DNA from: Patescibacteria group bacterium | GTDB lineage: Bacteria; Patescibacteriota; Patescibacteriia; JBAZBY01 | Length of the DNA stretch: 64,000 bases | Direction: 5' to 3' | Assembly (NCBI GenBank): GCA_041671225.1 | Contig: JBAZBY010000001.1 | Span: 430,940-494,939 of the forward strand | Part shown: in pieces, positions 1 through 64,000 of the stretch | How positions within the stretch are numbered: the stretch's first letter is position 1 | How the letters are laid out: every line of letters begins with the position of its first letter | Notes under the pieces: model-generated | What the model was told of the DNA's origin: nothing | Seen by the model: only the letters and a program-made list of their open reading frames with translations | The model's database searches: none | Position numbers and translations under genes: made by a program

Positions 1-1931
1 TAAGACGCGCAACAGCGTGCTTCTCCATGTATTCAGACATATCAATACGCACCATGGCTTGTTCGTCGGAGAAGAGGAACGCCGCAAGTGAACGCGCGAG
101 TTCTGTTTTTCCCACGCCAGTGGGCCCAAGAAAGATGAATGAACCAATGGGGCGGTTTTCTTCCTGAATACCCGCACGCGAGCGGCGCACCGCGTTCGAA
201 ACAGCCTTCACTGCTTCTTCTTGCCCAACGACGCGCTCTTGCAATACGTGTTCCATACGCGCCAGTTTGTCCTGTTCGCTTTCTAACATGCGCGTGACAG
301 GGATTCCCGTCCAACGCCCAACAATGCGGGCAATGTCCTCTTCAGTAACTTCTTCACGAAGAATAGGGTTGCCCTTTTGGAGCTTCTTCAGCTTTTCGCC
401 TAGCGTCTTCGTCTGTTTTTCGAGTTCAGGAATTTTTCCGTATTGGATTTCCGCAACTTTTTGCAATTCACCTGCGCGTTCGGCTACTTCTGCTTGTGCC
501 TTCAATTCATCGATCGTGTTGCGGCTTGTGCGGATTTCTTGCACGACAGCTTTTTCATTCTGCCATTGCTGCTCCAGCGCTCCAGCGCGTTCTTTGAGTT
601 CCGCAAGGACTTTTTCTGTTTCCTTCAGACGGTCTTTCTCCTTATTCTTCTTGAGCGCTTCCCGTTCCACCTCTCGGCGGCTGATCTTGCGGCGCAACTC
701 GTCAATTTCATGGGGCACAGAATCAATGTCCATCTTTAATGCGCTCGTTGCTTCATCAACAAGGTCAATGGCCTTGTCCGGCAAAAAGCGGTCCGCAATA
801 TAGCGGGTAGAAAGTTCCACAGCAGCGCGCAGCGCATCGTCAGTGATTTTCACGCCGTGGTGCACTTCGTACTTCTCTTTAATACCGCGCAAGATCGCAA
901 GCGTATCTTCTTCGCTTGGCTCGCCAACATAGACTGGCTGAAAGCGTCGCTCCAGAGCAGCATCCTTTTCAACATGTTGCTGATATTCTTTGAGCGTGGT
1001 TGCGCCGATCGCATGCAGCGTCCCGCGGGCAAGCGCTGGTTTGAGCATATTCGACGCATCAAGCGCGCCCTCTGCGCCGCCGGCACCAACGAGCGTATGC
1101 ATTTCATCAATAAAGAGAATGATGCTGCCCGCATGTTCTTCCACTTCTTTGAGCACGGCTTTGAGGCGGTCTTCAAATTCACCGCGATACTTTGCACCAG
1201 CGAGCATGCTGCCGAGGTCAAGCGAAATAATTTTTTTCTCCTTGAGTGTTTCGGGAACATCACCAGAAATGATTCGTTGCGCCAGACCCTCCGCGATCGC
1301 TGTTTTTCCGGTGCCGGGTTCTCCGATGAGTACGGGGTTATTCTTTGTGCGGCGCGAGAGCACCTGCATGACGCGGCGGATTTCTTCATCACGACCGATG
1401 ATAGGGTCGATCTTCCCGTTGCGCGCGAGCTGCGTGAGGTCTTGGCCGTATTTTTCAAGCGCATTCATGGTTGCTTCCGGGTTCTGGTCTGTAATTTTTT
1501 TATTGCCCCGGAGTGCTTTGACTGCAGCAGTGAAGTGCGCGGCATTCACGCCGTGCTGTTTTATGATATCTGCGGCGTGCCCGCCATTTTTTATAAGGGA
1601 GAGAAAAAGATGTTCCGTTGAAAGATATTCATCACCAAGATTTTTTGCTTCCAGCTCTGCCTTGGCGATCATTTTTGAAAGCTCTGCGCTCGCTCGCGGC
1701 TCTCCGCCTTCAACGCGGGGGATACGTTCAACCTCTTCAGCGATCGCCTCTTTCATTCCCACCACATCTGCTTCGAGTTTTTCCAATACCGCAATAACCA
1801 GATTGTCTGTCTGATTCAGCAATGCGAGTGCAACATGTGGAACGCCAAGCTCCTGTTGGTCTTTTTGGAGCATAAGGCGCTGCGCATCTGCAAGCACTTC
1901 CTGTGTTTTTTGGGTGTATTTCTCTGGATTC
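1..1931 (-). CDS. clpB: ClpB AAA+ disaggregase chaperone, N-terminal ~640 aa; 3' part cut by window start
   Basis: Own reverse-strand translation from ATG (plus 1929-1931): [18 protein letters not shown]... Walker A motifs GEPGTGKT and GPTGVGKT, coiled-coil middle domain, [16 protein letters not shown] motif at position 1. The ORF runs off the window edge, so it is absent from the ORF track. Confidence 0.93.
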
Positions 1932-2017
1932 ATATAAGAATATTCTTGCGATTACGCATTGTACTGAAAAACTCTTGACTTGTCAAGTCATGACCATACG
2001 TTCCTTATAGAACAATC

Positions 2018-3313
2018 TTATTCTTCGCCCCAGTCTACGTCATCAGGAGTGGTGGAGCGCTTTTCCTGCGCGCTCGCAACGCGACGAAGCGCAATTACGA
2101 ATGCCGCTTCACGCAGCGTGATTTTCTTCTCCTGCGCCAAGTCCCATACCTGATTAAACTGCGGACGAATGATTTTTTCTACGTTTGCAAAAACTTTTTG
2201 CTCGCTCCATATCTCCCGCGTGCGTCCCTGCACCCATTCAAAGTACGAGCCGATCACGCCGCCAGAGTTTGCAAGAATATCCGGCACAACGATGATTCCT
2301 TTCTTGGAGAGTTTTGCGTCCGCGTCAGGTGTTGTTGGGCCGTTTGCCATTTCAACAATTGCTTTTGCTTTGATGCGACCGGCATTCTTTTTTGTTATGA
2401 CATCTTCCAGCGCAGAGGGAATCAAGAGATCAACATCAAGCTCCAGCAGTTTTTCATTTGAAATTTTTGTGAAGTTTTTATTGTCACATACCGTGCCCAC
2501 GCAATACACGCCAGAGATCATGCCGTCTTCGCGCTTTTTATGCATGACATGTTCCGGATCCATGCTTTTGCCATTCTTTGCGTAGATGGCTCCTTGTGAA
2601 TCTGAGAGTGCGGCAATGTTGTATCCGGCTTCGTAGAGGTACTTCGCAATATAGTAACCAACGTTTCCAAAACCTTGCACCGCAACACGTGTTTTTTTTG
2701 GTGTGTGCTTCAGGCGCTTCATCAACTCATCAATAATATAGAATCCACCTAATGAGGTGGACGTTTTGCGTCCAGCAGAGCCATGAAGTTCAAGTGGCTT
2801 GCCTGTGAATGCCGCGGGCTCCCAATGGCCAGCGAGCTTGGAATATTCATCCACCATCCATGCCATGATTTTTGGGTTGGTATAGACGTCCGGCGCGGGT
2901 ACGTCTTCATCAGGACCGATGTTTGGGAAGAGCACGCGCACGTATCCGCGAGAGAGGCGTTCAAGTTCGCCCTCAGAAAGTTTCTTCGGGTCAACAATAA
3001 CACCGCCCTTGCCGCCGCCAAAAGGAATATTCGCAACAGCGCACTTCCATGTCATCCAACTCGAGAGCGCCTTCACTTCATTGAGGTTCACTTTTGGGTG
3101 AAAACGTATGCCGCCTTTGAATGGCCCGCGCGCGTTGTTGTATTGCACGCGGAATCCCTCAAATATTTTTACCCTGCCATCATCCATGCGCACTGGCACG
3201 GAAAGCATGAGAATGCGTTTGGGTGCAAGAAATCGCGCAAACGTATGTGCATCAATTTGCGCGGTCTTTTGAGCCTGTTTGAGCTGTGAAAGCGAATCCT
3301 GAAATGCAGGCAT
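2018..3313 (-). CDS. gdhA: Glu/Leu/Phe/Val-family (glutamate) dehydrogenase
   Basis: 431 aa. Catalytic glycine-rich motif IPFGGGKGG and Rossmann motif GFGNVG typical of glutamate dehydrogenases. Confidence 0.9.
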   Translation of the reverse strand: MPAFQDSLSQLKQAQKTAQIDAHTFARFLAPKRILMLSVPVRMDDGRVKIFEGFRVQYNNARGPFKGGIRFHPKVNLNEVKALSSWMTWKCAVANIPFGGGKGGVIVDPKKLSEGELERLSRGYVRVLFPNIGPDEDVPAPDVYTNPKIMAWMVDEYSKLAGHWEPAAFTGKPLELHGSAGRKTSTSLGGFYIIDELMKRLKHTPKKTRVAVQGFGNVGYYIAKYLYEAGYNIAALSDSQGAIYAKNGKSMDPEHVMHKKREDGMISGVYCVGTVCDNKNFTKISNEKLLELDVDLLIPSALEDVITKKNAGRIKAKAIVEMANGPTTPDADAKLSKKGIIVVPDILANSGGVIGSYFEWVQGRTREIWSEQKVFANVEKIIRPQFNQVWDLAQEKKITLREAAFVIALRRVASAQEKRSTTPDDVDWGEE

Positions 3314-3351
3314 GAACGTTTTTTAAGCGCCGCCTCCGGCGAGATCCTTAG

Positions 3352-3675
3352 TTACCCGAGCGCCTTGGTAATTTGTTCTGCCATGGTGCTCTTTTCCTGC
3401 ACACCAACAGCTTGCCAAACTATTTTGCCATCCTTGAAGAGCGCAATCGTTGGAATAGACATCACGCCATACTGTTGCGGGTGCTGCGGGTGAGCATCAA
3501 CTTCAATTTTTGCGACTTTGGCTTTGCCAGCAAATTCCTCTGCCAATTCCTCAACAATAGGGCCCTGAATTCGACATGGGCCACACCATTCTGCCCAAAA
3601 ATCGACCAGCACTGGCTGTGCATTCTTTAATACCTCTTCTTCAAAGTTTGCGTCAGTAAGTATTACTTCTGCCAT
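3352..3675 (-). CDS. trxA: thioredoxin
   Basis: 107 aa with WCGPC active site and thioredoxin-fold length. Confidence 0.92.
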   Translation of the reverse strand: MAEVILTDANFEEEVLKNAQPVLVDFWAEWCGPCRIQGPIVEELAEEFAGKAKVAKIEVDAHPQHPQQYGVMSIPTIALFKDGKIVWQAVGVQEKSTMAEQITKALG

Positions 3676-3764
3676 ACATTTAAACGTTTAATTAAACACT
3701 TAACAATCAAGACTCCACTGTACTCTCGCATAGTAACCCTGTCAAGCCTTTGCGTCAATCCAAC

Positions 3765-4853
3765 TTATCCTGCCCAGTATCCGTTCACAAAAAGAAGCGT
3801 ATACAGCGCAAGCAATAAGATCGAAGCAAACGCAATGCCAAGTTTTATATACGCGTTGTGAATCATCGCAACCGCAATGAAGATTGGGAACAACACCAAC
3901 ACAAACCGTCCTATTGAAAGGAGTGTTCCGGTTGCAAGCGCGAGTGTAAGCATCGCAAGCATGTAGATGCCATATGAAAGTCTAACCTTCCATATCACAA
4001 AAATTGCAGCCGCAATTCCGATAAGCAAAAAGAAAATATCCATCGCAAGATTTATTCCGCCTGCAGATGAGATGATCGCAAAGTGGCTTGAGTTAACCTC
4101 AAGCGCGCGTCCCCATGCATCTTCAACCTTAAAGAATGCAAAAAAGTCTCCATACCACAATGCGTGGAATGAAAAATAAATGAGCGGGGCAAAAAGAGGA
4201 AGAAACAATGCCGGGAAGGCATGCAGTGGTTTTTTTTCAGACCGCAGATATTCAATCGCAAGTGGAATCATAAGAAGAAATCCAGGCGAACGCGTAAACG
4301 CGGCGAGCACACCAATAAGTCCCGCAAGTGCAAAGCTCTGTTTGCGTGCATAATACAATGAGGCAACGCTTAAAAAAAGAAATAGCGCTTCTGTGTACAC
4401 AACATTAAGAAAAAATGCCGTAGGGAATATCAACAGGAAAGCGATCACGAGCGTTGGTGAAACTCCAGGATGGAATTCATCCACGAGCTTTTTGATATAA
4501 TAGAGCGCAAAAAAAAGTGAAAAAATAGAAATCAACCACCCGGCAAGCGCATAGTTCCCAAAAAGAACAGGTGCGGAAATACGCATGAGCATGGGGTAGA
4601 GTGGGAAAAAAGCGATATTTGAAAGCCCCTCACCGTTGTAGTTATATCCGTGCTCTGCAATAAAAAGATAAAAAGCACTATCCCATTGCGTGTGGAGTGA
4701 AATGGGGTCCCATGTCTGTTTTTGTGTGTAGGTTTCTGGAGTCTGCCATGTATATGCACTATCTCCTGTGAGGTAAATGCGGTTATTCGCAATGAGTGCG
4801 AATACATTTACAAAAATTAACCAAATTGCAAATATTATTATGACTTTTTTCAT
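3765..4853 (-). CDS. polytopic membrane protein, putative GT-C type glycosyl/mannosyltransferase (DUF2029/PMT-like); family tentative
   Basis: 362 aa, about 10 hydrophobic helices with aromatic-rich loops. No soluble domain. Confidence 0.5.
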   Translation of the reverse strand: MKKVIIIFAIWLIFVNVFALIANNRIYLTGDSAYTWQTPETYTQKQTWDPISLHTQWDSAFYLFIAEHGYNYNGEGLSNIAFFPLYPMLMRISAPVLFGNYALAGWLISIFSLFFALYYIKKLVDEFHPGVSPTLVIAFLLIFPTAFFLNVVYTEALFLFLSVASLYYARKQSFALAGLIGVLAAFTRSPGFLLMIPLAIEYLRSEKKPLHAFPALFLPLFAPLIYFSFHALWYGDFFAFFKVEDAWGRALEVNSSHFAIISSAGGINLAMDIFFLLIGIAAAIFVIWKVRLSYGIYMLAMLTLALATGTLLSIGRFVLVLFPIFIAVAMIHNAYIKLGIAFASILLLALYTLLFVNGYWAG

Positions 4854-4919
4854 TGGTCTATTTTACCGCTTTCCTACTAGATAGCACAGGATTGTTCCAC
4901 GTGGAACACCCTGGCTACG

Positions 4920-5450
4920 CTAACGTAGCCAGGGTAATTTCTTCTGGGGATAGCCGAAGAGCACTTGAAGAACCGCGCCAACCACTAGAAGGATCGGATT
5001 CCGCGTCCACCACTGTATGGACTTTCTATAGAAGCCAATCCAACCGATATCACGCCGCAAGGGCCTGAAACCTTCCTTGCGTGTAAGAGAAACGCACTTG
5101 CCGAGCTGCAGAAATGGCTGAGCCACTGGTATAACCTCTGTAACGTGCAGTTTTCTCAGGAATTCAGCAGCCTGGGCCATAACCTCGTTGCTGTCGAGGT
5201 ATTTTCCAGGAATGTGATGTTCCCTTACGATGAGATCAGGTGGAAATAGCATAGCGGCCGCAACTTCCCATTGAGCAATCACAATGGGTCTCTTACCCGT
5301 AAGCATAAGCTCCTGAGCGATGATTCTCTCAGCCGCACGCGCGAGGCGCCTGTTGCAGCGATTTGGTTCTTCACTGGAAAGGGCAAAGGAAAAAACAACA
5401 ATCCCTCTTCTCACGGTATCCTCCTTGTTGTTGATTCCGTGTAGACCCAT
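4920..5450 (-). CDS. DUF218/YdcF-SanA-like protein (tentative)
   Basis: ORF-track ORF 4920..5546 trimmed to the internal Met (MGLHGINN...) because its upstream 96 nt overlap tRNA-Ala. GIVVFSF...GKYLDSNE resembles the DUF218 Rossmann-like fold. No clear SD. Confidence 0.45.
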   Translation of the reverse strand: MGLHGINNKEDTVRRGIVVFSFALSSEEPNRCNRRLARAAERIIAQELMLTGKRPIVIAQWEVAAAMLFPPDLIVREHHIPGKYLDSNEVMAQAAEFLRKLHVTEVIPVAQPFLQLGKCVSLTRKEGFRPLRRDIGWIGFYRKSIQWWTRNPILLVVGAVLQVLFGYPQKKLPWLR

Positions 5451-5490
5451 CCTACTCCATTTATGAATATTGGAAAGATGCTTGAATACA

Positions 5491-5517
5491 AAAAACACCA
5501 CAATATATGGTGTTTTT
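5491..5517 (-). terminator. rho-independent-like hairpin (AACACCA/TGGTGTT) flanked by A/T runs, immediately 3' of the minus-strand tRNA cluster
   Basis: aaaaacaccacaatatatggtgtttttt seen directly. Bidirectional geometry. Confidence 0.6.
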
Positions 5518-5593
5518 TGGTGGACCTGTGGGGACTCGAACCCCATACCTCGGCAATGCGAATGCCGCGCTCTACCAGATGAGCTACAGGCCC
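5518..5593 (-). tRNA. tRNA-Ala (anticodon CGC)
   Basis: Reverse complement GGGCCTGTAGCTCATCTGGTAGAGCGCGGCATTCGCATTGCCGAGGTATGGGGTTCGAGTCCCCACAGGTCCACCA folds as a cloverleaf with G3:U70 Ala identity pair and encoded CCA. Confidence 0.9.
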
Positions 5594-5646
5594 ATAATGG
5601 GCTTCGGCCAGAGGCCGAGATCTTTGCAATACCAGTCCTTGGTTGG

Positions 5647-5722
5647 TGGTGGACCTGCGGGGACTCGAACCCCGTACCTCTTCCATGCCATGGAAGCGCT
5701 CTACCAGATGAGCTACAGGCCC
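5647..5722 (-). tRNA. tRNA-Ala (anticodon GGC)
   Basis: Reverse complement GGGCCTGTAGCTCATCTGGTAGAGCGCTTCCATGGCATGGAAGAGGTACGGGGTTCGAGTCCCCGCAGGTCCACCA. Anticodon loop ATGGCAT, G3:U70, CCA encoded. Confidence 0.9.
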
Positions 5723-5725
5723 TTG

Positions 5726-5801
5726 TGGTGCCCCCGCCAGGAATTGAACCTAGATCTCGACCTTAGGAGTGTCTTGCTCTATCCAATTGAGCTACGGGGG
5801 C
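5726..5801 (-). tRNA. tRNA-Arg (anticodon CCT), anticodon stem only 3 bp Watson-Crick
   Basis: Reverse complement GCCCCCGTAGCTCAATTGGATAGAGCAAGACACTCCTAAGGTCGAGATCTAGGTTCAATTCCTGGCGGGGGCACCA. Good acceptor, D and T arms; loop CTCCTAA; anticodon stem AGACA/GGTCG has A-G mismatches at both ends. Confidence 0.6.
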
Positions 5802-5880
5802 AAGTGCCACCTTTGAATCTAGGGGCTACGGAATAAACATTGTTCCATGTAGAACATTAAATATCGCTAATATTAGCTAA

Positions 5881-6021
5881 TTATATGCTCAATTTTGCCG
5901 CGACGTCCGTAAGAAAGCCTGAATTTTGCTCTAGAAAATAGAGCAAAACATAGGCACCTACGATAAAAAAACTAAGAATAGAGACAAGAATAAGATCCTT
6001 TTTTAAGTATTGCATATTCAT
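5881..6021 (-). CDS. hypothetical 47-aa small membrane protein (MNMQYLKKDLILVSILSFFIVGAYVLLYFLEQNSGFLTDVAAKLSI)
   Basis: Own translation of the minus strand. One hydrophobic helix, no SD. Below the ORF-track size cut-off. Confidence 0.25.
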   Translation of the reverse strand: MNMQYLKKDLILVSILSFFIVGAYVLLYFLEQNSGFLTDVAAKLSI

Positions 6022-6064
6022 AAAAAAAAATAGAGCATGCGTAGTTTACAGCATAATGTCAGCA

Positions 6065-6093
6065 TTGACAAGAAGCTAAAAATAAAGTATAAT
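6065..6093 (+). promoter_or_regulatory. sigma70-type promoter TTGACA-17-TATAAT upstream of giant gene 1
   Basis: ttgacaagaagctaaaaataaagtataat; perfect consensus hexamers with 17-nt spacer. Confidence 0.6.
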
Positions 6094-6138
6094 AGAATGG
6101 CAAAAGTAGTGCAAAGCCCCTCAAAATAAAGGGATTTT

Positions 6139-9100
6139 GTGATATTTTTTGTAAAAATCAAAAAAATGAATTGGGCAGCAATGTTTAGACACCTTAAGGA
6201 GCAGCGCGACGCTTGCCTTGCGCGGGCTCAGGCAGGCGGACTATTTGTTAAGGCAATAGGATATATTGCCTGTTTTGTGTTGGACATTGTGCTTGTGTTC
6301 GCGCTCATTCCTTTTTCAATAACCGCATCGCCAACCGCTAGCTTTCAACGCGTTGCACGCTTTTCACCGGATAAAGGATTCATTGATTCATATGACAAGC
6401 ATTTAAAGTATTACCGCGCATCCGTCGGTACGGCATTACTTGCAGGTGTTGGCGTTTCTTTGCAGATCATTTTTGCGCTCGCAACGTTCGGCATTCTTTC
6501 TTTCAGTAATCCAACGCAGGTTAACGCTGTTGATGGACGGATGCTCGCCTTTTGGGATGCCAGCGGCCCAGTACCAGCTGGATGGAGCTGTCAGTCCTGC
6601 GGTTCAGGAGATTTCTACCAGAAGTTCCCCCGTGGCGCTGCAACATATGGCGGAACAGGCGGCGGTACAACGCATACCCATGCCATGTCATATCTTTCAA
6701 TGTCCGGAACCATCAGCAGCCCTCTTTCATTGATTGGTGGTGCGGTAGTACAAGCATCGAAATTGCACACGCATACCTATATCTACGACCAAACAATGAA
6801 TGCGGGAACGTCATTGCCTCCATATCGGGATATGGAGGTCATCCGATATGACACCACCGGCGCTCCTGCCACTATTCCTGCCGGGGTCATTTTAATGTTT
6901 GATGCTGCACCCTCAGGATCATGGACCAGGTATACCGATCAGGACGGAAGTTTCATTTATGGAGAAAATGACGTCACAGGAACTGGCGGCTCAGAAACCC
7001 ATAATCATACCAATGTTGGGTATACTGTTGATGCATCCGCCGGTAATGCAGGTATTGAACTTGGCGATGGTCTGGGCGCCGGTTCTTTTGATGCACACAC
7101 CCATACCGTATCCGGAGCAACGACAAATACCGTATCTACGTTGCCGCCATATCTTGATGTGTTGCTGTATAAAGCAACAGGAGAAACCGCACTTCCTGAC
7201 GGCGCCATTGCCATGTGGGATGATACGCCAGCGGATGCTGCTTGGACCGTGAACTCTGGAGCAAGCCAGCTATTCAATGAAAAATTCCTTCGCGGCAATT
7301 CCAGCTACACCGGCATTGCTGCAGGCTCCGCAACACACGGACACTCGAATCTTGCCAGTGTGACCAGTGGTCCTTCCGGCGGGGCAAACAATGCGGGTTC
7401 TGGGACAAAGTCGGGGGCGAGTTATTCTCATACACATTCCATTTCAGTCACCATCGGCGCGGCAACGAATTATCTGCCGCCGTACCGCGATGTCATCATT
7501 GCACAGTACTCGACGGACATCACTATCTCCGGCACGATTCGTCAGTCGAACGAAAGTACGGCCTACGACTGTTCGGCGAACAACTTGACAGTCAACGTGA
7601 GCGTCAATGGTGGCGCGAACTCGACCGCAACATGCACGGCAGCTGATGGGTCGTTCTCCGTAAGTGCATCGCAACCATCCTCCGCGGGTGACCCAATCGT
7701 TGTCTCGGTCGATAGTGGTGAGTCGGTGCAAGCGACGACCGTTACGCTCGCGGCAGACACGACGTCCGCCATCACCGATCTCGACCTGTACGAAAATCGA
7801 CTCATCGTCCGCCACGAGGATGCGGGCCCGATAACGAACGCGAAGCTCGCAACAGGGGATAACGGCGACGCGGGAATCCGCTACGGCGTTGCGTCGAGCA
7901 ACCTCACCGTGGATAACAATATTGAACTGCACGTCTGGACCGGTGATACATTCATCCCCGGTGGTATAGTGACGACGCAGGGTTCGGCGGATTTTCATAT
8001 TGACGATAGCGCGACTGCGACACTTGCGACGACGGGCAATACCATCGCGGGAGATGCGGTGGTCGACACCGGAGCAACACTGAACCTTAACGCGAACACA
8101 ACCATCGACGGTGGAGCCATCGCCACTGCCGGCACTGGGACGGTTGCAACGAGCGGGACACCAACCGTCACCTTGCACGGGACGGGAAGCATTGGCGGTG
8201 GGAGCGGGGCAATCGCTTTCTATAACCTCACCATCGGAGACGCATCGGCAGCCGCGACGACGATGGATAGTGACGTCAGCATTGCGAACGTCCTCAACGT
8301 CGACACGAGTGACAGTATGACGATTGCCGCAAGTAAGACCGTGACGCTCGGCGCGAGCGCCACCGTCACGCTGAACGGCTCCATCCTCGGTGACGGCCGC
8401 TTGATCTATGCGAATATCAGTACCACATTCCCAACGAGCGGCATCATCTCCTCCGTGCTGCGTTTCGACAGCAGCAGTGGCAATATCACGATTCCTGCGC
8501 GCACGTACGGCGGCGACGTTGAGCTATATAGCAATTCAGGGACGATCCGCATAGCGCCGATCGGCACTGCGCCCGGGCAGACCATTACAATCGGTGGCGA
8601 CTACATCATCATTGCAGACGGCACCGCAGATATATATTCCAACAATTTGACCTACGCCCCGATAATGTTGATTACCGGCGGCATCGACTTCACGGGTATT
8701 GGGAGCGGCACAGAGCGTATTGAGGGCGGGACGAGCAACTGGACGATTACCGGCGGCATCGACTTCACAGGTGGCAGCTGCGGATGTACCACGTCGGACT
8801 TCACGTTCAATGGGGGCGGGACACTGAACTTCGCATCTAACACGGTCGATGACCTCACCATCACAGGAACATACACCGTCACCTCGGGGAGTCTCGCAGG
8901 AGTGAACGGGACGCTCGATCTCACCGGAAGTACGACAACGCTGACGAACACCACCATCTGGATGAGGGGATCTACTGGCACCATCATCGGCGCGGGCAAT
9001 GCGTTCAGCACGCTGTCCATCGGCAACGGCTCGGACATCATCACCGTTGCTGATTCGGATTTTTCCGTGACGGCGAATTTAAATATATTGTTTGCGACGG

Positions 9101-12100
9101 ATACTCTCTCTATTGGTGCTGGGCGAACCGTGACACTTTCAGGAACGCTGACTATGCCTGGGACCATTTCCGGTGAGGGGCGGCTGACATATCAGAATGC
9201 TGCCGCATTCCCGACCACCGGGACGATATCCTCCATCCTGCGCTTTGACGCGACGAACAACGACCAGACGATGAGCACCCGGGTGTATTCCGGTGCGGTG
9301 GAGATCGTGAACTCCTCGGATGCCGCGGCACGAACCGTGACCATGAGCGCTGGTGACACATACTTCCTGAGCGATCTGACGCTTGCAGCGAACGGAACGC
9401 AGAATGTGACGCTGAATGCTGCGACGAACAGCGCCACTCCATCCGTTGGGGGCAATATTGATTTCAATGGTACAGGAGCAGGGACGGAGATCATTGTGAG
9501 TGGTGCTCAGCAGTGGGTTGTTACAGGCGACGTCGATTTCACCGGAGGGACGTACACTGCGAGTGCTGGGAACACCTTCGCTATGGATGGTATTGGGAAG
9601 GTACTCACTTCAGCTGGCACGACCTTCCAGCATTTCGCGCCATACGGTGACATCACCCTCGCCGATGCGCTGGTGGTTGCCGGGGACGTGACTGCCGCAG
9701 GGAACTTTGACGCCGCGGGCAAAGCGATCACTGTGAGCGGGAGCTGGGATGGTAGCGCCGGTGCATTCACTCCTAATGGTAACATCGTCACATTTGATGC
9801 GACTGCTGCAGGTAAGACCATCATCACCGGTGGCTCGTCGTTCTACGATGTTGATTTCAACAGTGCGAGCGGCGGGTGGACCGTGCAGACCGATGACATG
9901 GTGACGCATGACCTCACACTGACTGACGCAGCGAGTTTCACGCTTGAAAGCGGCCGCACGCTCACCGTGCAAGGCAACTTCACCAACAGCGTCCCGAGCA
10001 CAACAACCTGGACCGGCACCACGTTGTATTTGAACGGCAGCGGTGGGTTGCAGACCATCAACACCAAGGGCAGCGGTGACACGTACGCGACACTGCGGAT
10101 CGGCGCGAGCGAAGACATTGCGATGTGGGATTCCAGCGCCGGGACAGTGACCACTGACGCCGGCGGTTGTCTGCTCTCGCAAGATGATGCAGGGACGGCC
10201 GGACGCCTGAACATCTACGGCACCTGTAACTCACGTGCGAACGAGTATTGGGCGTATGCGACGGATTTTGACGGGACGGCGCTCGGCGGCGCATCGCGGC
10301 AGGCAGACGTGCGCTTTGCAGACGGCGCGAGCTTCACCGTGGATGCAGGGGACACGCTCCAGGTTCTTGGCCAGAGCGCGAGCGCAAACCGCACGGCCAT
10401 TACACGGCAAAGCACTGGCAATTATGGCGTGAGCGTTGACGGAACGCTGTCCGCGCAGTATTACGATTTTGATTATTTGAATGCAAGCGGACTGAACATC
10501 ACATCCACAGCAACCGTGAGCGAACTTTCCGACGGGAGTTATGACAACAATGCTGCCGGCGCTTCGTCCGCCTATATAACGGTTACCGGTAACACATCAG
10601 CCACCACCTTCACCAATATCGTTTTTGATTCTGCTGGCGACGGCGCTGATGCGAACGTCGTCTATAACGTGAACGCTGACGGCAGCGGCATTGACTGGAC
10701 CTTTCTTGCAGCAGCAGGAAATAAGAACGGCGAAAGCTTTGACCGCGAGGTCAATGGCGCCAGCGTTGTGTGGACGGAAATATTCACCGCAGTGAATGAC
10801 GGCCTGACTGGCGATGCTGACTTTTCCAATGACACTGACACCCTTTCTGCCAATTGGGCCATGGATGATGAGACCGGCATCGACCACTACGAATATGCCT
10901 TTGGCACAACCCAAGGCGGAACCGATGTCGTGAACTTTACGAATGCAGGGCTTGCCACGGTTGCAACGGAAAACAACCTTGCGTTGGTGGATGGCACAAC
11001 GTATTACGCGACCATCCGTGCGATCAACGCCGGGGACGACGTGATGGAAGAAGCATCCAGTAATGGCGTGGTGGTGGACACGGCAGCTGCAACATTCTCC
11101 AATATTCAAGATTCCGCAACCACAACAACCATCACCATCACCTGGGACAGCTCAGAAGGGACCACAACCCAGGTTCGTTATGGAATCACGGCCGGGTATG
11201 GCAGTGCAACGATAGCAGACCCCGCTTTGCTCACCGAGCACAGCGCGACCATCAGCGGGCTCAATGAAGACACCACATATCATTACCAGTTGGTCGGCGT
11301 TGACCGCGCAGGCAATGAAACAACATCTGCAGACCGCACCATTGTAACAGATGGCCTTGACCCCACGGTCATCACCAACACGCAATCCACTGTACTTTCA
11401 TCCACATCGGTTCTCATCACGTGGGACACCAACCACCTTGCGGACTCCAAGGTGCGGTATGGGCTCACCACCGCATACGGCCTTGAGGAATACGATGCGA
11501 CGCTCGTTACCAGCCACTCCATGACGCTCACCGGGCTTGAACCCGGAGTGCAGTATCATTACGAAGTGCTTTCCGTGGGCAATACCAGCACGAACGATGC
11601 CGATGCGACATTCATCACCGATGCAGAAGAACCAGAACCAGAGCCTGAACCAGAGGATGAACTGACTCCAGTTGAAAATGTTGAACTCAATGGCGAGGCA
11701 GCACAAACCGGAGATGATTTCAATCTCATCTTTATTCCCAAATCAGGAACTCTTATCTTTATCGGTACCGCAGAGTCGAATGCAACCGTTCGCATTCGTC
11801 TTGATGGATTCTACACGGCCAGCACCACATCAGATGCAGATGGAAATTGGGAGATCATCATCAGCGTAAAAAGCACTCCATTGGAATTTGGCGAACACAT
11901 TGCTGAAGCCCGTGTGCTGAAGAACGGACACAGCACGTCATACGAGCGCATTGCGGAATTCCAGTTGACGTCGGAGCGGTACCTCGCCTCCCCGACTATT
12001 CTTTCACCCGAAGAAGATGAGATTGTTATCTCACTGCGACCCCTTATTACCGGGCTCGCAGAATCAGGCAGCATCATTCATTTCTATATTGATAACGTCT

Positions 12101-12831
12101 TTGTTGGTTCCACAACCACAACGCAGCATGCGTCAGGCACGGGCAGCTTTGCCTTCACGCCGACAGAGGAACTCACTGGCGTCCAGCATACGCTGTATGC
12201 GGTTGCCGTTAGCGGCGACAGCGCCTCCAGAAATTCACCGGATGTGCATTTTACCGTAGAGCTGCCCTTCATCGGCATCACGTTCCTGGATGCATACCTT
12301 GTACAGGCACTGCCGGAACCATATATCGCCTTTGAAGGCATCGGCGCAGGCGGATCGCGCGTCGACTTTTATCTGAACGATGAATTCCTGGATCGCATCG
12401 GCTTGCTCAACGGGCATGATTCCGTGGAGCACTTCACATACAAACTGTATGCCAATAACCTAGTGCCAAAGGATTACACATTATATGCGATCGCATACGA
12501 TGATAGTGGCAAGTCTTCACGAAAATCGAACGTGGTGAGTTTCACCAAGTCCAGTGATGTTGCCGCGTCGATATTAGTGACCAGTCTGGGTAGCGCACCA
12601 GTCCCCGCAACGCCTTCTCCGCAGCCGATATCCCTGCCAACGGTCATTGGAACCGGCCCGGGTGGAACATATACCGTACAGCGCGGAGACAGCTTATGGA
12701 GCATTGCAGAGGCACAGCTTGGCGACGGCTCTCGCTACGACGAAATAATCGCATTGAACCAAGATGCGCATCCGGAGCTGCTCATGGATTCGGGGAGTAT
12801 TTACAGCGGCTGGGTTCTGCGGCTGCCCTAG
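6139..12831 (+). CDS. giant (2230 aa) cell-surface protein: N-terminal TM anchor, phage-tail-collar-like repeats, repeated beta-helix-like modules, FN3 and Ig-like domains, C-terminal LysM
   Basis: Single ORF. Collar-like segments PAGWSCQSCGSGDFYQKFPRGAATYGGTGG and HTH...LPPYRDV repeats. FN3-like TWDSSEGTTTQVRYG and ITWDTNHLADSKVRYG. EPEPEPEPE linker. C-terminal LysM GTYTVQRGDSLWSIAEAQLGDGSRYDEIIALN. Track start 6139 is GTG; alternative ATG at 6166. Confidence 0.85.
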   Translation: MIFFVKIKKMNWAAMFRHLKEQRDACLARAQAGGLFVKAIGYIACFVLDIVLVFALIPFSITASPTASFQRVARFSPDKGFIDSYDKHLKYYRASVGTALLAGVGVSLQIIFALATFGILSFSNPTQVNAVDGRMLAFWDASGPVPAGWSCQSCGSGDFYQKFPRGAATYGGTGGGTTHTHAMSYLSMSGTISSPLSLIGGAVVQASKLHTHTYIYDQTMNAGTSLPPYRDMEVIRYDTTGAPATIPAGVILMFDAAPSGSWTRYTDQDGSFIYGENDVTGTGGSETHNHTNVGYTVDASAGNAGIELGDGLGAGSFDAHTHTVSGATTNTVSTLPPYLDVLLYKATGETALPDGAIAMWDDTPADAAWTVNSGASQLFNEKFLRGNSSYTGIAAGSATHGHSNLASVTSGPSGGANNAGSGTKSGASYSHTHSISVTIGAATNYLPPYRDVIIAQYSTDITISGTIRQSNESTAYDCSANNLTVNVSVNGGANSTATCTAADGSFSVSASQPSSAGDPIVVSVDSGESVQATTVTLAADTTSAITDLDLYENRLIVRHEDAGPITNAKLATGDNGDAGIRYGVASSNLTVDNNIELHVWTGDTFIPGGIVTTQGSADFHIDDSATATLATTGNTIAGDAVVDTGATLNLNANTTIDGGAIATAGTGTVATSGTPTVTLHGTGSIGGGSGAIAFYNLTIGDASAAATTMDSDVSIANVLNVDTSDSMTIAASKTVTLGASATVTLNGSILGDGRLIYANISTTFPTSGIISSVLRFDSSSGNITIPARTYGGDVELYSNSGTIRIAPIGTAPGQTITIGGDYIIIADGTADIYSNNLTYAPIMLITGGIDFTGIGSGTERIEGGTSNWTITGGIDFTGGSCGCTTSDFTFNGGGTLNFASNTVDDLTITGTYTVTSGSLAGVNGTLDLTGSTTTLTNTTIWMRGSTGTIIGAGNAFSTLSIGNGSDIITVADSDFSVTANLNILFATDTLSIGAGRTVTLSGTLTMPGTISGEGRLTYQNAAAFPTTGTISSILRFDATNNDQTMSTRVYSGAVEIVNSSDAAARTVTMSAGDTYFLSDLTLAANGTQNVTLNAATNSATPSVGGNIDFNGTGAGTEIIVSGAQQWVVTGDVDFTGGTYTASAGNTFAMDGIGKVLTSAGTTFQHFAPYGDITLADALVVAGDVTAAGNFDAAGKAITVSGSWDGSAGAFTPNGNIVTFDATAAGKTIITGGSSFYDVDFNSASGGWTVQTDDMVTHDLTLTDAASFTLESGRTLTVQGNFTNSVPSTTTWTGTTLYLNGSGGLQTINTKGSGDTYATLRIGASEDIAMWDSSAGTVTTDAGGCLLSQDDAGTAGRLNIYGTCNSRANEYWAYATDFDGTALGGASRQADVRFADGASFTVDAGDTLQVLGQSASANRTAITRQSTGNYGVSVDGTLSAQYYDFDYLNASGLNITSTATVSELSDGSYDNNAAGASSAYITVTGNTSATTFTNIVFDSAGDGADANVVYNVNADGSGIDWTFLAAAGNKNGESFDREVNGASVVWTEIFTAVNDGLTGDADFSNDTDTLSANWAMDDETGIDHYEYAFGTTQGGTDVVNFTNAGLATVATENNLALVDGTTYYATIRAINAGDDVMEEASSNGVVVDTAAATFSNIQDSATTTTITITWDSSEGTTTQVRYGITAGYGSATIADPALLTEHSATISGLNEDTTYHYQLVGVDRAGNETTSADRTIVTDGLDPTVITNTQSTVLSSTSVLITWDTNHLADSKVRYGLTTAYGLEEYDATLVTSHSMTLTGLEPGVQYHYEVLSVGNTSTNDADATFITDAEEPEPEPEPEDELTPVENVELNGEAAQTGDDFNLIFIPKSGTLIFIGTAESNATVRIRLDGFYTASTTSDADGNWEIIISVKSTPLEFGEHIAEARVLKNGHSTSYERIAEFQLTSERYLASPTILSPEEDEIVISLRPLITGLAESGSIIHFYIDNVFVGSTTTTQHASGTGSFAFTPTEELTGVQHTLYAVAVSGDSASRNSPDVHFTVELPFIGITFLDAYLVQALPEPYIAFEGIGAGGSRVDFYLNDEFLDRIGLLNGHDSVEHFTYKLYANNLVPKDYTLYAIAYDDSGKSSRKSNVVSFTKSSDVAASILVTSLGSAPVPATPSPQPISLPTVIGTGPGGTYTVQRGDSLWSIAEAQLGDGSRYDEIIALNQDAHPELLMDSGSIYSGWVLRLP

Positions 12832-12885
12832 AGTGAGCGTACAAAATAAGTGTTCACCATCTTGCCTCATGACTCCAGTAGTCTT

Positions 12886-12913
12886 TTGACAGCTGGGCGC
12901 CCTTTGCTACACT
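12886..12913 (+). promoter_or_regulatory. sigma70-type promoter TTGACA-16-TACACT upstream of bactofilin gene
   Basis: ttgacagctgggcgccctttgctacact seen directly. Confidence 0.45.
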
Positions 12914-12964
12914 GATGAACGCGGCATACGCTGCATTCCTTATTACTATTTGAGGAGGAAAGAC

Positions 12965-13345
12965 ATGGGAAAAGAAAACGCAGAGACGATCATTGGTCCA
13001 TCAGTGCATGTGGAAGGGAACTTTCAAGGTGCTGGTGATATTGTCGTAGAGGGGAGTGTTGCTGGAACACTCAAGACCACGAGCAATGTACGTATTGGAG
13101 AGTCAGCAAAAGTGAAGGCTGATATCGAATGCGATACCATTTATGTTGCCGGTGAAGTTCGCGGCAACATCATTGCAAAAGGTCAGCTTGAAATTACGCA
13201 ATCCGGAAAAGTACAGGGCAACGTGGCGTGTACCGTGCTTTCAATTGCGCCGGGAGCAAAGCTCCATGGTAAGTGCGCGATGAACGGTAAGATGGATTCC
13301 AAAGAGGAGGCAGAAGAGCATGCAGACGACCGGAAGAGCGAATAG
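12965..13345 (+). CDS. bactofilin (DUF583) cytoskeletal polymer protein
   Basis: Beta-helical repeats VEGNFQGAGDIVVEGSVAGTLKTTSNVRIGESAKVKADIECDTIYVAGEVRGNI. ATG 12965 is preceded by GAGGAGG; the track start 12950 is TTG. Confidence 0.85.
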   Translation: MGKENAETIIGPSVHVEGNFQGAGDIVVEGSVAGTLKTTSNVRIGESAKVKADIECDTIYVAGEVRGNIIAKGQLEITQSGKVQGNVACTVLSIAPGAKLHGKCAMNGKMDSKEEAEEHADDRKSE

Positions 13346-14099
13346 CACCTACACGTACTTTTTTGATCAGTTTCTTCGCGAGAAGAAGTACGAAACAGAC
13401 GTGCATCGTATTGAGTCGCGCATTCTTGAGCTTGGCTTGAATGGGAAGATAGAGAAGCTCTCTGTACTCACCAGTGCGCGCGAGATGCTGAAGACTGCTA
13501 TTAGCCGTGGTGCGCAAACCATTGTGGCGGTGGGCAACGACCATACTTTGAGCAAGGTGGTGGACATTATTGCTGGTGAAAAAGTTATTTTAGGCTTTAT
13601 ACCCGTCGGCGATCCGCATGAGACAGCAGATATGCTTGGTATCCCAACAGGCGTCTCAGCCTGTGACGTCCTTTCGCACCGCATCATTATGGAGCTGGAT
13701 ATGGGGGAGGTGAATGACCTCCAACATTTCCTTTTTTCAGTAGAGATTCCGAGCAATTTAGTTGAGATCGAGTGTGACGGCAAGTACACCGTGCGCACAA
13801 AGGCAGAAGGAGGACAGTTTTCCATTCATAATTTTGGTTTGCCAGGCGGCCGCGTGCACAATCCCGCTGATGGGCTATTGGAAACAGTGATCACGAGGTC
13901 CAAGAAAGGAATGTTTTCACTCGGCAGTCGCCGGTTTGAAGAAGAAGGCGTGTTTCCCGTAAAGAAGGTGAAGGTCAGCTGCGCAGGTGATGCGCAAAAT
14001 CTTCTTTTGGATGGTACGACTATTGTGAAGACTCCTGCGACGGTGAAGATTTCTGCGAAGAAGCTCAAGATTATCGTGGGGAAAGGGAGACAGTTCTGA
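13320..14099 (+). CDS. DAGK_cat/NAD-kinase-fold lipid-kinase-like protein with degenerate GGDGT motif (GNDHT)
   Basis: 259 aa. AVGNDHTLSKVVD aligns to the GGDGT(L/V) loop of YegS/DgkA-type kinases. SD agaggagg. Overlaps the bactofilin gene by 26 nt. Confidence 0.5.
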   Translation: MQTTGRANSTYTYFFDQFLREKKYETDVHRIESRILELGLNGKIEKLSVLTSAREMLKTAISRGAQTIVAVGNDHTLSKVVDIIAGEKVILGFIPVGDPHETADMLGIPTGVSACDVLSHRIIMELDMGEVNDLQHFLFSVEIPSNLVEIECDGKYTVRTKAEGGQFSIHNFGLPGGRVHNPADGLLETVITRSKKGMFSLGSRRFEEEGVFPVKKVKVSCAGDAQNLLLDGTTIVKTPATVKISAKKLKIIVGKGRQF

Positions 14100-14147
14100 A
14101 GAAGGTTGTAGTGAGTAGGTGGTAGGGAGTTTTTTTATATTAAAAAC

Positions 14148-14176
14148 TTGCAATTTGGCCAAAAACGTGCTATACT
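14148..14176 (+). promoter_or_regulatory. sigma70-type promoter TTGCAA-17-TATACT driving the non-coding transcript
   Basis: cttgcaatttggccaaaaacgtgctatact. Confidence 0.55.
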
Positions 14177-14182
14177 ACTGCA

Positions 14183-14478
14183 AGCTCGATCGACAAACTA
14201 GTCCGTATGGCCAATACGGACACAACATGGCCATAATAACGCGACGGCGTTAGACAATTTCGAGCAAATTCTTATGGGATCGCTCGCACAAGCGATCTCG
14301 TGCACATCCACGTACGCCCAACCCCATAGGTTGAAGTACAGGATAACAATCGTACATTCCTATTCGGTTCATCGCTGCAATGCAGCTGAACTGATCGCCG
14401 TATACCGGCGCGCCGGCTAGTTCCCGGCAACACTTTAAGGCCCTAGGGGGCCATGACGTGCCCCTGCGGGCCTTTTTC
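14183..14478 (+). ncRNA. candidate ~295-nt structured non-coding RNA of unknown class, between its own promoter and terminator
   Basis: Stop codons in all frames. Several perfect hairpins (GTCCGTATggccaaATACGGAC; GATCGCTcgcacaAGCGATC; GCCGGCGCGCCGGC). Ends in a two-tier GC hairpin plus T-run. No tmRNA, RNase P or SRP signature motifs seen. Confidence 0.4.
14437..14478 (+). terminator. rho-independent terminator (AAGGCCC tag GGGGCcatgacgtGCCCC tgc GGGCCTT TTTTC)
   Basis: Nested GC stems followed by a T-tract, 65 nt upstream of infB. Confidence 0.7.
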
Positions 14479-14490
14479 TTACCCAAAATA

Positions 14491-14519
14491 TTGACGAAAA
14501 CGTTTATTTTCCGTATCCT
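14491..14519 (+). promoter_or_regulatory. putative infB promoter TTGACG-17-TATCCT
   Basis: ttgacgaaaacgtttattttccgtatcct. Confidence 0.4.
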
Positions 14520-14545
14520 TTGGTAGATTCACTGGGGTTTTATCT

Positions 14546-16381
14546 ATGGCCGAAGAAGAAGTACAAGAAAAAGAGATTAAGGGCGAGCCAATTGCCATCG
14601 GCAAAACGGTGGTGATTAAGGATTTAGCAGAAAAACTTGGTGTTGCGCCCACCAATGTGATTACCGAGCTCATGAAGAACGGCATTATGTCCGGTCAGAA
14701 TGAACGGATTGATTTTGATACTGCCACGATTATAGCCGCAGAGTTCCAACGGGAGGTTCTTCAAGAAGATGAAGACGCCGGTGAGCAGGCAGAAGGTATT
14801 GCAAAGCTTGAGGAAGAACTTGCAAGTCAGGAAAAAATGATCAAGCGCGCACCGGTCGTCGTTGTGATGGGCCACGTGGATCATGGTAAAACAAAGTTGC
14901 TTGATGCGATTCGCCAGACGGACGTTGTAGCAGGAGAAGCGGGCGGAATCACGCAGCACATTGGTGCGTACCAAGTGGTGAAAAAAAATCGCGAGCTCAC
15001 CTTTATTGATACACCAGGCCACGAAGCGTTTACCGCCATGCGGTCGCGCGGCGCGCGCGTCGCGGACATTGCGATTCTTGTGGTTGCCGCAGATGATGGG
15101 ATTCAACCGCAGACAAAAGAAGCGTTGCAAATTATTCAGAAGGCGGGGTTGCCGATGGTGGTTGCCATCAATAAAATCGACCGCGTAGAAGCGAATATCG
15201 ACCGCGTGAAAACGCAATTTGCTGAGTTGGGTATTCAGGCTGAGGATTGGGGCGGCAAGATCGTTATGGTGCCTATCTCTGCAAAAGAAGGTACGGGCAT
15301 CGATGACCTATTGGAAAATCTTTTATTGGTTGCTGATGTGGAAGAGAAGCGCATCATGGCAGATCCTACTCGCCGCGCCATTGGCACTATTATTGAATCA
15401 CACGTTGATGCTGGTGAAGGCGCTGCCGCGACCGTGCTTGTGCAGGCTGGTACGCTCCACGTGGGCGATAATATCATTGTTGGTAAGACTTTTGGTAAGG
15501 CGCGAACGCTCAAAGATTGGCGTGGCAAGCATGTGAAGGAAGCGCCACCATCTTTCCCTGTGCAGATTTTGGGTCTAAAAGGCAGCCCACAGGTTGGTGA
15601 TGTGCTTGAGGTTGCAGTGAATGATAAAGAGTTTCGCCGTATGCGAAAGCGTTCCGCGCAGGATCGCACTGTTCATCAAGATACTAAGGCAGCGCAAGAA
15701 GCAAATGCAAGCAGCATGACAGATGAAAATGGCGATAAGAAGGAAGATGGAAAGGAAATCGCTGAACTCAATATTGTCCTGAAGGCTGACACGCTTGGTT
15801 CTTTGGAAGCAATTGAAGCACAGATCAGCAAGCTTCATCATGATGATATTCACATCAAGCTCGTTGCCAAAGGACTTGGGAATATAACAGAAGCGGACGT
15901 GCTTCGCGCAGAAACAGCAAATGGTATTTTGTTGGGGTTCAACGTGCCGGCACAACAAGCAGCAGAGGATGTGGCGGGCGGTAAGCACATGGAGATCAAG
16001 ACTTTCAATATCATTTATGATCTCGTTGATGACGTGATTGCCCAGGCGGAATCGCGTCTTTCACCAGAAGTATTGGAAGATACACACGGAGAAATGACGG
16101 TCCTTGCGGTTTTCTTCACTAAAAAGAGGGAGCAGATTTTTGGTGGACGCATTACCAAGGGTACGATGAAGAATCCTTCTATGCTCAAGATCATGCGCGC
16201 TGGAGTAGAAGTGGCGCGCGGCAAACTCACTGAACTTGAATCAAATAAAGTGAAATCAAAGAGCGTTTCGGAAGGTTCTGAATGTGGCGTGAAGTATGAA
16301 GGTCCTGGCTTGGTGCAAGTGGGCGACATTGTACGATCCTACACACGCAAGGAGATTAAGAAAACACTCGAAGTACGCTAA
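14546..16381 (+). CDS. infB: translation initiation factor IF-2, short form (611 aa) lacking the long N-terminal domains
   Basis: G-domain [29 protein letters not shown]-terminal beta-barrel domains. Confidence 0.93.
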
Positions 16382-16387
16382 GCCCAT

Positions 16388-16732
16388 ATGCCTGCCGGCA
16401 GAATGGAAAAGGTGAACGCATTGATTGCGCAAGAGCTTGCACAGGCATTTCAGCATGACGTGGAATTCCCCAAAGGCACTGTGGTCAGTATTATGGAAGT
16501 CATGACATCGCGTGATTTGCGCCATGCGCAGGTGCATCTTTCTATTCTCCCTGAAGCAAAAACAGAAGAGGTGCTTGATGCACTCATCGAAGCAAAAAGT
16601 GATCTTGAGGACTCGCTGCATCGGCGATTGATCATGAAGTACACCCCGAGGCTTGCCTATCGGTTGGATCATTCCATGGCCCGGCAGGAACACATTGATG
16701 TCTTACTTGACAGGCTGAAGTCTGAAGAGTAA
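16388..16732 (+). CDS. rbfA: ribosome-binding factor A
   Basis: 114 aa, KH-like RbfA pattern RMEKVNALIAQELAQ. Immediately downstream of infB as in many bacteria. Confidence 0.85.
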   Translation: MPAGRMEKVNALIAQELAQAFQHDVEFPKGTVVSIMEVMTSRDLRHAQVHLSILPEAKTEEVLDALIEAKSDLEDSLHRRLIMKYTPRLAYRLDHSMARQEHIDVLLDRLKSEE

Positions 16733-16743
16733 GTTCTTCAGTT

Positions 16744-17742
16744 ATGAAAAATCATTTTAAGGAAATCGAGCGTACGCTCCAGGGGGCTGGCCGCATTCTT
16801 CTTGCGAGCCATGAAAACCCTGATGGCGATGGGCTTGGTTCCATGCTTGCTTTTTCCTATTATCTTGATGTCCAGCAGATTCCCCATACCTGTTTTTCTA
16901 CGCACCCTATCCCTCGCATGTATCATTTTCTTCCGGGAATTACACGGTTCACGGTTGGTGAAGATACCATTGCCCTGAGCGATCATGACGTTGTGGTATT
17001 TTTTGATATTGGCGATGTGAAGCGTTCGCGCTTTGCAGACAGACTCAGACAACAAAAAGAGAAAACGAAGGTCATTAATATCGATCACCACCCCACAAAG
17101 ATGGATGTGGATGGCGTGAATGTGGTGGACATTGCGGTGATTGATACTGCAGCATCTGCAACAACACAAATGGTACACCAATATTTTGAACTTGTGGGCC
17201 ATACTTTGAATCAGGCAGCAGCAACATGCCTTATGACCGGTCTTGCAACAGACACCGGTAACTTTTCAAACCTCGGCACCACTGAGGAATCAATGTGGCT
17301 AGGTTCCAAATTGCTATTATCTGGCGCACGGTTTAATCGTATAACACTGCAGACGCTCAAGAGTAAACCGCTTGCCGATCTCAAATTGTGGGGCCGCGCA
17401 CTCGAAAGATTGAAAGAGGATCCGAAGACGAAGATGGTAACAACCGCATTATTTTTAAAGGATCTTGAGGAATGCGGAGTGAATGAAGACGCTGCAGAGG
17501 GTATTTCCAATTTTTTGAATGAACTCGAAGGCGGTAAGATTATATGCGTGTTTCGCGAAAAAGAAGGTGGCGAGGTGAAGGCGAGCATGCGCACCACGGC
17601 GCCTGATGGTGACGTGCGGAGCATTGCGGAACGTTTTGGTGGCGGCGGGCACATGAAAGCCGCGGGGTATACAGTGAAGGGGACGCTCGTGAAAGGCGAG
17701 AACGCCTGGGAGATTCAGCAAGACAAAAAGCCCTTAATCTGA
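16744..17742 (+). CDS. nrnA: DHH/DHHA1 phosphoesterase (NrnA-like oligoribonuclease/pAp phosphatase)
   Basis: HENPDGDGLGS, NIDHHP (DHH motif), C-terminal GGGGH (DHHA1). Confidence 0.85.
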   Translation: MKNHFKEIERTLQGAGRILLASHENPDGDGLGSMLAFSYYLDVQQIPHTCFSTHPIPRMYHFLPGITRFTVGEDTIALSDHDVVVFFDIGDVKRSRFADRLRQQKEKTKVINIDHHPTKMDVDGVNVVDIAVIDTAASATTQMVHQYFELVGHTLNQAAATCLMTGLATDTGNFSNLGTTEESMWLGSKLLLSGARFNRITLQTLKSKPLADLKLWGRALERLKEDPKTKMVTTALFLKDLEECGVNEDAAEGISNFLNELEGGKIICVFREKEGGEVKASMRTTAPDGDVRSIAERFGGGGHMKAAGYTVKGTLVKGENAWEIQQDKKPLI

Positions 17743-17775
17743 TAAAATAGCTTCGTTATACTATTCAACGATCCT

Positions 17776-18360
17776 ATGCCACTTATTCCAATGGTTGTCG
17801 AAAAGTCATCGTTTGGGGAACGGGCGTACGATATTTATTCGCGTCTTTTAAAGGAGCGCATCATCTTTCTCGGCGAGCCTATTGATGATACGGTTGCCAA
17901 TATCGTGATCGCGCAGATGCTCTTTTTGGAGAGCGAAGATAAGAGCAAGGATATCAAGCTCTATATCAACTCGCCGGGCGGTTCCGTGACTGCCGGCATG
18001 GCCATTTATGACACCATGCAGTATGTGAAGTCTCCGGTGATGACCATCTGCATTGGCATGGCGGCAAGCATGGCAGCCGTGCTTCTTTCTGCCGGCGCCA
18101 AAGGCAAGCGACTTGGGCTGCCGAATTCTGAAATGCTCTTGCATCAGATCATGGGCGGTGCAGAAGGCCAGGCAGCGGATATCAAGATCCAGGCGGAGCA
18201 CATCCTCCGCATCCGCGAACGGCTGGATAAGATCCTCGCCAAACACACCGGGCAGCCCTTGCCAAAAATTCAGAAGGATACGGATCGTGATTTTTGGATG
18301 ACCGCCGAGGAAGCCAAGAAATACGGTGTCATTGATAAAATCGTTGATAAAGCGCCGTAA
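17776..18360 (+). CDS. clpP: ATP-dependent Clp protease proteolytic subunit
   Basis: 194 aa. [17 protein letters not shown], catalytic Ser in [14 protein letters not shown]. Confidence 0.93.
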
Positions 18361-18429
18361 ACCACTCGCGCATTCGCGCTCGGGTTCACGGCAAGCCATT
18401 CGTTATAAAATATTTAAGGGGATTTCTAT

Positions 18430-19548
18430 ATGAATAAAGGATTTGCTATCTTACCGGTGGTGTTTATTGTCGTTGCCGTCCTTCTTGGCGGCGTGGTTGG
18501 GTATGCAGTGTATTCTTTGCCTGGTCTCACGCAGAATGATGCAGCAGCACCAGCGCAGGTGATTGCCAATGGCAATACGAATACCGGCCTGCTCGGCGGA
18601 GATAGTGATGAACATGGGTGCATAGGGTCTGCGGGGTATTCGTGGTGCGAGGCAAAACAAAAGTGCTTACGTATTTGGGAAGAAGATTGCACAACTACGA
18701 CGAACACCAATACTACTACTGACCCAATCGCAGACTGGGAGACGTATATGAATACCGCCTTTGATTATTCTCTTCAGTACCCTACGAGCTGGGAAGCGCC
18801 TTCTGCCGATGCGGAGATTGCTGAATTTGGCGTAGGGGTAAGACAGCCTTTTTGGATCAAAAAAGTAGATACAATAAGCGAAACATTGGTTGTCCCTGGG
18901 AGCAACATGAAGATTATTATTGATGGAAATGAGGCAACTCAGCAGAAAGAGGGTGGAGAAAGCACATATGTAGTGACATATTTTTCACAAATGACTGGCT
19001 ATCTTCAAGTTGGTTATGATGAATCTCTCAGTGAAGGCAACGACGTTCTCTTGTCAATTGATTTTGATTCCACTGCCGACTGGGCGACATATACAAATAG
19101 CGATATGGGGTACCGTGTCCGTTACCCGGCCAATTGGACAATAACTGAAACCAATAAAACTTCAGAGATAACCACAGGTCAAACGGTTCAGTACGTCACG
19201 ATAGCAAACGCAACTGATACATACTCTCTCCATCTTGGAGTGAAAAGCACCAGCCAATCAAATATTGATATCTGGTATCGCACAGGAATCGGCGCGGGCG
19301 ATTTTGAAGCCGGTGAGTCGGTGGCGATGGCAGGTACAAGTATCCAAACGACAAAATTGGTCTATCAAGGAAAGACTGTTGAAGTGTTTTTCAATCCAGC
19401 GGATGCCTCACCCAGCCAGGTCGTTATCGGAACGCATGCCGTATCGGCTTACTTGCACAATAATTCAGAAAACAGCGCCGATATTTTAGGATCAGACGAA
19501 TATTCGGTTGCCAAAGACATTGTGGGTACATTGGAATTTACGGACTAA
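18430..19548 (+). CDS. paralog 1 of 4: N-terminal TM anchor (MNKGFAILPVVFIVVAVLLGG), 4-Cys module, two PsbP-like DWxTY-N...YP..W repeats
   Basis: 372 aa. HGCIGSAGYSWCEAKQKCLRIWEEDC; repeats DWETYMNTAFDYSLQYPTSWE and ADWATYTNSDMGYRVRYPANW. Confidence 0.7.
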   Translation: MNKGFAILPVVFIVVAVLLGGVVGYAVYSLPGLTQNDAAAPAQVIANGNTNTGLLGGDSDEHGCIGSAGYSWCEAKQKCLRIWEEDCTTTTNTNTTTDPIADWETYMNTAFDYSLQYPTSWEAPSADAEIAEFGVGVRQPFWIKKVDTISETLVVPGSNMKIIIDGNEATQQKEGGESTYVVTYFSQMTGYLQVGYDESLSEGNDVLLSIDFDSTADWATYTNSDMGYRVRYPANWTITETNKTSEITTGQTVQYVTIANATDTYSLHLGVKSTSQSNIDIWYRTGIGAGDFEAGESVAMAGTSIQTTKLVYQGKTVEVFFNPADASPSQVVIGTHAVSAYLHNNSENSADILGSDEYSVAKDIVGTLEFTD

Positions 19549-19558
19549 TACAAACACC

Positions 19559-20713
19559 ATGCTCCAACGCGGCATCGCTCTTCTTCCCATCCTTCTCATC
19601 ATCGGCGGCGTTGTATTGGCCGGCATTCTTGGATTTGTGATATGGCAACTGCCGAGCATGACCAACACCCAAACAACGAATACAGCAAATATCGTGGTCA
19701 ACACGAATGCTGTTGCTTGCACACAGGAAGCGAAGCTCTGCCCGGACGGTTCTGCTGTTGGCCGCACTGGGCCAAACTGCGAGTTCGCTGCATGCCCGGG
19801 GGAGACGAATACGAATATTTCTACCGCAGACTGGAAGACATATGCGAATAATGAATTTGATTTTACATTTCAGTATCCAAATTCCTGGATCGTCGAAAAT
19901 TGGAAAGATATTGGACAATTTGTCAATGGAGATGGAAGAACTTTTTCATTTATCTGGGATGAAATTATCATCCGCGAAGGAGATGTGCGGGAAAACACTA
20001 CTGGTAGCAGTGCGCTTAGTTTTGGGTTCACTGATATTTCGGCGGAGTTATTTATTGGACGGTATAATAGTGATGGTGATACCGCATCTCAGGTGATAGC
20101 GCCTGTATATATTGAAACCGTTGCGGGAAGAACTGTGAAGCATGTGACTGCAGAAACTGCAATTGGATTGCCACGTGAGTACCTGTTTTTTGCTCCGTAT
20201 TCCTCCGGTTTTATTATTTCTTACGATGATTTTGACAGTACACATAAACAAATTCTCTCTTCATTGACGTTTACGGAACAGGATCCAACCGCATGGTGGG
20301 GTACATATACAAATGAGCAATATGGATTTACATTGCGTTATCCATCTATGTTTAGTGTGTTTGAAGAATCAACCCTATTGAAAGGTGAGCAGGAATATCC
20401 ATCTATTGTCTTTGCACCAAGCAATGACCTTGGGGTTTTCTCAATAACAATATATCCGCGAAAAAGTAATGAAACCGGACTTGCTGCATATTTGAGCGCT
20501 GTGCCGACCGATCTTCATGCGTCAGAACAGACAAGTGTGTCTGTTGGCGGCGCTGAGGGTATTAGGATTGATCCTGTTCCAGGATTGGCACCAGCAAAGG
20601 CAGTTTTTCTTGCCAAGGACAATTTCGCGTTTGAGTTAAATACAAGCAGTAGACCTGGACTTACTGATGAGGAATATAATAGCATCCTCTCTACCTTCCA
20701 ATTCACAAATTAG
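19559..20713 (+). CDS. paralog 2 of 4: pilin-like N-terminus MLQRGIALLPILLIIGGVVLAGILGF, 4-Cys module VACTQEAKLCPDGSAVGRTGPNCEFAACPGE, PsbP-like repeats
   Basis: Track ORF 19508 trimmed to the Met after the stop of paralog 1. Repeats ADWKTYANNEFDFTFQYPNSW and AWWGTYTNEQYGFTLRYPSMF. Confidence 0.7.
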   Translation: MLQRGIALLPILLIIGGVVLAGILGFVIWQLPSMTNTQTTNTANIVVNTNAVACTQEAKLCPDGSAVGRTGPNCEFAACPGETNTNISTADWKTYANNEFDFTFQYPNSWIVENWKDIGQFVNGDGRTFSFIWDEIIIREGDVRENTTGSSALSFGFTDISAELFIGRYNSDGDTASQVIAPVYIETVAGRTVKHVTAETAIGLPREYLFFAPYSSGFIISYDDFDSTHKQILSSLTFTEQDPTAWWGTYTNEQYGFTLRYPSMFSVFEESTLLKGEQEYPSIVFAPSNDLGVFSITIYPRKSNETGLAAYLSAVPTDLHASEQTSVSVGGAEGIRIDPVPGLAPAKAVFLAKDNFAFELNTSSRPGLTDEEYNSILSTFQFTN

Positions 20714-20716
20714 GGT

Positions 20717-22054
20717 ATGACCCAACGCGGATTCGCTTTTCTTCCCATCCTTCTCATCATCGGCGGCGTTGTATTGGTCGGCATTCTTGGATTTGTGATA
20801 TGGCAACTGCCGAGCATGACCAACACCGGAAACACGAACACGGTGAATGTTGTGGTCAATGCGAATACTGTCGCCTGCACGGAAGAAGCAAAGCTCTGCC
20901 CGGACGGTTCTGCTGTTGGCCGCACCGGGCCAAACTGCGAGTTCGCTGCATGCCCGGGGGAGAATACCAATACCTCTGTTGATCTGACGGCCGATTGGGA
21001 AACATATACGAATGATACTTATGGGTATTCGATTCGATATCCAAAAGGGTGGGTATATGATGCTATGTTTCTTGAATCCGTGGTTTTTAATTCCGAATCT
21101 ACTGGTCAATGGAGGCTTTCAATCGATATGGAACCAACCGCGAGATCTGTGCAGGAAAATATTGATACTCCGATCCACAATAGCCTAGGAGAAGCCACGC
21201 ATCTTCAAGGAGATGAATGGGAAAGAAGCGCTCGCACCATCGATGGGCAACAAGCAATACGAATAGTTGTCCGTGAACTCCATCCTGGTGACTATGGGGA
21301 TACAAAAACACTGGTCGTCAATGACGGCTTCCTTTATACCTTAAGCCAAGGAACAGGTTCAGATCCTATTGAATCGGCCATGGTCGATAGTTTGAGATTT
21401 ACATCCCGCAAGACAATCGCAGATTGGAAGACATATACGAATGACGAATTCGGTTTTTCATTCAAATATCCTGCTGATTATCAACTTGAAACAGGCTCCG
21501 GCGATGTTCAACTCATTGCTCGCTCGTTCCACCCGCAAGGGCTCTTAGCCTTTGGAGTGTGGCGCGGAGAACAAGAGGACTGTGAGTGCGAGCTCATTAC
21601 GTATAATGGAAAAACCATCACCGTAGGTGATTCCCAATATAATGATTCATGGGAAACGGATTATATGTGGTCCACCTTCCAATTCACGGACGTCACGACC
21701 ACTCAAGCAACAGATGATGACTCTGTATCATTAAGTCCGGAGGATCAGCAAGCGCTGGAATCAGTCGCGTTTGCAGTGGTAGATCAAAAAACCAGTGGGC
21801 AATGGGATAAGAGAATAGATGTTGGGCGCGTAGATGCATCGCAAAATGCGGTTGTAGGGTACTGGTGGGCGCGCGACCGCTGGCAATGGATCGCTTGGAG
21901 ACAAGCAGGAGGCGATTGGAATATTCTGGTAAGTCTGGACGGATTTGATTGTACAGAATTAGAAAGTCTCCCAACGCAATATGAGAGTTTTTTCCATAAC
22001 GTCATATATATATCGTCTGGCGAAAAGTATTGCTTTTCACACACATCTCGCTAA
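20717..22054 (+). CDS. paralog 3 of 4: N-terminus MTQRGFAFLPILLIIGGVVLVGILGF, same 4-Cys module, PsbP-like repeats, 445 aa
   Basis: 5' ~110 nt and the Cys-module coding stretch are nearly identical at nucleotide level to paralog 2. Confidence 0.7.
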   Translation: MTQRGFAFLPILLIIGGVVLVGILGFVIWQLPSMTNTGNTNTVNVVVNANTVACTEEAKLCPDGSAVGRTGPNCEFAACPGENTNTSVDLTADWETYTNDTYGYSIRYPKGWVYDAMFLESVVFNSESTGQWRLSIDMEPTARSVQENIDTPIHNSLGEATHLQGDEWERSARTIDGQQAIRIVVRELHPGDYGDTKTLVVNDGFLYTLSQGTGSDPIESAMVDSLRFTSRKTIADWKTYTNDEFGFSFKYPADYQLETGSGDVQLIARSFHPQGLLAFGVWRGEQEDCECELITYNGKTITVGDSQYNDSWETDYMWSTFQFTDVTTTQATDDDSVSLSPEDQQALESVAFAVVDQKTSGQWDKRIDVGRVDASQNAVVGYWWARDRWQWIAWRQAGGDWNILVSLDGFDCTELESLPTQYESFFHNVIYISSGEKYCFSHTSR

Positions 22055-22090
22055 AGAAATAACAGGCACGTCGGAATTCACAATGAACAT

Positions 22091-22711
22091 ATGACCCAAC
22101 GCGGATTCGCTTTTCTTCCCATCCTTCTCGTCATCGTCGCGTTGATTCTCGCAGGAGTACTGAGTTTTGGTTTGTATTTGCTTTCTGGTGCTGGCAATGA
22201 TAATGGTATCAACACGAACATTGGCACTACTACCGTGGTAAAAAATTTTGATGAATGTGCAGCCGCGGGGTATCCGGTTGGCGAAAGCTACCCGCGCCAG
22301 TGCTTTGCAAATAGGCAGACGTTTGTGGAGGATATTGCTAACACGAATAACAACGCCACCACAGGACCTGCTGTGTGTGGTGATGGCGTGTGCGCCGTGG
22401 GTGAGGCAGAATGTATTCCGAGCGAGTGCGGTGAGGGTTGGTGTACAGATGATTGTAGCGTGCCACTCTGTCCGGAAGATTGTACGAATGAGGTAAGATT
22501 TTCCTTGCCATTAGAAACAGCAGAAGAGGTGCAGGCCTTTCTGGAGACGAAAAATAATCCTGTCGATTGTTTAAATACTCAATTTTCAGCTGATTGGAAT
22601 GAAGCGGGGTATTGGGATGTCACATGTCATAGTAACGAAATGAGTATGTCTGTTGCGGTTGAGCCAGATGGTGACTATCATGACGCGCCTCGATTTCTAG
22701 GGACAAATTAG
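22091..22711 (+). CDS. paralog 4 of 4 (206 aa): same N-terminus MTQRGFAFLPILLVIVALILAG, Cys-rich (12 Cys) extracellular domain
   Basis: First 40 nt identical to paralog 3. CGDGVCAVGEAECIPSECGEGWCTDDCSVPLCPEDC. Confidence 0.65.
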   Translation: MTQRGFAFLPILLVIVALILAGVLSFGLYLLSGAGNDNGINTNIGTTTVVKNFDECAAAGYPVGESYPRQCFANRQTFVEDIANTNNNATTGPAVCGDGVCAVGEAECIPSECGEGWCTDDCSVPLCPEDCTNEVRFSLPLETAEEVQAFLETKNNPVDCLNTQFSADWNEAGYWDVTCHSNEMSMSVAVEPDGDYHDAPRFLGTN

Positions 22712-22809
22712 CATATAAAATAAGAGAAAAATCGCTAACCTTGCAGACAGGGCGTCTTTGTGGTAGCATAGCGAACGCTTAACTTAACTCATTTGAATTT
22801 GGAAACCCA

Positions 22810-24339
22810 ATGGAATTCAGCATATTATGGTTCGCGATTCTCGCGGCCTCGCTTGCTGGTGGCGTGCTTGCAGGGTATTGGTTCCGCAAAACCTGGGCCA
22901 TTCGAGAAGCACAATCCATCGAAGCAAAAGCGCAAACACTCATAGAAAAGGCAAAGGCAGAGTCAAAGGAACATCTGCTCGATGCAAAAGAAAAGGCCAG
23001 TAAAGTAATTGAAGAAGCGCAACGCGAAGAAAAAGAACTTCGGGCGGAGCTTCGCAATCAACAGCAACGACTTGAACAACGCGAGTCGAAGTTTGATTCC
23101 AAGCTAATGGAGGTGGAAGGTAAGCAAGAAGAGCTTGCCAAAAAGGCCACAAAGCTTGAAGAACTCAAAGGGAAAATCCGTGAGATTCAGGAAATGCAGG
23201 AAAAGCGGTTAGAGGAAATCGCAAGTTTATCTCGGGAGGAAGCAACAGAAAAGCTCATGATCAAGGTGGAGGAGAGCAGCAAAGAAGCGCTGACATCCCG
23301 CCTTAAAAAGATGGATCAGGAGAGTTCTGATGTGATCGATAAGAAGGCCCGCGATCTTCTTTCCACCGCCATTCAGCGCGTGGTGCATAGCCACGTGACA
23401 GAAACGACCACCACCGTCGTGCAGCTTCCAAGTGAAGACATGAAGGGTCGCATCATCGGGCGCGAGGGCCGCAACATCAAAGCGCTTGAAACGCTCACCG
23501 GTGTTGAAATTGTTGTTGATGACACGCCGGATACCATCGTGATTTCTGGCTTCAATCCGATTCGTCGGCACTTAGCAAAGCGCGCATTAGAGAAACTGAT
23601 GTCTGATGGTCGCATTCACCCTGCCCGCATTGAAGAGACGGTAAAGGAAGCAAAGAAGGATCTCACGCGCGATATTCAAAAAGCCGGTGAAGATGCCGTG
23701 TATGATGTTGGCGTGACGGGGCTCAACCCGCAGCTCGTGCAGGTGCTCGGTCGTTTGAAGTACCGCACAAGTTACGGTCAGAATGTTCTCTTGCACTCCA
23801 TTGAAGTGGCATTACTCTCTGGGCTTATTGCCGCACAACTCGGCGCAGACAGCGCAAAAGCAAAGAAGGCCGGCTTGCTGCATGACATCGGTAAAGCAAT
23901 CAACCATGAAGTCGGCGGTGCGCATACGACCGTCGGATATGAAATTTTAAAGAAGTTCGGCGTGTCGGAAGATATTGCACAAGTCGCCGTGGGTCACCAC
24001 GAAGATCATGTTGAGGATCTTACCACTATTATCGTGAAGACAGCGGACGCCATCAGCGGTGGCCGCCCAGGCGCACGTAAGGATACCTATGAGAACTACG
24101 TGCAACGCTTGGATGAGATCGAAACACTTGCCAAGAACTTTGAGGGCGTAGAAAAGGTCTATGCAATTCAGGCTGGCCGCGAGGTTCGCGTGTTTGTGGA
24201 ACCAACCAAGATTGATGATTGGAAGGCGCATGAACTGGCAAAGGACATTGCCAAGAGCATTGAGCAGCAGCTGCAATACCCCGGTGAAATCAAGGTGAAT
24301 GTGATCCGTGAGACGCGGGCAATAGAATATGCCCGCTAA
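22810..24339 (+). CDS. rny: ribonuclease Y (N-terminal TM, KH and HD domains)
   Basis: 509 aa. N-terminal anchor FAILAASLAGGVLAGYWF, charged coiled coil, KH region GREGRNIKALE, HD motif GLLHDIGKA. Confidence 0.92.
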   Translation: MEFSILWFAILAASLAGGVLAGYWFRKTWAIREAQSIEAKAQTLIEKAKAESKEHLLDAKEKASKVIEEAQREEKELRAELRNQQQRLEQRESKFDSKLMEVEGKQEELAKKATKLEELKGKIREIQEMQEKRLEEIASLSREEATEKLMIKVEESSKEALTSRLKKMDQESSDVIDKKARDLLSTAIQRVVHSHVTETTTTVVQLPSEDMKGRIIGREGRNIKALETLTGVEIVVDDTPDTIVISGFNPIRRHLAKRALEKLMSDGRIHPARIEETVKEAKKDLTRDIQKAGEDAVYDVGVTGLNPQLVQVLGRLKYRTSYGQNVLLHSIEVALLSGLIAAQLGADSAKAKKAGLLHDIGKAINHEVGGAHTTVGYEILKKFGVSEDIAQVAVGHHEDHVEDLTTIIVKTADAISGGRPGARKDTYENYVQRLDEIETLAKNFEGVEKVYAIQAGREVRVFVEPTKIDDWKAHELAKDIAKSIEQQLQYPGEIKVNVIRETRAIEYAR

Positions 24340-24365
24340 CATGGTATACTCATAGAGGAGGATCT

Positions 24366-24704
24366 ATGAACCGTGCAGAGCTTGCAGAAAAGATCGCCGA
24401 GAAGATCGGCATCACTAAAAAGCAGGCAGAAGATGTACTGCGTTCTTTTGAGTCCCACACAATCAAAGCCTTGCAGCAGGGTCAAGAAGTGACGCTTGCG
24501 GGTTTTGGTACCTTTTCAGCGCGTGTGCGAAAAGAACGCGGCGGCGTGAATCCCCGCAATCCAAAAGAGCGTATTCAGATCCCAACCGTAACGGTACCAA
24601 AGTTCAAAGCAGGCAAGAACCTGAAGGATGAGCTGAAGTCCGGCAAAGCAGGATCCGCAGGAAAGAGCGAGGATCAGGACGTGCTGCCGGTTGAAGAGGC
24701 ATAA
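24366..24704 (+). CDS. hup: HU/IHF-family nucleoid DNA-binding protein
   Basis: RAELAEKIAEKIGITKKQAEDVL...LAGFGTFSARVRKERGGVNPRNPKERIQIP; SD agaggagg. Confidence 0.9.
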   Translation: MNRAELAEKIAEKIGITKKQAEDVLRSFESHTIKALQQGQEVTLAGFGTFSARVRKERGGVNPRNPKERIQIPTVTVPKFKAGKNLKDELKSGKAGSAGKSEDQDVLPVEEA

Positions 24705-24727
24705 TATATTATTAACCTCAACGATAT

Positions 24728-24913
24728 ATGATGGATGTGAATATTCATAAGCGCGGCGGCGGAGACGCTGTCTATGGGCTCGGTTTTATTGGCGCTGCCA
24801 TTTATTATATTTCTGTGGCTACCGGTTTTTGGGTCGGTGTTTTGGGTGTTCTCAAAGCGATCATTTGGCCCATCTTTTTTGTCTACGAGGCGTTGAAGTT
24901 TTTTGCGCAATAA
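24728..24913 (+). CDS. 61-aa small membrane protein; its last 15 codons lie inside the 88-bp direct repeat
   Basis: MMDVNIHKRGGGDAVYGLGFIGAAIYYISVATGFWVGVLGVLKAIIWPIFFVYEALKFFAQ with two hydrophobic helices. Confidence 0.5.
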   Translation: MMDVNIHKRGGGDAVYGLGFIGAAIYYISVATGFWVGVLGVLKAIIWPIFFVYEALKFFAQ

Positions 24914-24954
24914 TAAGAGGGGCGCAGCGAGGTAAACAAAAAACACTCCGCAGA
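24867..24954 (+). repeat. direct repeat copy 1 (88 bp) = 3' end of the small membrane-protein gene plus downstream hairpin
   Basis: ggcccatcttttttgtctacgaggcgttgaagttttttgcgcaataataagaggggcgcagcgaggtaaacaaaaaacactccgcaga recurs at 27537..27625 with one extra A. Confidence 0.9.
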
Positions 24955-25036
24955 GCATGCAGGGTGTTTTTGGGTATGCAAATAAAAAGAGGTGCTACCC
25001 GGAACGCGATGTCCGGATAGCACCTCGGTTGTGCAT

Positions 25037-26548
25037 TTAGAGTCCCCAGTTTTTGGTCCGGTCCGCAATGTGCATGCAGTCCGGACCATTCACCTCCTTC
25101 ATCCACCGGAGCCGAAGCTTGGTGAGTTGTATGGGAGTCAGGCCGCCAACAGGGAATGCCGAGCGCTCGTGGCTCGTGCGCAGGTCGAGATCCGGGAACA
25201 CGGTCTTCAGGTATGCGTATGCGGCAGTTCCGGGGATGGCGGTATAGATGAATAACATCACATATGCCAATCCCGCTTGCTTCAGTCGCTTCGCATACCA
25301 AACCGTCCGCTCCATATCCGCGAGCGACTCCTCGAAGCCGCCGTTGTTGCCTTTGAATCCGAGCATGAACCCGCCCACCGCTTCGATCCCCTTGTGTGCA
25401 GCGTAGCGCACGATCTTCTCGGCCGCGTCCGCCTCTGCATTCACATGCGGCTTGTGGCTTTTGGCAAGGGACTGCGGATTGGCCGATTCAATTGCCAGGT
25501 AGAACCGGTAGCAGCCGCTTTCCGCGAGTGCATCAAGGATGTGCTCGTATGAAAGGCAGAAGCCCGGCTTCATGAACTTGAACATGGAGAGTCCGCCTTC
25601 CTCGAACCACGCCATGTCGTATTTCTGCAGGATCGCCGCAACTGCCAGCGCGCGCGGGATGTCAGCGAAGAACATGTCGTCCTCTACGATGACTTCGTTG
25701 ACGCCGATGGCCTTCAGTAATGCAACTTCCCGCTCAAATCGCGCAAGTCCGTAGTAACGGATTTTCCCAGCCATGATATGGATATGACAGAAGTCGCACT
25801 TGAGCGGGCAGCCTTCACTGGACAGGATGTATGCATGCCGCCCCGTTGTCCGGAAACGACTGCCGCCCGTGTGCTCAGGAGTGTCATACATCGGATGGAG
25901 TGGAATTTCCAGGCGCCGTGGTGCAAGGACGTCGAGCGTGGGAATGAACAGACGGTCCGGATTGTGCACCAGAACGCCATGTTCATTCTTATAGCTCACA
26001 CCCGCAACCATTGTTGTATGGTGCGAAGAAATACCCTCCTCGATGGAGCGACATAGCTCAGGGAACGTTACAAGACCTTCGCCCCGGATCACCATGTCCA
26101 CACAAGGACTTTTCATCACGTCGCGACAATCACCGGTGGCGTGAGAGCCGCCCTCGGCAATGATCGCGTTGGGGTATGCACGCCTCATTATGTGAGCGAC
26201 ACGCTCTACATTACTTGCCTGGTTGCTGAACAGGCTCGTGATGCCGCAGACATCCGGAGTAAAGCGCTCAAGAACCTCTTCAAGTTGCGCGTCGGTCAGG
26301 CCGTAGCGAACCGTGCCGTCTTCCTGTGCAGTGTACTGGTCGTATGCGGACATACAGGCGTCGATGAAAACGACGTTGAATCCCGCAGCCACCAACTCAC
26401 TTGCAATAAGTTCCGCCCCGATCGGACAGCCAGCGCGGCGCGTTTCATATGTCGGCCAGAAGCTGTAAAAGGGGGCGGCCATCATGATAGTGAGTCGCCG
26501 CATGTCCTGCCAAAAGGCAACTCCCTGCGTAAATAGCTCGACCCGCAC
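25037..26548 (-). CDS. cobalamin(B12)-binding-domain radical SAM enzyme (class B-like)
   Basis: 503 aa. N-terminal B12-binding Rossmann-like region (LTIMMAAPFYSF...VVFIDACMS) and radical SAM cluster motif CPLKCDFC (CxxxCxxC). GTG start preceded by AAGGAAGG. About 60% GC versus ~50% around it. Confidence 0.8.
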   Translation of the reverse strand: MRVELFTQGVAFWQDMRRLTIMMAAPFYSFWPTYETRRAGCPIGAELIASELVAAGFNVVFIDACMSAYDQYTAQEDGTVRYGLTDAQLEEVLERFTPDVCGITSLFSNQASNVERVAHIMRRAYPNAIIAEGGSHATGDCRDVMKSPCVDMVIRGEGLVTFPELCRSIEEGISSHHTTMVAGVSYKNEHGVLVHNPDRLFIPTLDVLAPRRLEIPLHPMYDTPEHTGGSRFRTTGRHAYILSSEGCPLKCDFCHIHIMAGKIRYYGLARFEREVALLKAIGVNEVIVEDDMFFADIPRALAVAAILQKYDMAWFEEGGLSMFKFMKPGFCLSYEHILDALAESGCYRFYLAIESANPQSLAKSHKPHVNAEADAAEKIVRYAAHKGIEAVGGFMLGFKGNNGGFEESLADMERTVWYAKRLKQAGLAYVMLFIYTAIPGTAAYAYLKTVFPDLDLRTSHERSAFPVGGLTPIQLTKLRLRWMKEVNGPDCMHIADRTKNWGL

Positions 26549-26755
26549 TTTTGCACCTTCCTTTCCTATGTAGGTTGTTAAGTTGCGTGTTCAGACTGCA
26601 TTCGAGTTGAACAGGGGAATATACTACATATTTTCATAAATGTCAATATTATTCGTCATTTTTGACGAGTAATAAATGCTTATAATATAAAACAATATTG
26701 ACAATTATTCTTTCTTGATATATAATGACGACGAATAATTCGTCATATTGTCTAT
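26549..26755. promoter_or_regulatory. divergent promoter region with two palindromic operators (TCGTCAttttTGACGA at 26653..26668; ATGACGAcgaataattcgTCAT at 26725..26746)
   Basis: Plus-strand TTGACA(26698)-17-TATAAT(26721) promoter for the regulator overlaps operator 2. Minus-strand TTGACA-17-TATATT promoter (plus 26646..26618) for the radical SAM gene has operator 1 just upstream of its -35. Confidence 0.55.
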
Positions 26756-27496
26756 ATGAAAATAGAGCAAATCCTTGAAAAATTCGGTTTTTCTACGAAT
26801 GAGTCAAAAGTGTATTTGTCCTCCCTTGAAATGGGCCTGGCCTCGGCGCAAGATATTGCAAAAAAGGCTGGCCTAAAACGCACGACGACGTATTCGGTAT
26901 TGTCATACTTAGTGGATCGCGGAGTGGTCGGAAAGACCATCGTCAAGAATAAAACGCGGTTCGTTGCGGAACCACCGGACAAGCTCTTAAATTTAGTGAA
27001 CGAAGTCAAAGAAAGCATTACGGATGTGCTTCCGCAACTGGAGGCGATCTATAACACGAACGACGCGAAGCCGAAGATCACATTCTATGAAGGCGAAAGT
27101 GCGATCCATAATGTATATGAAGACACGCTCAAAGAGAAGCCAATGGAAATCTTGGAATGGAACACCAATGCATTTTTTGACCGTTTTCCAAAAGAGTATA
27201 ACTACATTGAAAAACGGGCCGCATTAGGGATCAAGGCACGGCGTATCTCAAGTAAAGGTTCTTTATGGGATACCACGCATAAACGAATGGACAAAATGGA
27301 ATTGGCAGAAACGATCGGTGTGCAAAAGGAACTTTTTGATCCGAAGATCGAAGTGAATATCTACAACAATAAGGTCGCATTCATGAATTACGCGGAAAAT
27401 ATGTCCATCATCATCGAGAGTAAGGCGATCGCGGATGCGATGCGACAAGCATATGAACTTTCGTGGCTTGGAGCAAAAGTGAGTTCGGCCAGGTAA
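26756..27496 (+). CDS. TrmB-family HTH transcriptional regulator
   Basis: 246 aa. N-terminal winged helix MKIEQILEKFGFSTNESKVYLSSLEMGLASAQDIAKKAGLKRTTTYSVLSYLVDRG typical of TrmB-like regulators. AT-rich (~42% GC). Confidence 0.7.
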   Translation: MKIEQILEKFGFSTNESKVYLSSLEMGLASAQDIAKKAGLKRTTTYSVLSYLVDRGVVGKTIVKNKTRFVAEPPDKLLNLVNEVKESITDVLPQLEAIYNTNDAKPKITFYEGESAIHNVYEDTLKEKPMEILEWNTNAFFDRFPKEYNYIEKRAALGIKARRISSKGSLWDTTHKRMDKMELAETIGVQKELFDPKIEVNIYNNKVAFMNYAENMSIIIESKAIADAMRQAYELSWLGAKVSSAR

Positions 27497-27536
27497 TAAC
27501 CCTTCCTACATTCCAGCATCAACAGTCCTTTGCTCG

Positions 27537-27625
27537 GGCCCATCTTTTTTGTCTACGAGGCGTTGAAGTTTTTTGCGCAATAATAAGAGGGGCGCAGCGA
27601 GGTAAACAAAAAAACACTCCGCAGA
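27537..27625 (+). repeat. direct repeat copy 2 (89 bp); promoter- and start-less remnant of the small-gene 3' end plus intact terminator hairpin
   Basis: Same sequence as 24867..24954. In frame it encodes ...LGPIFFVYEALKFFAQ* with no upstream Met. Followed by AACACTCCgcagaacgtGGAGTGTTTTTT. Confidence 0.9.
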
Positions 27626-27688
27626 ACGTGGAGTGTTTTTTGTGGGTTATACGCGTCGATGAGTGACATGAGAATTGCATGTTGTCTC

Positions 27689-28012
27689 TCAGCGGTTTTG
27701 GTGTGTGTTTTTTTGATTTGAGATTTGAATGATGGCGTCGAAGTTGTCCGCCTCTAACGTCTTGTTTTTTCTCTCAAATCCACACACAGCGCAGCGATGG
27801 AGAATGATATATCCTCCTCGCTTCGTCTCCACTCCAACAGGTTCCATAAGCCCCTGACATGCTGCCTGACGATCGCCAGGATTCATGTCAACGTGTTTGC
27901 TCCATAGACACTGCGGACAGTGGTTGGTATAGCCGCTCCCGCGTACAAAGAAACCACATCGTTCGCAGGTGAAGTCCTCTCTGGTACGTTGGAATTTTTT
28001 TGGCTGGGTCAT
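27689..28012 (-). CDS. RNHCP-domain zinc-ribbon protein
   Basis: 107 aa. CERCG...YTNHCPQC...CAVCG gives four Cys pairs and the RNHCP motif. Confidence 0.75.
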   Translation of the reverse strand: MTQPKKFQRTREDFTCERCGFFVRGSGYTNHCPQCLWSKHVDMNPGDRQAACQGLMEPVGVETKRGGYIILHRCAVCGFERKNKTLEADNFDAIIQISNQKNTHQNR

Positions 28013-28127
28013 AGCATGAATATCCAGGTTTGGGTTATCAACGATCAGCGTATCTCGGGCTCTTTATAAACACAGTAACCCAATAAGACAAAGGGCACAC
28101 ATACACTGAAGCCTGCAAATATTGTTG

Positions 28128-28204
28128 TGGTGGGCCGTGAGGGATTTGAACCCCCGACACCCAGATTAAGAGTCTGGTGTTCTACCAGGCTGAACTAACG
28201 GCCC
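28128..28204 (-). tRNA. tRNA-Lys (anticodon CTT)
   Basis: Reverse complement GGGCCGTTAGTTCAGCCTGGTAGAACACCAGACTCTTAATCTGGGTGTCGGGGGTTCAAATCCCTCACGGCCCACCA. Clean cloverleaf, CCA encoded. Confidence 0.9.
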
Positions 28205-28286
28205 ATATCGTTTGCGGGAACCCCATGAGATTAGCTCACAAAGTCGCTTTGCTAGTATACGTATTTTCTCTTTCTCTGCAAGCTTC

Positions 28287-28364
28287 TGGTGCGCCCGGAG
28301 GGATTTGAACCCCCAACCTTGTGGTCCGAAGCCACACACTCTATCCAATTGAGCTACGGGCGCC
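28287..28364 (-). tRNA. tRNA-Arg (anticodon TCG)
   Basis: Reverse complement GGCGCCCGTAGCTCAATTGGATAGAGTGTGTGGCTTCGGACCACAAGGTTGGGGGTTCAAATCCCTCCGGGCGCACCA. Loop CTTCGGA. Confidence 0.85.
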
Positions 28365-28533
28365 CGTCAGCGCTTTGATTTTCATCAAAGCTTCGTCGCG
28401 GGCAAGTAAAGGATATTTTATCTTTCGCTTGTCCACCGAAGCTCGAATGCCATGAGAGCAGAGGCGGAAGCCACGGGCGCATAAAAAATGAAGCGCACTG
28501 AAAGATAGCACGCGTTTGTTTTGAGGGCAAGTA

Positions 28534-29580
28534 TTACCGAAGTATCGTGGGATCAGAGACGTGCGCCTGTGCCGTAGCTTCGTCAATTTGATCCTGTTCG
28601 TAGAGTTGCTTTACTGCCTGATCCATGGTGACCATACCGTGATCCTTGCTTGTTTGGATTGCGGTCTTGATCTGTGCGATCTTGTTTTCGCGGATAAGGT
28701 TGGCAACTGCTGGCGTGTTGAGCAATACTTCTCGTGATGCAACGCGGCCGCCGGTCTTTCTTGGCAGTAATTGTTGTGAGATGACCGCGCGTAAGAACAA
28801 TGAGAGCTGCAAACGCACCTGTGGCTGTTGGTATGGAGGGAATACATCGATAATACGGTCGATCGTTTGTGCGGCATTCAGCGTGTGCAGGGTGGCCATC
28901 ACAAGGTGGCCTGTTTCAGCAAGGGTAATAGTGGAAGCGATGGTTTCAAGATCCCGCATTTCTCCAACAAGGATAACGTTTGGATCCTGACGCAGCACGT
29001 GCTTCAAGCCCTGCGCAAAGGAGAGGATGTCCGTGCCGTACTGCCGTTGTTTGATGATGCTTTTTTTTGGTTCGTAGACGAATTCAATAGGATCCTCAAG
29101 TGTAATGATATGGCGCGCGCGTTCTCGATTGATAATATCAATCATTGCGGCAAGCGAGGTGGACTTTCCCGAGCCGGTCGGTCCGGTGACGAGAATCAAT
29201 CCCTGGTTGAGTTTCACAAGATCATAAACGATCGGCGGCATGCCGATTTCTTCCATAGAAGGAATTTTTTGTCCAATGACGCGCGCAACGAGCCCTGCGT
29301 GTTCTTTTTCCCAGTGAAGGTTCACGCGGAAGCGCGAGAGATTCTTTATCTCATAAGAAACGTCGAGTTCACGGTCTTCAATATAGCTCGCTTTTTGTTG
29401 TTCGTTCAGGATGGAGTAGCAGAGTTTTTCTACGTCCGTAGCAGTGAGTACAGGCTGGCCGTCGATGGGCCTGAGTTCTCCGTCAATACGAAGAATAGGT
29501 TGCAGATTTGTAACCAAGTGAAGGTCTGATGCGCCTTTTTCAACGGCGATGCGAAACAGTTCGTCCATTGTTGTTCCCAT
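28534..29580 (-). CDS. pilT: type IV pilus retraction ATPase PilT
   Basis: 348 aa. Walker A GPTGSGKST, Asp box, Walker B and His-box typical of PilT/PilU (shorter than PilB, no N-terminal extension). Confidence 0.88.
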   Translation of the reverse strand: MGTTMDELFRIAVEKGASDLHLVTNLQPILRIDGELRPIDGQPVLTATDVEKLCYSILNEQQKASYIEDRELDVSYEIKNLSRFRVNLHWEKEHAGLVARVIGQKIPSMEEIGMPPIVYDLVKLNQGLILVTGPTGSGKSTSLAAMIDIINRERARHIITLEDPIEFVYEPKKSIIKQRQYGTDILSFAQGLKHVLRQDPNVILVGEMRDLETIASTITLAETGHLVMATLHTLNAAQTIDRIIDVFPPYQQPQVRLQLSLFLRAVISQQLLPRKTGGRVASREVLLNTPAVANLIRENKIAQIKTAIQTSKDHGMVTMDQAVKQLYEQDQIDEATAQAHVSDPTILR

Positions 29581-29595
29581 ATGCTCTGTAGTGTA

Positions 29596-30207
29596 TCAGA
29601 ATGTCTCCTTCTGCGGAAGCGCATTCTGTTGAGGTGTAAAATACTTCTTCAGATAGCGCTCACCAAATGCCCATACGGCATACGCCAGCAAGAGACCGCC
29701 CGCGATATCAGCAGTGTAGTGTGCACGCGTGATGATCGACCCCAGACCAAAGAGGAGAACGGCAACAGTACAGGATATACGCAGGGTACGGCTCCGTACA
29801 AGTAGTGTCAGAATAAACATTATACCCACGTGCCCTCCGGGAAAGAATGCATGCCCTGCATATGGGTAGAGTACGAATCGTTCCGCTACTTCTGGTGCAT
29901 CCAGCGGCGGCCCGATAGGTAAGAGAATCAAGAATACGCCCCGACACGCATAAAAGATACCGAGCAAAGCAAGGATGTAACCAAGGTCACACCACCGGTC
30001 TCGCAAGAGGATGACGCCGAATCCCACCATAAGAACCAAAAAAAGGATTTCGCCGATACCGAAGAGATCAATAAATGGAAGTTGTCGCATCACAATATCT
30101 GTCACACCAGGAAATGATTCCACGTATGTATCTGCCACCCAGAGTGCGAGCATGTGTAGTCCGACCCCGCTGATGCCGATGGCGAACCCACCAATGATTT
30201 TTTTCAT
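29596..30207 (-). CDS. PAP2-superfamily membrane phosphatase
   Basis: 203 aa, 6 TM. PSGH-like FFPGGH and SRT...RAHYTAD motifs (KX6RP / PSGH / SRX5HX3D pattern). Confidence 0.75.
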   Translation of the reverse strand: MKKIIGGFAIGISGVGLHMLALWVADTYVESFPGVTDIVMRQLPFIDLFGIGEILFLVLMVGFGVILLRDRWCDLGYILALLGIFYACRGVFLILLPIGPPLDAPEVAERFVLYPYAGHAFFPGGHVGIMFILTLLVRSRTLRISCTVAVLLFGLGSIITRAHYTADIAGGLLLAYAVWAFGERYLKKYFTPQQNALPQKETF

Positions 30208-30316
30208 ACCTTAATGATAGTTCAGTCTATCTATGTCGTAAACATGCACTGTTTTTTGTTATGAGAAAATCCTGCTGAGCGGGGTTATTGTTTTATCAAA
30301 GAAAAAGGTGGACAAA

Positions 30317-30350
30317 AAAGAAAACCCCCCGCAAAGGGGGAGTTTTCTTC
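30317..30350 (-). terminator. GC hairpin (CCCCCC gcaaa GGGGG) with T-run on the minus strand, downstream of the 40-aa acidic ORF
   Basis: Minus strand reads AAAACTCCCCCTTTGCGGGGGGTTTTCTTTTTTG. Confidence 0.6.
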
Positions 30351-30364
30351 AAGTGGAGAGAAGC

Positions 30365-30487
30365 TTATGCCATCTCTTCGCCACCTTCTTCTGTTGTTTC
30401 TTCGGTGGTGGGTTCCTCAGTACCTTCTGTCATTCCATCTTCTTCCATACCACCATCTTCTGACGTCGTTTCGTCGTCAAAAATCAT
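30365..30487 (-). CDS. 40-aa highly acidic small protein MIFDDETTSEDGGMEEDGMTEGTEEPTTEETTEEGGEEMA
   Basis: Own translation. Strong SD AAGGAGGTGA 7 nt upstream of the ATG and a terminator immediately after the stop. Below the ORF-track size cut-off; overlapping plus-strand track ORFs are low-complexity and lack an SD. Confidence 0.5.
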   Translation of the reverse strand: MIFDDETTSEDGGMEEDGMTEGTEEPTTEETTEEGGEEMA

Positions 30488-30622
30488 TCTCAAGTCACCT
30501 CCTTTACGGATTATCTCAATGCTCAAAAACTACGTGGTCTCAAAGACCGGAGTCGCAGAAAAGATATCATGCAGACGATGACTGTCAAGAGAAAAATGAT
30601 TCAAGTTATCCACACAAATCAA

Positions 30623-31600
30623 CTAGCAGATGCGCGCGGGTACTGCTTTGTTCTTTAATGCGCAAAGAATATTCTGCGCGGCTTGCTCGCCCATTGTGCG
30701 TCGTGCGCGCATCGTTGCAGAACCAGTATGTGGAGTAACAATGATATTCTTTAATTTCGCGAGTCCAGGGGTCATGTGCGGTTCGTTCTCAAAGACATCG
30801 AGCCCCGCAGCCGCGATCCTTTTTTTCTTGAGCGTCGCAAGCAATGCTTTTTCGTTGATGATGGGTCCGCGCGCGATATTCACGAGAATGGCGGTTGATT
30901 TCATTGATGCAAGCTCTTTTGCTCCAATAAGGTGATGTGTCGAGGGGAGGAGCGGCACTGCGATGATGATGACATCAGCCTTTTTGATGAGCGTTGTGAG
31001 AGTAACTTTTTTTGCGGAATATTTTTTTTCGAAAGCAACGTTTCTGCTCCGATCAACATAGAGCACCGGCATACGAAAACCGCCGTTTCCGATAGTGGCA
31101 ATCATTTGACCAATGCGTCCGAGGCCGATAACACCGAGTATTTTTCCTGAAAGCTCAAGCCCAAGCATTTGTCCTGGTGTCCATTGCTTGTATTTTCCTG
31201 CGCGCATGTACGCGTCTGATTCCACAATGCGTTTTGCGCAGCCAAGTGCAAGAACCCACGCATGTTCAGCCACGGCTGTTGAGACTCCACCCGGCGTGTT
31301 CGTCACGATAATACCCCGTTTTTTTGCTGCAGCAATATCAATATTATCAAAGCCCGCAGCATAGTTTGCAATAATTTTTAGCCCAGGCCCTGCGGCATCC
31401 ATGATTTCACCATCGATTTTTTCTGTGAGCTGTGAAAGAATTGCGTCCGCGCCCTGCACCATTTTTTTAAGGCGTGCCCGCGAGGGAGAGAATGCATTCA
31501 TGCCGCCAACGATATGCATGCTTTTGTTCGTGAGGAGCGATTCAAGACCAGCTGTGGGGAGTTTTTTTGTAAGAACGACGCGGAATTTTTTTTGGGGCAT
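30623..31600 (-). CDS. D-isomer-specific 2-hydroxyacid dehydrogenase (glycerate/hydroxypyruvate reductase-like)
   Basis: 325 aa. NAD-binding GVIGLGRIGQ, catalytic R/E/H arrangement of the 2-Hacid_dh_C family. Confidence 0.85.
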   Translation of the reverse strand: MPQKKFRVVLTKKLPTAGLESLLTNKSMHIVGGMNAFSPSRARLKKMVQGADAILSQLTEKIDGEIMDAAGPGLKIIANYAAGFDNIDIAAAKKRGIIVTNTPGGVSTAVAEHAWVLALGCAKRIVESDAYMRAGKYKQWTPGQMLGLELSGKILGVIGLGRIGQMIATIGNGGFRMPVLYVDRSRNVAFEKKYSAKKVTLTTLIKKADVIIIAVPLLPSTHHLIGAKELASMKSTAILVNIARGPIINEKALLATLKKKRIAAAGLDVFENEPHMTPGLAKLKNIIVTPHTGSATMRARRTMGEQAAQNILCALKNKAVPARIC

Positions 31601-32595
31601 TAATTTGGGAATGAGGTTATGGTAACTTCACGAGGATCCTTTTTTGGGAAGTGCGTAAGAAGACCGTTCTTTGCCCCGATTTTTTGGATGACCGACTCTG
31701 AGCTCGCAATGCCCGTTTGCAATGCGTATGCAATATCATTTTTGTGCATATATCCTGCAACAAAACCCATGCCAAAGGAGTCTCCGGCACCCGTTGTGTC
31801 GTGCACAGTGATAGTATGCGGCTTTCCTTTATAACGATATGTATTGTCAGCAACGAGTGCGCCACGCGGACCGTCTGTCACAACCACCATGCCAGGAAGT
31901 CCGATTGCAAGTTTTTTGAACATAGCTCTTTCCTGTTCAAAAGGTATGCCCGTAAGGCGCGCTGCTTCTTCTCGGTTCAAGAGAACAACTGTTGCGCCTT
32001 TGAGCACTGGCGCGAGCGCGCGGTATCCCTTGTCCAATTCTGCCCGTCCGGGGTTCACCGCGACACTGATATGGTGCTTTGCCGCAAAGTGCACAAGCTT
32101 CTTCATGAGCGGAAGATTACCGCCGAGTGAACTCACATAGAACCATTTTGTTTTTTTGAGTTTCGTCCACTGTATGCCCGCATCGGTGAATCGAGATGAT
32201 GCACCGCGATGGACAAGGATGGTGCGTTCACCTTTTGGGGAGCGCAGCAAAACAGAATACGCCGTCATATCCTTTTTATCATGCACAACAAAACGCGTAT
32301 CAACCCCATTTTCTTGAAGTGTATGAAGAAGGATTTTACCGCGCGCATCATTCGCGCCGATGCGCGTAACCACGGCTGTTTTGAATCCTAGCCTCGCAAA
32401 TCCAACTGCAGTATTTGTTCCCCCGCCACCCGTTTCAAAATAGACAATTGGAATATCATATTTTGCACCAAGCGCAAGACGGATAACCTTTCGTGTTTTT
32501 GCTTTTTTGTCTGCTACCCCTCGGAATTTTTCGCTTTGCAAATAGACATCGCGGGTTGCAGATCCAAAGGTGATAACGTCGTATCTTTTTTTCAT
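31600..32595 (-). CDS. PfkB-family carbohydrate (ribokinase-like) kinase
   Basis: 331 aa. N-terminal GG motif FETGGGGTN and C-terminal DTTGAGDSF. Confidence 0.85.
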   Translation of the reverse strand: MKKRYDVITFGSATRDVYLQSEKFRGVADKKAKTRKVIRLALGAKYDIPIVYFETGGGGTNTAVGFARLGFKTAVVTRIGANDARGKILLHTLQENGVDTRFVVHDKKDMTAYSVLLRSPKGERTILVHRGASSRFTDAGIQWTKLKKTKWFYVSSLGGNLPLMKKLVHFAAKHHISVAVNPGRAELDKGYRALAPVLKGATVVLLNREEAARLTGIPFEQERAMFKKLAIGLPGMVVVTDGPRGALVADNTYRYKGKPHTITVHDTTGAGDSFGMGFVAGYMHKNDIAYALQTGIASSESVIQKIGAKNGLLTHFPKKDPREVTITSFPN

Positions 32596-32598
32596 GTG

Positions 32599-33228
32599 TT
32601 ATGTGAGTTGTGTGAGTTCGCGGAATGCCGCTGCTGGGTCTGCCTGTTTGATAATTGCAGATCCCACAACGATGTTTGCGATCTTGAGTGGTTTGATGAG
32701 CGGGATCGTTTCCTTGTTCATCGCGCCATCTATCCCTATCGTAACGCCTGGGAAGTTTTTCTGAAAGTCAGCGATCTTGCGGATAACATCCGGCATGAAT
32801 GGTGATCCCTGAAAGCCTGGTTTCACCGCCATAAAGAGGACAAAGGAGAGAATATCCGCAATTGGCTGCATGGCAGAAAGGGGAGTTTCTGGATTCAACG
32901 CAACGCCCACTTTTTTACCACACGCACGGATGGCTTCCACAACAGCGCGGAGATTATGCGTTGCTTCTGCATGAATGATGATGCATTCTGCGCGGAGTTT
33001 TTCGATTTTCTGCAGCACGTGCTCTGGCTGGTCATACATAAGGTGTACGCGATATGTCTTTTGCGGCTCAGCATTTTTGAGTTCATCAAGAGAGATCGTT
33101 TTGTTGGGAACGAACCGTCCATCGGCAAGATCAATATGGAGCAGATCACTGAAGGCGCTCACCGTTTCCACTGCGCGGTGAAATGCTTCGGCATCGGATT
33201 CTAAAATAGCTGGAACGATCACACTCAT
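32599..33228 (-). CDS. rpe: ribulose-phosphate 3-epimerase
   Basis: 209 aa. HIDLADGRFVPN, HLM, MAVKPGFQGSPF. Confidence 0.88.
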   Translation of the reverse strand: MSVIVPAILESDAEAFHRAVETVSAFSDLLHIDLADGRFVPNKTISLDELKNAEPQKTYRVHLMYDQPEHVLQKIEKLRAECIIIHAEATHNLRAVVEAIRACGKKVGVALNPETPLSAMQPIADILSFVLFMAVKPGFQGSPFMPDVIRKIADFQKNFPGVTIGIDGAMNKETIPLIKPLKIANIVVGSAIIKQADPAAAFRELTQLT

Positions 33229-33683
33229 GTTTTTGTACCGAATCGATTCAAGCTTCGCGCACGGCGATGGTAGCGTTGTGATGTGCCGGGCGGGGTTGTG
33301 AGAAAGACATTGACCATGCGTTCTGCCTCGCGCGTACTGATGAAGTCCGCTGCAAGCGCAAGGATATTGATGAGGTCATCTCTGCGGCCAGCTTTGGCTT
33401 GTGCGACAGAATGAGCGAGCCCTGCGCGTATGCCCTGGATCTTATTCGCCGCAACAGAAATACCGATACCAGAACCGCAGATGACTATTCCCATACTGTT
33501 CGGATCCTTTGCAACAATGCGCGCAACGCGGAGGCCATACGTTGCATAATCATCTGTTGCGATCCGTTTGTGAGCGCCGAGGTCACGAACGATAAAGCCG
33601 CGCGTTGCAAGATACGCTTTAAGGCGTTCCTTAAGATGGAACCCGCGATGGTCTGCGCCAAAATAGATCGTTGTGTTTTTCAT
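33225..33683 (-). CDS. rpiB: ribose-5-phosphate isomerase B (RpiB/LacAB family)
   Basis: 152 aa. ICGSGIGISVAANK...GIRAG. 4-nt overlap with rpe. Confidence 0.88.
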   Translation of the reverse strand: MKNTTIYFGADHRGFHLKERLKAYLATRGFIVRDLGAHKRIATDDYATYGLRVARIVAKDPNSMGIVICGSGIGISVAANKIQGIRAGLAHSVAQAKAGRRDDLINILALAADFISTREAERMVNVFLTTPPGTSQRYHRRARSLNRFGTKT

Positions 33684-33713
33684 ATTTACCTGAGAGTGCC
33701 AACAGCTACGAAC

Positions 33714-35450
33714 TTAGACACGCTGTACGTGTTTTAAAATAAAGCCGTAGCGTTCTTTTAACTCTGCGATGTGTTCAGCACGATCCACAGAGATATTGCC
33801 GGAGTTCATGAGTTGAGATTCTAACATGAGGCCAAGGTGCTTCCCTGCAATATGGTGCGGGAGAATCACATATGCTGCGCCGTGTTCGTAGAGATCAAGG
33901 GCATCAAGGGGAGAAAAAGCGCTGAGGTATGTGGGGATTTTGAGTTTTAAGCGTTTGATGTTTTGCAGAAGACGTATATTGTCCTGGACGTCAGGAACCG
34001 TTGTAATAATCATACGCGCCTCGGTGATATTCACTCGGTCGAGCAGTTCAGAATCAGAAAGGTCGCCATACATAACGGGGATTTTGAGTTTTGTGAGTTC
34101 ACGAACAACCTGCGGATCAAAATCAATAACAATGACCGGCACCTTTGTCCTGCGGAGAGAATCAAGAATTGCTTTTCCTATGCGGTGTACGCCAACAAGT
34201 ATGACGTGGCCAGAAAGTTCCTTCGAAAGTTCTGTCGGTTCTTGCACTTTTGTACGTTGGAAGACACGTAAGAATGGGCTTAAGATGCGGTAAAGTCGTT
34301 CTGCGTGTGCAAACATGTAAGCTGAAAGTGCAATCGTTACAACGCCAATGGCGGTAACGAGCGCGACCATATCATCTGAAACGTGTCCAAGTCGTGCACC
34401 GATTGCCATGAGAATGAGTGAGAATTCAGAGATCTGTGCCACCGTGATTCCCGTGAAAAAGGCAGTGCGTCGGTGGTAGCCCAAGAGGCCCATGATAATC
34501 ATAATGATAAGCGGGTTGCCGATCAGCACGAAGAATGAGAGTGCAACAAAAAGACCAAAGTGCGTGGAGAGTGCGGCAACAGTGAGGTGTGTTCCGAGTG
34601 AGACAAAAAACATCGTAATAAAAAAGTCGCGCAGATTTTTGACGCGGCCGGCAATTTCTAAGTGATACGGAACGCTTGCAAGTGCAATGCCCGCAAGGAA
34701 GGCACCAATTTCAACAGAGAAGCCAATAGCGGCGGCAAAGATAGAAAAGATGAATGCCCAGCTGATTGAAGCGAGGAAAAGAAGCTCATCACTCCGCGCG
34801 AGATACGAAAAAATTGGCGGGAGAATATAGCGACTGAGCAACGCAGTAAAAACAAAAAGCATGGCACCCTTTGCGAGTGTAAAGATCATGGCTGCGCCGA
34901 AAAGGCCACCCTCTGCATCGCCAACGCCCGCGAGGATAATAAGAATAAGAATTGCAACAAAATCTTGCACCAACAGGATGCCGATGCTGATGCGGCCATA
35001 GAGTGACGTGAGTGCGCGTTTTTCTGAAAGCAGCTTCACAACAATAATCGTGGAAGAGAGCGTCAGTGCTATTGACGCATAGAGTGCCGGAATAGCATCA
35101 ATGCCGAGCAGTATAAGGACACCAAAGGCAATAGCGGCAGTGAAGAGAATTTGCCCGGCGCCTATAATGGCGCTGGTTTTGCCGATTTCCTTAAGGCGAC
35201 GAACATCAAGCTCGAGTCCAATTAAGAAAAGGAGGAAGGCAACACCAAGCGCAGAAAGACTATTGAGGATGTCTGGCAGTGAAATAAGGTTGAGCACCAG
35301 CGGACCAAGAAAAACGCCAGCGAGAATATATGCCAAAATAAGCGGTTGGCGGAGTACGCGGGCAACCACAGCAAAAATCGTCGCAACGATGATACTCAGT
35401 GTTATTTCGAGGAAAATAGTTTCCATACAAAAACAGAGGGATGTCGACAA
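33714..35450 (-). CDS. CPA2 monovalent cation:proton antiporter with C-terminal RCK/TrkA-N domain (KefB-like)
   Basis: 578 aa. ~12 TM core plus GHVILVGVHRIGKAI Rossmann motif. True start may be the Met at 35426 (METIFLEI). Confidence 0.85.
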   Translation of the reverse strand: MSTSLCFCMETIFLEITLSIIVATIFAVVARVLRQPLILAYILAGVFLGPLVLNLISLPDILNSLSALGVAFLLFLIGLELDVRRLKEIGKTSAIIGAGQILFTAAIAFGVLILLGIDAIPALYASIALTLSSTIIVVKLLSEKRALTSLYGRISIGILLVQDFVAILILIILAGVGDAEGGLFGAAMIFTLAKGAMLFVFTALLSRYILPPIFSYLARSDELLFLASISWAFIFSIFAAAIGFSVEIGAFLAGIALASVPYHLEIAGRVKNLRDFFITMFFVSLGTHLTVAALSTHFGLFVALSFFVLIGNPLIIMIIMGLLGYHRRTAFFTGITVAQISEFSLILMAIGARLGHVSDDMVALVTAIGVVTIALSAYMFAHAERLYRILSPFLRVFQRTKVQEPTELSKELSGHVILVGVHRIGKAILDSLRRTKVPVIVIDFDPQVVRELTKLKIPVMYGDLSDSELLDRVNITEARMIITTVPDVQDNIRLLQNIKRLKLKIPTYLSAFSPLDALDLYEHGAAYVILPHHIAGKHLGLMLESQLMNSGNISVDRAEHIAELKERYGFILKHVQRV

Positions 35451-35570
35451 CCCGTCCGTGTTCCTTTTTCTGGTTGTCGTTTTATTTTACTCAGTGTAGT
35501 ATAACACATTTTTTTGTTTTATTCAAGTGTGCGACACAAGAATGTCGGAAAGTCTCATTCGTTTTTTATT

Positions 35571-35783
35571 CTATACCCTTGGTTCTTCCGCGGGAGAGTG
35601 CGGTATTTCTTTGTGGGGTTCTTTACCTATAAAGAGTGTGAGTGCCACAACAACAGAAACAGCACCAACGATCATTTGGATCCATTCTGTGCCACCGGTG
35701 AGTTCTGTGAGCCATTCATACAGTGCGGGTACAAGGTGAACGAGTCCACCAAGAAGCAAGAGAAGTGCACCAGTTGTTTTCAT
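35571..35783 (-). CDS. 70-aa small membrane protein, translationally coupled to the upstream thioredoxin-fold gene (ATGA overlap)
   Basis: MKTTGALLLLLGGLVHLVPALYEWLTELTGGTEWIQMIVGAVSVVVALTLFIGKEPHKEIPHSPAEEPRV. SD AAGGAGGTGA lies inside the upstream gene's last codons. Confidence 0.6.
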   Translation of the reverse strand: MKTTGALLLLLGGLVHLVPALYEWLTELTGGTEWIQMIVGAVSVVVALTLFIGKEPHKEIPHSPAEEPRV

Positions 35784-36382
35784 GCATTATCACCTCCTTT
35801 TTCGTTTTTCCATTTAATACTGCATCCAACAGAGGGCTGTTGCTCTTCACCTGGTTTTTCACCGTTGAGCAAATCATCAAGAGCATCACGAAGATCTTCT
35901 TGCGTGACTTTTTCAATATCTTTCCAGTTATCATCAACACGCCCGTGATACGCCAGGCGTCGCGCGTTATCATAGACAAAGATATCCGGAGTGCAGGCCG
36001 CGCCAAAGTCTCGCGCGACATCCTGCGTCTCATCTCGCAAATATGGGAAGGAATAATTATATTTTTCCTCCATCATATGTTTCATGGAATCTTTAGGGTA
36101 TGCATGCTCGTCATTTGAATTGATTGCAATGAACTGCACACCAAGCTCATCATAGAAATCGTGCAGTGCAATAATGCGCGGACGGATAGCCTGCGCATAG
36201 GGACAATGATTGCACGTAAAAATCACAACAAGTACCTGTGCCTCATCGAAGTCTTTGAGGCAGTAGGTTTGGCCGTCTGTGCCGGGGAGGCAGAATGACG
36301 GTGCCGGCAGGCCCAAGTCCTTTGGTTGTGAGTATGCCAGGGCCATGGGATGCGCGTTATTCGTGCGCTTCAAGCATACCAA
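35780..36382 (-). CDS. thioredoxin-fold thiol-disulfide oxidoreductase (TlpA/AhpC-TSA-like, CxxC = CNHC)
   Basis: LVVIFTCNHCPYAQAIRPRI. Likely start at the internal Met (MALAYSQPK...). Confidence 0.75.
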   Translation of the reverse strand: MVCLKRTNNAHPMALAYSQPKDLGLPAPSFCLPGTDGQTYCLKDFDEAQVLVVIFTCNHCPYAQAIRPRIIALHDFYDELGVQFIAINSNDEHAYPKDSMKHMMEEKYNYSFPYLRDETQDVARDFGAACTPDIFVYDNARRLAYHGRVDDNWKDIEKVTQEDLRDALDDLLNGEKPGEEQQPSVGCSIKWKNEKGGDNA

Positions 36383-36428
36383 AAAAGACCGGTTTCGTCA
36401 GCCTAGCCGTGGTGCCGCATCAAGCGGT

Positions 36429-37136
36429 TTATTGCAGCGTCTGGAAGATGCCAGAGAGGAGTGTTACCTCATTTTCTGGCGCTTTTGGGTCTGGGCCTGT
36501 AATGAAGACGAACTCGTTGGTGTTGTATCCCGGCTCAGTGATAGACAGAGAGTATGTCAGCGGGCTCTCATGCGTCATGATGCCGAGTTTATAAGCAGAT
36601 GATCCCTCACTTCCAAGATAGACCGTGTAGGCTTGGTCATCATCTGTTCCTGGAAGGAAGGCGCTTATGGTGTATGAGGTGGTGGATGCAATGAACGTTC
36701 GCGTTGCAACCACATGTGCGTCCCCAGAATTTTCTGCACGGAGATAGGGATGTGGAATAACGCCCATTGCTCGTTTGTAGGCAACAAGAGTGTTATCCAT
36801 AATTGCTTGTGCGCGTGCTGGCGAAGGACCAGAATCTGCACCAAGAACTTTTCCAATACGTCCTTCGCGGATTGCGGCAGGAATATCCGGTATCTCTTCT
36901 TGAGCGATAGGGATTGCGATTGGTTCGGGCGTTTCCGTTTTTGGAATTTTGCGTATGACAAAATAGATCGTACCGGTAATAAGTAGGAGTACTCCAGTAA
37001 TAACAAGGATATTGCGAAGTGAACTTGGGAGAATGCCCCGGTTTTCTTCCTGCTCATCAACAAGATTCTGCTCCGTTTGAACAGCTTTTTGATCTAGTGA
37101 CTCTGCGAGTTTTACCGAGAGATGTTCCTCTGGCAT
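36429..37136 (-). CDS. hypothetical single-pass membrane protein (235 aa)
   Basis: Acidic N-terminus, one TM (ILVITGVLLLITGTIYFVI), extracellular Ser/Thr-rich domain. No recognisable motif. Confidence 0.55.
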   Translation of the reverse strand: MPEEHLSVKLAESLDQKAVQTEQNLVDEQEENRGILPSSLRNILVITGVLLLITGTIYFVIRKIPKTETPEPIAIPIAQEEIPDIPAAIREGRIGKVLGADSGPSPARAQAIMDNTLVAYKRAMGVIPHPYLRAENSGDAHVVATRTFIASTTSYTISAFLPGTDDDQAYTVYLGSEGSSAYKLGIMTHESPLTYSLSITEPGYNTNEFVFITGPDPKAPENEVTLLSGIFQTLQ

Positions 37137-37199
37137 AGAAAATATTGTCCCAACAATAAAGCAGCCTATCTAATCATAGGTTGGGGTGTTTGTCAAGGG

Positions 37200-39542
37200 T
37201 TAATTGGAGATGCGTTGCGGAAAGTATTCACTCCCAAGGGGCTCTAGATTTCCACTGCCATTTGGGTTAAAACCATTCGATATTTCAATATAATCATCAA
37301 ACCCATCACCGTCAGTGTCTGTATTGTTTTTGTCGGTGCCATATTGGTATTCAATCGCGTCATGAAGTTTGTCGCCATCCGCATCAAAAATATCAACGGT
37401 TTCCTCAACGCCACCAGCACTTGCACCTCCCTCAAGCGAGAGAAAGCGATCCGTCGCCGTATTCAATCCTGCGATAAATCCAAAATTCCCAACGATAACG
37501 GTGCCGGTTTCTCCTTGGAGCTGATAGAGAAGTTTATAGTGCGTTCCTTCGGCCGTTGGGCTATAGTTGAAGTTTTCTCCGGTGACAATATCTATTAATG
37601 AAGGTGGTGCTTCGTTCCAAGCATCTGCCGTTGCAAGAAGATCATTTAGTGTCTCTGGGTAGATACCATTATCGACATAATAGTATTTGAGAAGATTGTG
37701 AAGCGTTGAAATATTTCCCGTTTGACGCTGATTCTCAATCGGCTGAAGTTCTTCTTCGGTTGGTAAGCTCAAAACAGTAGGTGTTCCGCTAAACTGGAAA
37801 GCTGTTGCGATATTTGTTTGATTTGGCAAGAGACTTCCTATGTCATAACGATATGGCATGAGAAGACTAATCGGGTTTTGTAAATTTTCTACGGAGGGTG
37901 GGCCTTGGAAATCGAGAAGATACCCATTCAAATTATCTGTGTCGAGATGATACGTAAAAGGCTTCTTGGTATATTGATCCAAAGGAATTTCTTCAAGATA
38001 CTTTGGGGTCAGTTGTTCAAGTGATGTAGGGTACGTATATTCGTTATCATATGAATAGTCCCGAAGAGCATTGCGAACCCGATTTACGCTTCCGAGTTGG
38101 TGGTAGGCTACCATATCGGCATCGGTGAGACCGAATGTCTCTTGTGCAATGGTGTCTATGTCAACAGCGTTTGTAGGATTCTGAATGATAATGGGTTGAT
38201 TGACATCGGTGAGTGTAAGAGAAAAACGCATCACTAATTGTTTATCAGGAAGTATATTCGCACTCGTTGGGATAAGCCTCAGCCAGATTTCTGTTTTTAC
38301 CGGCATGTCAGTTTGGGCATCAATCCAGACATCAACGTAGCTGTTTTGTTGAAGGGAATCTAAAAATAACAAGAATGCAGGATCATCATAGATTGCAAAC
38401 ACATCATCACTGCCGATGAATGGAATTTCAATTGATTGATTTTTTTCAGAAAGTATTTGTAGTGCAGCAGTGAGAGCCGGGCGAATATTTTTAGGATTGG
38501 TTCCGACACGAAGATGGCGCGTGTTGACGTTGTTGATCATTTCCTTCCCAAGATCCTTTCGTATCGTGAACAGTCCTTGCGTGACGAGCGCTGATGAGAT
38601 TTCTTGTGCGGTTTCAATCGTCGTGTTTTCTTTTGACGATGGTGGGGTTGCGTCCGGCGTTGTGTTGATTGTCCCAAGACCGAGTATTTCTCCAAGCGCA
38701 GAATCTTTTTCAAGATGTATCCACGTATTCAGGAGCGGAGTGAGATCTGTATTATTTCCCACAAGATCATTGGCGAGAGAGGGTAATGTGGAAATGAGCG
38801 CATAGAGATTATTCTCAATAAGACGCATTTGCATTGCGAATCCTTCATCTATTTCATTGAAAACGAATTGACCCTCCATACCGAATTCTGTATCGCCAAG
38901 ACCGTTGTTCGCAATGTCTTTTTTAAAAATACCGTTCATCGATAGCGTCATATCCATATTATTTGGTACAAATCCAAATAAGGAATCCAAACCACTGGAA
39001 GGCAAGGATGTTGCGATATTTTCGATACCAACATTTGCGGCGCTACTGTCGATTGAGAAGGCACTTTGTGCATGAGCGATATTCGGCTGTAGCCATGAGC
39101 TGGCGTTCGACATGTTCGTATTCTTTGTTGAGATGTTTTGCATCGCCTCGTCATAACTTTCCCAATCGATCGGTATGGCATCCGCATCGCGTGGTTGTAC
39201 GCTCACGTCTAGATCAATATGATATTTGGCAGATTCAATTGAAAAGAGTTGTTCAATTGTCTTTGAAAATACCGCCGTGGCACGATTGTTAAAGAATTGT
39301 GTTGGTGTCGGTATCCATCCCTGATACATGCCAAAGGCCGTGCCGCCAAAAAACAGAATCGCAAGGGCAGTAATGATTCCCCATATAAATCTTTTGCGAC
39401 CGCGTTTTTGTGGTGCTTGAAATCCGTCGCCTTGTTTTTGTGGTGCTTGCGGACGCTCAGGCGTCAGACTTGGTTGTGCTGGAGAAAAAATATCTTGAAT
39501 GTCAGCCATGCATGCAGTATAAACAGGTTTTTGAGTACACAC
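37200..39542 (-). CDS. large (780 aa) membrane-anchored extracellular protein with C-terminal thrombospondin-type-3-like Ca-binding repeats
   Basis: N-terminal TM (FIWGIITALAILFFGGTAF). C-terminal DADGDKLHDAIEYQYGTDKNNTDTDGDGFDDYIEISNGFNPNG. Confidence 0.6.
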   Translation of the reverse strand: MCTQKPVYTACMADIQDIFSPAQPSLTPERPQAPQKQGDGFQAPQKRGRKRFIWGIITALAILFFGGTAFGMYQGWIPTPTQFFNNRATAVFSKTIEQLFSIESAKYHIDLDVSVQPRDADAIPIDWESYDEAMQNISTKNTNMSNASSWLQPNIAHAQSAFSIDSSAANVGIENIATSLPSSGLDSLFGFVPNNMDMTLSMNGIFKKDIANNGLGDTEFGMEGQFVFNEIDEGFAMQMRLIENNLYALISTLPSLANDLVGNNTDLTPLLNTWIHLEKDSALGEILGLGTINTTPDATPPSSKENTTIETAQEISSALVTQGLFTIRKDLGKEMINNVNTRHLRVGTNPKNIRPALTAALQILSEKNQSIEIPFIGSDDVFAIYDDPAFLLFLDSLQQNSYVDVWIDAQTDMPVKTEIWLRLIPTSANILPDKQLVMRFSLTLTDVNQPIIIQNPTNAVDIDTIAQETFGLTDADMVAYHQLGSVNRVRNALRDYSYDNEYTYPTSLEQLTPKYLEEIPLDQYTKKPFTYHLDTDNLNGYLLDFQGPPSVENLQNPISLLMPYRYDIGSLLPNQTNIATAFQFSGTPTVLSLPTEEELQPIENQRQTGNISTLHNLLKYYYVDNGIYPETLNDLLATADAWNEAPPSLIDIVTGENFNYSPTAEGTHYKLLYQLQGETGTVIVGNFGFIAGLNTATDRFLSLEGGASAGGVEETVDIFDADGDKLHDAIEYQYGTDKNNTDTDGDGFDDYIEISNGFNPNGSGNLEPLGSEYFPQRISN

Positions 39543-39586
39543 AATGACTGGAAAAGTGACTCTTTATTTGATACACTTGTGCAGCT

Positions 39587-40591
39587 ATGGCAAATCCATA
39601 TACGGTGTATCGTTTCATTGCAGAGGAACAACGGAAGCACAAAGATGCGACCGGGGAGTTTTCTAATCTCTTCCGTGACTTGATCGTAGCCGTAAAAGAG
39701 ATCAACCAGCACGTGCGCAAGGCAGGACTCGGAGAGGCGCTTGGCGAGATGGAAAGTGAGAATGCAAGCGGTGATGCGCAGAAGAAACTTGATGTCATGG
39801 CAAATGAGATTTTAAAGGACGCCATGTGTCATGGCGGGCATTTGTGCGCTATTGGATCGGAAGAAGAAGCGGGGTTGGTATCGATTCCGATCGAGCATCC
39901 AACAGGTGATTACGTCATGTTGTTCGATCCGCTGGATGGCTCAGGGAATGCGAATATCGGTCTTGATGTGGGAACCATTTTTTCCATACGAGAACGCATG
40001 AGCCGAGAGAAGGAATCTCCCGGCGGTCTTGCGGATGTGCTCCGCCCCGGTTCAGAACAAGTTGCCGCCGGTTATGTGCTCTATGGCGCAAGCACGCATC
40101 TTGTGTTCACCACCGGCAACGGCGTGCATCATTTTACGTATGATCCGGCAGTGGGAGAATTTTTTCTGACGGAAGCCAATGTCCAATTACAAGAAACGAC
40201 AAAAGTGTTTTCTGCAAATTTGGCCAATCGCCATCTTTTTGGCGATGCAGAGAATCGATTTCTTGATGAGCTGACCGGCGCAACGGATCCATCCGGCAAG
40301 GGATTAAAATATCGCTGGATGAAGTGCATGGTGGCAGAGGTGCATAGCGCATTGATGGAGGGGGGCATGTATTTTTATCCCACAAAGAAGAGCGGGGAAG
40401 GAAAGATCCGCTTCTTGTATGAGTGGCAGCCGATGGCAATGCTTTTTGAGCAGGCCGGGGGCGCATCAACTGATGGCACACAGAGTCTCCTCACACGCGT
40501 TCCAACGGAACTGCATGAAAAATGCGGTGGACTCATTGGTACCAAGGCCGCTGTTGCCCGCTACGAAGCATTAGTGAAGGAATACCGTTAA
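39587..40591 (+). CDS. fbp: fructose-1,6-bisphosphatase class I
   Basis: 334 aa. DPLDGSGN metal-binding motif and GGMYFYP region of class I FBPase. Confidence 0.9.
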   Translation: MANPYTVYRFIAEEQRKHKDATGEFSNLFRDLIVAVKEINQHVRKAGLGEALGEMESENASGDAQKKLDVMANEILKDAMCHGGHLCAIGSEEEAGLVSIPIEHPTGDYVMLFDPLDGSGNANIGLDVGTIFSIRERMSREKESPGGLADVLRPGSEQVAAGYVLYGASTHLVFTTGNGVHHFTYDPAVGEFFLTEANVQLQETTKVFSANLANRHLFGDAENRFLDELTGATDPSGKGLKYRWMKCMVAEVHSALMEGGMYFYPTKKSGEGKIRFLYEWQPMAMLFEQAGGASTDGTQSLLTRVPTELHEKCGGLIGTKAAVARYEALVKEYR

Positions 40592-40622
40592 GTGGATCGG
40601 GAACTGGACGGTGGGAATTACT

Positions 40623-41621
40623 TTACTGTATCTTCCCAGCGTGAATATCCATGACCGTCGTCAGGAATTCAACTGCGTGTTCTTTGTCGCGCTGAAACGA
40701 GTTACGTCCGATGACCGACCCATGCCCACCACCGTCACGGATCGCGCGGATCTCATCGTAGATTTCCGCATCTTCTTTCTTTGAACCTCCAGAGAAGATA
40801 ATCAGTCGTTTGCCATTGAACGCGCTCTGGACGACATGCGCGACCCGTTCAGCCAGCGTGCCGATAGCTACATTTTCGGATTCATAGACAGCTTTTGCTT
40901 TCTCATCTTCAATATGATCCGTTGGCAGTTTGACCTTGATGATGTGCGCACCCATCTGTGCGGCGAGGTGTGCGGCATACGCGATGATATCAATACCAGT
41001 CTGTCCCTCCTTACTCATACCCGAGCCGCGCGGATAGCACCACACGATGAGTACGAGTCCATGTTCTCGCGCCTTGGCTGCGACTGACTGTAGTTGTTGG
41101 TACATGTCGCGCCATGGTTTAGAACCCGGATAGATGGTGAAACCGACACCGACGCACCCCATACGCGCCGCATCCTCAACTGATGATGTCAGGGCAGGGA
41201 TGGGATCGTCTTCCTTCACGATCGAGTCGTGATTGTTCAGTTTTAAGATCAGCGGCATTTTTTTTGCGTAGCGGCTGGCAACGTGCTGAATGAAGCCATA
41301 CGGTGCTGCGTATGCGCTGCAGCCGGCCTCGATTGCGAGGTTCACATGATAGTCTGGATCATACGCTGCAGGATTCATGGCGAAACTGCGTGCGGGACCA
41401 TGTTCGAATCCTTGGTCGACCGGAAGGATGACCAGTTTGCCGGTCCCCGCGAGACGACCAGTCATTAAGATGCGCTCGAGATTTGCGAGTGTTTCTTTGT
41501 TTTCCGAGGAGTAGTGCTCCAGCGTGAGATGGACTGCGTTACTCATGGGGATAGTGTTAATAGTCGGCTTTATTGCTGGGGTAGTATACCATGAGCGCAG
41601 GACTTCCGAAATTCCTTTCAA
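40623..41621 (-). CDS. fbaB: class I fructose-bisphosphate aldolase (FbaB/DhnA type)
   Basis: 332 aa. LVILPVDQGFEHGP and the Schiff-base lysine region IIKVKLP of class I DhnA-type aldolases. Confidence 0.8.
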   Translation of the reverse strand: MKGISEVLRSWYTTPAIKPTINTIPMSNAVHLTLEHYSSENKETLANLERILMTGRLAGTGKLVILPVDQGFEHGPARSFAMNPAAYDPDYHVNLAIEAGCSAYAAPYGFIQHVASRYAKKMPLILKLNNHDSIVKEDDPIPALTSSVEDAARMGCVGVGFTIYPGSKPWRDMYQQLQSVAAKAREHGLVLIVWCYPRGSGMSKEGQTGIDIIAYAAHLAAQMGAHIIKVKLPTDHIEDEKAKAVYESENVAIGTLAERVAHVVQSAFNGKRLIIFSGGSKKEDAEIYDEIRAIRDGGGHGSVIGRNSFQRDKEHAVEFLTTVMDIHAGKIQ

Positions 41622-41688
41622 TAACCATAAAGTAAACTAAGTGCGTGAAAGAAAATGCTATTCTATAGTGTAATAGAATAAAGGTCGT

Positions 41689-42234
41689 ATGCCTGAGCCC
41701 ACTGACGAACAACTTGCCGCGGAAGCCCAACGCGGGAGCCAACCGGCCCTTACCGCGCTTTTTAAACGCTATACAGAAAGATTGCTTCGGTATGCAATAA
41801 GCATCGTCAAATCCGGAGATGAAGCGCACGATGTGGTTCAGGAAGCCTTTATCAAGGCGTATATGAATCTCAAAAGTTTTGATACAAAGCGGAAGTTTTC
41901 ATCCTGGATCTATCGTATCGTGCATAACGAGGCAATGAATCATATCCGTCGGGAAAGCCGTCGGCCCTGGATATCGCTCGATGCGGATACCGTTCTTCCG
42001 CTGCCGGCCAGCGAGAAGCCGGATCCGCTTGAAGAGCAGATGACGGCGGAGGAGAAGCAAGAAATGCAAGATGCGATTCATTCCTTGCCGGTGAAGTATC
42101 GAGAAGTTGTTGAATTGCGCTATCTGCAGGAATTTTCATATGAGGAAATTGCGGATATATTAACGATTCCACAAGCAACCGTCGGCGTGCGTCTCTCACG
42201 AGCAAAATCCCTTTTGAAAAAGAAGATTTTATGA
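41689..42234 (+). CDS. ECF-family RNA polymerase sigma-70 factor
   Basis: 181 aa. Region 2 DVVQEAFIKAYMNL...FSSWIYRIVHNEAMNHIRR and region 4 HTH YEEIADILTIPQATVGVRLSRAK. Confidence 0.88.
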   Translation: MPEPTDEQLAAEAQRGSQPALTALFKRYTERLLRYAISIVKSGDEAHDVVQEAFIKAYMNLKSFDTKRKFSSWIYRIVHNEAMNHIRRESRRPWISLDADTVLPLPASEKPDPLEEQMTAEEKQEMQDAIHSLPVKYREVVELRYLQEFSYEEIADILTIPQATVGVRLSRAKSLLKKKIL

Positions 42235-43001
42235 TTGAGCCAAATAACAAAAAAGATTTCATCGAAGAAACGCTTAAAAAAATTACTGAGCGTAAGATTG
42301 CCATGCGTTCAAAATCGTATTTTGTTTTGCGTGCTGCGGCGTTTATTGGTGTGGCACTTCTTATTGCAGCCATCACGCTCTTTCTCGCGAGTCTTTTCCT
42401 TTATTATCTGCGCGTATCAGGCGCATCCTCATTACTTCGTATCGGGCCGGAAGGTTTCAGTGATTTTCTTCGCGCGCTTCCGTTGTGGCTCTTGGCGATC
42501 GGATTGTTTGGCCTTGGTATTGTGCTTTTCCTTTCTCTTCATTTTCGGCTTACATTCAAGAAACCCCTTGCGCTGACGCTTGGAGGGGTGCTCATTGGCA
42601 TGGTTGCTGGGAGTTTTGCTCTTTCATATATTCCATTGCATGGTTCTATTTTTAACGCAGCAAAAGAGGGGCGCGCACCCTTTGCCACTCCCCTTCATCG
42701 CATGCTCGTGAACCGTGAGATTCCACACGCGATGGTCGGCGAGGTTCTTGAAATACGGGAGAAGGATATGACGCTCTTAACGATTGCTGAGCAAGTTGAG
42801 GTTGGTTTTGAGGACGAGACAGTCTTTCTTCCGGAGAGACCCTTTGCGGGTGATACGGTTATCATACACGGAGAAATTGAGGGCAGTAGCATTATCGCAG
42901 ACGCGGTCGTGAAGGTGGACCATGCAATCGGCGAGTTTCGGGGGCCGTTCTTCAGGCGTGATATGCGCAGTGAAAGAATGTTACCTCCCCCGGCGTATTA
43001 A
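42231..43001 (+). CDS. putative membrane anti-sigma factor (4-nt overlap with ECF sigma gene)
   Basis: 256 aa. Cytoplasmic N-terminus, 4 TM, C-terminal soluble domain. The position immediately after the sigma gene is the basis. Confidence 0.5.
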   Translation: MIEPNNKKDFIEETLKKITERKIAMRSKSYFVLRAAAFIGVALLIAAITLFLASLFLYYLRVSGASSLLRIGPEGFSDFLRALPLWLLAIGLFGLGIVLFLSLHFRLTFKKPLALTLGGVLIGMVAGSFALSYIPLHGSIFNAAKEGRAPFATPLHRMLVNREIPHAMVGEVLEIREKDMTLLTIAEQVEVGFEDETVFLPERPFAGDTVIIHGEIEGSSIIADAVVKVDHAIGEFRGPFFRRDMRSERMLPPPAY

Positions 43002-43003
43002 GG

Positions 43004-43549
43004 GTGAAAGGTCGAAAGAATAATCCCCCTAACACATACCCTTACATGAAAAAAGGTCTCCTCACTCTTACGCTTGCAGTTTCCAGTATCCTCATTGGCG
43101 GCGTGATCGCTGTCGCAACCACAAGCGCATTTGCGCAAAACAGCGATACTGCGGTACCTGCAGCTGAGACGAGTACCGCAACAACAGCGCAGGACACAAT
43201 GCCGCTGTTAAGCGCAGAAGAACGTGATGCCATTCACACGCAAGTACAAGAGCGTACTGCGGAAAAGCTTGGTGTTACGGTAGATGCAATGGATACAGCG
43301 CGAACAGAAGCGCGAACAGAAGTCTTTGCCGAACATGGCATTGATCTCGCAGCGCATCAGGCAGAACGCCTTGAGCGCATGACAGCGCATCTACAGGAAA
43401 TGGTGGATGAAGGTCGCATCACGCAAGAAGAAATGGATGCGCGCATTCAGCAGATCGAAGATGGCGAAGGTTTTGGTCCAGGTATGGGCCAAGGCATGCA
43501 CGATGGTCTCGGACATGGACATCGCGGCATGGGTTCCATGGACCTCTAA
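43004..43549 (+). CDS. secreted His/Gly/Met-rich protein (signal peptide; likely start at the Met at 43046)
   Basis: MKKGLLTLTLAVSSILIGGVIAVATTSAFA signal peptide. C-terminal GFGPGMGQGMHDGLGHGHRGMG suggests metal binding. Confidence 0.55.
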   Translation: MKGRKNNPPNTYPYMKKGLLTLTLAVSSILIGGVIAVATTSAFAQNSDTAVPAAETSTATTAQDTMPLLSAEERDAIHTQVQERTAEKLGVTVDAMDTARTEARTEVFAEHGIDLAAHQAERLERMTAHLQEMVDEGRITQEEMDARIQQIEDGEGFGPGMGQGMHDGLGHGHRGMGSMDL

Positions 43550-43576
43550 CACATTGGTGACTTTGCTTTTCCCGTT

Positions 43577-43610
43577 CAGGGCGCGTCAAGGGCGGCGCGC
43601 CCTGTTTTTT
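43577..43610 (+). terminator. rho-independent terminator CAGGGCGCGtcaagggcggCGCGCCCTG TTTTTT
   Basis: Seen directly after the stop of the secreted-protein gene. Confidence 0.75.
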
Positions 43611-43653
43611 ATTTGTAGTGCGTGTTACCGTTTGCATGAAGGAGGTGAATACT

Positions 43654-44076
43654 ATGAAAAAAAAGAAATCCGGCGAAGCTCAAAAAAAGGGTGGCAGTGG
43701 TATGTTTGCCTTTGCCGCCGCAGCCGCGCTTGCGGCAGCAACCTTTGTGTATTTGAAAAAGAAAGGCGTTGGCAAAAAGCACGCGCAGGTTGTAAAGAAG
43801 CACGGGCAAGGGCTCTCTGCATTGGTGAAGGGTGAAGGAAGGGCCGCGTATCAGGAAGTACGCGCAGTTGTTAAAGAAGAACTTGCAGAAGAAGATGTCC
43901 CGCCAACAAGAGCAGTGGTGCAACGCATCGTGAAACGTTCCCTGGCGGAATTGAAAAAGCATGGCCGTCTGACAAAATCAGAGCTTGATGCGCTCTCTGA
44001 AGAATTGATCGTTGATTGGAAAGGTATCACCGCTGATGCAAAAAAACCCGCTGCACCAGGAAGGAAGAAAGCGTAA
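43654..44076 (+). CDS. Lys-rich small protein with one TM (hypothetical)
   Basis: ATG 43654 preceded by AGGAGGTGA. MKKKKSGEAQKKGGSGMFAFAAAAALAAATFVYLKKKG... Confidence 0.5.
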   Translation: MKKKKSGEAQKKGGSGMFAFAAAAALAAATFVYLKKKGVGKKHAQVVKKHGQGLSALVKGEGRAAYQEVRAVVKEELAEEDVPPTRAVVQRIVKRSLAELKKHGRLTKSELDALSEELIVDWKGITADAKKPAAPGRKKA

Positions 44077-44087
44077 ACGATGAAGAA

Positions 44088-44114
44088 GGGCGCCCCGCAT
44101 CCGGGGCGCTTTTG
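44088..44114. terminator. bidirectional terminator GGGCGCCCCGcatCCGGGGCGC + TTTT between convergent genes
   Basis: Seen directly between 44076 (plus-strand gene end) and 44116 (minus-strand gene end). Confidence 0.75.
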
Positions 44115-44115
44115 G

Positions 44116-44910
44116 TTATTCTGCCTTATTGAAGCTCCAGAATGACAACGCGAACATCACAAGTCCAAACGCAAGAATCACCAACGCGTCGAGCCCAAGT
44201 CCATAGACAAGGAGTTGGTCTTTCACAATTGCGGGTGCGTCAGAGAATATGATATTGCGGAGTCCATCCACTGCGTAGGTAAGTGGATTCATTTTTGAGA
44301 GCAGACTCATCCATTGAGGCACGTTTGTGAGTGGGAAGAACGCGCCGGAGAGGAACATCATAGGGAAGAAGAGGAATTGGAAAATAAATTGAAAGCCTTC
44401 TGCATTACGCATGCGACTCGCGATAAGGAGTCCTAAAGATGTCACCGCAAAGGAGAGCAGTAGTGAGATGCCGAGTAGTAATGGAAGAGCGGTCCAATCA
44501 ATTGTAAAACCAAAGATCGGTGAGATGATGATGATAATAATCGCCTGGAACAAGCCAATGATGGTACCCGAAAAAATCTTGCCAAGGATGATGGACCATC
44601 GGGAGACCGGTGCCACGAGAATTTCTTTAAGAAAGCCAAATTCACGGTCAGTTACAATAGAGATGGAGGTATTGAGCGCGACACCGAGGACAGTTGTTGC
44701 GATAATGCCGGGGAACATGAATTCAACGAAGTTAAAATCAAAACCTTCGCCAAGTTGCAGTGTGGATTCTAGACCCACACCAAACACGCCTAAAAATATG
44801 AGGGGCTGTGCGAGCGATCCGATAATGCGAGCCTTGTCTCGGAAAAATCGGAGTAGGTCACGGTATGCTATATTGCGAATAGCGCGAAATTCGAGTTCTA
44901 ATGTACTCAT
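44116..44910 (-). CDS. ABC-2 type transporter permease
   Basis: 264 aa, 6 TM, ABC-2 permease signature region. 4-nt overlap with the upstream ATPase gene. Confidence 0.8.
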   Translation of the reverse strand: MSTLELEFRAIRNIAYRDLLRFFRDKARIIGSLAQPLIFLGVFGVGLESTLQLGEGFDFNFVEFMFPGIIATTVLGVALNTSISIVTDREFGFLKEILVAPVSRWSIILGKIFSGTIIGLFQAIIIIIISPIFGFTIDWTALPLLLGISLLLSFAVTSLGLLIASRMRNAEGFQFIFQFLFFPMMFLSGAFFPLTNVPQWMSLLSKMNPLTYAVDGLRNIIFSDAPAIVKDQLLVYGLGLDALVILAFGLVMFALSFWSFNKAE

Positions 44911-45932
44911 CGTCGGAATCCTCTTCGCTGCATGAATGCTTTAGTCTTTTCTTTGTTTGATGCTTCGTCTTCTCGGATTTCCCGACCGGTGAACTTCAGA
45001 AAGACGTCATCCATCGTCGGTTCGCGGAGCGCAACGCTGGTGACCTTTACAGGAAGATCACGGATCATTTTCGGTAACAACTCCTCGCCATTCTGTGCAA
45101 CAATGATGAGTTTTCCTTCTTTTGCTTCCGCCTGCAGCTTGAACGTTGCAAGGATCCCTTCCTGCGCCTTTTGGTTGTCTTCCGTTGTCAGTGTGATGAT
45201 GTCGCCGCCGACTTGCCGTTTGAGGTTCTTTGGAGTATCCAGCGCGATGATCTTTCCGTGGTCGATGATGGCGATGCGGTTGCAATATTCCGCCTCCGCC
45301 AGATAGTGCGTCGTGAGGAAGAGGGTGATGTCCTGTTCGTGAGCGACCTTCAAGATATATTGCCAGATGACGGATCGCGTCTGCGGATCCAGTCCTATGG
45401 TCGGTTCATCAAGGAAAAGCAACCGCGGATGATGCAGCAGCCCGCGCGCGATCTCCAGCCGGCGCTTCATGCCCCCGGAAAAATTGCGGACATAATCATT
45501 TGCGCGGTCTGCAAGTTCAACGATCTTCAGCAATTCTTTGCTTCGCTCTTCATATTCCGGCTTCGTGACGCCGTAAAATTCTGCATGAAAGCGGAGATTC
45601 TCATACGCTTTGAGCTCCAGGTCCAGTGTGGAATCCTGGAAGACAAGCCCGATCGCCCTGCGAACGGCAATGCGGTCATTCTTGATGGAATGTCCGTCAA
45701 TGCGCGCGTCTCCTTCGGTTGCCCGGAGAATGGTAGCGAGCATGTTGATGGTGGTGGTCTTTCCTGCTCCGTTCGGTCCAAGAAAACCAAAGACTTCGCC
45801 TTCTCCGACAGAAAAAGAAATGTGATCAACGGCAGTGAAGTCGCCGAATGTACGGGTCAGGCCATCTACTTCAAGGATATTGCTTTCTGTCATACGGGGA
45901 AGAAGAATAGCATGGAACCGGTTTCCGGACAA
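44907..45932 (-). CDS. ABC transporter ATP-binding protein
   Basis: Walker A GPNGAGKTT, ABC signature FSGGMKRRL, Walker B LLFLDEPT, H-loop. Confidence 0.9.
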   Translation of the reverse strand: MSGNRFHAILLPRMTESNILEVDGLTRTFGDFTAVDHISFSVGEGEVFGFLGPNGAGKTTTINMLATILRATEGDARIDGHSIKNDRIAVRRAIGLVFQDSTLDLELKAYENLRFHAEFYGVTKPEYEERSKELLKIVELADRANDYVRNFSGGMKRRLEIARGLLHHPRLLFLDEPTIGLDPQTRSVIWQYILKVAHEQDITLFLTTHYLAEAEYCNRIAIIDHGKIIALDTPKNLKRQVGGDIITLTTEDNQKAQEGILATFKLQAEAKEGKLIIVAQNGEELLPKMIRDLPVKVTSVALREPTMDDVFLKFTGREIREDEASNKEKTKAFMQRRGFRR

Positions 45933-46005
45933 CCCCCGCAGGTCGCGCAGATTTGACAGCTTTCATATCCTTCGGTAGAATCGTGAGCACGCATATATCT
46001 TTGTT

Positions 46006-46242
46006 ATGGCACAGATTTGTGAAATCACAGGAAAGCAGGCACAAACCGGAAACAGCCGGAGCCATTCAAATATCGCCTCAAAGCGACGTTTTAAGGTGAA
46101 TCTGCATAAGAAAAAGGTATTGAATCCGGCAACGAGTCGTTTTATGACTGTGAAAATCTCAACGAGCGGCATGAAACTCCTGAATAAGTGGGATCGTGAA
46201 GGGAAACAATATGATCTCCGTGATTTTGTAACGAAGATATAG
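46006..46242 (+). CDS. rpmB: 50S ribosomal protein L28
   Basis: 78 aa. MAQICEITGKQAQTGNSRSHSNIASKRRFKVNLHKKKV matches the L28 family pattern. Confidence 0.9.
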   Translation: MAQICEITGKQAQTGNSRSHSNIASKRRFKVNLHKKKVLNPATSRFMTVKISTSGMKLLNKWDREGKQYDLRDFVTKI

Positions 46243-46263
46243 GAGAATAGAGAGAGTAAGAGG

Positions 46264-46289
46264 AATCCGCGCGCGACGCGGATTTTTTT
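46264..46289 (+). terminator. rho-independent terminator AATCCGCGcgcgaCGCGGATT TTTTTT after rpmB
   Basis: Seen directly. Confidence 0.75.
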
Positions 46290-46331
46290 GTGTATTCTTT
46301 GTAAAGAGAAAATTATGTATACTCCCCCTGC

Positions 46332-47279
46332 ATGAAACACGTTGAAGAGCTTCTGAATATTCCGCAGCATCTCAAGAGCCTCCACCGCCGTGAGGTGAAT
46401 TTGCTGTGGTATGGCCCGAGCCGCCTCTTTGGCATTCGGCAGGCTCAGGATAACAAAAATTCTGGTTTTATCGGTGTCATAAGAATTGCTATGCGCGAGC
46501 ATGACGCAGTGAAGCATGGGCTCATGACGGATCTCACACTGGAAGATGAAGCTCACGAGGAGCTTGCAAAGGAGCTCATTGCGCACGCAGAGGAGGAATT
46601 GAAGAAACACGGCGCAACAAAGATCGATGCCGTGGTGCTTGATGGAGATAAACGCACGCATCCTTTTCAGGAATCTGGCTATTGGCCACAACGCAAGACC
46701 GTGGTGATCGAATGGGATTTGGGCAGGCTCCCTGCGTCAGCGCCGCTTGATGGTATAGCGTATGAAGAGACCGATGCCCCGCCAGCTGAAGAAGCGGCAG
46801 ATTTCATCCTCTCTTCATATCAGCCGTACTGGCGTTGGTGGAAGAATGACTTGTCCGACCGGCCGTGGGAGCGTATTGATTACCCGGCGGCAGAACCAAG
46901 CATCGCGGAAAAAGAAAACCTCGCGAAGAATCGAGAGAAGGTGATCGCAATGCTCCGCGCTTTTAACAAAGAAGTTCCGCAGCGTATGATCCTTGCTCGC
47001 AAAGGAGGAGAGATTATTGGGCTCTGTGATGCAAAGCTTACCCATGATGAACAATTTGATTGGGGCGTGCTCATGAAGCGTGATCATCCAGGCGCGGGCT
47101 TTGGCACATCATTGCTTATCCCTATGTTGCAGTGGTTAAAGGATCATGGACGCAAAACCGCAGAGATAACGACGACGTCCGGCATGGATGACTTTGACCC
47201 CACGGTGTATCTTTATGTGCAGTCGTGCGGTGGCGCGATCCGTGGTGAGTTTATTAATTTGGTAAAAAGGAAGTTGTAA
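46332..47279 (+). CDS. GNAT-like acetyltransferase-fold protein (tentative)
   Basis: 315 aa. C-terminal half LCDAKLTHDEQFDWGVLMKRDHPGAGFGTSLL resembles GNAT motif A. Weak. Confidence 0.4.
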   Translation: MKHVEELLNIPQHLKSLHRREVNLLWYGPSRLFGIRQAQDNKNSGFIGVIRIAMREHDAVKHGLMTDLTLEDEAHEELAKELIAHAEEELKKHGATKIDAVVLDGDKRTHPFQESGYWPQRKTVVIEWDLGRLPASAPLDGIAYEETDAPPAEEAADFILSSYQPYWRWWKNDLSDRPWERIDYPAAEPSIAEKENLAKNREKVIAMLRAFNKEVPQRMILARKGGEIIGLCDAKLTHDEQFDWGVLMKRDHPGAGFGTSLLIPMLQWLKDHGRKTAEITTTSGMDDFDPTVYLYVQSCGGAIRGEFINLVKRKL

Positions 47280-47281
47280 AG

Positions 47282-48388
47282 TTGTCATTCCCGCGAAAGC
47301 GGGAATCCATTGTGATAATAAGAGTGGATGCCCGCCTGCGCGGGCATGACATAGAAAAAGCTATGACCCTACAAGAATATCTTCAAGCACAGCTTGAGCA
47401 GAGCGCGCGCTATACATTAACCGATGCGGATCGTGTGCTTATTGAACATGACGGTATGGAGGCATTCATCTTTAAAACACTCATGCGCAAGCCATTCAGA
47501 AAATGGGCACTACCAGAAGAATTATTACAGCGTATCCATAAGGCGATTCAGTATTCAGTGCAACAGAACGAGCCGATTCACTGTGTCTGGCCATTTGGCG
47601 GATATAAGCTTTGGAGACTTCCCTCTAGTCCAGAAGTCGATTGGGCTGAGTTTTTTTCGATTCTTTATTTTAATGAATATTTTTCTCCAATTACTGCGGC
47701 GTACTCGCCCGGGGTACGTTTTGTATTCACGTCCGATGATCATCTCTTAACGCAACTCAGTAATATTCCTCAAACTGAGACAGATGCATATTGTGATTCA
47801 CTGGAACGCCTGATTGCTGTACTGGCAAAGTCATTGCCAAACAACATGCAATTCTTTTTGTTGCGTTTTGCAGCTATTATAGAAAAAAATAAAACGGCGT
47901 ATGTGGAGCAGCTTGCTAAGGCAGTGCATGAACAGGAAAAGATTTTTAGTCGTGTATCTGAAGAATCACGCGCAGCGGAGTTGCGTAAAGCAGCATTGAA
48001 TATTCGTTGGGACGGTGCGGAGAATCTTACTGGAATAACCGAAGAAGAGAAGCGGAGGTTTATTGAGAAAGCGCCAGTTCTTCACGATGCTCATTATAGT
48101 ACGCCACTCGTACGGGAATATTATGCTCAACAAGGTCTTCTTGAAGTGTTTACAACAAAGTTTGGTTCAAATATCGCCATTGGGACAACAAAATCATCTC
48201 GTACAAAATTCTGGACCGGTTTCGGTATTTTGGAGAAACATAAAGATTCCTGGCAACCGCGTATTCTTTCTCCTCAACAATTTGAGAAAGCAAAAGACAT
48301 GCCGCATGACGTCGTGCCAAGCGACCTTATTCCACTGAAGAATTTCACCGAGATCTGGACGTTCCCTGAAGCGTTTTCATTTAGTTAA
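47282..48388 (+). CDS. hypothetical protein (368 aa); probable true start at the Met at 47360
   Basis: First 26 codons of the track ORF run through two GC hairpins. No recognisable motifs. Confidence 0.45.
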   Translation: MSFPRKRESIVIIRVDARLRGHDIEKAMTLQEYLQAQLEQSARYTLTDADRVLIEHDGMEAFIFKTLMRKPFRKWALPEELLQRIHKAIQYSVQQNEPIHCVWPFGGYKLWRLPSSPEVDWAEFFSILYFNEYFSPITAAYSPGVRFVFTSDDHLLTQLSNIPQTETDAYCDSLERLIAVLAKSLPNNMQFFLLRFAAIIEKNKTAYVEQLAKAVHEQEKIFSRVSEESRAAELRKAALNIRWDGAENLTGITEEEKRRFIEKAPVLHDAHYSTPLVREYYAQQGLLEVFTTKFGSNIAIGTTKSSRTKFWTGFGILEKHKDSWQPRILSPQQFEKAKDMPHDVVPSDLIPLKNFTEIWTFPEAFSFS

Positions 48389-48412
48389 GGAATCTGGTAC
48401 GCTACTTTCACT

Positions 48413-49006
48413 ATGGCATTCCAAATAAAAGACCTTCCATTCGGCAAAGATGCGCTCAAGGGCATTTCTGAGAAAACAACGGAGATTCACCATGACAAGC
48501 TTTATGCTGGCTATGTCAACAAACGCAATGAGATTGCGGAGGCTTTGGAGAGTGCGGATCGCAGCAAAGCGAACCAGGCATACAGCCCGTTCCGCGCATT
48601 GAAGCTAGAAGAAACCTTTGCAGCAGACGGTGCGATTTTACATGAGATCTATTTTGACTCACTTGGCGGCGACGGCAGCCTTCCTGATGGCGCATTCAAG
48701 CAGAAGATAGTAGAAGACTTCGGCTCGTGGGAGAAGTTTGTTGAGGATGCGACGGCAACGGCCATGGCCGCGCGCGGCTGGGCAGTGACCGCGTATGATC
48801 CCTCGGACGGGAAGATCCGCAATTTTCTCTGCGATATGCATAACCAGGGCGGCGTGTGGGGCAGTGTTCCGCTATGGACCATCGACTGCTACGAACACGC
48901 ATACTTTATTGATTACGGCGCAGATCGCGGGGCATATATCAAAGCGGTGTTTGAGAATGTGAATTGGGCTGCAGTAGCAAAACGCTACGACGCGGCAAGC
49001 GCGTAG
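48413..49006 (+). CDS. Fe/Mn-family superoxide dismutase
   Basis: 197 aa. HHDKLYAGYVN and DCYEHAYFIDYGADR (DxWEHAYY-type motif). Confidence 0.88.
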   Translation: MAFQIKDLPFGKDALKGISEKTTEIHHDKLYAGYVNKRNEIAEALESADRSKANQAYSPFRALKLEETFAADGAILHEIYFDSLGGDGSLPDGAFKQKIVEDFGSWEKFVEDATATAMAARGWAVTAYDPSDGKIRNFLCDMHNQGGVWGSVPLWTIDCYEHAYFIDYGADRGAYIKAVFENVNWAAVAKRYDAASA

Positions 49007-49079
49007 GAAATAAAAAAAAGAATAGCATACACTCCTAACGCCAGCGTCTGGAGAGTTTTTCTATATCCGCAATAGTGTT

Positions 49080-49757
49080 TTACGCCTTCGGTAACTGTGC
49101 AATAACTTCGTCAGCCGATGCAAAAAATTGCACGTTTTCCATGTATTGCGCGGGAAGCGCGCGCATGTTCACCATCGTCTGCAGCATTGGTGTCCAGTAA
49201 TTACTGATGAACACCATTTGCGGAAGCTGTTCCGGGTGATATTGGTGGTCATGCAAATGAACGACCGCGCGAAGAAGTTGCTGCAATGTTCCGATGCCAC
49301 CCTGGAAGATCACCATGATCGGCGGGCATGTTGCGAGAATTTCAATACGCTGCGAAGGAGAGTTCACCATCGCGTACTCATGCTTCATGCGCTGCTTTTT
49401 TTCATCAATTTCAGGGTAGAGCACGCCAATGACATTTTGACCTCCACCCTTTGAACTTGCCTGCATGATTCCTTTTTTTCGACCGCCATTTAACACAATA
49501 CCGCCGAGTTCCACGATGGTTGCAGCGAGTTTTTTGGCGTCTTCTGCGTGAGGGTGATTCATGGGCATGTCTTCCCCACCGCCATTGATAGAGACAACGA
49601 GTCCTTCACTCTCAAACGTACCCAAAAGCTCTTTTGATGATTTGTGAAGATGAGCCCATGCTTTTTCACGTTTAATTTCAGCTTCCTGCATGACCTCGCC
49701 AAAAAAACGTCGCTTACGCAGATCGTACAAATTACCCGAGGTTGCCATATGTTTCAC
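49080..49757 (-). CDS. LOG-family (TIGR00730, lysine-decarboxylase-like) nucleotide-binding protein
   Basis: 225 aa. INGGGED and FQGGIGTLQQL (PGGxGTxxE motif). Confidence 0.7.
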   Translation of the reverse strand: MKHMATSGNLYDLRKRRFFGEVMQEAEIKREKAWAHLHKSSKELLGTFESEGLVVSINGGGEDMPMNHPHAEDAKKLAATIVELGGIVLNGGRKKGIMQASSKGGGQNVIGVLYPEIDEKKQRMKHEYAMVNSPSQRIEILATCPPIMVIFQGGIGTLQQLLRAVVHLHDHQYHPEQLPQMVFISNYWTPMLQTMVNMRALPAQYMENVQFFASADEVIAQLPKA

Positions 49758-50179
49758 ATTAATAGGTAAACGTAGTTGTAGCGTAGCATCAAATAGTAAT
49801 GCGTCAACGGTATGCTGAATGAGTATTGTGGGATTTCAGTAATCGCTGTTCCAATAAAGAGCAGGTCGCCAAAGATCCGCAACATTAAAAAATAAAGACC
49901 CAAAAATAATCATGACAGTCTTGAAGGCGACTCCCTCTTATCCCCGCATGGTATCTGCATCTGCCGCCAAACTACTTTTTTTTCTTGGCTCTGGCTTCAA
50001 GCATGAGTTTTTTTATTGCAAGCCTTTTTGCAGTTTTGTGGGATCGAGATTTTTGTCTGTCATTCACGCCGTGATATTTTCTTTTCATGTGTTTTTCTTG
50101 AATAATGTTCTAAGGCATTCTAACGAAAAATATGGAGATATTCAAGGCTGGCTCCATCAATACTTGCAAACGTGTTTGC

Positions 50180-50254
50180 TGGGGCGACCAGAGGGTTACG
50201 ATCCCTCGTCCCCGGGACCACAACCCGGTGTTCTACCATTGAACTATGATCGCC
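50180..50254 (-). tRNA. tRNA-His (anticodon GTG) with genome-encoded G-1 and discriminator C73
   Basis: Reverse complement G-GCGATCATAGTTCAATGGTAGAACACCGGGTTGTGGTCCCGGGGACGAGGGATCGTAACCCTCTGGTCGCCCCA. Anticodon loop TTGTGGT. Extra 5' G pairs with C73. T-loop reads ATCGTAA (non-canonical). Confidence 0.8.
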
Positions 50255-50489
50255 ACGTCCAACACGGATTTCGGCCTTCGTCCCGCCGAGCGGGACTCCG
50301 CCCTCAATCACGTGTTCTCCTCTTCCCCATAAACGTGTGCTCGACCTCGCTTACGGTACTCACTCGCTACACTCATTCGTACCTACTCGGTCTGCGCACC
50401 CCGTTCATGGGGGCCCCAGGGATTAGGGGAGTTAAATGCCAAACGATTCTAGTGCAATTGTAACATGAAGTCAATGCTATACTAGAAAT

Positions 50490-51494
50490 ATGAACTTTAA
50501 TCGTATGTGGTTTATTGTCGGTTATCTCTTGCTTCTGTTGTTTTTTGGTGGACTGGCGGTTTATTCTTTTACACAGTTCAGTCAGGGCATACGCGCATTG
50601 CCTGATGATTTTGGCACGTCAGTGCAGGTACGGGATCCAGTACAACCGGCACAAGACGTAAACGGAGCAGAAGTGGAATCCCTATCCCTGACAGAACGCG
50701 CACCGATGACTTTGTTGTTTGCCGGGGATGTCATGCTGTCCCGCTATGTGGATACACTTATTCAGCGCGCAGGTACGCCGGACATGCCATGGGAACTCAT
50801 GGCGGATTCCACGCAACATGCGGATATTTTTTTTGTGAATCTTGAGGCGCCTTTTTCAGATGTCGGGCCGTATGACGACGAAAATATGGTGTTTCATGTG
50901 CGGCCGGACTATGTGAGTGGATTGAACTTTGCCGGTGTTGATGTTGTTTCTTTTGCGAACAATCACTGGCGGGATGCGGGCGATAGCGGTGTTAAAAAAA
51001 CAAAAGAGACGCTTGCGGATAACGACATCGCGTATGCACTACCCGGCGAACCGACGCTCATGGAGCGGCGTGGCTGGCGTATCGGATTCACTGCCGGTGC
51101 GTATACCATCGGGTTGAATCAGGATACGCTCAAAGCGGATGTTGCTTCACTTCAGGATCAGGGTGCGGATTTTATCGTGAGCAGCATGCATGCGGGCGTG
51201 GAATATCAAAAGACACCGAGCACATCTCAGGAAACCTATGCGCATGCGGCCATTGATGCCGGAGCAGATCTTGTGGTGGGACATCATCCGCATGTGACGC
51301 AGACCATTGAAGAGTACAACGGTGGGTACATCGTGTATTCGCTCGGCAACTTCATATTCGATCAGTTCTGGAGCGCAGACACGCTGCGAGGGCAGGTGCT
51401 GGATGTGTTCTTAAGCGAAGACAATTCAACGTACGCGTTGAGGGACATCACCATAAACAACAAGACACAGCCAAGCCTGGTTGAGATTCGTTGA
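50490..51494 (+). CDS. CapA/PgsA-family metallophosphoesterase (poly-gamma-glutamate capsule synthesis-like)
   Basis: 334 aa. N-terminal TM, LLFAGDVML, SFANNHWRD, SSMHAGVEY, VVGHHPHV metallophosphatase motifs. Confidence 0.8.
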   Translation: MNFNRMWFIVGYLLLLLFFGGLAVYSFTQFSQGIRALPDDFGTSVQVRDPVQPAQDVNGAEVESLSLTERAPMTLLFAGDVMLSRYVDTLIQRAGTPDMPWELMADSTQHADIFFVNLEAPFSDVGPYDDENMVFHVRPDYVSGLNFAGVDVVSFANNHWRDAGDSGVKKTKETLADNDIAYALPGEPTLMERRGWRIGFTAGAYTIGLNQDTLKADVASLQDQGADFIVSSMHAGVEYQKTPSTSQETYAHAAIDAGADLVVGHHPHVTQTIEEYNGGYIVYSLGNFIFDQFWSADTLRGQVLDVFLSEDNSTYALRDITINNKTQPSLVEIR

Positions 51495-51665
51495 TATGCT
51501 CTGGTACCCCCGGAAGGAATCCCCGCCTTCGTCCCATACCGAGACTTCGGCGGGTCCGCCGTAGCTCTTCCGAGAGCGGAGGCGGAGAAACCTACATCTT
51601 GGGTGGCTTACACACCTACGTCCTTACGGGCTATGGTGGGCAGGAAGTTCTCAAACAAATATTCT

Positions 51666-51740
51666 TGGTGCCCCGTGAGGGAGTCGAACCCCCATTAGCG
51701 GCTTAGAAGTCCGCAGTTCTATCCGTTGAACTAACGGGGC
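51666..51740 (-). tRNA. tRNA-Arg (anticodon TCT)
   Basis: Reverse complement GCCCCGTTAGTTCAACGGATAGAACTGCGGACTTCTAAGCCGCTAATGGGGGTTCGACTCCCTCACGGGGCACCA. Loop CTTCTAA, 4-bp anticodon stem plus one mismatch. Confidence 0.8.
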
Positions 51741-51852
51741 TAGCGAAGCGACCATACCAAAAAAAATCATGTATGGTCAATGACGGAGCAATACATTCGT
51801 AGAAAGGTGGTGTTTTGTGGCATAATAAAAGATTACAGGGGGCTATGTTTTC

Positions 51853-54800
51853 ATGAGAAAGCCTAAAAAAATAAAGCGAAAGCAAAACGCAACCAGGGGG
51901 ACGCGATTCTTTTCTCTGGCGCTGGGTATCATTGTGGCGCTGGGTCTTCTTATTGTGCTTTGGCCCCAAACACTTGAGGAGCCTGAACGCCCTTTACGCA
52001 AGAGTATTCTCGGGCTCGAACAGCGCTTTCTCATCCCCGGCACGTGCACCGGATGGCATGAATCCGCGCGCGCAAAAGAGACTGATCTTCTTGGTTCTTC
52101 TGCTCGTGATGCATTTGATGATTCTAATAGTGCGTTTATCCCTGGCAAAGAGGCAGTGCTTGGTGTTGGGAATATTGAGTTAGAGGATGTGAGCACAGAA
52201 TTGCGTTGTGACAGCTTTGCTTTTCCAGAAGATATTGAACCGAATGCGTTGCTGGAAAATATATTCCTTCGTCTTTCGCTTGCCGCAGATGGAGTGCCTG
52301 ATAATGAAGATGTGCTGGCACTGTCATATAGCACAGATGACGGAGCAAGCTGGCATACGCTTGAATCCTTTCCGCTTATTGACGAGCTAAGCAATAATAT
52401 CAACGACGGTTTTTTTCGTTATGAACTGCCAGAACTGACTGATCCAAAAAATCAACTGGGGCATCTTATATTTCGGGCGGAGTATTACCCTGGATTCATT
52501 GAGCAGCACAGCCAAGCACTGATTGATGGCGTGAATATCGCCATGTCCTTTCAGACCGACCCCGAGGAGTTTGATGTAGATGCTACGCCATTAGAAGCAG
52601 TACAGATTGCGAAAGGAGATTTTCAGATGTTTGAAGATCCGGTCATACGGGTGGATATTGAAGAGCGTAGCGCGTTGAGTTTTATTGGCATTGGTGCCAC
52701 AAAACGCGAGGTGACGAACATTAAAGTCACTGATCCGGTTGGTACTATCATCCCTGACGTTGCAGTATCTGAAGTAAAAAAGGGCAAAAAGACCATTGCT
52801 GAATATCGGATTGATGAAACGCAGTTTACTCAGCCTGGGCAGTATCAGGTGCAGATTGAAATCACACAGGACGGGGAAACATACCTCATCACCCAGGATT
52901 TCACCTGGGGCGTGCTAGCGCTGAACGTGCTGAAGTCCGTTGCGCTCCCGGGCGAGACCGTGAATGCCGGCATGGCGGTGCTCACTCCCGGCGGCAATAC
53001 GCTCTGCGATGCGGAATTGGAACTGATCGTCACCAGCCCGTCTGGGACGCGCGAGACCTTCCGCACAACGGATGGCACCATAGCGCTTTCATCCGAATGC
53101 GGCCCGGAGACCGTGACCAACGTGCCGGATTATGCGGCATCATTCACCGCAATCGAGGTTGGACTACACGGCTTGGCACTCACTGCGCGCACGGAGTATG
53201 GCGAGTACACCATCACCGACGCGCTTGACGTCCGCGCGAGCGTGCCGTTTGATGTGACACGGCTCGGCCCGACGCGCATCTATCCGGAGGCGGACTATAC
53301 GATGTATATGGAAGTGGTCCCCACGCAGGATCTGCTGGGCACGGTGGAAGAATTCGTTCCGGCGGGCTTTGTCTTGAGCAACGTGTCCGATGGCGGCGAA
53401 GAGCGCGCCATCAGCGACGCGCAAAAAGCAGTACGCTGGCTGGTGGACTGGAAGGCGGGGCAATCATATACCCTTTCTTACACATTTGATGCGCCGAATG
53501 TGAGCCCGGAATTTTATTTGCTCGGCCCTGCAACATTCGGTGCGTCGTTCGTTGAAGCACGGCAATGGCAGATCGCTTCTGATGCAACGGATAACATGCT
53601 CGCTTTTTGGGCAGGCGGTGATCCGCCAGCAGGGTGGACGTGCGTGTCTTGCGGCTCCGGTGACTTTTACCAGAAGTTTCCCCGCGGCGCTGCCACTTAC
53701 GGCGGAACAGGCGGCGCAGCGACCCATAACAATCACTCCATCTCATGGGTATCTACCACTGGCACAATTACTCCTCCATTTTCAAATATTGGTGGTGCTG
53801 TAACTGTTGCAGCAAAAGTTCATACCCATCCATGGATAAGTAGTGCCAGCATGGGCAGCGGCACATTGCTGCCGGCCTATCAGAATCTGAAGGTCATTCG
53901 GTATGACACCACCGGCACCCCGGCGACCATTCCCTCTGGCGTGATTTTGATGTTTGATGCCGCTCCGACCGGATCTTGGTCGCGCTACACAGCCCAGGAC
54001 AACGATATGATTTATGGCGAGAATGACGCCACTGGTACTGGCGGGACAGCGACGCATACTCATGGCAGCGTCGGTTATACTGTGGATTCATCTACTGAGA
54101 CATCTACACCTCAATTTGGTATGGGCGGTGTTTTTGGGGCAGTAAACGGACATCAGCATACTGTTTCTGGTGCAACCACTGCTTCAGGTAATCATACACC
54201 TCCTTATTTAGGCGTGCTTCTTTATTCAGCCACTGCTGATAATACCCTGCCAAGTGACGCCATAGCCATGTGGGATGACACCCCGGCTGACACAGATTGG
54301 TCTGTGGTTTCAGGCGCTGCCCAATCCTATAATGGTAAATTTTTAATGGGCGTATCCTCATATACTGGGACTCCCGGAGGCAATTCCACCCATAATCATA
54401 GCAACCTCGGCAGTACTACCAGTGCGCCAACAGGCGGAACAGTTGAAGCGGAAGGAGGAACTAAAGGAACTGGTGCAGTTAGTACCCACACTCATACAGC
54501 CACCGTTTCTTTCGGAAATGTGAATAATCTGCCGCCGTACATTGATGTGATCATGGCAAAGTATACTGCGCCTGTTGGCATAGATATTTCAGGGCGTATT
54601 TATACCGATGAAGGATCCACCGGGCTTGATTGCGGCACGCCGCGCACGGTGCATCTCCGCATCAATGGTTCCGGAACAGACACGGTTGAGTGTTCCAATT
54701 CGCCGTCCAATGGCTCTTTTTCATTCAGTGGTGTTTTTGTTGACTCGGCGGATATTGTCACCCTCTATCTTGATAACGAGACCGAGGAGGCGACCACGGT

Positions 54801-57800
54801 TTTTGTTTCCGACGGCACTTCGCAGACCGACGTGGCGCTGTATCAAGATTTCGTCGTCGTGCGCGCGGATACCGGTTCCATCATCAATGCGAATCTTGTC
54901 ACCGGAGATGATGCAGATGATGACGTGAAGTATAACGTAGCGTCCAGCAACCTCACCGTCGATTCCGGCTTTGCTTTGCACGTCTGGACCGGAGATACCT
55001 TTGCGCCCGGAGGCACGGTGACCATGCAAGGAGCTGGCGGCAGTGTGCATATCAACACATCCGCAACGCTCAACATGGCCGGGAGCGCGCTCTCCGTCAC
55101 CGGAAGTTTTGATAACGACGGAACATACACCCCAGGAGCGAACTTAACGTACTTCGCCGCTCCTTCCGGCACCGTTACCATAAGTTCAGCAAGCGCATTC
55201 AACAATATTTCATTCAATGAAGATGGCGGGCCGGTGACCTATACGCATTCTTCAGCCCTCGACGTGAACGGGACCTTCACGCTATTGGACGGGACCTTCC
55301 AACAGGGAGCGAATGTGAACCTGAATATCGCCGGCAACATCGAATTAGCGAACGCATCGACGTTCACCAAGGCTTCCGGCACCGGACTTTTGATCCTTGA
55401 CGGGGATCTGACATTTTTTGATTGGCACGCGTCAAAACAGGATATGGGAAATGTGCACATCGGGACGTCGCCTGACACCACGGATCTTACAAGCGACATG
55501 GCCGCAACATCGCTTACGGTGAATGCCGCTGATATTTTCAACACGAACGGTTATGACCTTGATATCGGAACGGGGGGCATCACCGTTTCCGGTACGCTTG
55601 ATGCAACGGATGACGCTGAGGGGGATGATACGAGCATCAATACCGAAGGGCTGTTCGATTTGAACAGCGGCGCAACATTCACGCAGGATCAGAGTACGGT
55701 GACGTTTGACGCAACGTCCGGTACTGATGGCATCACCGATGATGCAACGCTCACATTCTACAACCTTGTGCTTAATGATGCTGGCGGTTCGCTTCAGGTC
55801 GACGCGGTGAACAGTTTTGAAGTGAGCAACAACCTCACCATTACCAACGGTACGCTGAATATTGCGAGCGGCCAGACCGTGACGCATAACGGTGCAACGC
55901 TCACGCTTTCAGATATCATCAGCGGCGCCGGCCGGCTCACGTACACGAGCGCAACGGCGTTCCCGGCCACCGGTACCATATCTTCCATATTGCGTTTTGA
56001 CGCGACCGGCGGGAACCAGACCATGAGTGCGCGAACGTATGGGGGCAACGTGGAAGTGTACAACAACAGCGCGAGCACGCGCACAGTGACGGCAGCAGCA
56101 GGGACAGAAACGCTGAGCGCGAATCTGGATCTTTCCACAGGCAACGCCGCGGTGACGCTTGATCTGAATGCGAACAACCCGACATTCGATGTGGCCGGGA
56201 ATGTGACCATCGGCGCGAGCACAACGCTCATTGCGACGACGAGCGCATTCACCGTGGCTGGAAACTGGGACAACAACGGCACCTTCACGCATTCCAGCGG
56301 CACGGTCACCATGGATGCTGCGGATACGGACAACACGATCGAGTGCGGAGCATCTTCGTTCAATGCGCTGACGCTGGCCGGAAGCGACAGCAGCGGCACG
56401 TGGACCGCGCAAACGGACAATTGCACCGTGGCCGGAACATTGAATGTGGATACCAGTGACGTCCTGACCATCACCACTGTTACCGTGACGCATTCAGGCG
56501 CAACGCTCACGCTCAACGGAACGATTTCCGGCACGGGCCGTCTGACGTATTTGAGCGCGACCAACTTTCCTACCTCTGGGACCATCTCGTCCATCCTGCG
56601 TTATGATATGACTGCTACAGCCCAGAATGTCACCAACCGGACGTATGGCGGCTTGGTGGAGATCTATGCGAACACCGCGTCAACACGTTCAGCAACGGCA
56701 CTCGCCGGCACCACTGTGATGACCGGCGGACTGACGCTTTCCACGGGCAATGCCGCAGTCACCTTTGACCAGACGACAAGCGACCCGACGCTCACGGTAA
56801 CAGGAACCGTGACCATCGGTACAGGAACGACCTTCAGCGCCAGCAACAGCGCCACAACATCTTTTGCCGACAGCTATATCAACAATGGAACATTTACTGC
56901 CAACAGCGGAATAATCACCTTCACGGCAACGGATGCAGGCAATACACTTTCTGGCACGCTCAACGGGTCATCCGCTTTTTATAAAGTTAGATTCAACGGC
57001 ACGGGCGGCGAATGGACCACGCAGGACCCCATGCTCATCTCCGCAGCCAATGACGCTGCTACGCTTCAACTATATGCCGGAACCGTGACGGTCGGAAATG
57101 GTAATGGCGATAATTTCGAGGTGGACGGCAGAGTTGTCATTGCCGGGAACGTCGGTGAAACGGCAACACTGCAGACTGCCGCACTTGCTGAAGGCAGCTC
57201 ACTCATTTTTGACATGAATGCCAACACATCCACACCAACGTGCGCAAACTGTTATGTGCAGGTTGGGGTAGGCGGCGGTGCTGGTACCGGAATATTCAAA
57301 GTACAGAAGAATACTATTCTGCGCCTCAACCCGCGCTCCGCAGCAACAGCATCAGATACCGGTGTCCAAGTGCAGACCACCGGAAATTTTCAAGTCGTCG
57401 GTTCACTTGATGATTCTGGTACGTCAGATAGCACGACCAACGAAACGACGCTTACCGATACCACGAAGGCCTGGACGACCGACGCGCACATCGGAAAGAA
57501 GATGCGCATTTCTAATACGAGTTCCCTTGCCTACGGCCGCGTGTATCCCATTACCGCCAACACTGCGACCGCGCTCACATACACCACCACGGCGTCGGCC
57601 AGCTCCACCATCGCGTCCATCACCAACACCGGCGCCAACCCCACGCGCATCATCTGTTCCGCGTCGAACGCCTTGATCACGGCGGACGACGCAGGTATCG
57701 GACGATATCTCCACGATACAACCGGTACAGCAGGCTATTTCCAGATCGTTGACTCCACGAACAATAATGCGTCATGTTCTTCCAATGACTCATTTGTCAT

Positions 57801-60522
57801 CGTGGCCATCCCGACTGCCTTCACGGCTTTGGCAGTAAGCGACGCCATTCAGGTATCCGACGGTCTCCAGCAAGGTGACCAGTATGAGATTCTCGATTAT
57901 GCGTACGTCACTGCGGAGAACGGAACGGCATGCAATGCGGCAGTGAACGAAGCAGGAGAGGCATATATCTATGGGAATGCTGCCTCACAACTTACCATTC
58001 AGTACGCTGATGTGTGCAATCTCGGAAGGAATGCCGGTGGATACCGCGGTCTTGAAGCGTCGGGCATTGATGGTTCAGTGGCAAATGCGGGCATTCTCAT
58101 TGACCGTTCTGAACTTCACGGAAATGCCTGGAATTATTTTGGCGTTAGTCCGAACAATAATAGCACCTACGGATATGGGGTGTATCGCAACCTCATCTAT
58201 AGCAATGCAACACATGCCATGCGTCCGGGCGGGAATGGCATGGAGATCAATGGCAACCGCATCTATAGCAACACGGGGTATGGCGTGTATGGCGCCAATG
58301 CCACGACGTTAGTGATCAGCAATAATCATATCTACCTGAATAGCAGTGATGGTATTGAGATCGAGGGAGCGGGCGCGACTGTTTCCGGGAACACCACCTA
58401 CAAGAATACCGGGTCAGGCATCTATTTTGTCACCTCTGATAATTGTTCCGGCACATCGAATGCTACATTCAGCAATACGGTCCACGGTATTTATGACAAT
58501 TCTGCGTCATACAACAACACCTATACGGGGAACAGTGTTTATTATAACGATTCGTATGGGTTGCGTATCAATAGCACAACGAATACGACCGCAACCTCGA
58601 ACGCGATCTATGCGAATAAAAGTTACGGGCTTGTTACCTCGAACACGGTAAAAAATATTGTCGCTCGCTCAAATACGATTTATTATAATACATTGATTGA
58701 TGTTCTTGTAGGCAAAACAACATATAGTATTTTTGAAAATAACACGATTTACAACATTGGCTCTCCAACGGCTACGTATGGGATTTACATAAGTAATACG
58801 CCGAATTCAAACAATGTTTTCATCGGAAACGCTATTTACAATCAACGTTATGCGATTCAAACAAGCGATAATGCTGCTGTGACGAATACCGTTTTCATCA
58901 ATGAGCAATATGGCGTTTCCGGGAATAACGCTTTCTGGGATATCAATAGTGGCGGATATGCTGACCAGTTATATTTTTACAATTCAACTTTTGGCTCAAC
59001 AACAGAAAACAATGCATTGACTCCGGCGAACGCATTCTATATATCGCGGAAGCACGACGGAGTAGCTGGAGCGACAAAGGTCTGGGGCGAGTACGCGGTG
59101 CAGGCCGACAACACGGAAACGCCGCAGAACGAGGCGACGGATCAGTTCAACTACGCCAACGACCTCTGGCCGGATTCCTTCACGCCGCACGGGTTTTCAG
59201 TTGGGTATGGCGCAGGCAGCGAGGACACCGACCTTGACTATGCAGTAAGCGGAACATTCGGCGGTGATGCGAGCGCATATTCATACCGGGTAGTTTGTAC
59301 TGCGGCCAATTGTGTTTCAACCGGAAGCTCGTGGGACGTGTACCGCAACGGAACATTGCTTACCGCCAAGGCATCAACCGGCTCTCTCTATACAGATGCG
59401 CAGGTTGACGGCAGCACGGCACCCAGCATCCAATTCAAAATTGATGACGCAGGCACGGATTACACTGCTGGCGCTATGTACACGTTCGTTGCGTGGAAAG
59501 CGAGCGGAGATACCAGCACGCAGAAGGCCATCACTATGGCGCAGGATGGGGACAAGTTCACCGTTGCTTCCGGCAGAACGCTTGAACTCAAAGGGAATAC
59601 TGGCGGCGCAAACCCAACGCTCATCACGCGCGGCGCCACCGGCGGATATCAGTTCAGCGTGAGTGGCGCGATCGACGCAGACGGATATTCATTTAACTAC
59701 CTCGGCGGGGCTAGCCAGGCGAGCGGTTTGGATATCAACTCCGGTGCAACGGTCACCAGTCTTGATAACGGATATTTCGATAATTTTGGCACGAACGTGG
59801 GAAGTGCTGATTCATTCATCGATATCGATTCGTCGCTCATCGGCAGCGGCACCCCAACGCGCTCGCTGTATAAGGTATCGTTCGATAACACCACTGGATA
59901 TGCGAACTGCAACATCAATGCGACCGGCGCAGACGCTGCGGGGTATTGGGAGTTTTTGAACAGCACAGGGGCTTTCACCGGGGAAAGCTATGACTGCAAT
60001 GACGCTGCGGCAGATGGTACGCCCGGGCAGATAAGCTGGGGTGATCCATCCATCACACTCAGCATCTCAGATACCGCGATCGGCTTCGGGTCGCTTTCCG
60101 ATGCCGCGGCGCGATATGCGACGGATGATGAAGCCGGTTCAGACAGCGAGGTTGAGGCCCATACCGTCACCGCCAGCACGAACAGTGATAACGGGTATAG
60201 CATCACGGTACAAGGAAGTACACTCACCAGCGGCGGCGATACCATCAGCGCGATCGGTCCAGTAAATACGGCATCAGATCCCGGGACAGAGCAATTCGGC
60301 CTGCGCATGACGGCATCCGGCGGGTCAGGAGCGGTGAGCGCACCATACGCCGCGTCAGGTTTTGCACTGGACACCGCTGCGTTCCCGGACGAGGTCGTAT
60401 CAAGCTCCACTGCAGATAGCGGCACCACGTATTCCGCGCGGTATCTTGCGAATATTTCCGGCCCCACGGAAGCGGGGATATACAATGCCATACTCACTTA
60501 TATTGTGGTTGGTTCTTTCTGA
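51853..60522 (+). CDS. giant (2889 aa) cell-surface protein: N-terminal TM, tail-collar-like module, ~65-aa TLxGxISGxGRLTY repeats, long PbH1 parallel beta-helix region, C-terminal WxL-like domain
   Basis: Collar-like PAGWTCVSCGSGDFYQKFPRGAATYGGTGG almost identical to giant gene 1. Beta-helix repeats NRIYSNTGYGVYGANATTLVISNNHIYLNSSDGIEIEGAGATVSGNTTYKNTGSGIYF... C-terminal 165 aa homologous to the two downstream 357-aa proteins. Confidence 0.85.
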   Translation: MRKPKKIKRKQNATRGTRFFSLALGIIVALGLLIVLWPQTLEEPERPLRKSILGLEQRFLIPGTCTGWHESARAKETDLLGSSARDAFDDSNSAFIPGKEAVLGVGNIELEDVSTELRCDSFAFPEDIEPNALLENIFLRLSLAADGVPDNEDVLALSYSTDDGASWHTLESFPLIDELSNNINDGFFRYELPELTDPKNQLGHLIFRAEYYPGFIEQHSQALIDGVNIAMSFQTDPEEFDVDATPLEAVQIAKGDFQMFEDPVIRVDIEERSALSFIGIGATKREVTNIKVTDPVGTIIPDVAVSEVKKGKKTIAEYRIDETQFTQPGQYQVQIEITQDGETYLITQDFTWGVLALNVLKSVALPGETVNAGMAVLTPGGNTLCDAELELIVTSPSGTRETFRTTDGTIALSSECGPETVTNVPDYAASFTAIEVGLHGLALTARTEYGEYTITDALDVRASVPFDVTRLGPTRIYPEADYTMYMEVVPTQDLLGTVEEFVPAGFVLSNVSDGGEERAISDAQKAVRWLVDWKAGQSYTLSYTFDAPNVSPEFYLLGPATFGASFVEARQWQIASDATDNMLAFWAGGDPPAGWTCVSCGSGDFYQKFPRGAATYGGTGGAATHNNHSISWVSTTGTITPPFSNIGGAVTVAAKVHTHPWISSASMGSGTLLPAYQNLKVIRYDTTGTPATIPSGVILMFDAAPTGSWSRYTAQDNDMIYGENDATGTGGTATHTHGSVGYTVDSSTETSTPQFGMGGVFGAVNGHQHTVSGATTASGNHTPPYLGVLLYSATADNTLPSDAIAMWDDTPADTDWSVVSGAAQSYNGKFLMGVSSYTGTPGGNSTHNHSNLGSTTSAPTGGTVEAEGGTKGTGAVSTHTHTATVSFGNVNNLPPYIDVIMAKYTAPVGIDISGRIYTDEGSTGLDCGTPRTVHLRINGSGTDTVECSNSPSNGSFSFSGVFVDSADIVTLYLDNETEEATTVFVSDGTSQTDVALYQDFVVVRADTGSIINANLVTGDDADDDVKYNVASSNLTVDSGFALHVWTGDTFAPGGTVTMQGAGGSVHINTSATLNMAGSALSVTGSFDNDGTYTPGANLTYFAAPSGTVTISSASAFNNISFNEDGGPVTYTHSSALDVNGTFTLLDGTFQQGANVNLNIAGNIELANASTFTKASGTGLLILDGDLTFFDWHASKQDMGNVHIGTSPDTTDLTSDMAATSLTVNAADIFNTNGYDLDIGTGGITVSGTLDATDDAEGDDTSINTEGLFDLNSGATFTQDQSTVTFDATSGTDGITDDATLTFYNLVLNDAGGSLQVDAVNSFEVSNNLTITNGTLNIASGQTVTHNGATLTLSDIISGAGRLTYTSATAFPATGTISSILRFDATGGNQTMSARTYGGNVEVYNNSASTRTVTAAAGTETLSANLDLSTGNAAVTLDLNANNPTFDVAGNVTIGASTTLIATTSAFTVAGNWDNNGTFTHSSGTVTMDAADTDNTIECGASSFNALTLAGSDSSGTWTAQTDNCTVAGTLNVDTSDVLTITTVTVTHSGATLTLNGTISGTGRLTYLSATNFPTSGTISSILRYDMTATAQNVTNRTYGGLVEIYANTASTRSATALAGTTVMTGGLTLSTGNAAVTFDQTTSDPTLTVTGTVTIGTGTTFSASNSATTSFADSYINNGTFTANSGIITFTATDAGNTLSGTLNGSSAFYKVRFNGTGGEWTTQDPMLISAANDAATLQLYAGTVTVGNGNGDNFEVDGRVVIAGNVGETATLQTAALAEGSSLIFDMNANTSTPTCANCYVQVGVGGGAGTGIFKVQKNTILRLNPRSAATASDTGVQVQTTGNFQVVGSLDDSGTSDSTTNETTLTDTTKAWTTDAHIGKKMRISNTSSLAYGRVYPITANTATALTYTTTASASSTIASITNTGANPTRIICSASNALITADDAGIGRYLHDTTGTAGYFQIVDSTNNNASCSSNDSFVIVAIPTAFTALAVSDAIQVSDGLQQGDQYEILDYAYVTAENGTACNAAVNEAGEAYIYGNAASQLTIQYADVCNLGRNAGGYRGLEASGIDGSVANAGILIDRSELHGNAWNYFGVSPNNNSTYGYGVYRNLIYSNATHAMRPGGNGMEINGNRIYSNTGYGVYGANATTLVISNNHIYLNSSDGIEIEGAGATVSGNTTYKNTGSGIYFVTSDNCSGTSNATFSNTVHGIYDNSASYNNTYTGNSVYYNDSYGLRINSTTNTTATSNAIYANKSYGLVTSNTVKNIVARSNTIYYNTLIDVLVGKTTYSIFENNTIYNIGSPTATYGIYISNTPNSNNVFIGNAIYNQRYAIQTSDNAAVTNTVFINEQYGVSGNNAFWDINSGGYADQLYFYNSTFGSTTENNALTPANAFYISRKHDGVAGATKVWGEYAVQADNTETPQNEATDQFNYANDLWPDSFTPHGFSVGYGAGSEDTDLDYAVSGTFGGDASAYSYRVVCTAANCVSTGSSWDVYRNGTLLTAKASTGSLYTDAQVDGSTAPSIQFKIDDAGTDYTAGAMYTFVAWKASGDTSTQKAITMAQDGDKFTVASGRTLELKGNTGGANPTLITRGATGGYQFSVSGAIDADGYSFNYLGGASQASGLDINSGATVTSLDNGYFDNFGTNVGSADSFIDIDSSLIGSGTPTRSLYKVSFDNTTGYANCNINATGADAAGYWEFLNSTGAFTGESYDCNDAAADGTPGQISWGDPSITLSISDTAIGFGSLSDAAARYATDDEAGSDSEVEAHTVTASTNSDNGYSITVQGSTLTSGGDTISAIGPVNTASDPGTEQFGLRMTASGGSGAVSAPYAASGFALDTAAFPDEVVSSSTADSGTTYSARYLANISGPTEAGIYNAILTYIVVGSF

Positions 60523-60643
60523 TTTCTTGACCCAAAGAGCTTTCCGTGGTATACTGTTTTTGTTGAAGCTCATCAGAGGGGGAATTTTCCGCCTTGAATT
60601 TTCAGCAAAAAAAGATAGAATTCATTCGTTAAGAGAAGCAGAT

Positions 60644-61717
60644 ATGCAGAAGCGACTTCTCATCAGCGGTCTTATCCTCGCGTTCGTCACAGCGCTTACT
60701 TTGCCGTTGCCGCAAACAGCGCATGCGGCCAACCTCACATCACTCTCTGACACGCTCTCCACGCTCACGCAGAATGTTGCGGCGAACCACACCATCCTCT
60801 TCGTCACCCCCACCGGCGTCCAAGCGACCGCTGATACCATCACCATCGACCTTACGGACTTCACCGTCGGTACCGTTGACTACACGGATATCGATCTTGC
60901 AGAAGATAACGATGGCGCGTGCGACGGCACATGGACGGACAAGACGCTTGCCGCTGTTGCAGGCGCTGGAGAATGGGGCGCAGCATTCGCTGCTGCCGTC
61001 CTTACCCTCACCCCGCCGACCGATGCCGCATCCGGTGAGATCGATGCCGGATACTGCGTACAAGTGGAGATCGGCACCAATGCCGCAAGCGGCAATGCGC
61101 AGCTTACCAGCCCGAACGACACCAACACGCATGTCATCGAGCTTGCAGGCAACTTTGGCGATGACGGAAAGTATGCCGTAGACTTTGTTGCGGATGATAG
61201 CGTGGCGGTGAGCGCCACTGTCGACCCGACGATGACTTTTGCCATCTCCGACACGGATATCGGCTTTGGAACGCTTTCTGCGAGCGCAGCCACGTGGGCG
61301 ACCGACGATGCGGCGGGTTCGGCCACGGATGTCGCAGCGCACACCCTTGCCCTCTCCACCAATGCGACCGATGGCTATGCCATCACGTATAACGGCGCAA
61401 CGCTGACATCGGGAAGCGATACTATTTCTGTTGCGACCATTTCCAATAATGCAGACGGCACGCCAACGACAGAAGAGTTTGCCATGGGCTTTTCCACTGA
61501 CGGCGATGCGACCATTGCCGCGGCATATGACCATAATGCGACGCCGGGAAGCCGCGACTGGGCATTCGTGGCAAGCACCACGACGACCATTGCCTCAGAG
61601 CTCGGCCCAACCGCAACAGAGACCATCAGCGCGTTCTATCTTGCAAACATTGCCGCGGTAACGGAAGCGGGCATCTATACGACCAGCGTCACATACATTG
61701 CGACGGCCACATTTTAA
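60644..61717 (+). CDS. 357-aa secreted protein with C-terminal WxL-like domain (paralog A)
   Basis: Track ORF trimmed to MQKRLLISGLILAFVTALTLPLPQTAHA signal peptide. C-terminus ...DTDIGFGTLS...DGYAITYNGATLTSGSDTIS...EAGIYTTSVTYIATATF. Confidence 0.75.
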   Translation: MQKRLLISGLILAFVTALTLPLPQTAHAANLTSLSDTLSTLTQNVAANHTILFVTPTGVQATADTITIDLTDFTVGTVDYTDIDLAEDNDGACDGTWTDKTLAAVAGAGEWGAAFAAAVLTLTPPTDAASGEIDAGYCVQVEIGTNAASGNAQLTSPNDTNTHVIELAGNFGDDGKYAVDFVADDSVAVSATVDPTMTFAISDTDIGFGTLSASAATWATDDAAGSATDVAAHTLALSTNATDGYAITYNGATLTSGSDTISVATISNNADGTPTTEEFAMGFSTDGDATIAAAYDHNATPGSRDWAFVASTTTTIASELGPTATETISAFYLANIAAVTEAGIYTTSVTYIATATF

Positions 61718-61723
61718 AGGGTC

Positions 61724-62797
61724 TTGTACATGGGAAAATATCGCATCATCTCTCTTATCCTCATCATGACATTGGGGTTTGGTTTATCGTGGGCGCCTGT
61801 CCGTGCGGTAAGCCTCACATCACTCTCTGACACGCTCTCCACGCTCACGCAGAATGTTGCGGCGAACCACACCATCCTCTTCGTCACCCCCACCGGCGTC
61901 CAAGCGACCGCTGATACCATCACCATCGACCTTACGGACTTCACCGTCGGTACCGTTGACTACACGGATATCGATCTTGCAGAAGATAACGATGGCGCGT
62001 GCGACGGCACATGGACGGACAAGACGCTTGCCGCTGTTGCAGGCGCTGGAGAATGGGGCGCAGCATTCGCTGCTGCCGTCCTTACCCTCACCCCGCCGAC
62101 CGATGCCGCATCCGGTGAGATCGATGCCGGATACTGCGTACAAGTGGAGATCGGCACCAATGCCGCAAGCGGCAATGCGCAGCTTACCAGCCCGAACGAC
62201 ACCAACACGCATGTCATCGAGCTTGCAGGCAACTTTGGCGATGACGGAAAGTATGCCGTAGACTTTGTTGCGGATGATAGTGTTGATGTCACCGGAACCG
62301 TGGACGCAACAATGACGTTTGCCATCAGCGATGTTGATGTCGGTTTTGGCACGCTTGATGCGAGCAATCCCCGTTGGGCGAATGCCGGCGGCACAGGCTC
62401 AGCCACAGATACGGCCGCGCATACCTTGAGCCTTGCGACGAATGCGACCGATGGCTATGCCATCACCTATAATGGTGCAACACTCACCAGCGGAGCAGAT
62501 ACGATTACGGTTGCTTCTATTTCTAATGATGCAGACGGTACACAAGGATCGGAACAGTTCGCCATGGGCTTTTCCACGGACGGCGATGCGACCATTGCCG
62601 CGGCATATGACCATAATGCGACGCCGGGAAGCCGCGACTGGGCATTCGTGGCAAGCACCACAACGACCCTTGCCTCAGAGCTCGGCCCAACCGCAACAGA
62701 GACCATCAGCGCGTTCTACCTTGCAAACATTGCCGGAAATACAGAAGCAGGGATCTATTCCACCAGCGTCACGTATATTGCGACGGCCACGTTCTAA
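61724..62797 (+). CDS. 357-aa secreted protein with C-terminal WxL-like domain (paralog B)
   Basis: Signal peptide MGKYRIISLILIMTLGFGLSWAPVRA. Residues ~28-190 encoded by DNA 100% identical to paralog A (61800..62283 = 60722..61205). Confidence 0.75.
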   Translation: MYMGKYRIISLILIMTLGFGLSWAPVRAVSLTSLSDTLSTLTQNVAANHTILFVTPTGVQATADTITIDLTDFTVGTVDYTDIDLAEDNDGACDGTWTDKTLAAVAGAGEWGAAFAAAVLTLTPPTDAASGEIDAGYCVQVEIGTNAASGNAQLTSPNDTNTHVIELAGNFGDDGKYAVDFVADDSVDVTGTVDATMTFAISDVDVGFGTLDASNPRWANAGGTGSATDTAAHTLSLATNATDGYAITYNGATLTSGADTITVASISNDADGTQGSEQFAMGFSTDGDATIAAAYDHNATPGSRDWAFVASTTTTLASELGPTATETISAFYLANIAGNTEAGIYSTSVTYIATATF

Positions 62798-62887
62798 GGT
62801 GGGAAAACCGCCATTTCTTTTTTCTGGGATTTCAGTATACTTACTATAGATTATTAACGTTTCATAGTGAAAAAGGGGGATTTCTTT

Positions 62888-63937
62888 ATGCAGAAGCTTG
62901 CTATGGCACTCATCGTGCTCGGCATATTTTTTGTTTTTGGGTTGGAGAAGGCGCAGGCCTTGACCATCATCCCCCCATCAACGGAGTTTCAGGTGGATCC
63001 TGGTGAGACATATGAAACGACCATCAAGCTCTTCAATGAGACGCAGAGCGATCTCACGCTCTATACGGATGTTCGGAATTTTACGCAGCTCGGAGAAACC
63101 GGAACGCCGAATTTTGATTTTGATGCGGAGCTCGCCGGCCTTGCCTCATATATCACGGTAACGCCCGGGCCCATTCCCGTAGGTGCTGGCGAGCGCGTGG
63201 AAGTTGCGGTGAAGATCGCTTTCCCATTGGATGCTGAACCCGGCGGAGCCTACGCTTCTGTATTTTTTACCGAGACCCCCCCAGTACCCACAGCACCTGG
63301 CCAGGTCGCGATTTCTTCAAAGCTTGGCAGTCTTTTGATCGTTCGCGTTAGCGGGGATATTCTTGAAATGGGCGCGGTTTCTGATTTTGGTACTGAGGTC
63401 TGTAATAGTGAGACCAAAACCTGCGCGGAGCATGGCGGAACGTATAACCGTCTTCCGATAGAGTTTTTTATGCGGTATACCAATACAGGCAATGTTCATT
63501 TGCGCCCGAGCGGCACTATTGCAATAAAGAACATACTTGGCGGTACCACTGCGACGCTAGAAATGAATGACGCAGACGGTGCAACGCTTCCAGACAGTAC
63601 GCGCAAATATACTGCTGTGTGGGAGAAAGAAAGAGTGAATGCAGATGAAGGCAATATATGGACGGATTTTTGGCAGGAATTCGGCAATGAATGGCGCAAC
63701 TTCGGCCTTGGCCGTTATACCGCAATGGTTACCGTTACCGCTGGCGAGGATACCATCATTACTGATACCGGCACTCTTACGCTGTGGATTTGGCCATGGC
63801 GCGTGCTTGTTATCTCCTTACTCGTCTTGGTTGCCCTCGTTCTCATTATCTTCTTTGGCATCAAGCGCTATAACGCGCACATCCTGAAGAAAGCCGCGGA
63901 ACAGCAGGGTCAATCTAAGCCGTCGAGCAAGGTGTAG
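62888..63937 (+). CDS. DUF916-like surface protein with C-terminal TM anchor and basic tail (CscA-like)
   Basis: ATG 62888 preceded by AAGGGGGA (track start 62867 is GTG). Signal peptide, beta-sandwich-like LTIIPPSTEFQVDPGETYETTIKLFNETQSDLTLYTDVRNF, C-terminal WRVLVISLLVLVALVLIIFFGIKRYNAH. Confidence 0.65.
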   Translation: MQKLAMALIVLGIFFVFGLEKAQALTIIPPSTEFQVDPGETYETTIKLFNETQSDLTLYTDVRNFTQLGETGTPNFDFDAELAGLASYITVTPGPIPVGAGERVEVAVKIAFPLDAEPGGAYASVFFTETPPVPTAPGQVAISSKLGSLLIVRVSGDILEMGAVSDFGTEVCNSETKTCAEHGGTYNRLPIEFFMRYTNTGNVHLRPSGTIAIKNILGGTTATLEMNDADGATLPDSTRKYTAVWEKERVNADEGNIWTDFWQEFGNEWRNFGLGRYTAMVTVTAGEDTIITDTGTLTLWIWPWRVLVISLLVLVALVLIIFFGIKRYNAHILKKAAEQQGQSKPSSKV

Positions 63938-63955
63938 CCTCTTCGGAGGTCGCAC

Positions 63956-64000
63956 ATGTTTTTTCGCTCGCTTACACTCCTCACGCTCGCGATTCTGGGA
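63956..64000 (+). CDS. start of another secreted-protein gene (MFFRSLTLLTLAILG...), cut by window end
   Basis: ATG preceded by GGAGGT. Hydrophobic signal-like N-terminus. Only 15 codons visible. Confidence 0.4.
   Translation, partial: MFFRSLTLLTLAILG

What the first reader, a model, noticed from the sequence alone, without database searches (positions are those of the whole stretch)
51853..63937. csc-like cell-surface complex locus: a 2889-aa beta-helix protein and two 357-aa paralogs share a WxL-like C-terminal domain, followed by a DUF916-like membrane-anchored protein
Three consecutive genes end in a homologous ~165-aa domain: ISDTAIGFGSLS...GYSITVQGSTLTSGGDTIS...EAGIYNAILTYIVVGSF and DTDIGFGTLS...GYAITYNGATLTSGSDTIS...EAGIYTTSVTYIATATF. 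Its strand pattern (an FDFG-like strand, a G(W/Y)-x-(I/V)-T strand, and a terminal aG-Y...T(W/Y)-x-(L/I) strand) recalls the WxL peptidoglycan-binding domain of Lactobacillales, with Tyr replacing the name-giving Trp. The fourth gene has a signal peptide, a beta-sandwich-like N-domain and a C-terminal TM helix with basic tail, which is the architecture of CscA (DUF916 + DUF3324). Csc/WxL clusters are described only in low-GC Gram-positives. Here a divergent version is attached to a giant parallel-beta-helix adhesin in a genome that otherwise looks CPR-like. This may be an undescribed non-covalent surface-display/adhesion system.
Basis: partly seen in the sequence, partly recalled or inferred. 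Interest (0 to 1): 0.72.

Follow-up and report, generated by a model that had tools for sequence, protein, structure and literature searches.

The report
CPR Pam-type pilus operon, WxLIP-like chaperone
This is an operon for a recently described pilus of ultra-small CPR bacteria (giant tip adhesin, two pilins, membrane-anchored chaperone), and its chaperone is a true relative of the CscA/WxLIP protein of lactic acid bacteria, linking two surface systems that had been described separately.

Summary
There are four co-directional genes: G1 (2889 aa), G2 and G3 (357 aa each) and G4 (349-356 aa). G1-G3 end in a shared ~160-aa domain (G1 vs G2 44% identity, E 1e-25).

That domain is not a Pfam WxL domain. 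It passes the curated cut-off of NCBIfam NF058581, 'Pam pilus system pilin subunit', a CPR-specific donor-strand-exchange pilus solved by cryo-EM in a 2026 preprint.

G4 folds as two Ig-like domains plus a C-terminal membrane helix. Its best solved-structure matches are E. faecium WxLIP (DUF916+DUF3324), then chaperone-usher chaperones. Its family aligns with Firmicutes WxLIPs over the full length (hhalign 98.7%, E 3.6e-16).

Across 79 CPR genomes the order is large tip protein, pilin(s), chaperone (76/79), usually followed by an Ig+dockerin protein and cohesin-like membrane proteins. A donor-strand motif (VxV[ST]ATV) sits before the C-domain in 91/94 pilins and in 0/33 large proteins. It recurs at the mature N-terminus of the dockerin protein.

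Verdict: a Pam-type pilus operon with a giant beta-helix tip adhesin and probable dockerin/cohesin anchoring. WxL membership, novelty of the system and the non-polymeric mechanism are not supported.

The parts
51853..60522 (+). G1, 2889-aa predicted tip adhesin. It has an N-terminal basic region plus a hydrophobic segment (signal or signal-anchor), beta-sandwich and His/Gly-rich segments, a long beta-helix-like repeat region, and a C-terminal Pam pilin C-domain.
   Evidence: ORF and translation. Pfam Beta_helix/NosD at aa 2077-2365. C-terminal domain matches NF058581 at 80.9 bits (cut-off 55) and the PamT C-half at 44 bits. Large proteins ending in this domain sit directly upstream of pilins in 28 of 79 related loci.
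60043..60519 (+). G1 C-terminal Pam-type domain (aa ~2731-2889). It is an acceptor domain with no donor-strand motif in front of it.
   Evidence: CTD HMM match. BLASTP to G2 gives 44% identity, E 1e-25. The motif is absent in 33/33 large CTD proteins, including G1.
60644..61717 (+). G2, pilin (357 aa): signal peptide, beta-sandwich N-domain (aa ~32-180), unstructured linker (aa 182-196), C-domain (aa 197-357).
   Evidence: NF058581 at 64.6 bits, above the cut-off of 55. AF2 model pLDDT 93.7. 507 relatives in the first search and 2634 cluster representatives in the exhaustive one.
61202..61222 (+). Candidate donor strand of G2, VAVSATV, in the inter-domain linker.
   Evidence: It lies in the coil between the two domains of the monomer model. 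The motif is present in 91/94 NTD-bearing pilins of related loci.
61724..62797 (+). G3, second pilin (357 aa from TTG, 355 from the ATG at 61730). It is 86% identical to G2 and its donor strand reads VDVTGTV (62282-62302).
   Evidence: NF058581 at 71.1 bits. BLASTP to G2. A 468-nt tract is identical to G2, while the linker and first half of the C-domain diverge.
62888..63937 (+). G4, membrane-anchored PapD-like chaperone and homologue of WxLIP/CscA (349 aa from the ATG; an alternative GTG start lies at 62867).
   Evidence: AF2 pLDDT 93.5 with two beta-sandwiches and a C-terminal helix at aa 304-341. Foldseek finds WxLIP 9i1y/9i25 at E 7e-10 and CsuC, CfaA and Caf1M at ~1e-8 to 3e-7. Profile vs PDB finds EfmWxLIP1 at 7e-7. 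hhalign vs WxLIPs gives 98.7%. The gene sits directly downstream of pilins in 76/79 loci.
63797..63910 (+). C-terminal helix of G4: a transmembrane segment followed by a basic tail.
   Evidence: AF2/DSSP helix 304-341. Sequence WRVLVISLLVLVALVLIIFFGIKRYNAHILKK. This region aligns with the TM helix of the WxLIPs.
63956..64000 (+). Start of G5 (282 aa, runs off the window): signal peptide, N-terminal donor-like strand INITAIV, Pro-rich linker, two Ig-like domains, type I dockerin. Predicted terminator and anchor adaptor (PamR-like role).
   Evidence: The full gene was read on the identical public contig (L001 1817-2665). Pfam Dockerin_1 at 33.3 bits, above GA 22.9. A homologue sits directly after the chaperone in about 60 loci. 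The N-terminal motif is conserved.
60527..60555 (+). Promoter-like site between G1 and G2 (weak evidence).
   Evidence: 10/12 match with TG. The number of such sites in the region is not above shuffles.
62798..62812 (+). Terminator-like hairpin immediately after the G3 stop codon (weak evidence). It could attenuate read-through after the pilin genes.
   Evidence: The number of such sites is not above shuffles.

Best explanation
The locus is an operon for a Pam-type pilus. This is the CPR-specific, usher-less relative of chaperone-usher pili, in which subunits are joined by donor-strand exchange. The steps below are inferred unless marked as shown; what is shown is family membership, folds, synteny and motif distribution.

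1. All products are exported by Sec.
2. G4 stays in the membrane through its C-terminal helix. It caps the open groove of each newly exported C-domain with a strand of its own. The likely candidate is the conserved alternating stretch GQVAISSKLGSLLIVRV that follows a variable loop.
3. G1 is the first, distal subunit. It has an acceptor C-domain but no donor strand, so it can only sit at the tip, where it presents a ~2700-aa beta-helix-rich adhesin.
4. G2 and G3 are the shaft subunits. Each inserts its inter-domain linker strand (VAVSATV or VDVTGTV) into the C-domain groove of the previous subunit and offers its own groove to the next.
5. G5, just beyond the window, has only a donor strand (INITAIV) at its mature N-terminus. 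A flexible linker, two Ig-like domains and a dockerin follow. It ends growth and probably fastens the fibre to the cohesin-like membrane proteins G6 and G7.

The chaperone is homologous to WxLIP/CscA of Firmicutes.
For: Family membership:
- G1's C-domain, G2 and G3 pass the NF058581 cut-off (80.9, 64.6 and 71.1 bits vs 55).
- Cryo-EM of homologous PamA/PamB filaments shows an N-domain, a linker donor strand and a truncated Ig C-domain. The same operon has PapD-like chaperones with a C-terminal TM helix, a tip subunit without a linker, and an anchor with an N-terminal strand (preprint 10.64898/2026.03.03.709456).

Pilin:
- The G2 model has exactly this two-domain layout with a coil linker.

Chaperone:
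- The G4 model is two Ig-like domains plus a TM helix. It matches WxLIP and the CsuC, CfaA, Caf1M, EcpB, DraB and CupB2 chaperones.
- Homology to WxLIP is shown.

Synteny in 79 GTDB genomes:
- A chaperone gene follows the pilin(s) in 76/79 loci; the three exceptions are contig ends.
- A large protein ending in the C-domain lies upstream in 28 loci.
- A G5-like gene follows the chaperone in about 60 loci, and G6/G7-like genes occur in 62-63 loci.

Donor-strand motif:
- It is present in 91/94 pilins, 0/33 large proteins and 2/29 other small C-domain proteins.
- It recurs at the mature N-terminus of the G5 family, followed by Pro- or Gly-rich linkers.
- G1's C-domain scores better against the PamT tip model (44 bits) than G2 and G3 do (18-20 bits).

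Anchor:
- G5's dockerin scores above the Pfam cut-off, and G6 is cohesin-like. L014 homologues carry Cohesin hits.
Against: - No filament has been seen for this organism, and polymerisation is inferred from homology.
- No complex prediction could be run. Strand insertion, the identity of the chaperone's donated strand and the dockerin-cohesin pairing are all untested.
- G1 has no obvious signal-peptidase site. If its N-terminal segment is an uncleaved anchor, it cannot be a free distal tip.
- G1's C-domain does not reach the PamT equivalog cut-off (44 vs 240 bits).
- G4 matches no NCBIfam model. It could not be aligned directly with M. amalyticus PamC/PamD, whose sequences I could not fetch.
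- G5 has a dockerin where the published PamR has a TM helix.
- G6 scores below the Pfam Cohesin cut-off (21.7 vs 24.1 bits).
Confidence: 0.8

Rival explanations
1. The locus encodes a Csc/WxL-type non-covalent surface complex. The C-terminal domains are WxL-like wall-binding modules held on the cell surface by a CscA/WxLIP-like membrane protein, and nothing polymerises into a fibre.
For: G4 is a true WxLIP homologue. The gene content parallels WxL clusters: a large protein and small proteins share a C-terminal domain (PMC10599100). The C-domain and WxL profiles align end to end with their three motif strands in register. The score is weak but beats 200/200 column shuffles.
Against: - There is no Pfam WxL hit in G1-G3 or in 71 homologues, and no sequence hit to the solved WxL chain.
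- Profile-profile P is only 0.008-0.023.
- 9i25_A is not among the top structural matches.
- The domain belongs to a family whose members were seen by cryo-EM as filaments.
- The strict split of the donor-strand motif between pilins, tips and terminators has no role in a static complex.
- No LPXTG protein is present.
- This model may not truly be a rival, because WxL clusters themselves may work by strand donation.
Confidence: 0.1
2. The pilus machinery is as described, but G1 is not the distal tip. It stays anchored in the membrane by its uncleaved N-terminal hydrophobic segment. It would then be a cell-proximal giant adhesin that merely docks a short pilin chain, or it would nucleate fibres that remain looped to the cell.
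For: The G1 N-terminus (basic stretch, then a ~19-aa hydrophobic segment, then LWPQT) has no clear A-x-A cleavage site. Other large C-domain proteins start the same way.
Against: An acceptor-only subunit is by construction the first one incorporated, and growth at the base pushes it outwards. The published model places the linker-less subunit at the tip. Signal-peptide cleavage was not predicted with a dedicated tool, so this remains open.
Confidence: 0.07
3. The shared domain is an ordinary Ig-like or S-layer-type module with no dedicated partner, and the gene order is coincidental.
Against: The partner gene is conserved in 76/79 loci, and the downstream genes in about 60. A curated family model matches. 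The donor-strand motif is conserved in the pilins and the G5 family and absent from the large proteins.
Confidence: 0.02

Closest known systems
Pam pilus of Candidatus Mycosynbacter amalyticus (Saccharimonadia); Troman et al., bioRxiv 10.64898/2026.03.03.709456; NCBIfam NF058581 and NF058579
   Same: The pilin C-terminal domain family is the same (above cut-off). The pilins have two domains with a linker strand. The PapD-like chaperone has a C-terminal TM helix. A tip subunit lacks the donor strand. A terminator has an N-terminal strand. No usher is present. The system is restricted to CPR.
   Different: - The tip is a 2889-aa beta-helix adhesin fused to the C-domain, not a ~240-aa PamT.
- There are two near-identical pilins rather than the dissimilar PamA and PamB.
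- Only one chaperone gene is seen.
- The terminator carries a dockerin and is followed by cohesin-like membrane proteins, where PamR has its own TM helix.
- Protein-hit names point to Paceibacteria/Parcubacteria-type organisms. The preprint reports mainly Saccharimonadia and Microgenomatia.
- No ATP synthase genes were seen next to the locus, but only the immediate flanks were annotated.
Csc / WxL clusters of Lactobacillales and Bacillales (CscA = WxLIP, DUF916+DUF3324+TM; CscB and CscC = small and large WxL proteins; CscD = small LPXTG protein); Siezen 2006, Hassan & Williamson 2023 (PMC10599100); PDB 9i1y, 9i25
   Same: G4 is homologous to WxLIP over its whole length, TM helix included. The cluster has the same logic: a large protein with variable N-terminal binding domains and small proteins all end in one ~165-aa beta-domain. 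AlphaFold2 predicts that WxLIP completes the WxL sandwich with one of its own strands (the solved complex 9i25 was not inspected here). That is the chaperone step proposed for this locus.
   Different: - The C-domain does not match Pfam WxL.
- Tyr replaces the Trp of both W-x-L motifs.
- There is no LPXTG/sortase anchor.
- WxL clusters have been interpreted as static peptidoglycan-bound platforms, with the TM helix proposed to enter host membranes, not as fibres.
- The phylum and cell envelope are different.
Classical and archaic chaperone-usher pili (Pap/Fim, Csu, CFA/I, Caf1)
   Same: The chaperone has a two-Ig-domain fold (Foldseek E 1e-8 to 3e-6). Subunits have an incomplete Ig fold. The proposed polarity is a two-domain tip adhesin (binding part plus pilin domain), then shaft subunits, then a terminator.
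   Different: There is no outer membrane and no usher. The chaperone is membrane-tethered. The donor strand is an internal linker between two domains rather than an N-terminal extension, although minimal ~215-aa CPR pilins do carry it at the N-terminus. There is no detectable sequence similarity.
Cohesin-dockerin anchoring (cellulosome-type)
   Same: G5 ends in a type I dockerin that scores above the Pfam cut-off. G6 and G7 start with cohesin-like modules and end in TM helices.
   Different: Here the pair would anchor a pilus rather than enzymes. The interaction is inferred only from adjacency and conservation.

Membership tests
Pam pilus system (CPR) | Pilin C-terminal domain matches NCBIfam NF058581 above its curated cut-off (55 bits) | tested here: met
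   G1 C-domain 80.9 bits, G2 64.6, G3 71.1
Pam pilus system (CPR) | [quoted passage not shown] | tested here: met
   AF2 model of G2, pLDDT 93.7: N-domain aa 32-180, coil linker 182-196, C-domain 197-357. Whether the C-domain lacks a strand was not measured.
Pam pilus system (CPR) | PapD/FimC-like chaperone with a C-terminal transmembrane helix, encoded in the operon | tested here: met
   G4 model and Foldseek hits to CsuC, CfaA, Caf1M, EcpB and DraB. Adjacent to pilins in 76/79 loci. A direct comparison with PamC/PamD sequences was not possible.
Pam pilus system (CPR) | Tip subunit PamT (NF058579 equivalog, cut-off 240 bits): C-domain without linker strand | tested here: not met
   G1's C-domain scores 44 bits, matching only the C-terminal half of the model. 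G1 is therefore not a PamT orthologue. It does share the functional hallmark, a C-domain with no donor motif.
Pam pilus system (CPR) | Anchor PamR: N-terminal donor strand, tandem FnIII/Ig domains, C-terminal TM helix | tested here: inconclusive
   G5 has the N-terminal strand motif and two Ig-like domains but ends in a dockerin, not a TM helix. Its fold was not predicted.
Pam pilus system (CPR) | Subunits polymerise into helical filaments by donor-strand exchange | not testable with these tools
   Needs complex prediction, biochemistry or cryo-EM. The motif distribution is indirect support.
Pam pilus system (CPR) | Restricted to CPR/Patescibacteria | tested here: met
   Named relatives are Patescibacteria. 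The 79 GTDB loci carry CPR titles, except about 9 third-party bins titled Gammaproteobacteria or Pseudomonadales, which were not checked.
Csc / WxL cluster | WxLIP/CscA protein: DUF916 (PF06030) + DUF3324 (PF11797) + TM helix | tested here: inconclusive
   Homology is clear: hhalign 98.7%, E 3.6e-16 over 309 columns; PDB profile hit to EfmWxLIP1 at 7e-7; top Foldseek hits. But G4 itself hits neither Pfam model. Only 28/86 relatives hit PF06030, and PF11797 was not among the families listed for the 86 relatives. G4 is a member of the superfamily, not of the Pfam families as delimited.
Csc / WxL cluster | At least two proteins with a WxL domain (PF13731) carrying the two Trp-x-Leu motifs | tested here: not met
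   No PF13731 hit at E<=1 in G1-G3 or in 71 homologues. The profile has no PDB hit, although the WxL chain 9i25_A is in the PDB copy. hhalign P is 0.008-0.023. Tyr occupies both Trp positions.
Csc / WxL cluster | Small LPXTG-anchored protein (CscD) in the cluster | tested here: not met
   No LPXTG protein is present in the locus. G5 ends in a dockerin.
Csc / WxL cluster | Non-covalent binding of the C-terminal domain to peptidoglycan | not testable with these tools
   Biochemical property.
Chaperone-usher pili | Outer-membrane usher encoded in the operon | tested here: not met
   No usher-like gene lies among G1-G7 or the immediate flanks.
Chaperone-usher pili | Periplasmic PapD-like chaperone fold | tested here: met
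   Foldseek E 1e-8 to 3e-6 to CsuC, CfaA, Caf1M, EcpB, DraB and CupB2. Here the chaperone is membrane-tethered.

The most novel reading that the evidence does not exclude
Pam pili of CPR bacteria and the Csc/WxL clusters of Firmicutes are two branches of one ancient, usher-less surface-assembly system of bacteria without an outer membrane. In this reading WxLIP/CscA is a membrane-anchored chaperone. The large WxL proteins are tip adhesins. The small WxL proteins and the small LPXTG protein carry N-terminal donor strands: their mature N-termini read ASIKF, ASIRF, GSIGF, ADITF, GNIEF or ANIKV and are followed by Pro-rich linkers. WxL clusters would then build short donor-strand-linked assemblies anchored to the wall by sortase. 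In CPR the same logic yields long pili with giant tip adhesins, anchored through dockerin-cohesin pairs. The chaperone homology is shown here. The C-domain to WxL homology and strand exchange in Firmicutes are not shown. Neither paper read here (WxLIP 2023, Pam 2026) mentions the other system. No paper in the searched library links WxL with donor-strand exchange or chaperone-usher assembly.
Probability: 0.4. Interest if true: 0.8.

Novelty: new variant of a known kind. Interest (0 to 1): 0.6.

Why it matters
CPR bacteria are thought to live attached to host cells, yet few attachment structures are known at the molecular level. This locus shows that the newly described Pam pilus is widespread: 2634 cluster representatives match the pilin profile. 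It occurs in lineages whose hits carry Paceibacteria/Parcubacteria-type names, beyond the Saccharimonadia and Microgenomatia where the preprint found it most prevalent.

It is also modular. The first gene is a hypervariable protein of 0.5 to more than 3.3 thousand residues fused to the pilin C-domain, a natural candidate for the host-specificity determinant. The split of a simple donor-strand motif between tip, shaft and terminator gives a sequence-only rule for assigning roles in thousands of unannotated CPR genes.

Independently, the clear homology between the CPR chaperone and WxLIP/CscA suggests a new reading of Csc/WxL clusters. These have been linked to virulence and adhesion in Enterococcus, Listeria and lactobacilli. 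They may be chaperone-assisted strand-exchange assemblies, which is directly testable.

Tried and rejected
- Pfam on G1-G4 gave no WxL, DUF916 or DUF3324 hit on the window proteins themselves.
- PDB sequence searches with single proteins returned only noise: a carbonic anhydrase at E 8e-5 with low-complexity character, and NADH dehydrogenases at E ~0.8.
- The profile of the pilin family had no PDB sequence hit at E<=10. Either the Pam pilin structures are not in the copy or they are too divergent.
- hhalign of the C-domain against WxL scored 22 (P 0.008). It beat 200 column shuffles (maximum 20.2) and the reversed profile (13.7). However, two CPR subfamilies that clearly belong together by context scored the same (22.2, P 0.011). 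The method is therefore insensitive for these Thr/Ser/Ala-rich beta-domains, and the result decides nothing.
- Reciprocal HMM searches between the C-domain and WxL found nothing at E<0.01.
- The search for related loci with the chaperone alignment failed for lack of a conserved stretch.
- NCBIfam has no model that matches the G4 family.
- A plain phmmer search with an E. mundtii long-WxL domain missed 9i25_A. A 12-sequence profile found it.
- Promoter and terminator scans were not above shuffles.
- The S-layer or ordinary Ig-domain explanation was rejected on synteny.


Full report
**What is there**

The region holds four co-directional genes.
- G1: 51853-60522, 2889 aa.
- G2: 60644-61717, 357 aa.
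- G3: 61724-62797, 357 aa from TTG, 355 from the ATG at 61730.
- G4: 62867 or 62888 to 63937, 356 or 349 aa.

G2 and G3 are 86% identical. The last ~160 residues of G1 align with the C-terminal part of G2 at 44% identity, E 1e-25.

The locus continues beyond the window. A 100%-identical copy of G4 lies on a 120-kb public contig from a Patescibacteria MAG. There it is followed by three more genes.
- G5 (282 aa): signal peptide, two Ig-like domains, type I dockerin.
- G6 (372 aa): cohesin-like N-domain, C-terminal TM helix.
- G7 (424 aa): similar N-terminal pattern, Big_13, TM helix.

G5 starts at window position 63956.

**Which family**

Pfam finds only a right-handed beta-helix in G1 (aa 2077-2365). 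It finds nothing significant in G2-G4: no WxL, DUF916 or DUF3324.

NCBIfam places all three C-terminal domains in NF058581, 'Pam pilus system pilin subunit', above the curated cut-off of 55 bits. G1's C-domain scores 80.9, G2 64.6 and G3 71.1. There are also weaker matches to the tip protein model PamT.

The family comes from a 2026 preprint (10.64898/2026.03.03.709456). Cryo-EM of filaments from the CPR bacterium Ca. Mycosynbacter amalyticus identified two pilins. Each has a beta-sandwich N-domain, a single linker strand and a truncated Ig-like C-domain that accepts the neighbour's linker strand. The operon also encodes PapD/FimC-like chaperones with a C-terminal TM helix, a linker-less tip subunit (PamT) and an anchor with an N-terminal strand (PamR).

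The AF2 model of G2 (pLDDT 93.7) has this layout: N-domain 32-180, coil 182-196, C-domain 197-357.

**The fourth gene**

The AF2 model of G4 (pLDDT 93.5) shows a signal helix, two beta-sandwich domains and a long C-terminal helix.

Against solved structures, the two best Foldseek matches are 'WxLIP from Enterococcus faecium' (9i1y, 9i25; E 7e-10 and 1e-9). Chaperone-usher chaperones (CsuC, CfaA, Caf1M, EcpB, DraB, CupB2) follow closely, interleaved with unrelated multi-Ig proteins.

Sequence evidence agrees.
- 28 of 86 G4 relatives hit Pfam PF06030 (DUF916/WxLIP_PGBD), best E 1.9e-8.
- The family profile's only significant PDB hits are EfmWxLIP1 (E 7e-7).
- I fetched eight WxL clusters from Firmicutes plasmids. 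hhalign of the G4 family against their WxLIPs gives 98.7% probability, E 3.6e-16, over 309 columns from signal peptide to TM helix.
- HMM searches hit in both directions.

In addition, WxLIP, the Pam-type chaperones and PapD-like chaperones share a fold. The Pam preprint does not mention WxL or DUF916. The WxLIP paper (PMC10599100) predicts that a WxLIP strand completes the WxL sandwich, but it does not call this chaperone-type strand donation. No paper in the library connects WxL with donor-strand exchange.

**Is the C-domain a WxL domain?**

It cannot be shown to be one.
- No PF13731 hit appears in G1-G3 or in 71 homologues.
- The pilin profile has no PDB sequence hit, although a WxL chain (9i25_A) is present in the PDB copy.
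- Reciprocal HMMs find nothing.

Profile-profile alignment is weak: score 22, P 0.008-0.023. It exceeds 200 of 200 column shuffles. Two CPR subfamilies that certainly belong together score no better, so the test lacks power.

I treat C-domain to WxL homology as plausible but unproven. The plausibility rests on the homologous partner protein, the same domain size, the same C-terminal position and the same cluster logic.

**Conservation and roles**

The pilin profile finds 2634 cluster representatives at E<=1e-3 in the exhaustive search.

In 79 GTDB species genomes carrying a G2 relative, a G4-family gene lies directly downstream of the pilin gene(s) in 76. The three exceptions are contig ends. 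In 28 loci, the gene upstream of the pilins is a large protein (800 to more than 3298 aa) that ends in the C-domain. A G5-like Ig+dockerin gene follows the chaperone in about 60 loci, and G6/G7 relatives occur in 62-63.

A seven-residue motif, [VIL]x[VILMF][STA][AGS]x[VI] (VAVSATV in G2, VDVTGTV in G3), lies immediately before the C-domain. Its distribution is sharply split.

| Protein class | Motif present |
|---|---|
| N-domain-bearing pilins | 91 of 94 |
| Large C-domain proteins | 0 of 33 |
| Other small C-domain proteins | 2 of 29 |

The same motif opens the mature N-terminus of the G5 family (INITAIV in G5; VSVSAIV, VTVTATV and ISISATV elsewhere). A Pro- or Gly-rich linker follows it.

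This three-way split is what a donor-strand-exchange fibre requires: acceptor only, donor plus acceptor, donor only. It assigns G1 to the tip, G2 and G3 to the shaft and G5 to the terminator.

G1's C-domain is also closer to PamT than those of G2 and G3 are. Small PamT-like proteins take the place of the giant in other loci.

**Mechanism (inferred)**

Export is through Sec. G4, tethered to the membrane, caps each C-domain groove. Its conserved alternating strand after a variable loop, GQVAISSKLGSLLIVRV, is the candidate.

G1 is incorporated first and is pushed outwards as G2 and G3 add at the base by strand exchange. G5 ends growth. Its dockerin probably binds the cohesin-like, membrane-anchored G6 and G7.

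None of these contacts could be modelled here. It is also undecided whether G1's N-terminal hydrophobic segment is cleaved.

**Comparison and novelty**

The locus is a member of the Pam pilus kind. It is a distinct variant in three respects: a giant beta-helix tip adhesin fused to the pilin C-domain, twin pilins, and dockerin/cohesin anchoring where PamR has a TM helix. Protein-hit names also point to Paceibacteria/Parcubacteria-type lineages.

It fails membership of the Csc/WxL family as defined: no WxL domain, no LPXTG protein, and a different phylum. Its chaperone is nevertheless homologous to CscA/WxLIP.

The most novel reading not excluded is that WxL clusters and Pam pili are one ancient usher-less strand-exchange system. 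In the eight Firmicutes clusters, the small WxL proteins and the small LPXTG proteins begin, after the signal peptide, with a short beta-strand-like motif followed by a Pro-rich linker. That is what an N-terminal donor strand would look like. This rests on few sequences and on no structural test.

Noticed in passing
window 60733-61200 and 61813-62280: G2 and G3 share a perfectly identical 468-nt tract covering the N-domain. The signal peptide, the linker and the first half of the C-domain are only 62-78% identical at the DNA level. This suggests gene conversion of the N-domain, or diversification of the donor strand and groove. An assembly artefact is not excluded.
   Followed up: partly
window 60527-60555 and 62798-62812: A promoter-like site (10/12, TG-extended) lies between G1 and G2. 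A GC-rich hairpin plus T-run lies immediately after the G3 stop codon. Together they would give high pilin and lower chaperone expression, as in other pilus operons. The counts of such sites are not above shuffles.
   Followed up: no
window 50183-50253 (-) and ORF 49912-50463 (+): A tRNA gene lies inside, and opposite to, a 183-aa ORF with no family match, so that ORF is probably not a gene. Another tRNA (51669-51740, -) sits just upstream of G1.
   Followed up: no
window 6139-12831 (+): A second giant surface protein (2230 aa) has fn3 and Pur_ac_phosph_N-like domains and a C-terminal LysM peptidoglycan-binding domain. It represents a different anchoring solution in the same genome.
   Followed up: no
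window 18430-22054 (+): Three tandem paralogues (372, 401 and 445 aa) have PsbP_2-like domains.
   Followed up: no
L001 5054-6773 (- strand; about 4.2-5.9 kb beyond the window end): A type IV pilin-like protein (N-terminal methylation motif) and a XerC/D-like integrase lie right after the pilus operon on the opposite strand.
   Followed up: no
L012 8624-9988, L016 9319-9981, L017 9253-9927: These are minimal ~215-aa pilins: signal peptide, N-terminal donor-like strand (e.g. VVVTLTV), then a C-domain-like fold with no N-domain. They sit next to G4-family chaperones, yet both NF058581 and my C-domain HMM miss them. The Pam family is therefore wider than current models detect.
   Followed up: partly
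L002-L009 (Firmicutes WxL clusters): The mature N-termini of small WxL proteins and of the small LPXTG proteins carry a short alternating beta-strand-like motif (ASIKF, ASIRF, GSIGF, ADITF, GNIEF, ANIKV) followed by a Pro-rich linker. This resembles an N-terminal donor strand.
   Followed up: partly
P0386 (3077 aa); L013 11110-14964: Some large CPR proteins contain the pilin N-domain as a module. P0386 matches the pilin profile in nine stretches, the best in the N-domain region. A 1284-aa protein downstream of a chaperone has one copy at its N-terminus.
   Followed up: no
L021, L024, L026, L052, L067, L068, L072, L090, L092: These GTDB bins carry the pilin but are titled 'uncultured Gammaproteobacteria' or 'Pseudomonadales'. 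They are probably mislabelled third-party bins, since the loci have the CPR operon structure. Their taxonomy was not checked.
   Followed up: no
window 56500-58000 (within G1): G1 appears to contain an internal duplication of roughly 200 aa. Two consecutive segments begin TVTHNGATLTLSDIISGAGRLTY and VTVTHSGATLTLNGTISGTGRLTY. This was seen by eye in the translation and not analysed; the nucleotide coordinates are approximate.
   Followed up: no

Follow-up and report, generated by a model that had tools for sequence, protein, structure and literature searches.

A giant gene on the forward strand (51853..60522; 2889 aa), recognised from the ORF list and its translation, leads a Pam-type pilus operon in the window, i.e. 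the whole stretch of 64,000 nt that was analysed. We propose that its product is probably the distal tip adhesin of a Pam-type pilus, a donor-strand-exchange filament that monoderm CPR bacteria build with the help of chaperones, because its C-terminal domain (CTD) is of the Pam type and the gene stands at the head of a pilus operon. The Pam system was first described in a 2026 preprint (bioRxiv 10.64898/2026.03.03.709456); new here is a variant of it that is led by a giant gene.

The giant ORF begins with an ATG, is preceded by an AGGGGG Shine-Dalgarno-like site and runs as a single, stop-free frame over 2889 aa. An identical protein is called in the NCBI MAG (1.03-Mb contig; Patescibacteria) and in three further assemblies. 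Because these calls come from independent assemblies, the ORF is not an artefact; with the architecture conserved as well, an assembly error, a frameshift or a fusion could be ruled out, and the uninterrupted reading frame of the original prediction was confirmed. The sequence strings quoted there are likewise all present (PAGWTCVSC...GTGG at aa 592-621, TPPYLGV at 782, LPPYIDV at 893 and NRIYSN... at 2135). The assemblies other than the 1-Mb MAG end right after the giant gene, which is likely due to a 470-nt stretch that is identical in the two pilin genes. By lineage, the source stands closer to Kerfeldbacteria-like Patescibacteria than to Saccharimonadia. An Rfam scan of the window returned tRNAs only, and the GC-rich 170-nt spacer upstream of the giant gene (51495-51665) folds no better than shuffled sequences (z about -1.4).

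The last ~160 residues (aa 2731-2889; 60043..60519, +) were recognised by HMM as a Pam pilin CTD that has no pilin-type linker. The CPR_Pam_pilin_C model (NF058581) gives 78.8 bits (cutoff 55) over aa 2768-2889, and an independent family HMM gives 207 bits. On this sequence evidence we assign the giant CTD to the Pam pilin domain with high confidence. It shares 36-42% identity with the CTDs of the two downstream pilins, and all three have a common C-terminus, ...AGIY..(L/V)TYI....F. In a profile search yielding 850 cluster representatives, the domain lies at the extreme C-terminus in all of the top 150, as it does in the giant; protein lengths in the family range from ~160 to 3431 aa, with 17 of these top 150 representatives exceeding 2000 aa. 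The PamT model (NF058579, an equivalog) reaches 37 bits at model positions 76-241 only, compared with its 240-bit cutoff. The giant thus occupies the PamT slot of the operon, yet is not a PamT equivalog. Pfam WxL (PF13731) did not match its C-terminus at E<=10, and Pfam Fimbrial matched the giant at E 0.15; neither the C-terminus nor a pilin profile found a significant sequence match in the PDB.

What sets the giant CTD apart from those of the pilins is its upstream edge. The family HMM alignment starts at node 14 in the giant, but at node 2 in the pilins. Just upstream of the CTD, a VxV[ST]AxV linker motif is found in 62-80% of the pilins of 321-420 aa (36/58 and 53/66 in two sets), whereas it occurs in 0/31 and 0/10 proteins of more than 1200 aa and is absent from the giant at both the motif and the HMM level. 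Judging from this motif and from the linker placement in the preprint, the giant CTD appears to lack a donor strand. Ahead of the CTD, a pre-CTD domain (aa ~2440-2730; 59170..60042, +) has at its end the ..C-N..W junction that typifies large CTD proteins, the [C/N]..W pattern being present in 27/31 and 10/10 proteins >1200 aa of the two sets. A stretch of the giant (aa 2550-2764) is 34% identical to aa 1381-1582 of a paralog in the same window.

These features also bear on whether the giant could instead be a shaft or base subunit, which both donates and accepts strands or terminates the pilus, with its 2700-aa passenger decorating the filament. The conserved pilin strand SITLSISDTAIGFGSL (TFSISD..IGFG) is present in the giant; if this were the donated strand, the giant could also lie within the shaft. 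One related locus (L064), moreover, combines PamT-size and large CTD genes. The SITLSISDTAIGFGSL strand, however, aligns inside the PamT model, and PamT is linker-less according to the preprint (bioRxiv 10.64898/2026.03.03.709456). The pilin-type linker motif is missing from every examined protein >1200 aa, and the Pam terminator, which donates a strand, carries a TM helix at its C-terminus; the giant has neither feature at the end required. It would also be sterically implausible for every subunit to bear a 2700-aa side passenger, and each locus has only one such gene. We therefore regard a position in the shaft or at the base as very improbable and retain the distal tip as the preferred position.

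The genes that follow resemble a pilus operon in content and order. The first shaft-type Pam pilin (357 aa; 60644..61717, +) comprises a signal peptide, an N-terminal domain, the linker VADDSVAVSATV and a CTD; it scores 64.6 bits with NF058581 and its family HMM alignment begins at node 2. The second (355 aa; 61730..62797, +) scores 71.1 bits and carries the linker VADDSVDVTGTV. The DNA of their N-terminal domains is 100% identical over about 470 nt, while the signal peptides and the start of linker and CTD differ. A consensus scan placed a promoter-like site (TTGACC-17-TATACT with TG extension, 10/12; 60527..60555, +) between the giant and the first pilin gene, and a terminator-like hairpin with T-run (62798..62812, +) directly 3' of the second; counts of such sites in the region are not above those in shuffled sequences, so that both are to be taken as hints only. 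Further downstream genes, of 372 and 424 aa, code for proteins with domains of Ig or cohesin type and a TM helix at the C-terminus; they match no Pam model, and a search of the downstream genes with the Pam models did not reveal a PamR-like terminator or anchor. Neither the Pam CTD nor this pilus operon figured in the original prediction.

Three genes downstream of the giant, with an ATG start at 62888, lies a candidate for a membrane-anchored pilus chaperone (349 aa; 62888..63937, +). Its AF2 model (pLDDT 89.6) shows two beta-sandwich domains in addition to the signal peptide and a C-terminal TM helix. In a Foldseek search of the PDB, the best matches were Enterococcus faecium WxLIP structures (9i1y and 9i25, E 5e-10), one of the matched WxLIP entries having been solved bound to a "long WxL" protein; further matches were the chaperone-usher chaperones CsuC, CfaA, Caf1M, DraB, EcpB and CupB2. 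The modelled structure has a WxLIP/PapD-like fold of two Ig domains and agrees with how PamC and PamD are described (bioRxiv 10.64898/2026.03.03.709456). At the sequence level, the candidate matched neither Pfam nor NCBIfam including the PamC/D models, and a PDB sequence search with its profile gave nothing significant; Pfam WxLIP_PGBD (PF06030) is matched by 19 of 41 homologs of the chaperone, but not by the candidate itself.

Where the giant is held depends in part on its N-terminus. Read by eye, the sequence shows a basic n-region and a long, 19-aa hydrophobic h-region (aa 19-37 of the region aa 1-37; 51853..51963, +) without a clear AxA site. The segment may be a Sec signal peptide or a signal anchor. 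At the equivalent position, several to many homologous giants carry a canonical signal peptide of the cleavable kind. Of the N-terminal TM anchor that had been proposed, the hydrophobic segment exists, but the picture of an anchored fibre that went with it is probably wrong or incomplete. According to that picture, the N-terminal helix is retained and the Pam-like CTD only docks on the wall, on the chaperone-like protein or on the side of a pilus. An uncleaved segment would keep the giant tethered to the membrane, an awkward arrangement for a tip subunit. The long h-region, the basic n-region and the lack of a clear signal-peptidase site are consistent with an anchored fibre. So are the WxLIP matches of the chaperone-like protein; WxL domains reportedly bind both peptidoglycan and WxLIP non-covalently, and the WxLIP paper proposes a static anchoring complex, not a pilus (PMC10599100); the paralog at 6139..12831, for its part, ends in a cell-wall-binding LysM domain instead. 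On the other side, the giant CTD passes the Pam pilin-domain model, and the shaft pilins of this family form filaments (bioRxiv 10.64898/2026.03.03.709456); two shaft-type pilins with linker motifs follow directly downstream; the same operon slot is filled by PamT-like tip pilins in related loci; many homologous giants carry cleavable signal peptides; and members of the pilin family do not match Pfam WxL. We consider an anchored fibre unlikely. Display on a pilus is favoured over simple membrane anchoring because a Pam CTD, adjacent pilins and a chaperone occur together.

Gene order in 78 related loci, sampled from species-representative genomes, agrees with a role of the giant in the tip slot. 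A lead gene with CTD is followed by one or more pilin genes of 340-390 aa and then by one or more chaperone genes, all on one strand. The lead gene encodes at least 2249 aa in 12 of the 78 loci and at most 320 aa (PamT-like) in 13, and the PamT model matches the products of the small lead genes from end to end (167-193 bits). Giant-led loci have no gene of PamT size and PamT-led loci have no giant, with L064, which holds both PamT-size and large CTD genes, as the one exception. Three observations stand apart from this pattern and weigh against the tip role: the giant falls well short of the PamT equivalog cutoff, the chaperone has no family match, and a PamR-like gene was not found.

The ~2700 residues upstream of the CTD are modular. 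The conserved N-terminal module (aa ~60-578; 52030..53586, +) contains a C-x-G-W motif, an Asp-box-like SYSTDDGASW and an MG2-like Ig domain; the MG2 match is weak, and PF01835 is precomputed for six homologs. This module is the part that is common to other giants (29-43% identity) and is present in 12-21 of 43 other large CTD proteins. The T/G/S/N-rich "stalk" (aa 913-1750; 54589..57102, +), for which an all-beta fold is suggested by composition only, matched nothing in Pfam or NCBIfam, but is common to 14-21 of the 43 proteins and to the paralog. Self-comparison revealed a ~202-aa tandem repeat within it (55675-57024, +; aa ~1275-1520 versus ~1477-1724, 45-61% identity). The original prediction had described repeated 65-aa modules; their conserved strings, TL(S/N)...GRLTY...ILR(F/Y)D, are real and occur in two copies (aa 1351-1383 and 1553-1585), but represent only the best-conserved cores of the ~202-aa repeat. 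A following region (aa 1751-2050; 57103..58002, +) matches no family and is specific to the giant, being common to 0/43 other large CTD proteins.

N-module, stalk and CTD are each common to 12-39 of these 43 proteins, whereas the triple HxH module described below and aa 1750-2600 are shared with none or one of them. The sequence comparison thus suggests that N-module and beta-rich stalk form a conserved scaffold, into which the HxH module and a beta-helix have been placed as cassettes specific to the giant. The paralogous giant gene (2230 aa; 6139..12831, +) has the same triple HxH module and a stalk, with 43% identity between its aa 134-1150 and aa 581-1488 of the giant. It ends in two fn3 domains and LysM; its Pfam matches are fn3, Pur_ac_phosph_N and LysM, and the CTD HMM does not match.

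The HxH module (aa 581-912; 53593..54588, +), delimited by self-comparison, resembles receptor-binding fibres of phages. It consists of three tandem units of ~110 aa, each with two HxH motifs and one (L/T)PPY motif; the His, Trp and Pro-Tyr positions do not vary among 14 sequences, the six HxH positions being invariant or near-invariant. An AF2 model of aa 575-915 (pLDDT 75.8, pTM 0.73, core >=90) was compared by Foldseek with BFVD, where Pas28 (E 1.9e-14) and Pas29 (E 4.1e-14) of phage phiAsp2 were the leading matches (TMq 0.55-0.57); weaker matches were a "phage tail collar domain containing protein" at 1.5e-5 and, at 7.9e-4, a tail fibre. Pairwise blastp of the module with Pas28 gave 35% identity (E 7e-8). 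In a tblastn search of 50,697 phage records, the sole match was again Pas28, at E 0.7, which is meaningful only in combination with the fold match.

The region had originally been assigned to the phage tail collar/MdpB domain. Neither Collar (PF07484) nor any other Pfam family matched aa 570-930 at E<=10, the HMMER filters limiting sensitivity above ~0.1; PF07484 was also found in 0/14 homologs, and Pas28 and Pas29 likewise have no Pfam match. The modelled fold therefore points to a resemblance to receptor-binding tail proteins at the level of fold, as seen with AF2 and Foldseek against BFVD, and not to membership in the Collar family. PHROGs gave nothing meaningful for the HxH module, N-module, C-terminus, pilin or chaperone, and a PDB sequence search with the HxH module nothing significant. 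The best Foldseek match among solved structures (E 0.08, TM <0.3) was rejected. Possibly, and as a hypothesis only, the three units form a single-chain pseudo-trimer that binds metal on its pseudo-threefold axis.

The second cassette is a right-handed parallel beta-helix of the PbH1 type (aa 2077-2365; 58081..58947, +), detected with Pfam. Beta_helix (PF13229) matches aa 2077-2204 (4.9e-13; 49.4 bits, cutoff 25.9) and NosD (PF05048) aa 2176-2365 (4.8e-9; 36.4 bits, cutoff 23.6); the TIGR03804 repeat is matched as well. While these matches bear out the predicted beta-helix, its extent had been overestimated: instead of ~600 aa with "dozens" of rungs, we find ~290-300 aa with roughly 9-13 rungs, and the 23/47-aa periodicity is confined to aa 2050-2400. 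The beta-helix is common to 0/43 other large CTD proteins.

Phage tailspikes join beta-helices with receptor destruction. The giant might accordingly be mainly an enzyme, either secreted or displayed: a tailspike-like depolymerase or modifier of polysaccharides that attacks the host envelope and for which adhesion is secondary. The PbH1/NosD-type matches would fit such an activity, as would a weak similarity to the C5-epimerase AlgG (E 0.1). Pfam, NCBIfam and PDB sequence searches, on the other hand, identified no catalytic family or catalytic residues, and the beta-helix makes up ~10% of the protein. Descent of the beta-helix from any particular enzyme family was rejected, the weak similarity to AlgG being all that the PDB sequence search gave. 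We find a mainly enzymatic role improbable; it is, besides, compatible with the tip-adhesin model and not an alternative to it.

For the tip adhesin we envisage the following assembly. The giant would be exported by Sec via its N-terminal hydrophobic segment. Its last ~160 residues, by HMM membership a Pam pilin CTD, would represent an incomplete Ig-like domain that acts as strand acceptor and would first be capped by the membrane-anchored two-domain chaperone, as in the pilus model. By analogy with the cryo-EM model of PamA/PamB, the linker strand VADDSVAVSATV of pilin 1 or VADDSVDVTGTV of pilin 2 would then displace the chaperone and join the pilin to the giant, and further pilins may subsequently add at the pilus base, as in the PamA/PamB model. 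Because an acceptor domain is present and a pilin-type linker is missing, the giant would be confined to the distal end, like PamT, FimH and PapG, and its ~2700-residue passenger would be held away from the cell. The HxH module and the PbH1 helix, a type that binds or cleaves polysaccharides, are candidate parts for the recognition of host or partner cells.

Little is known of the means by which ultrasmall CPR episymbionts recognise their hosts and keep hold of them. A giant in the tip-pilin slot offers a concrete candidate for a determinant of host specificity, since it combines a domain that joins the pilus with lineage-specific cassettes. That an episymbiont attaches by means of a surface structure, the general idea of the original prediction, is supported and can be sharpened, the DNA coming from a Patescibacteria MAG and encoding a pilus operon. 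The pattern is not a one-off, as giants occur in 12 of the 78 related loci and account for 17 of the top 150 family representatives.

A wider reading joins three proposals; taken together, we hold them to be tentative and rather doubtful. According to the first, some CPR lineages swapped the small PamT for giant modular adhesins with cassettes borrowed from phage receptor-binding proteins. The second regards the cassette of the giant as a single-chain pseudo-trimer of the HxH metal-binding fibre-tip fold, a module that recurs in TasA/SipW fibre operons elsewhere; if this were true, donor-strand-exchange fibres would commonly carry phage-type receptor-recognition modules as a "warhead". The third takes the kinship of the chaperone to WxLIP (DUF916) to mean that the Pam pili of the CPR and the WxL clusters of Firmicutes belong to one ancient family of chaperone-assisted pili in monoderms, a family that would also include relatives found on Deinococcus plasmids and in Nonomuraea. 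The link made here between the Pam chaperone and WxLIP/DUF916 could change the understanding of the Firmicutes WxL clusters; the terms WxL, DUF916 and DUF3324 do not occur in the text of the preprint (bioRxiv 10.64898/2026.03.03.709456).

Among known systems, the phage fibres are comparable to the HxH module only. Pas28 and Pas29 of the Actinoplanes phage phiAsp2 share its three tandem units with clustered HxH motifs, and Pas29 has been annotated as possibly recognising a receptor, with similarity to the TuIa tail fibre. The module can also be compared with T-even gp37-type fibre tips and "tail collar" domain proteins, i.e. phage receptor-binding proteins with HxH motifs. Unlike these, it sits in a cellular pilus protein and not in a virion. 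The WxL clusters of Firmicutes comprise a small WxL protein, a large WxL protein and WxLIP (DUF916, DUF3324 and a TM helix), and AF2 predicts that a strand of the chaperone inserts into WxL (PMC10599100). WxLIP (9i1y, 9i25) provides the structures closest to the chaperone of the giant operon. WxL proteins are described as peptidoglycan-bound complexes and not, like Pam pili, as filaments; a relationship on the pilin side is not supported by Pfam, WxL being matched by 0/79 pilin-family members at E<=0.1.

The closest system is the Pam pilus of Candidatus Mycosynbacter amalyticus, with the shaft pilins PamA and PamB, the linker-less tip pilin PamT, the chaperones PamC and PamD, and a PamR-like terminator or anchor that has an N-terminal donor strand, two FnIII domains and a C-terminal TM helix (bioRxiv 10.64898/2026.03.03.709456). 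How this pilus contacts its host is stated to be unresolved; a conserved "tail fibre-like protein" is reported nearby, and CTD fusions of giant size are not described (bioRxiv 10.64898/2026.03.03.709456). This preprint, which concerns another CPR class, is the single source for the Pam system itself. Both systems occur in CPR bacteria and have a CTD above the HMM cutoff, pilins laid out as N-terminal domain, linker and CTD, a two-Ig-domain chaperone with C-terminal TM helix (PamC/PamD), and a lead slot shared with PamT-like proteins. They differ in that the chaperone here has no NCBIfam match, that a PamR-like anchor was not found and that the CPR lineage is another one. PamT, moreover, is a single-domain protein of 241 aa, whereas in the giant the acceptor domain is fused to a passenger of ~2700 aa.

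In this fusion the giant follows the logic of the chaperone-usher tip adhesins FimH, PapG, CsuE and CfaE, in which an N-terminal receptor-binding passenger is combined with an accept-only pilin domain, so that they are placed at the tip only. The chaperones of these systems have a fold related to that of the giant operon. No sequence relationship of the adhesins to the giant was detected beyond the Pfam Fimbrial match at E 0.15. In contrast to the chaperone-usher systems, the giant operon operates without usher and outer membrane and with a membrane-anchored chaperone, and the passenger of the giant is about ten times larger than those of the chaperone-usher adhesins, and modular.

The open reading frame at 51853..60522 (+) starts with ATG and comprises 2889 codons with no stops; an AGGGGG ribosome-binding-like site lies upstream of it, and a tRNA-Arg gene is located just before it on the opposite strand. 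The identical 2889-aa protein is an NCBI MAG protein from a 1.03-Mb contig ('right-handed parallel beta-helix repeat-containing protein [Patescibacteria group bacterium]'). Since it is also called identically in one ENA and two Logan assemblies, we regard this giant as a real protein, and a sequencing or assembly artefact is excluded. The organism is present in the samples ERZ27249449, SRR6484324 and SRR18595301. The original prediction of a single uninterrupted ORF was thus borne out, and all sequence strings quoted there could be located in the giant. The beta-helix call holds as well (Pfam PF13229, 4.9e-13, and PF05048, 4.8e-9, together spanning aa 2077-2365), but the helix covers ~300 aa instead of the ~600 aa proposed, its 23/47-residue periodicity being confined to aa 2050-2400. 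Likewise, the repeated 65-aa modules are present in two copies, but turned out to be the cores of a ~202-aa tandem repeat (45-61% identity).

What had been overlooked is a C-terminal Pam pilin domain (CTD), together with the pilus genes downstream. The last ~120-160 residues of the giant match the NCBIfam model NF058581 ('CPR_Pam_pilin_C, Pam pilus system pilin subunit') with 78.8 bits at a cutoff of 55, so that the giant belongs to the Pam pilin-domain family. The C-terminus also aligns, more weakly, to the NCBIfam model of the tip pilin PamT; the giant is not a PamT equivalog. Pam pili have been seen by cryo-EM in the CPR bacterium Ca. Mycosynbacter amalyticus, where the pilin domain accepts the linker of a neighbouring subunit by donor-strand exchange and PamT, consisting of the acceptor domain only, was modelled at the tip (bioRxiv 10.64898/2026.03.03.709456).

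The giant gene is followed by two genes for secreted pilins, pilin 1 (60644..61717 (+), 357 aa, NF058581 64.6 bits) and pilin 2 (61730..62797 (+), 355 aa, 71.1 bits). The C-terminal 175 aa of both are 36-42% identical to the C-terminus of the giant, and all three proteins end with the motif ...AGIY..(L/V)TYI....F. In shaft pilins, the N-terminal domain is followed by a conserved DDxVxV(T/S)AxV segment and then by the CTD. Among pilins with 321-420 aa, 36/58 and 53/66 have VxV[ST]AxV at this inter-domain position, as against 0/31 and 0/10 CTD proteins >1200 aa, which have a [C/N]..W junction in its place (27/31 and 10/10). Similarly, the alignment to the family HMM starts at node 2 in the pilins (VADDSVAVSATV...) and at node 14 in the giant (DPSITLSISD...). 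Going by these sequence patterns, we read the DDxVxV(T/S)AxV segment as the putative donated linker, because the donor strand was placed between the two domains and described as one of the most conserved parts (bioRxiv 10.64898/2026.03.03.709456), and because the next strand, TFSISD, aligns inside the linker-less PamT model. If TFSISD were the donated strand instead, the giant would belong in the shaft or at the base of the pilus, a reading that we consider very improbable. Across the N-terminal domain, the DNA of the two pilin genes is 100% identical for ~470 nt, whereas their signal peptides and the linker/CTD start have diverged (59-77% identity). This suggests a recent gene conversion, or a duplication with diversification of the strand-exchange region. 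Other assemblies break directly behind the giant gene, and the identical stretch is the probable cause.

Pilin 2 is followed by the gene for a chaperone candidate (62888..63937 (+), 349 aa), which has a signal peptide, a C-terminal TM helix and no match of its own in Pfam or NCBIfam. The known Pam chaperones, PamC and PamD, are PapD/FimC-like and have a C-terminal TM helix (bioRxiv 10.64898/2026.03.03.709456). In an AlphaFold2 model built with 41 homologs (pLDDT 89.6, pTM 0.78), the candidate has two beta-sandwich domains and the TM helix. Among solved structures, this model is closest to the Enterococcus faecium WxLIP entries 9i1y and 9i25 (E 5e-10), followed by the chaperone-usher chaperones CsuC, CfaA, Caf1M, DraB, EcpB and CupB2, and 19 of the 41 homologs match Pfam PF06030 (WxLIP_PGBD, DUF916). 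Judged by these matches, WxLIP (DUF916/PF06030) from the WxL clusters of Firmicutes is a relative of the Pam-type chaperone family, which suggests that Pam pili and WxL clusters possibly form one system family. This kinship is a by-product of our analysis that may have broader importance, and the same may apply to chaperone relatives on Deinococcus plasmids and in a Nonomuraea gerenzanensis record. One such relative, detected by tblastn (3e-5) and by the family HMM (64 bits), is encoded among unannotated secreted proteins on plasmid NZ_CP026517.1 of Deinococcus sp. NW-56 (locus 5929-11502). Some of these proteins end in beta-strand motifs such as ...ATLTYTLTS, so that similar systems may exist beyond CPR and Firmicutes. 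The Nonomuraea match (NZ_LT559118.1) is weak (E 5e-3), and that to a Streptomyces plasmid is not significant (E 2).

A profile of the three CTDs, searched against 1.84 billion representatives, retrieved 850 proteins at E<=1e-3, of which 170 reach E<=1e-30. In all of the best 150 of these 850 matches the CTD is located at the very C-terminus. The lengths of these 150 vary strongly: 14 proteins have <260 aa, 61 have 300-400, 26 have 600-1000, 14 have 1000-1500 and 24 have >1500 aa, 17 of the latter exceeding 2000 aa. The chaperone has 504 relatives among species-representative genomes, and the 78 loci fetched share one gene order, with a lead CTD gene, one or two pilins (340-390 aa) and one or two chaperones on one strand. 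The lead gene encodes at least 2249 aa in 12/78 loci (often cut by the 10-kb flank) and at most 320 aa in 13/78; in ~9/78 it is intermediate (complete with 551-769 aa, or at least 600 aa and truncated where the contig or locus ends). The small lead genes align with the PamT model from end to end (167-193 bits). A PamT-size gene is absent from loci led by a giant, as is a giant from those led by PamT, locus L064 being the sole exception; no further CTD gene was found in the window or in the 10 kb downstream. We take these patterns as evidence that the giant fills the tip slot. Many operon-bearing genome records (L020, L022, L023, L029, L031 and others) bear the title 'uncultured Gammaproteobacteria bacterium' (MAG TPA_asm, binchicken or SRP co-assemblies), while Pirellulales and Methylomirabilis are each named in one title. 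As the operons are clearly of Patescibacteria type, these are likely mislabelled or contaminated bins.

Compared with 43 other CTD proteins >1200 aa, the giant shares its N-module (aa ~100-600) with 12-21, its beta-rich stalk (aa 900-1700) with 14-21 and its CTD with 32-39 of them, but the HxH module (aa 600-900) with only 0-1 and the region including the beta-helix (aa 1750-2600) with none. From this distribution, the giant looks like a conserved scaffold bearing protein-specific cassettes. The N-module gives a weak MG2 (alpha-2-macroglobulin Ig-like) signal, and PF01835 is precomputed in six homologs. One N-module homolog, P0015, has 2565 aa and is 36% identical over aa 302-621; it bears the label Candidatus Woesearchaeota archaeon (DPANN), which could reflect gene sharing between CPR and DPANN or a binning error. 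An enzymatic role of the beta-helix, while compatible with a tip position, appears distinctly unlikely to us.

The HxH module, originally likened to a phage tail collar, is built from three units of ~110 aa in tandem, every one of which contains an (L/T)PPY motif and two HxH motifs. The collar likeness stands at the level of the fold, but not as membership in PF07484. Only 14 homologs of this rare module were found (337-584 aa), none with a Pfam Collar match; its His, Trp and Pro-Tyr positions are invariant. The AlphaFold2 model (pLDDT 75.8, pTM 0.73, 164 residues at >=90) has one strand pattern in all three units, and within each unit disordered loops separate the two HxH motifs. It matches no solved structure, but several predicted viral ones. 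The best are two proteins of Actinoplanes phage phiAsp2, Pas28 (E 1.9e-14, TMq 0.57) and Pas29 (4.1e-14); they are followed by a 'phage tail collar domain containing protein' (1.5e-5) and by the tail fibre of an Aeromonas phage (7.9e-4). Pas29 is annotated as 'possible receptor recognizing protein; contains HXHY motifs; similar to phage TuIa tail fiber'. Like the HxH module, Pas28 and Pas29 have three tandem units with HxH clusters, and pairwise alignment with Pas28 gave 35% identity (E 7e-8). In T-even fibre tips, iron is bound by HxH motifs contributed by three chains; by analogy, the HxH units may form a single-chain pseudo-trimer whose six motifs make two octahedral metal sites. A 2230-aa paralog in the window (6139-12831 (+)) carries the triple HxH module and the stalk with 43% identity over ~1000 aa; it differs at the N-terminus, lacks a Pam CTD and ends with two fn3 domains and LysM, so that one cassette is displayed in two ways in one genome. 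Beyond CPR, the triple module is found in proteins of ~500 aa, such as P0024 (L084 6001-7455), that have an N-terminal signal of TasA/SipW type (AYFxDxETS); their genes are flanked by Peptidase_M73 (TasA/camelysin) and Peptidase_S26 (SipW-like) genes. The TasA fibre system reportedly uses donor-strand complementation.

According to our proposal, the giant would be exported via Sec, and the membrane-anchored chaperone would cap its C-terminal acceptor domain until displaced by the linker of the first shaft pilin. More pilins would join at the base, pushing the giant outward at the distal end, where the phage-RBP-like module and the PbH1 helix would touch the partner-cell surface. Domain membership, operon content, synteny, the chaperone fold and the phage likeness at fold level are results of the analysis; from these we infer this tip position and these interactions, as well as signal-peptide cleavage and a receptor-binding role. 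A strong promoter-like site (60527-60555) between the giant gene and pilin 1 and a terminator-like hairpin after pilin 2 would suit many pilins per tip subunit, though neither the promoter nor the terminator scan was above chance overall. The giant was originally seen as an attachment fibre with an N-terminal TM anchor. Its N-terminal segment has a 19-aa h-region and no AxA site, which speaks for this view, and if the anchor is retained, a cell-anchored fibre with a WxL-like docking domain is the better model. We consider it unlikely; many homologous giants have canonical signal peptides.

For PamR, the proposed terminator and anchor of the Pam pilus (bioRxiv 10.64898/2026.03.03.709456), no counterpart was identified. 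Directly after the chaperone gene, just past the 3' end of the window (L004 1817-5052), three genes encode proteins of 282, 372 and 424 aa. The first contains Big domains plus a type I dockerin (5.6e-8), the other two have C-terminal TM helices as well as cohesin-like or Big_13 domains and are candidates for a PamR-like anchor. Alternatively, these genes may encode a cohesin-dockerin surface display pair. The opposite strand carries an N_methyl (type IV pilin-like) gene here. Just upstream of the operon is a PGA_cap gene (50490-51494 (+), 1.7e-56; CapA-like, poly-gamma-glutamate capsule synthesis family), separated from it by the tRNA-Arg gene and a GC-rich 170-nt spacer with no significant structure. 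An annotated 183-aa ORF (49912-50463 (+)) has no family match, encloses a tRNA-His gene (50180-50253 (-)) and is probably spurious.

The authors of the Pam study call host contact of the pilus unresolved and note, near pam operons, only a conserved 'tail fibre-like protein'; large fusions to the pilin domain are not described, and WxL, DUF916 and DUF3324 do not occur in the text (bioRxiv 10.64898/2026.03.03.709456). Neither the giant fusion in the tip slot nor the phage-RBP-like cassette is described in this, the only paper on the Pam system. In cluster logic, the giant is akin to the 'large WxL protein' in the WxL clusters of Firmicutes. Pfam and PDB searches showed no sequence relationship to WxL or to FimH/PapG on the pilin side, yet by analogy the giant would follow the same working logic as FimH/PapG, a passenger joined to an acceptor-only pilin domain.
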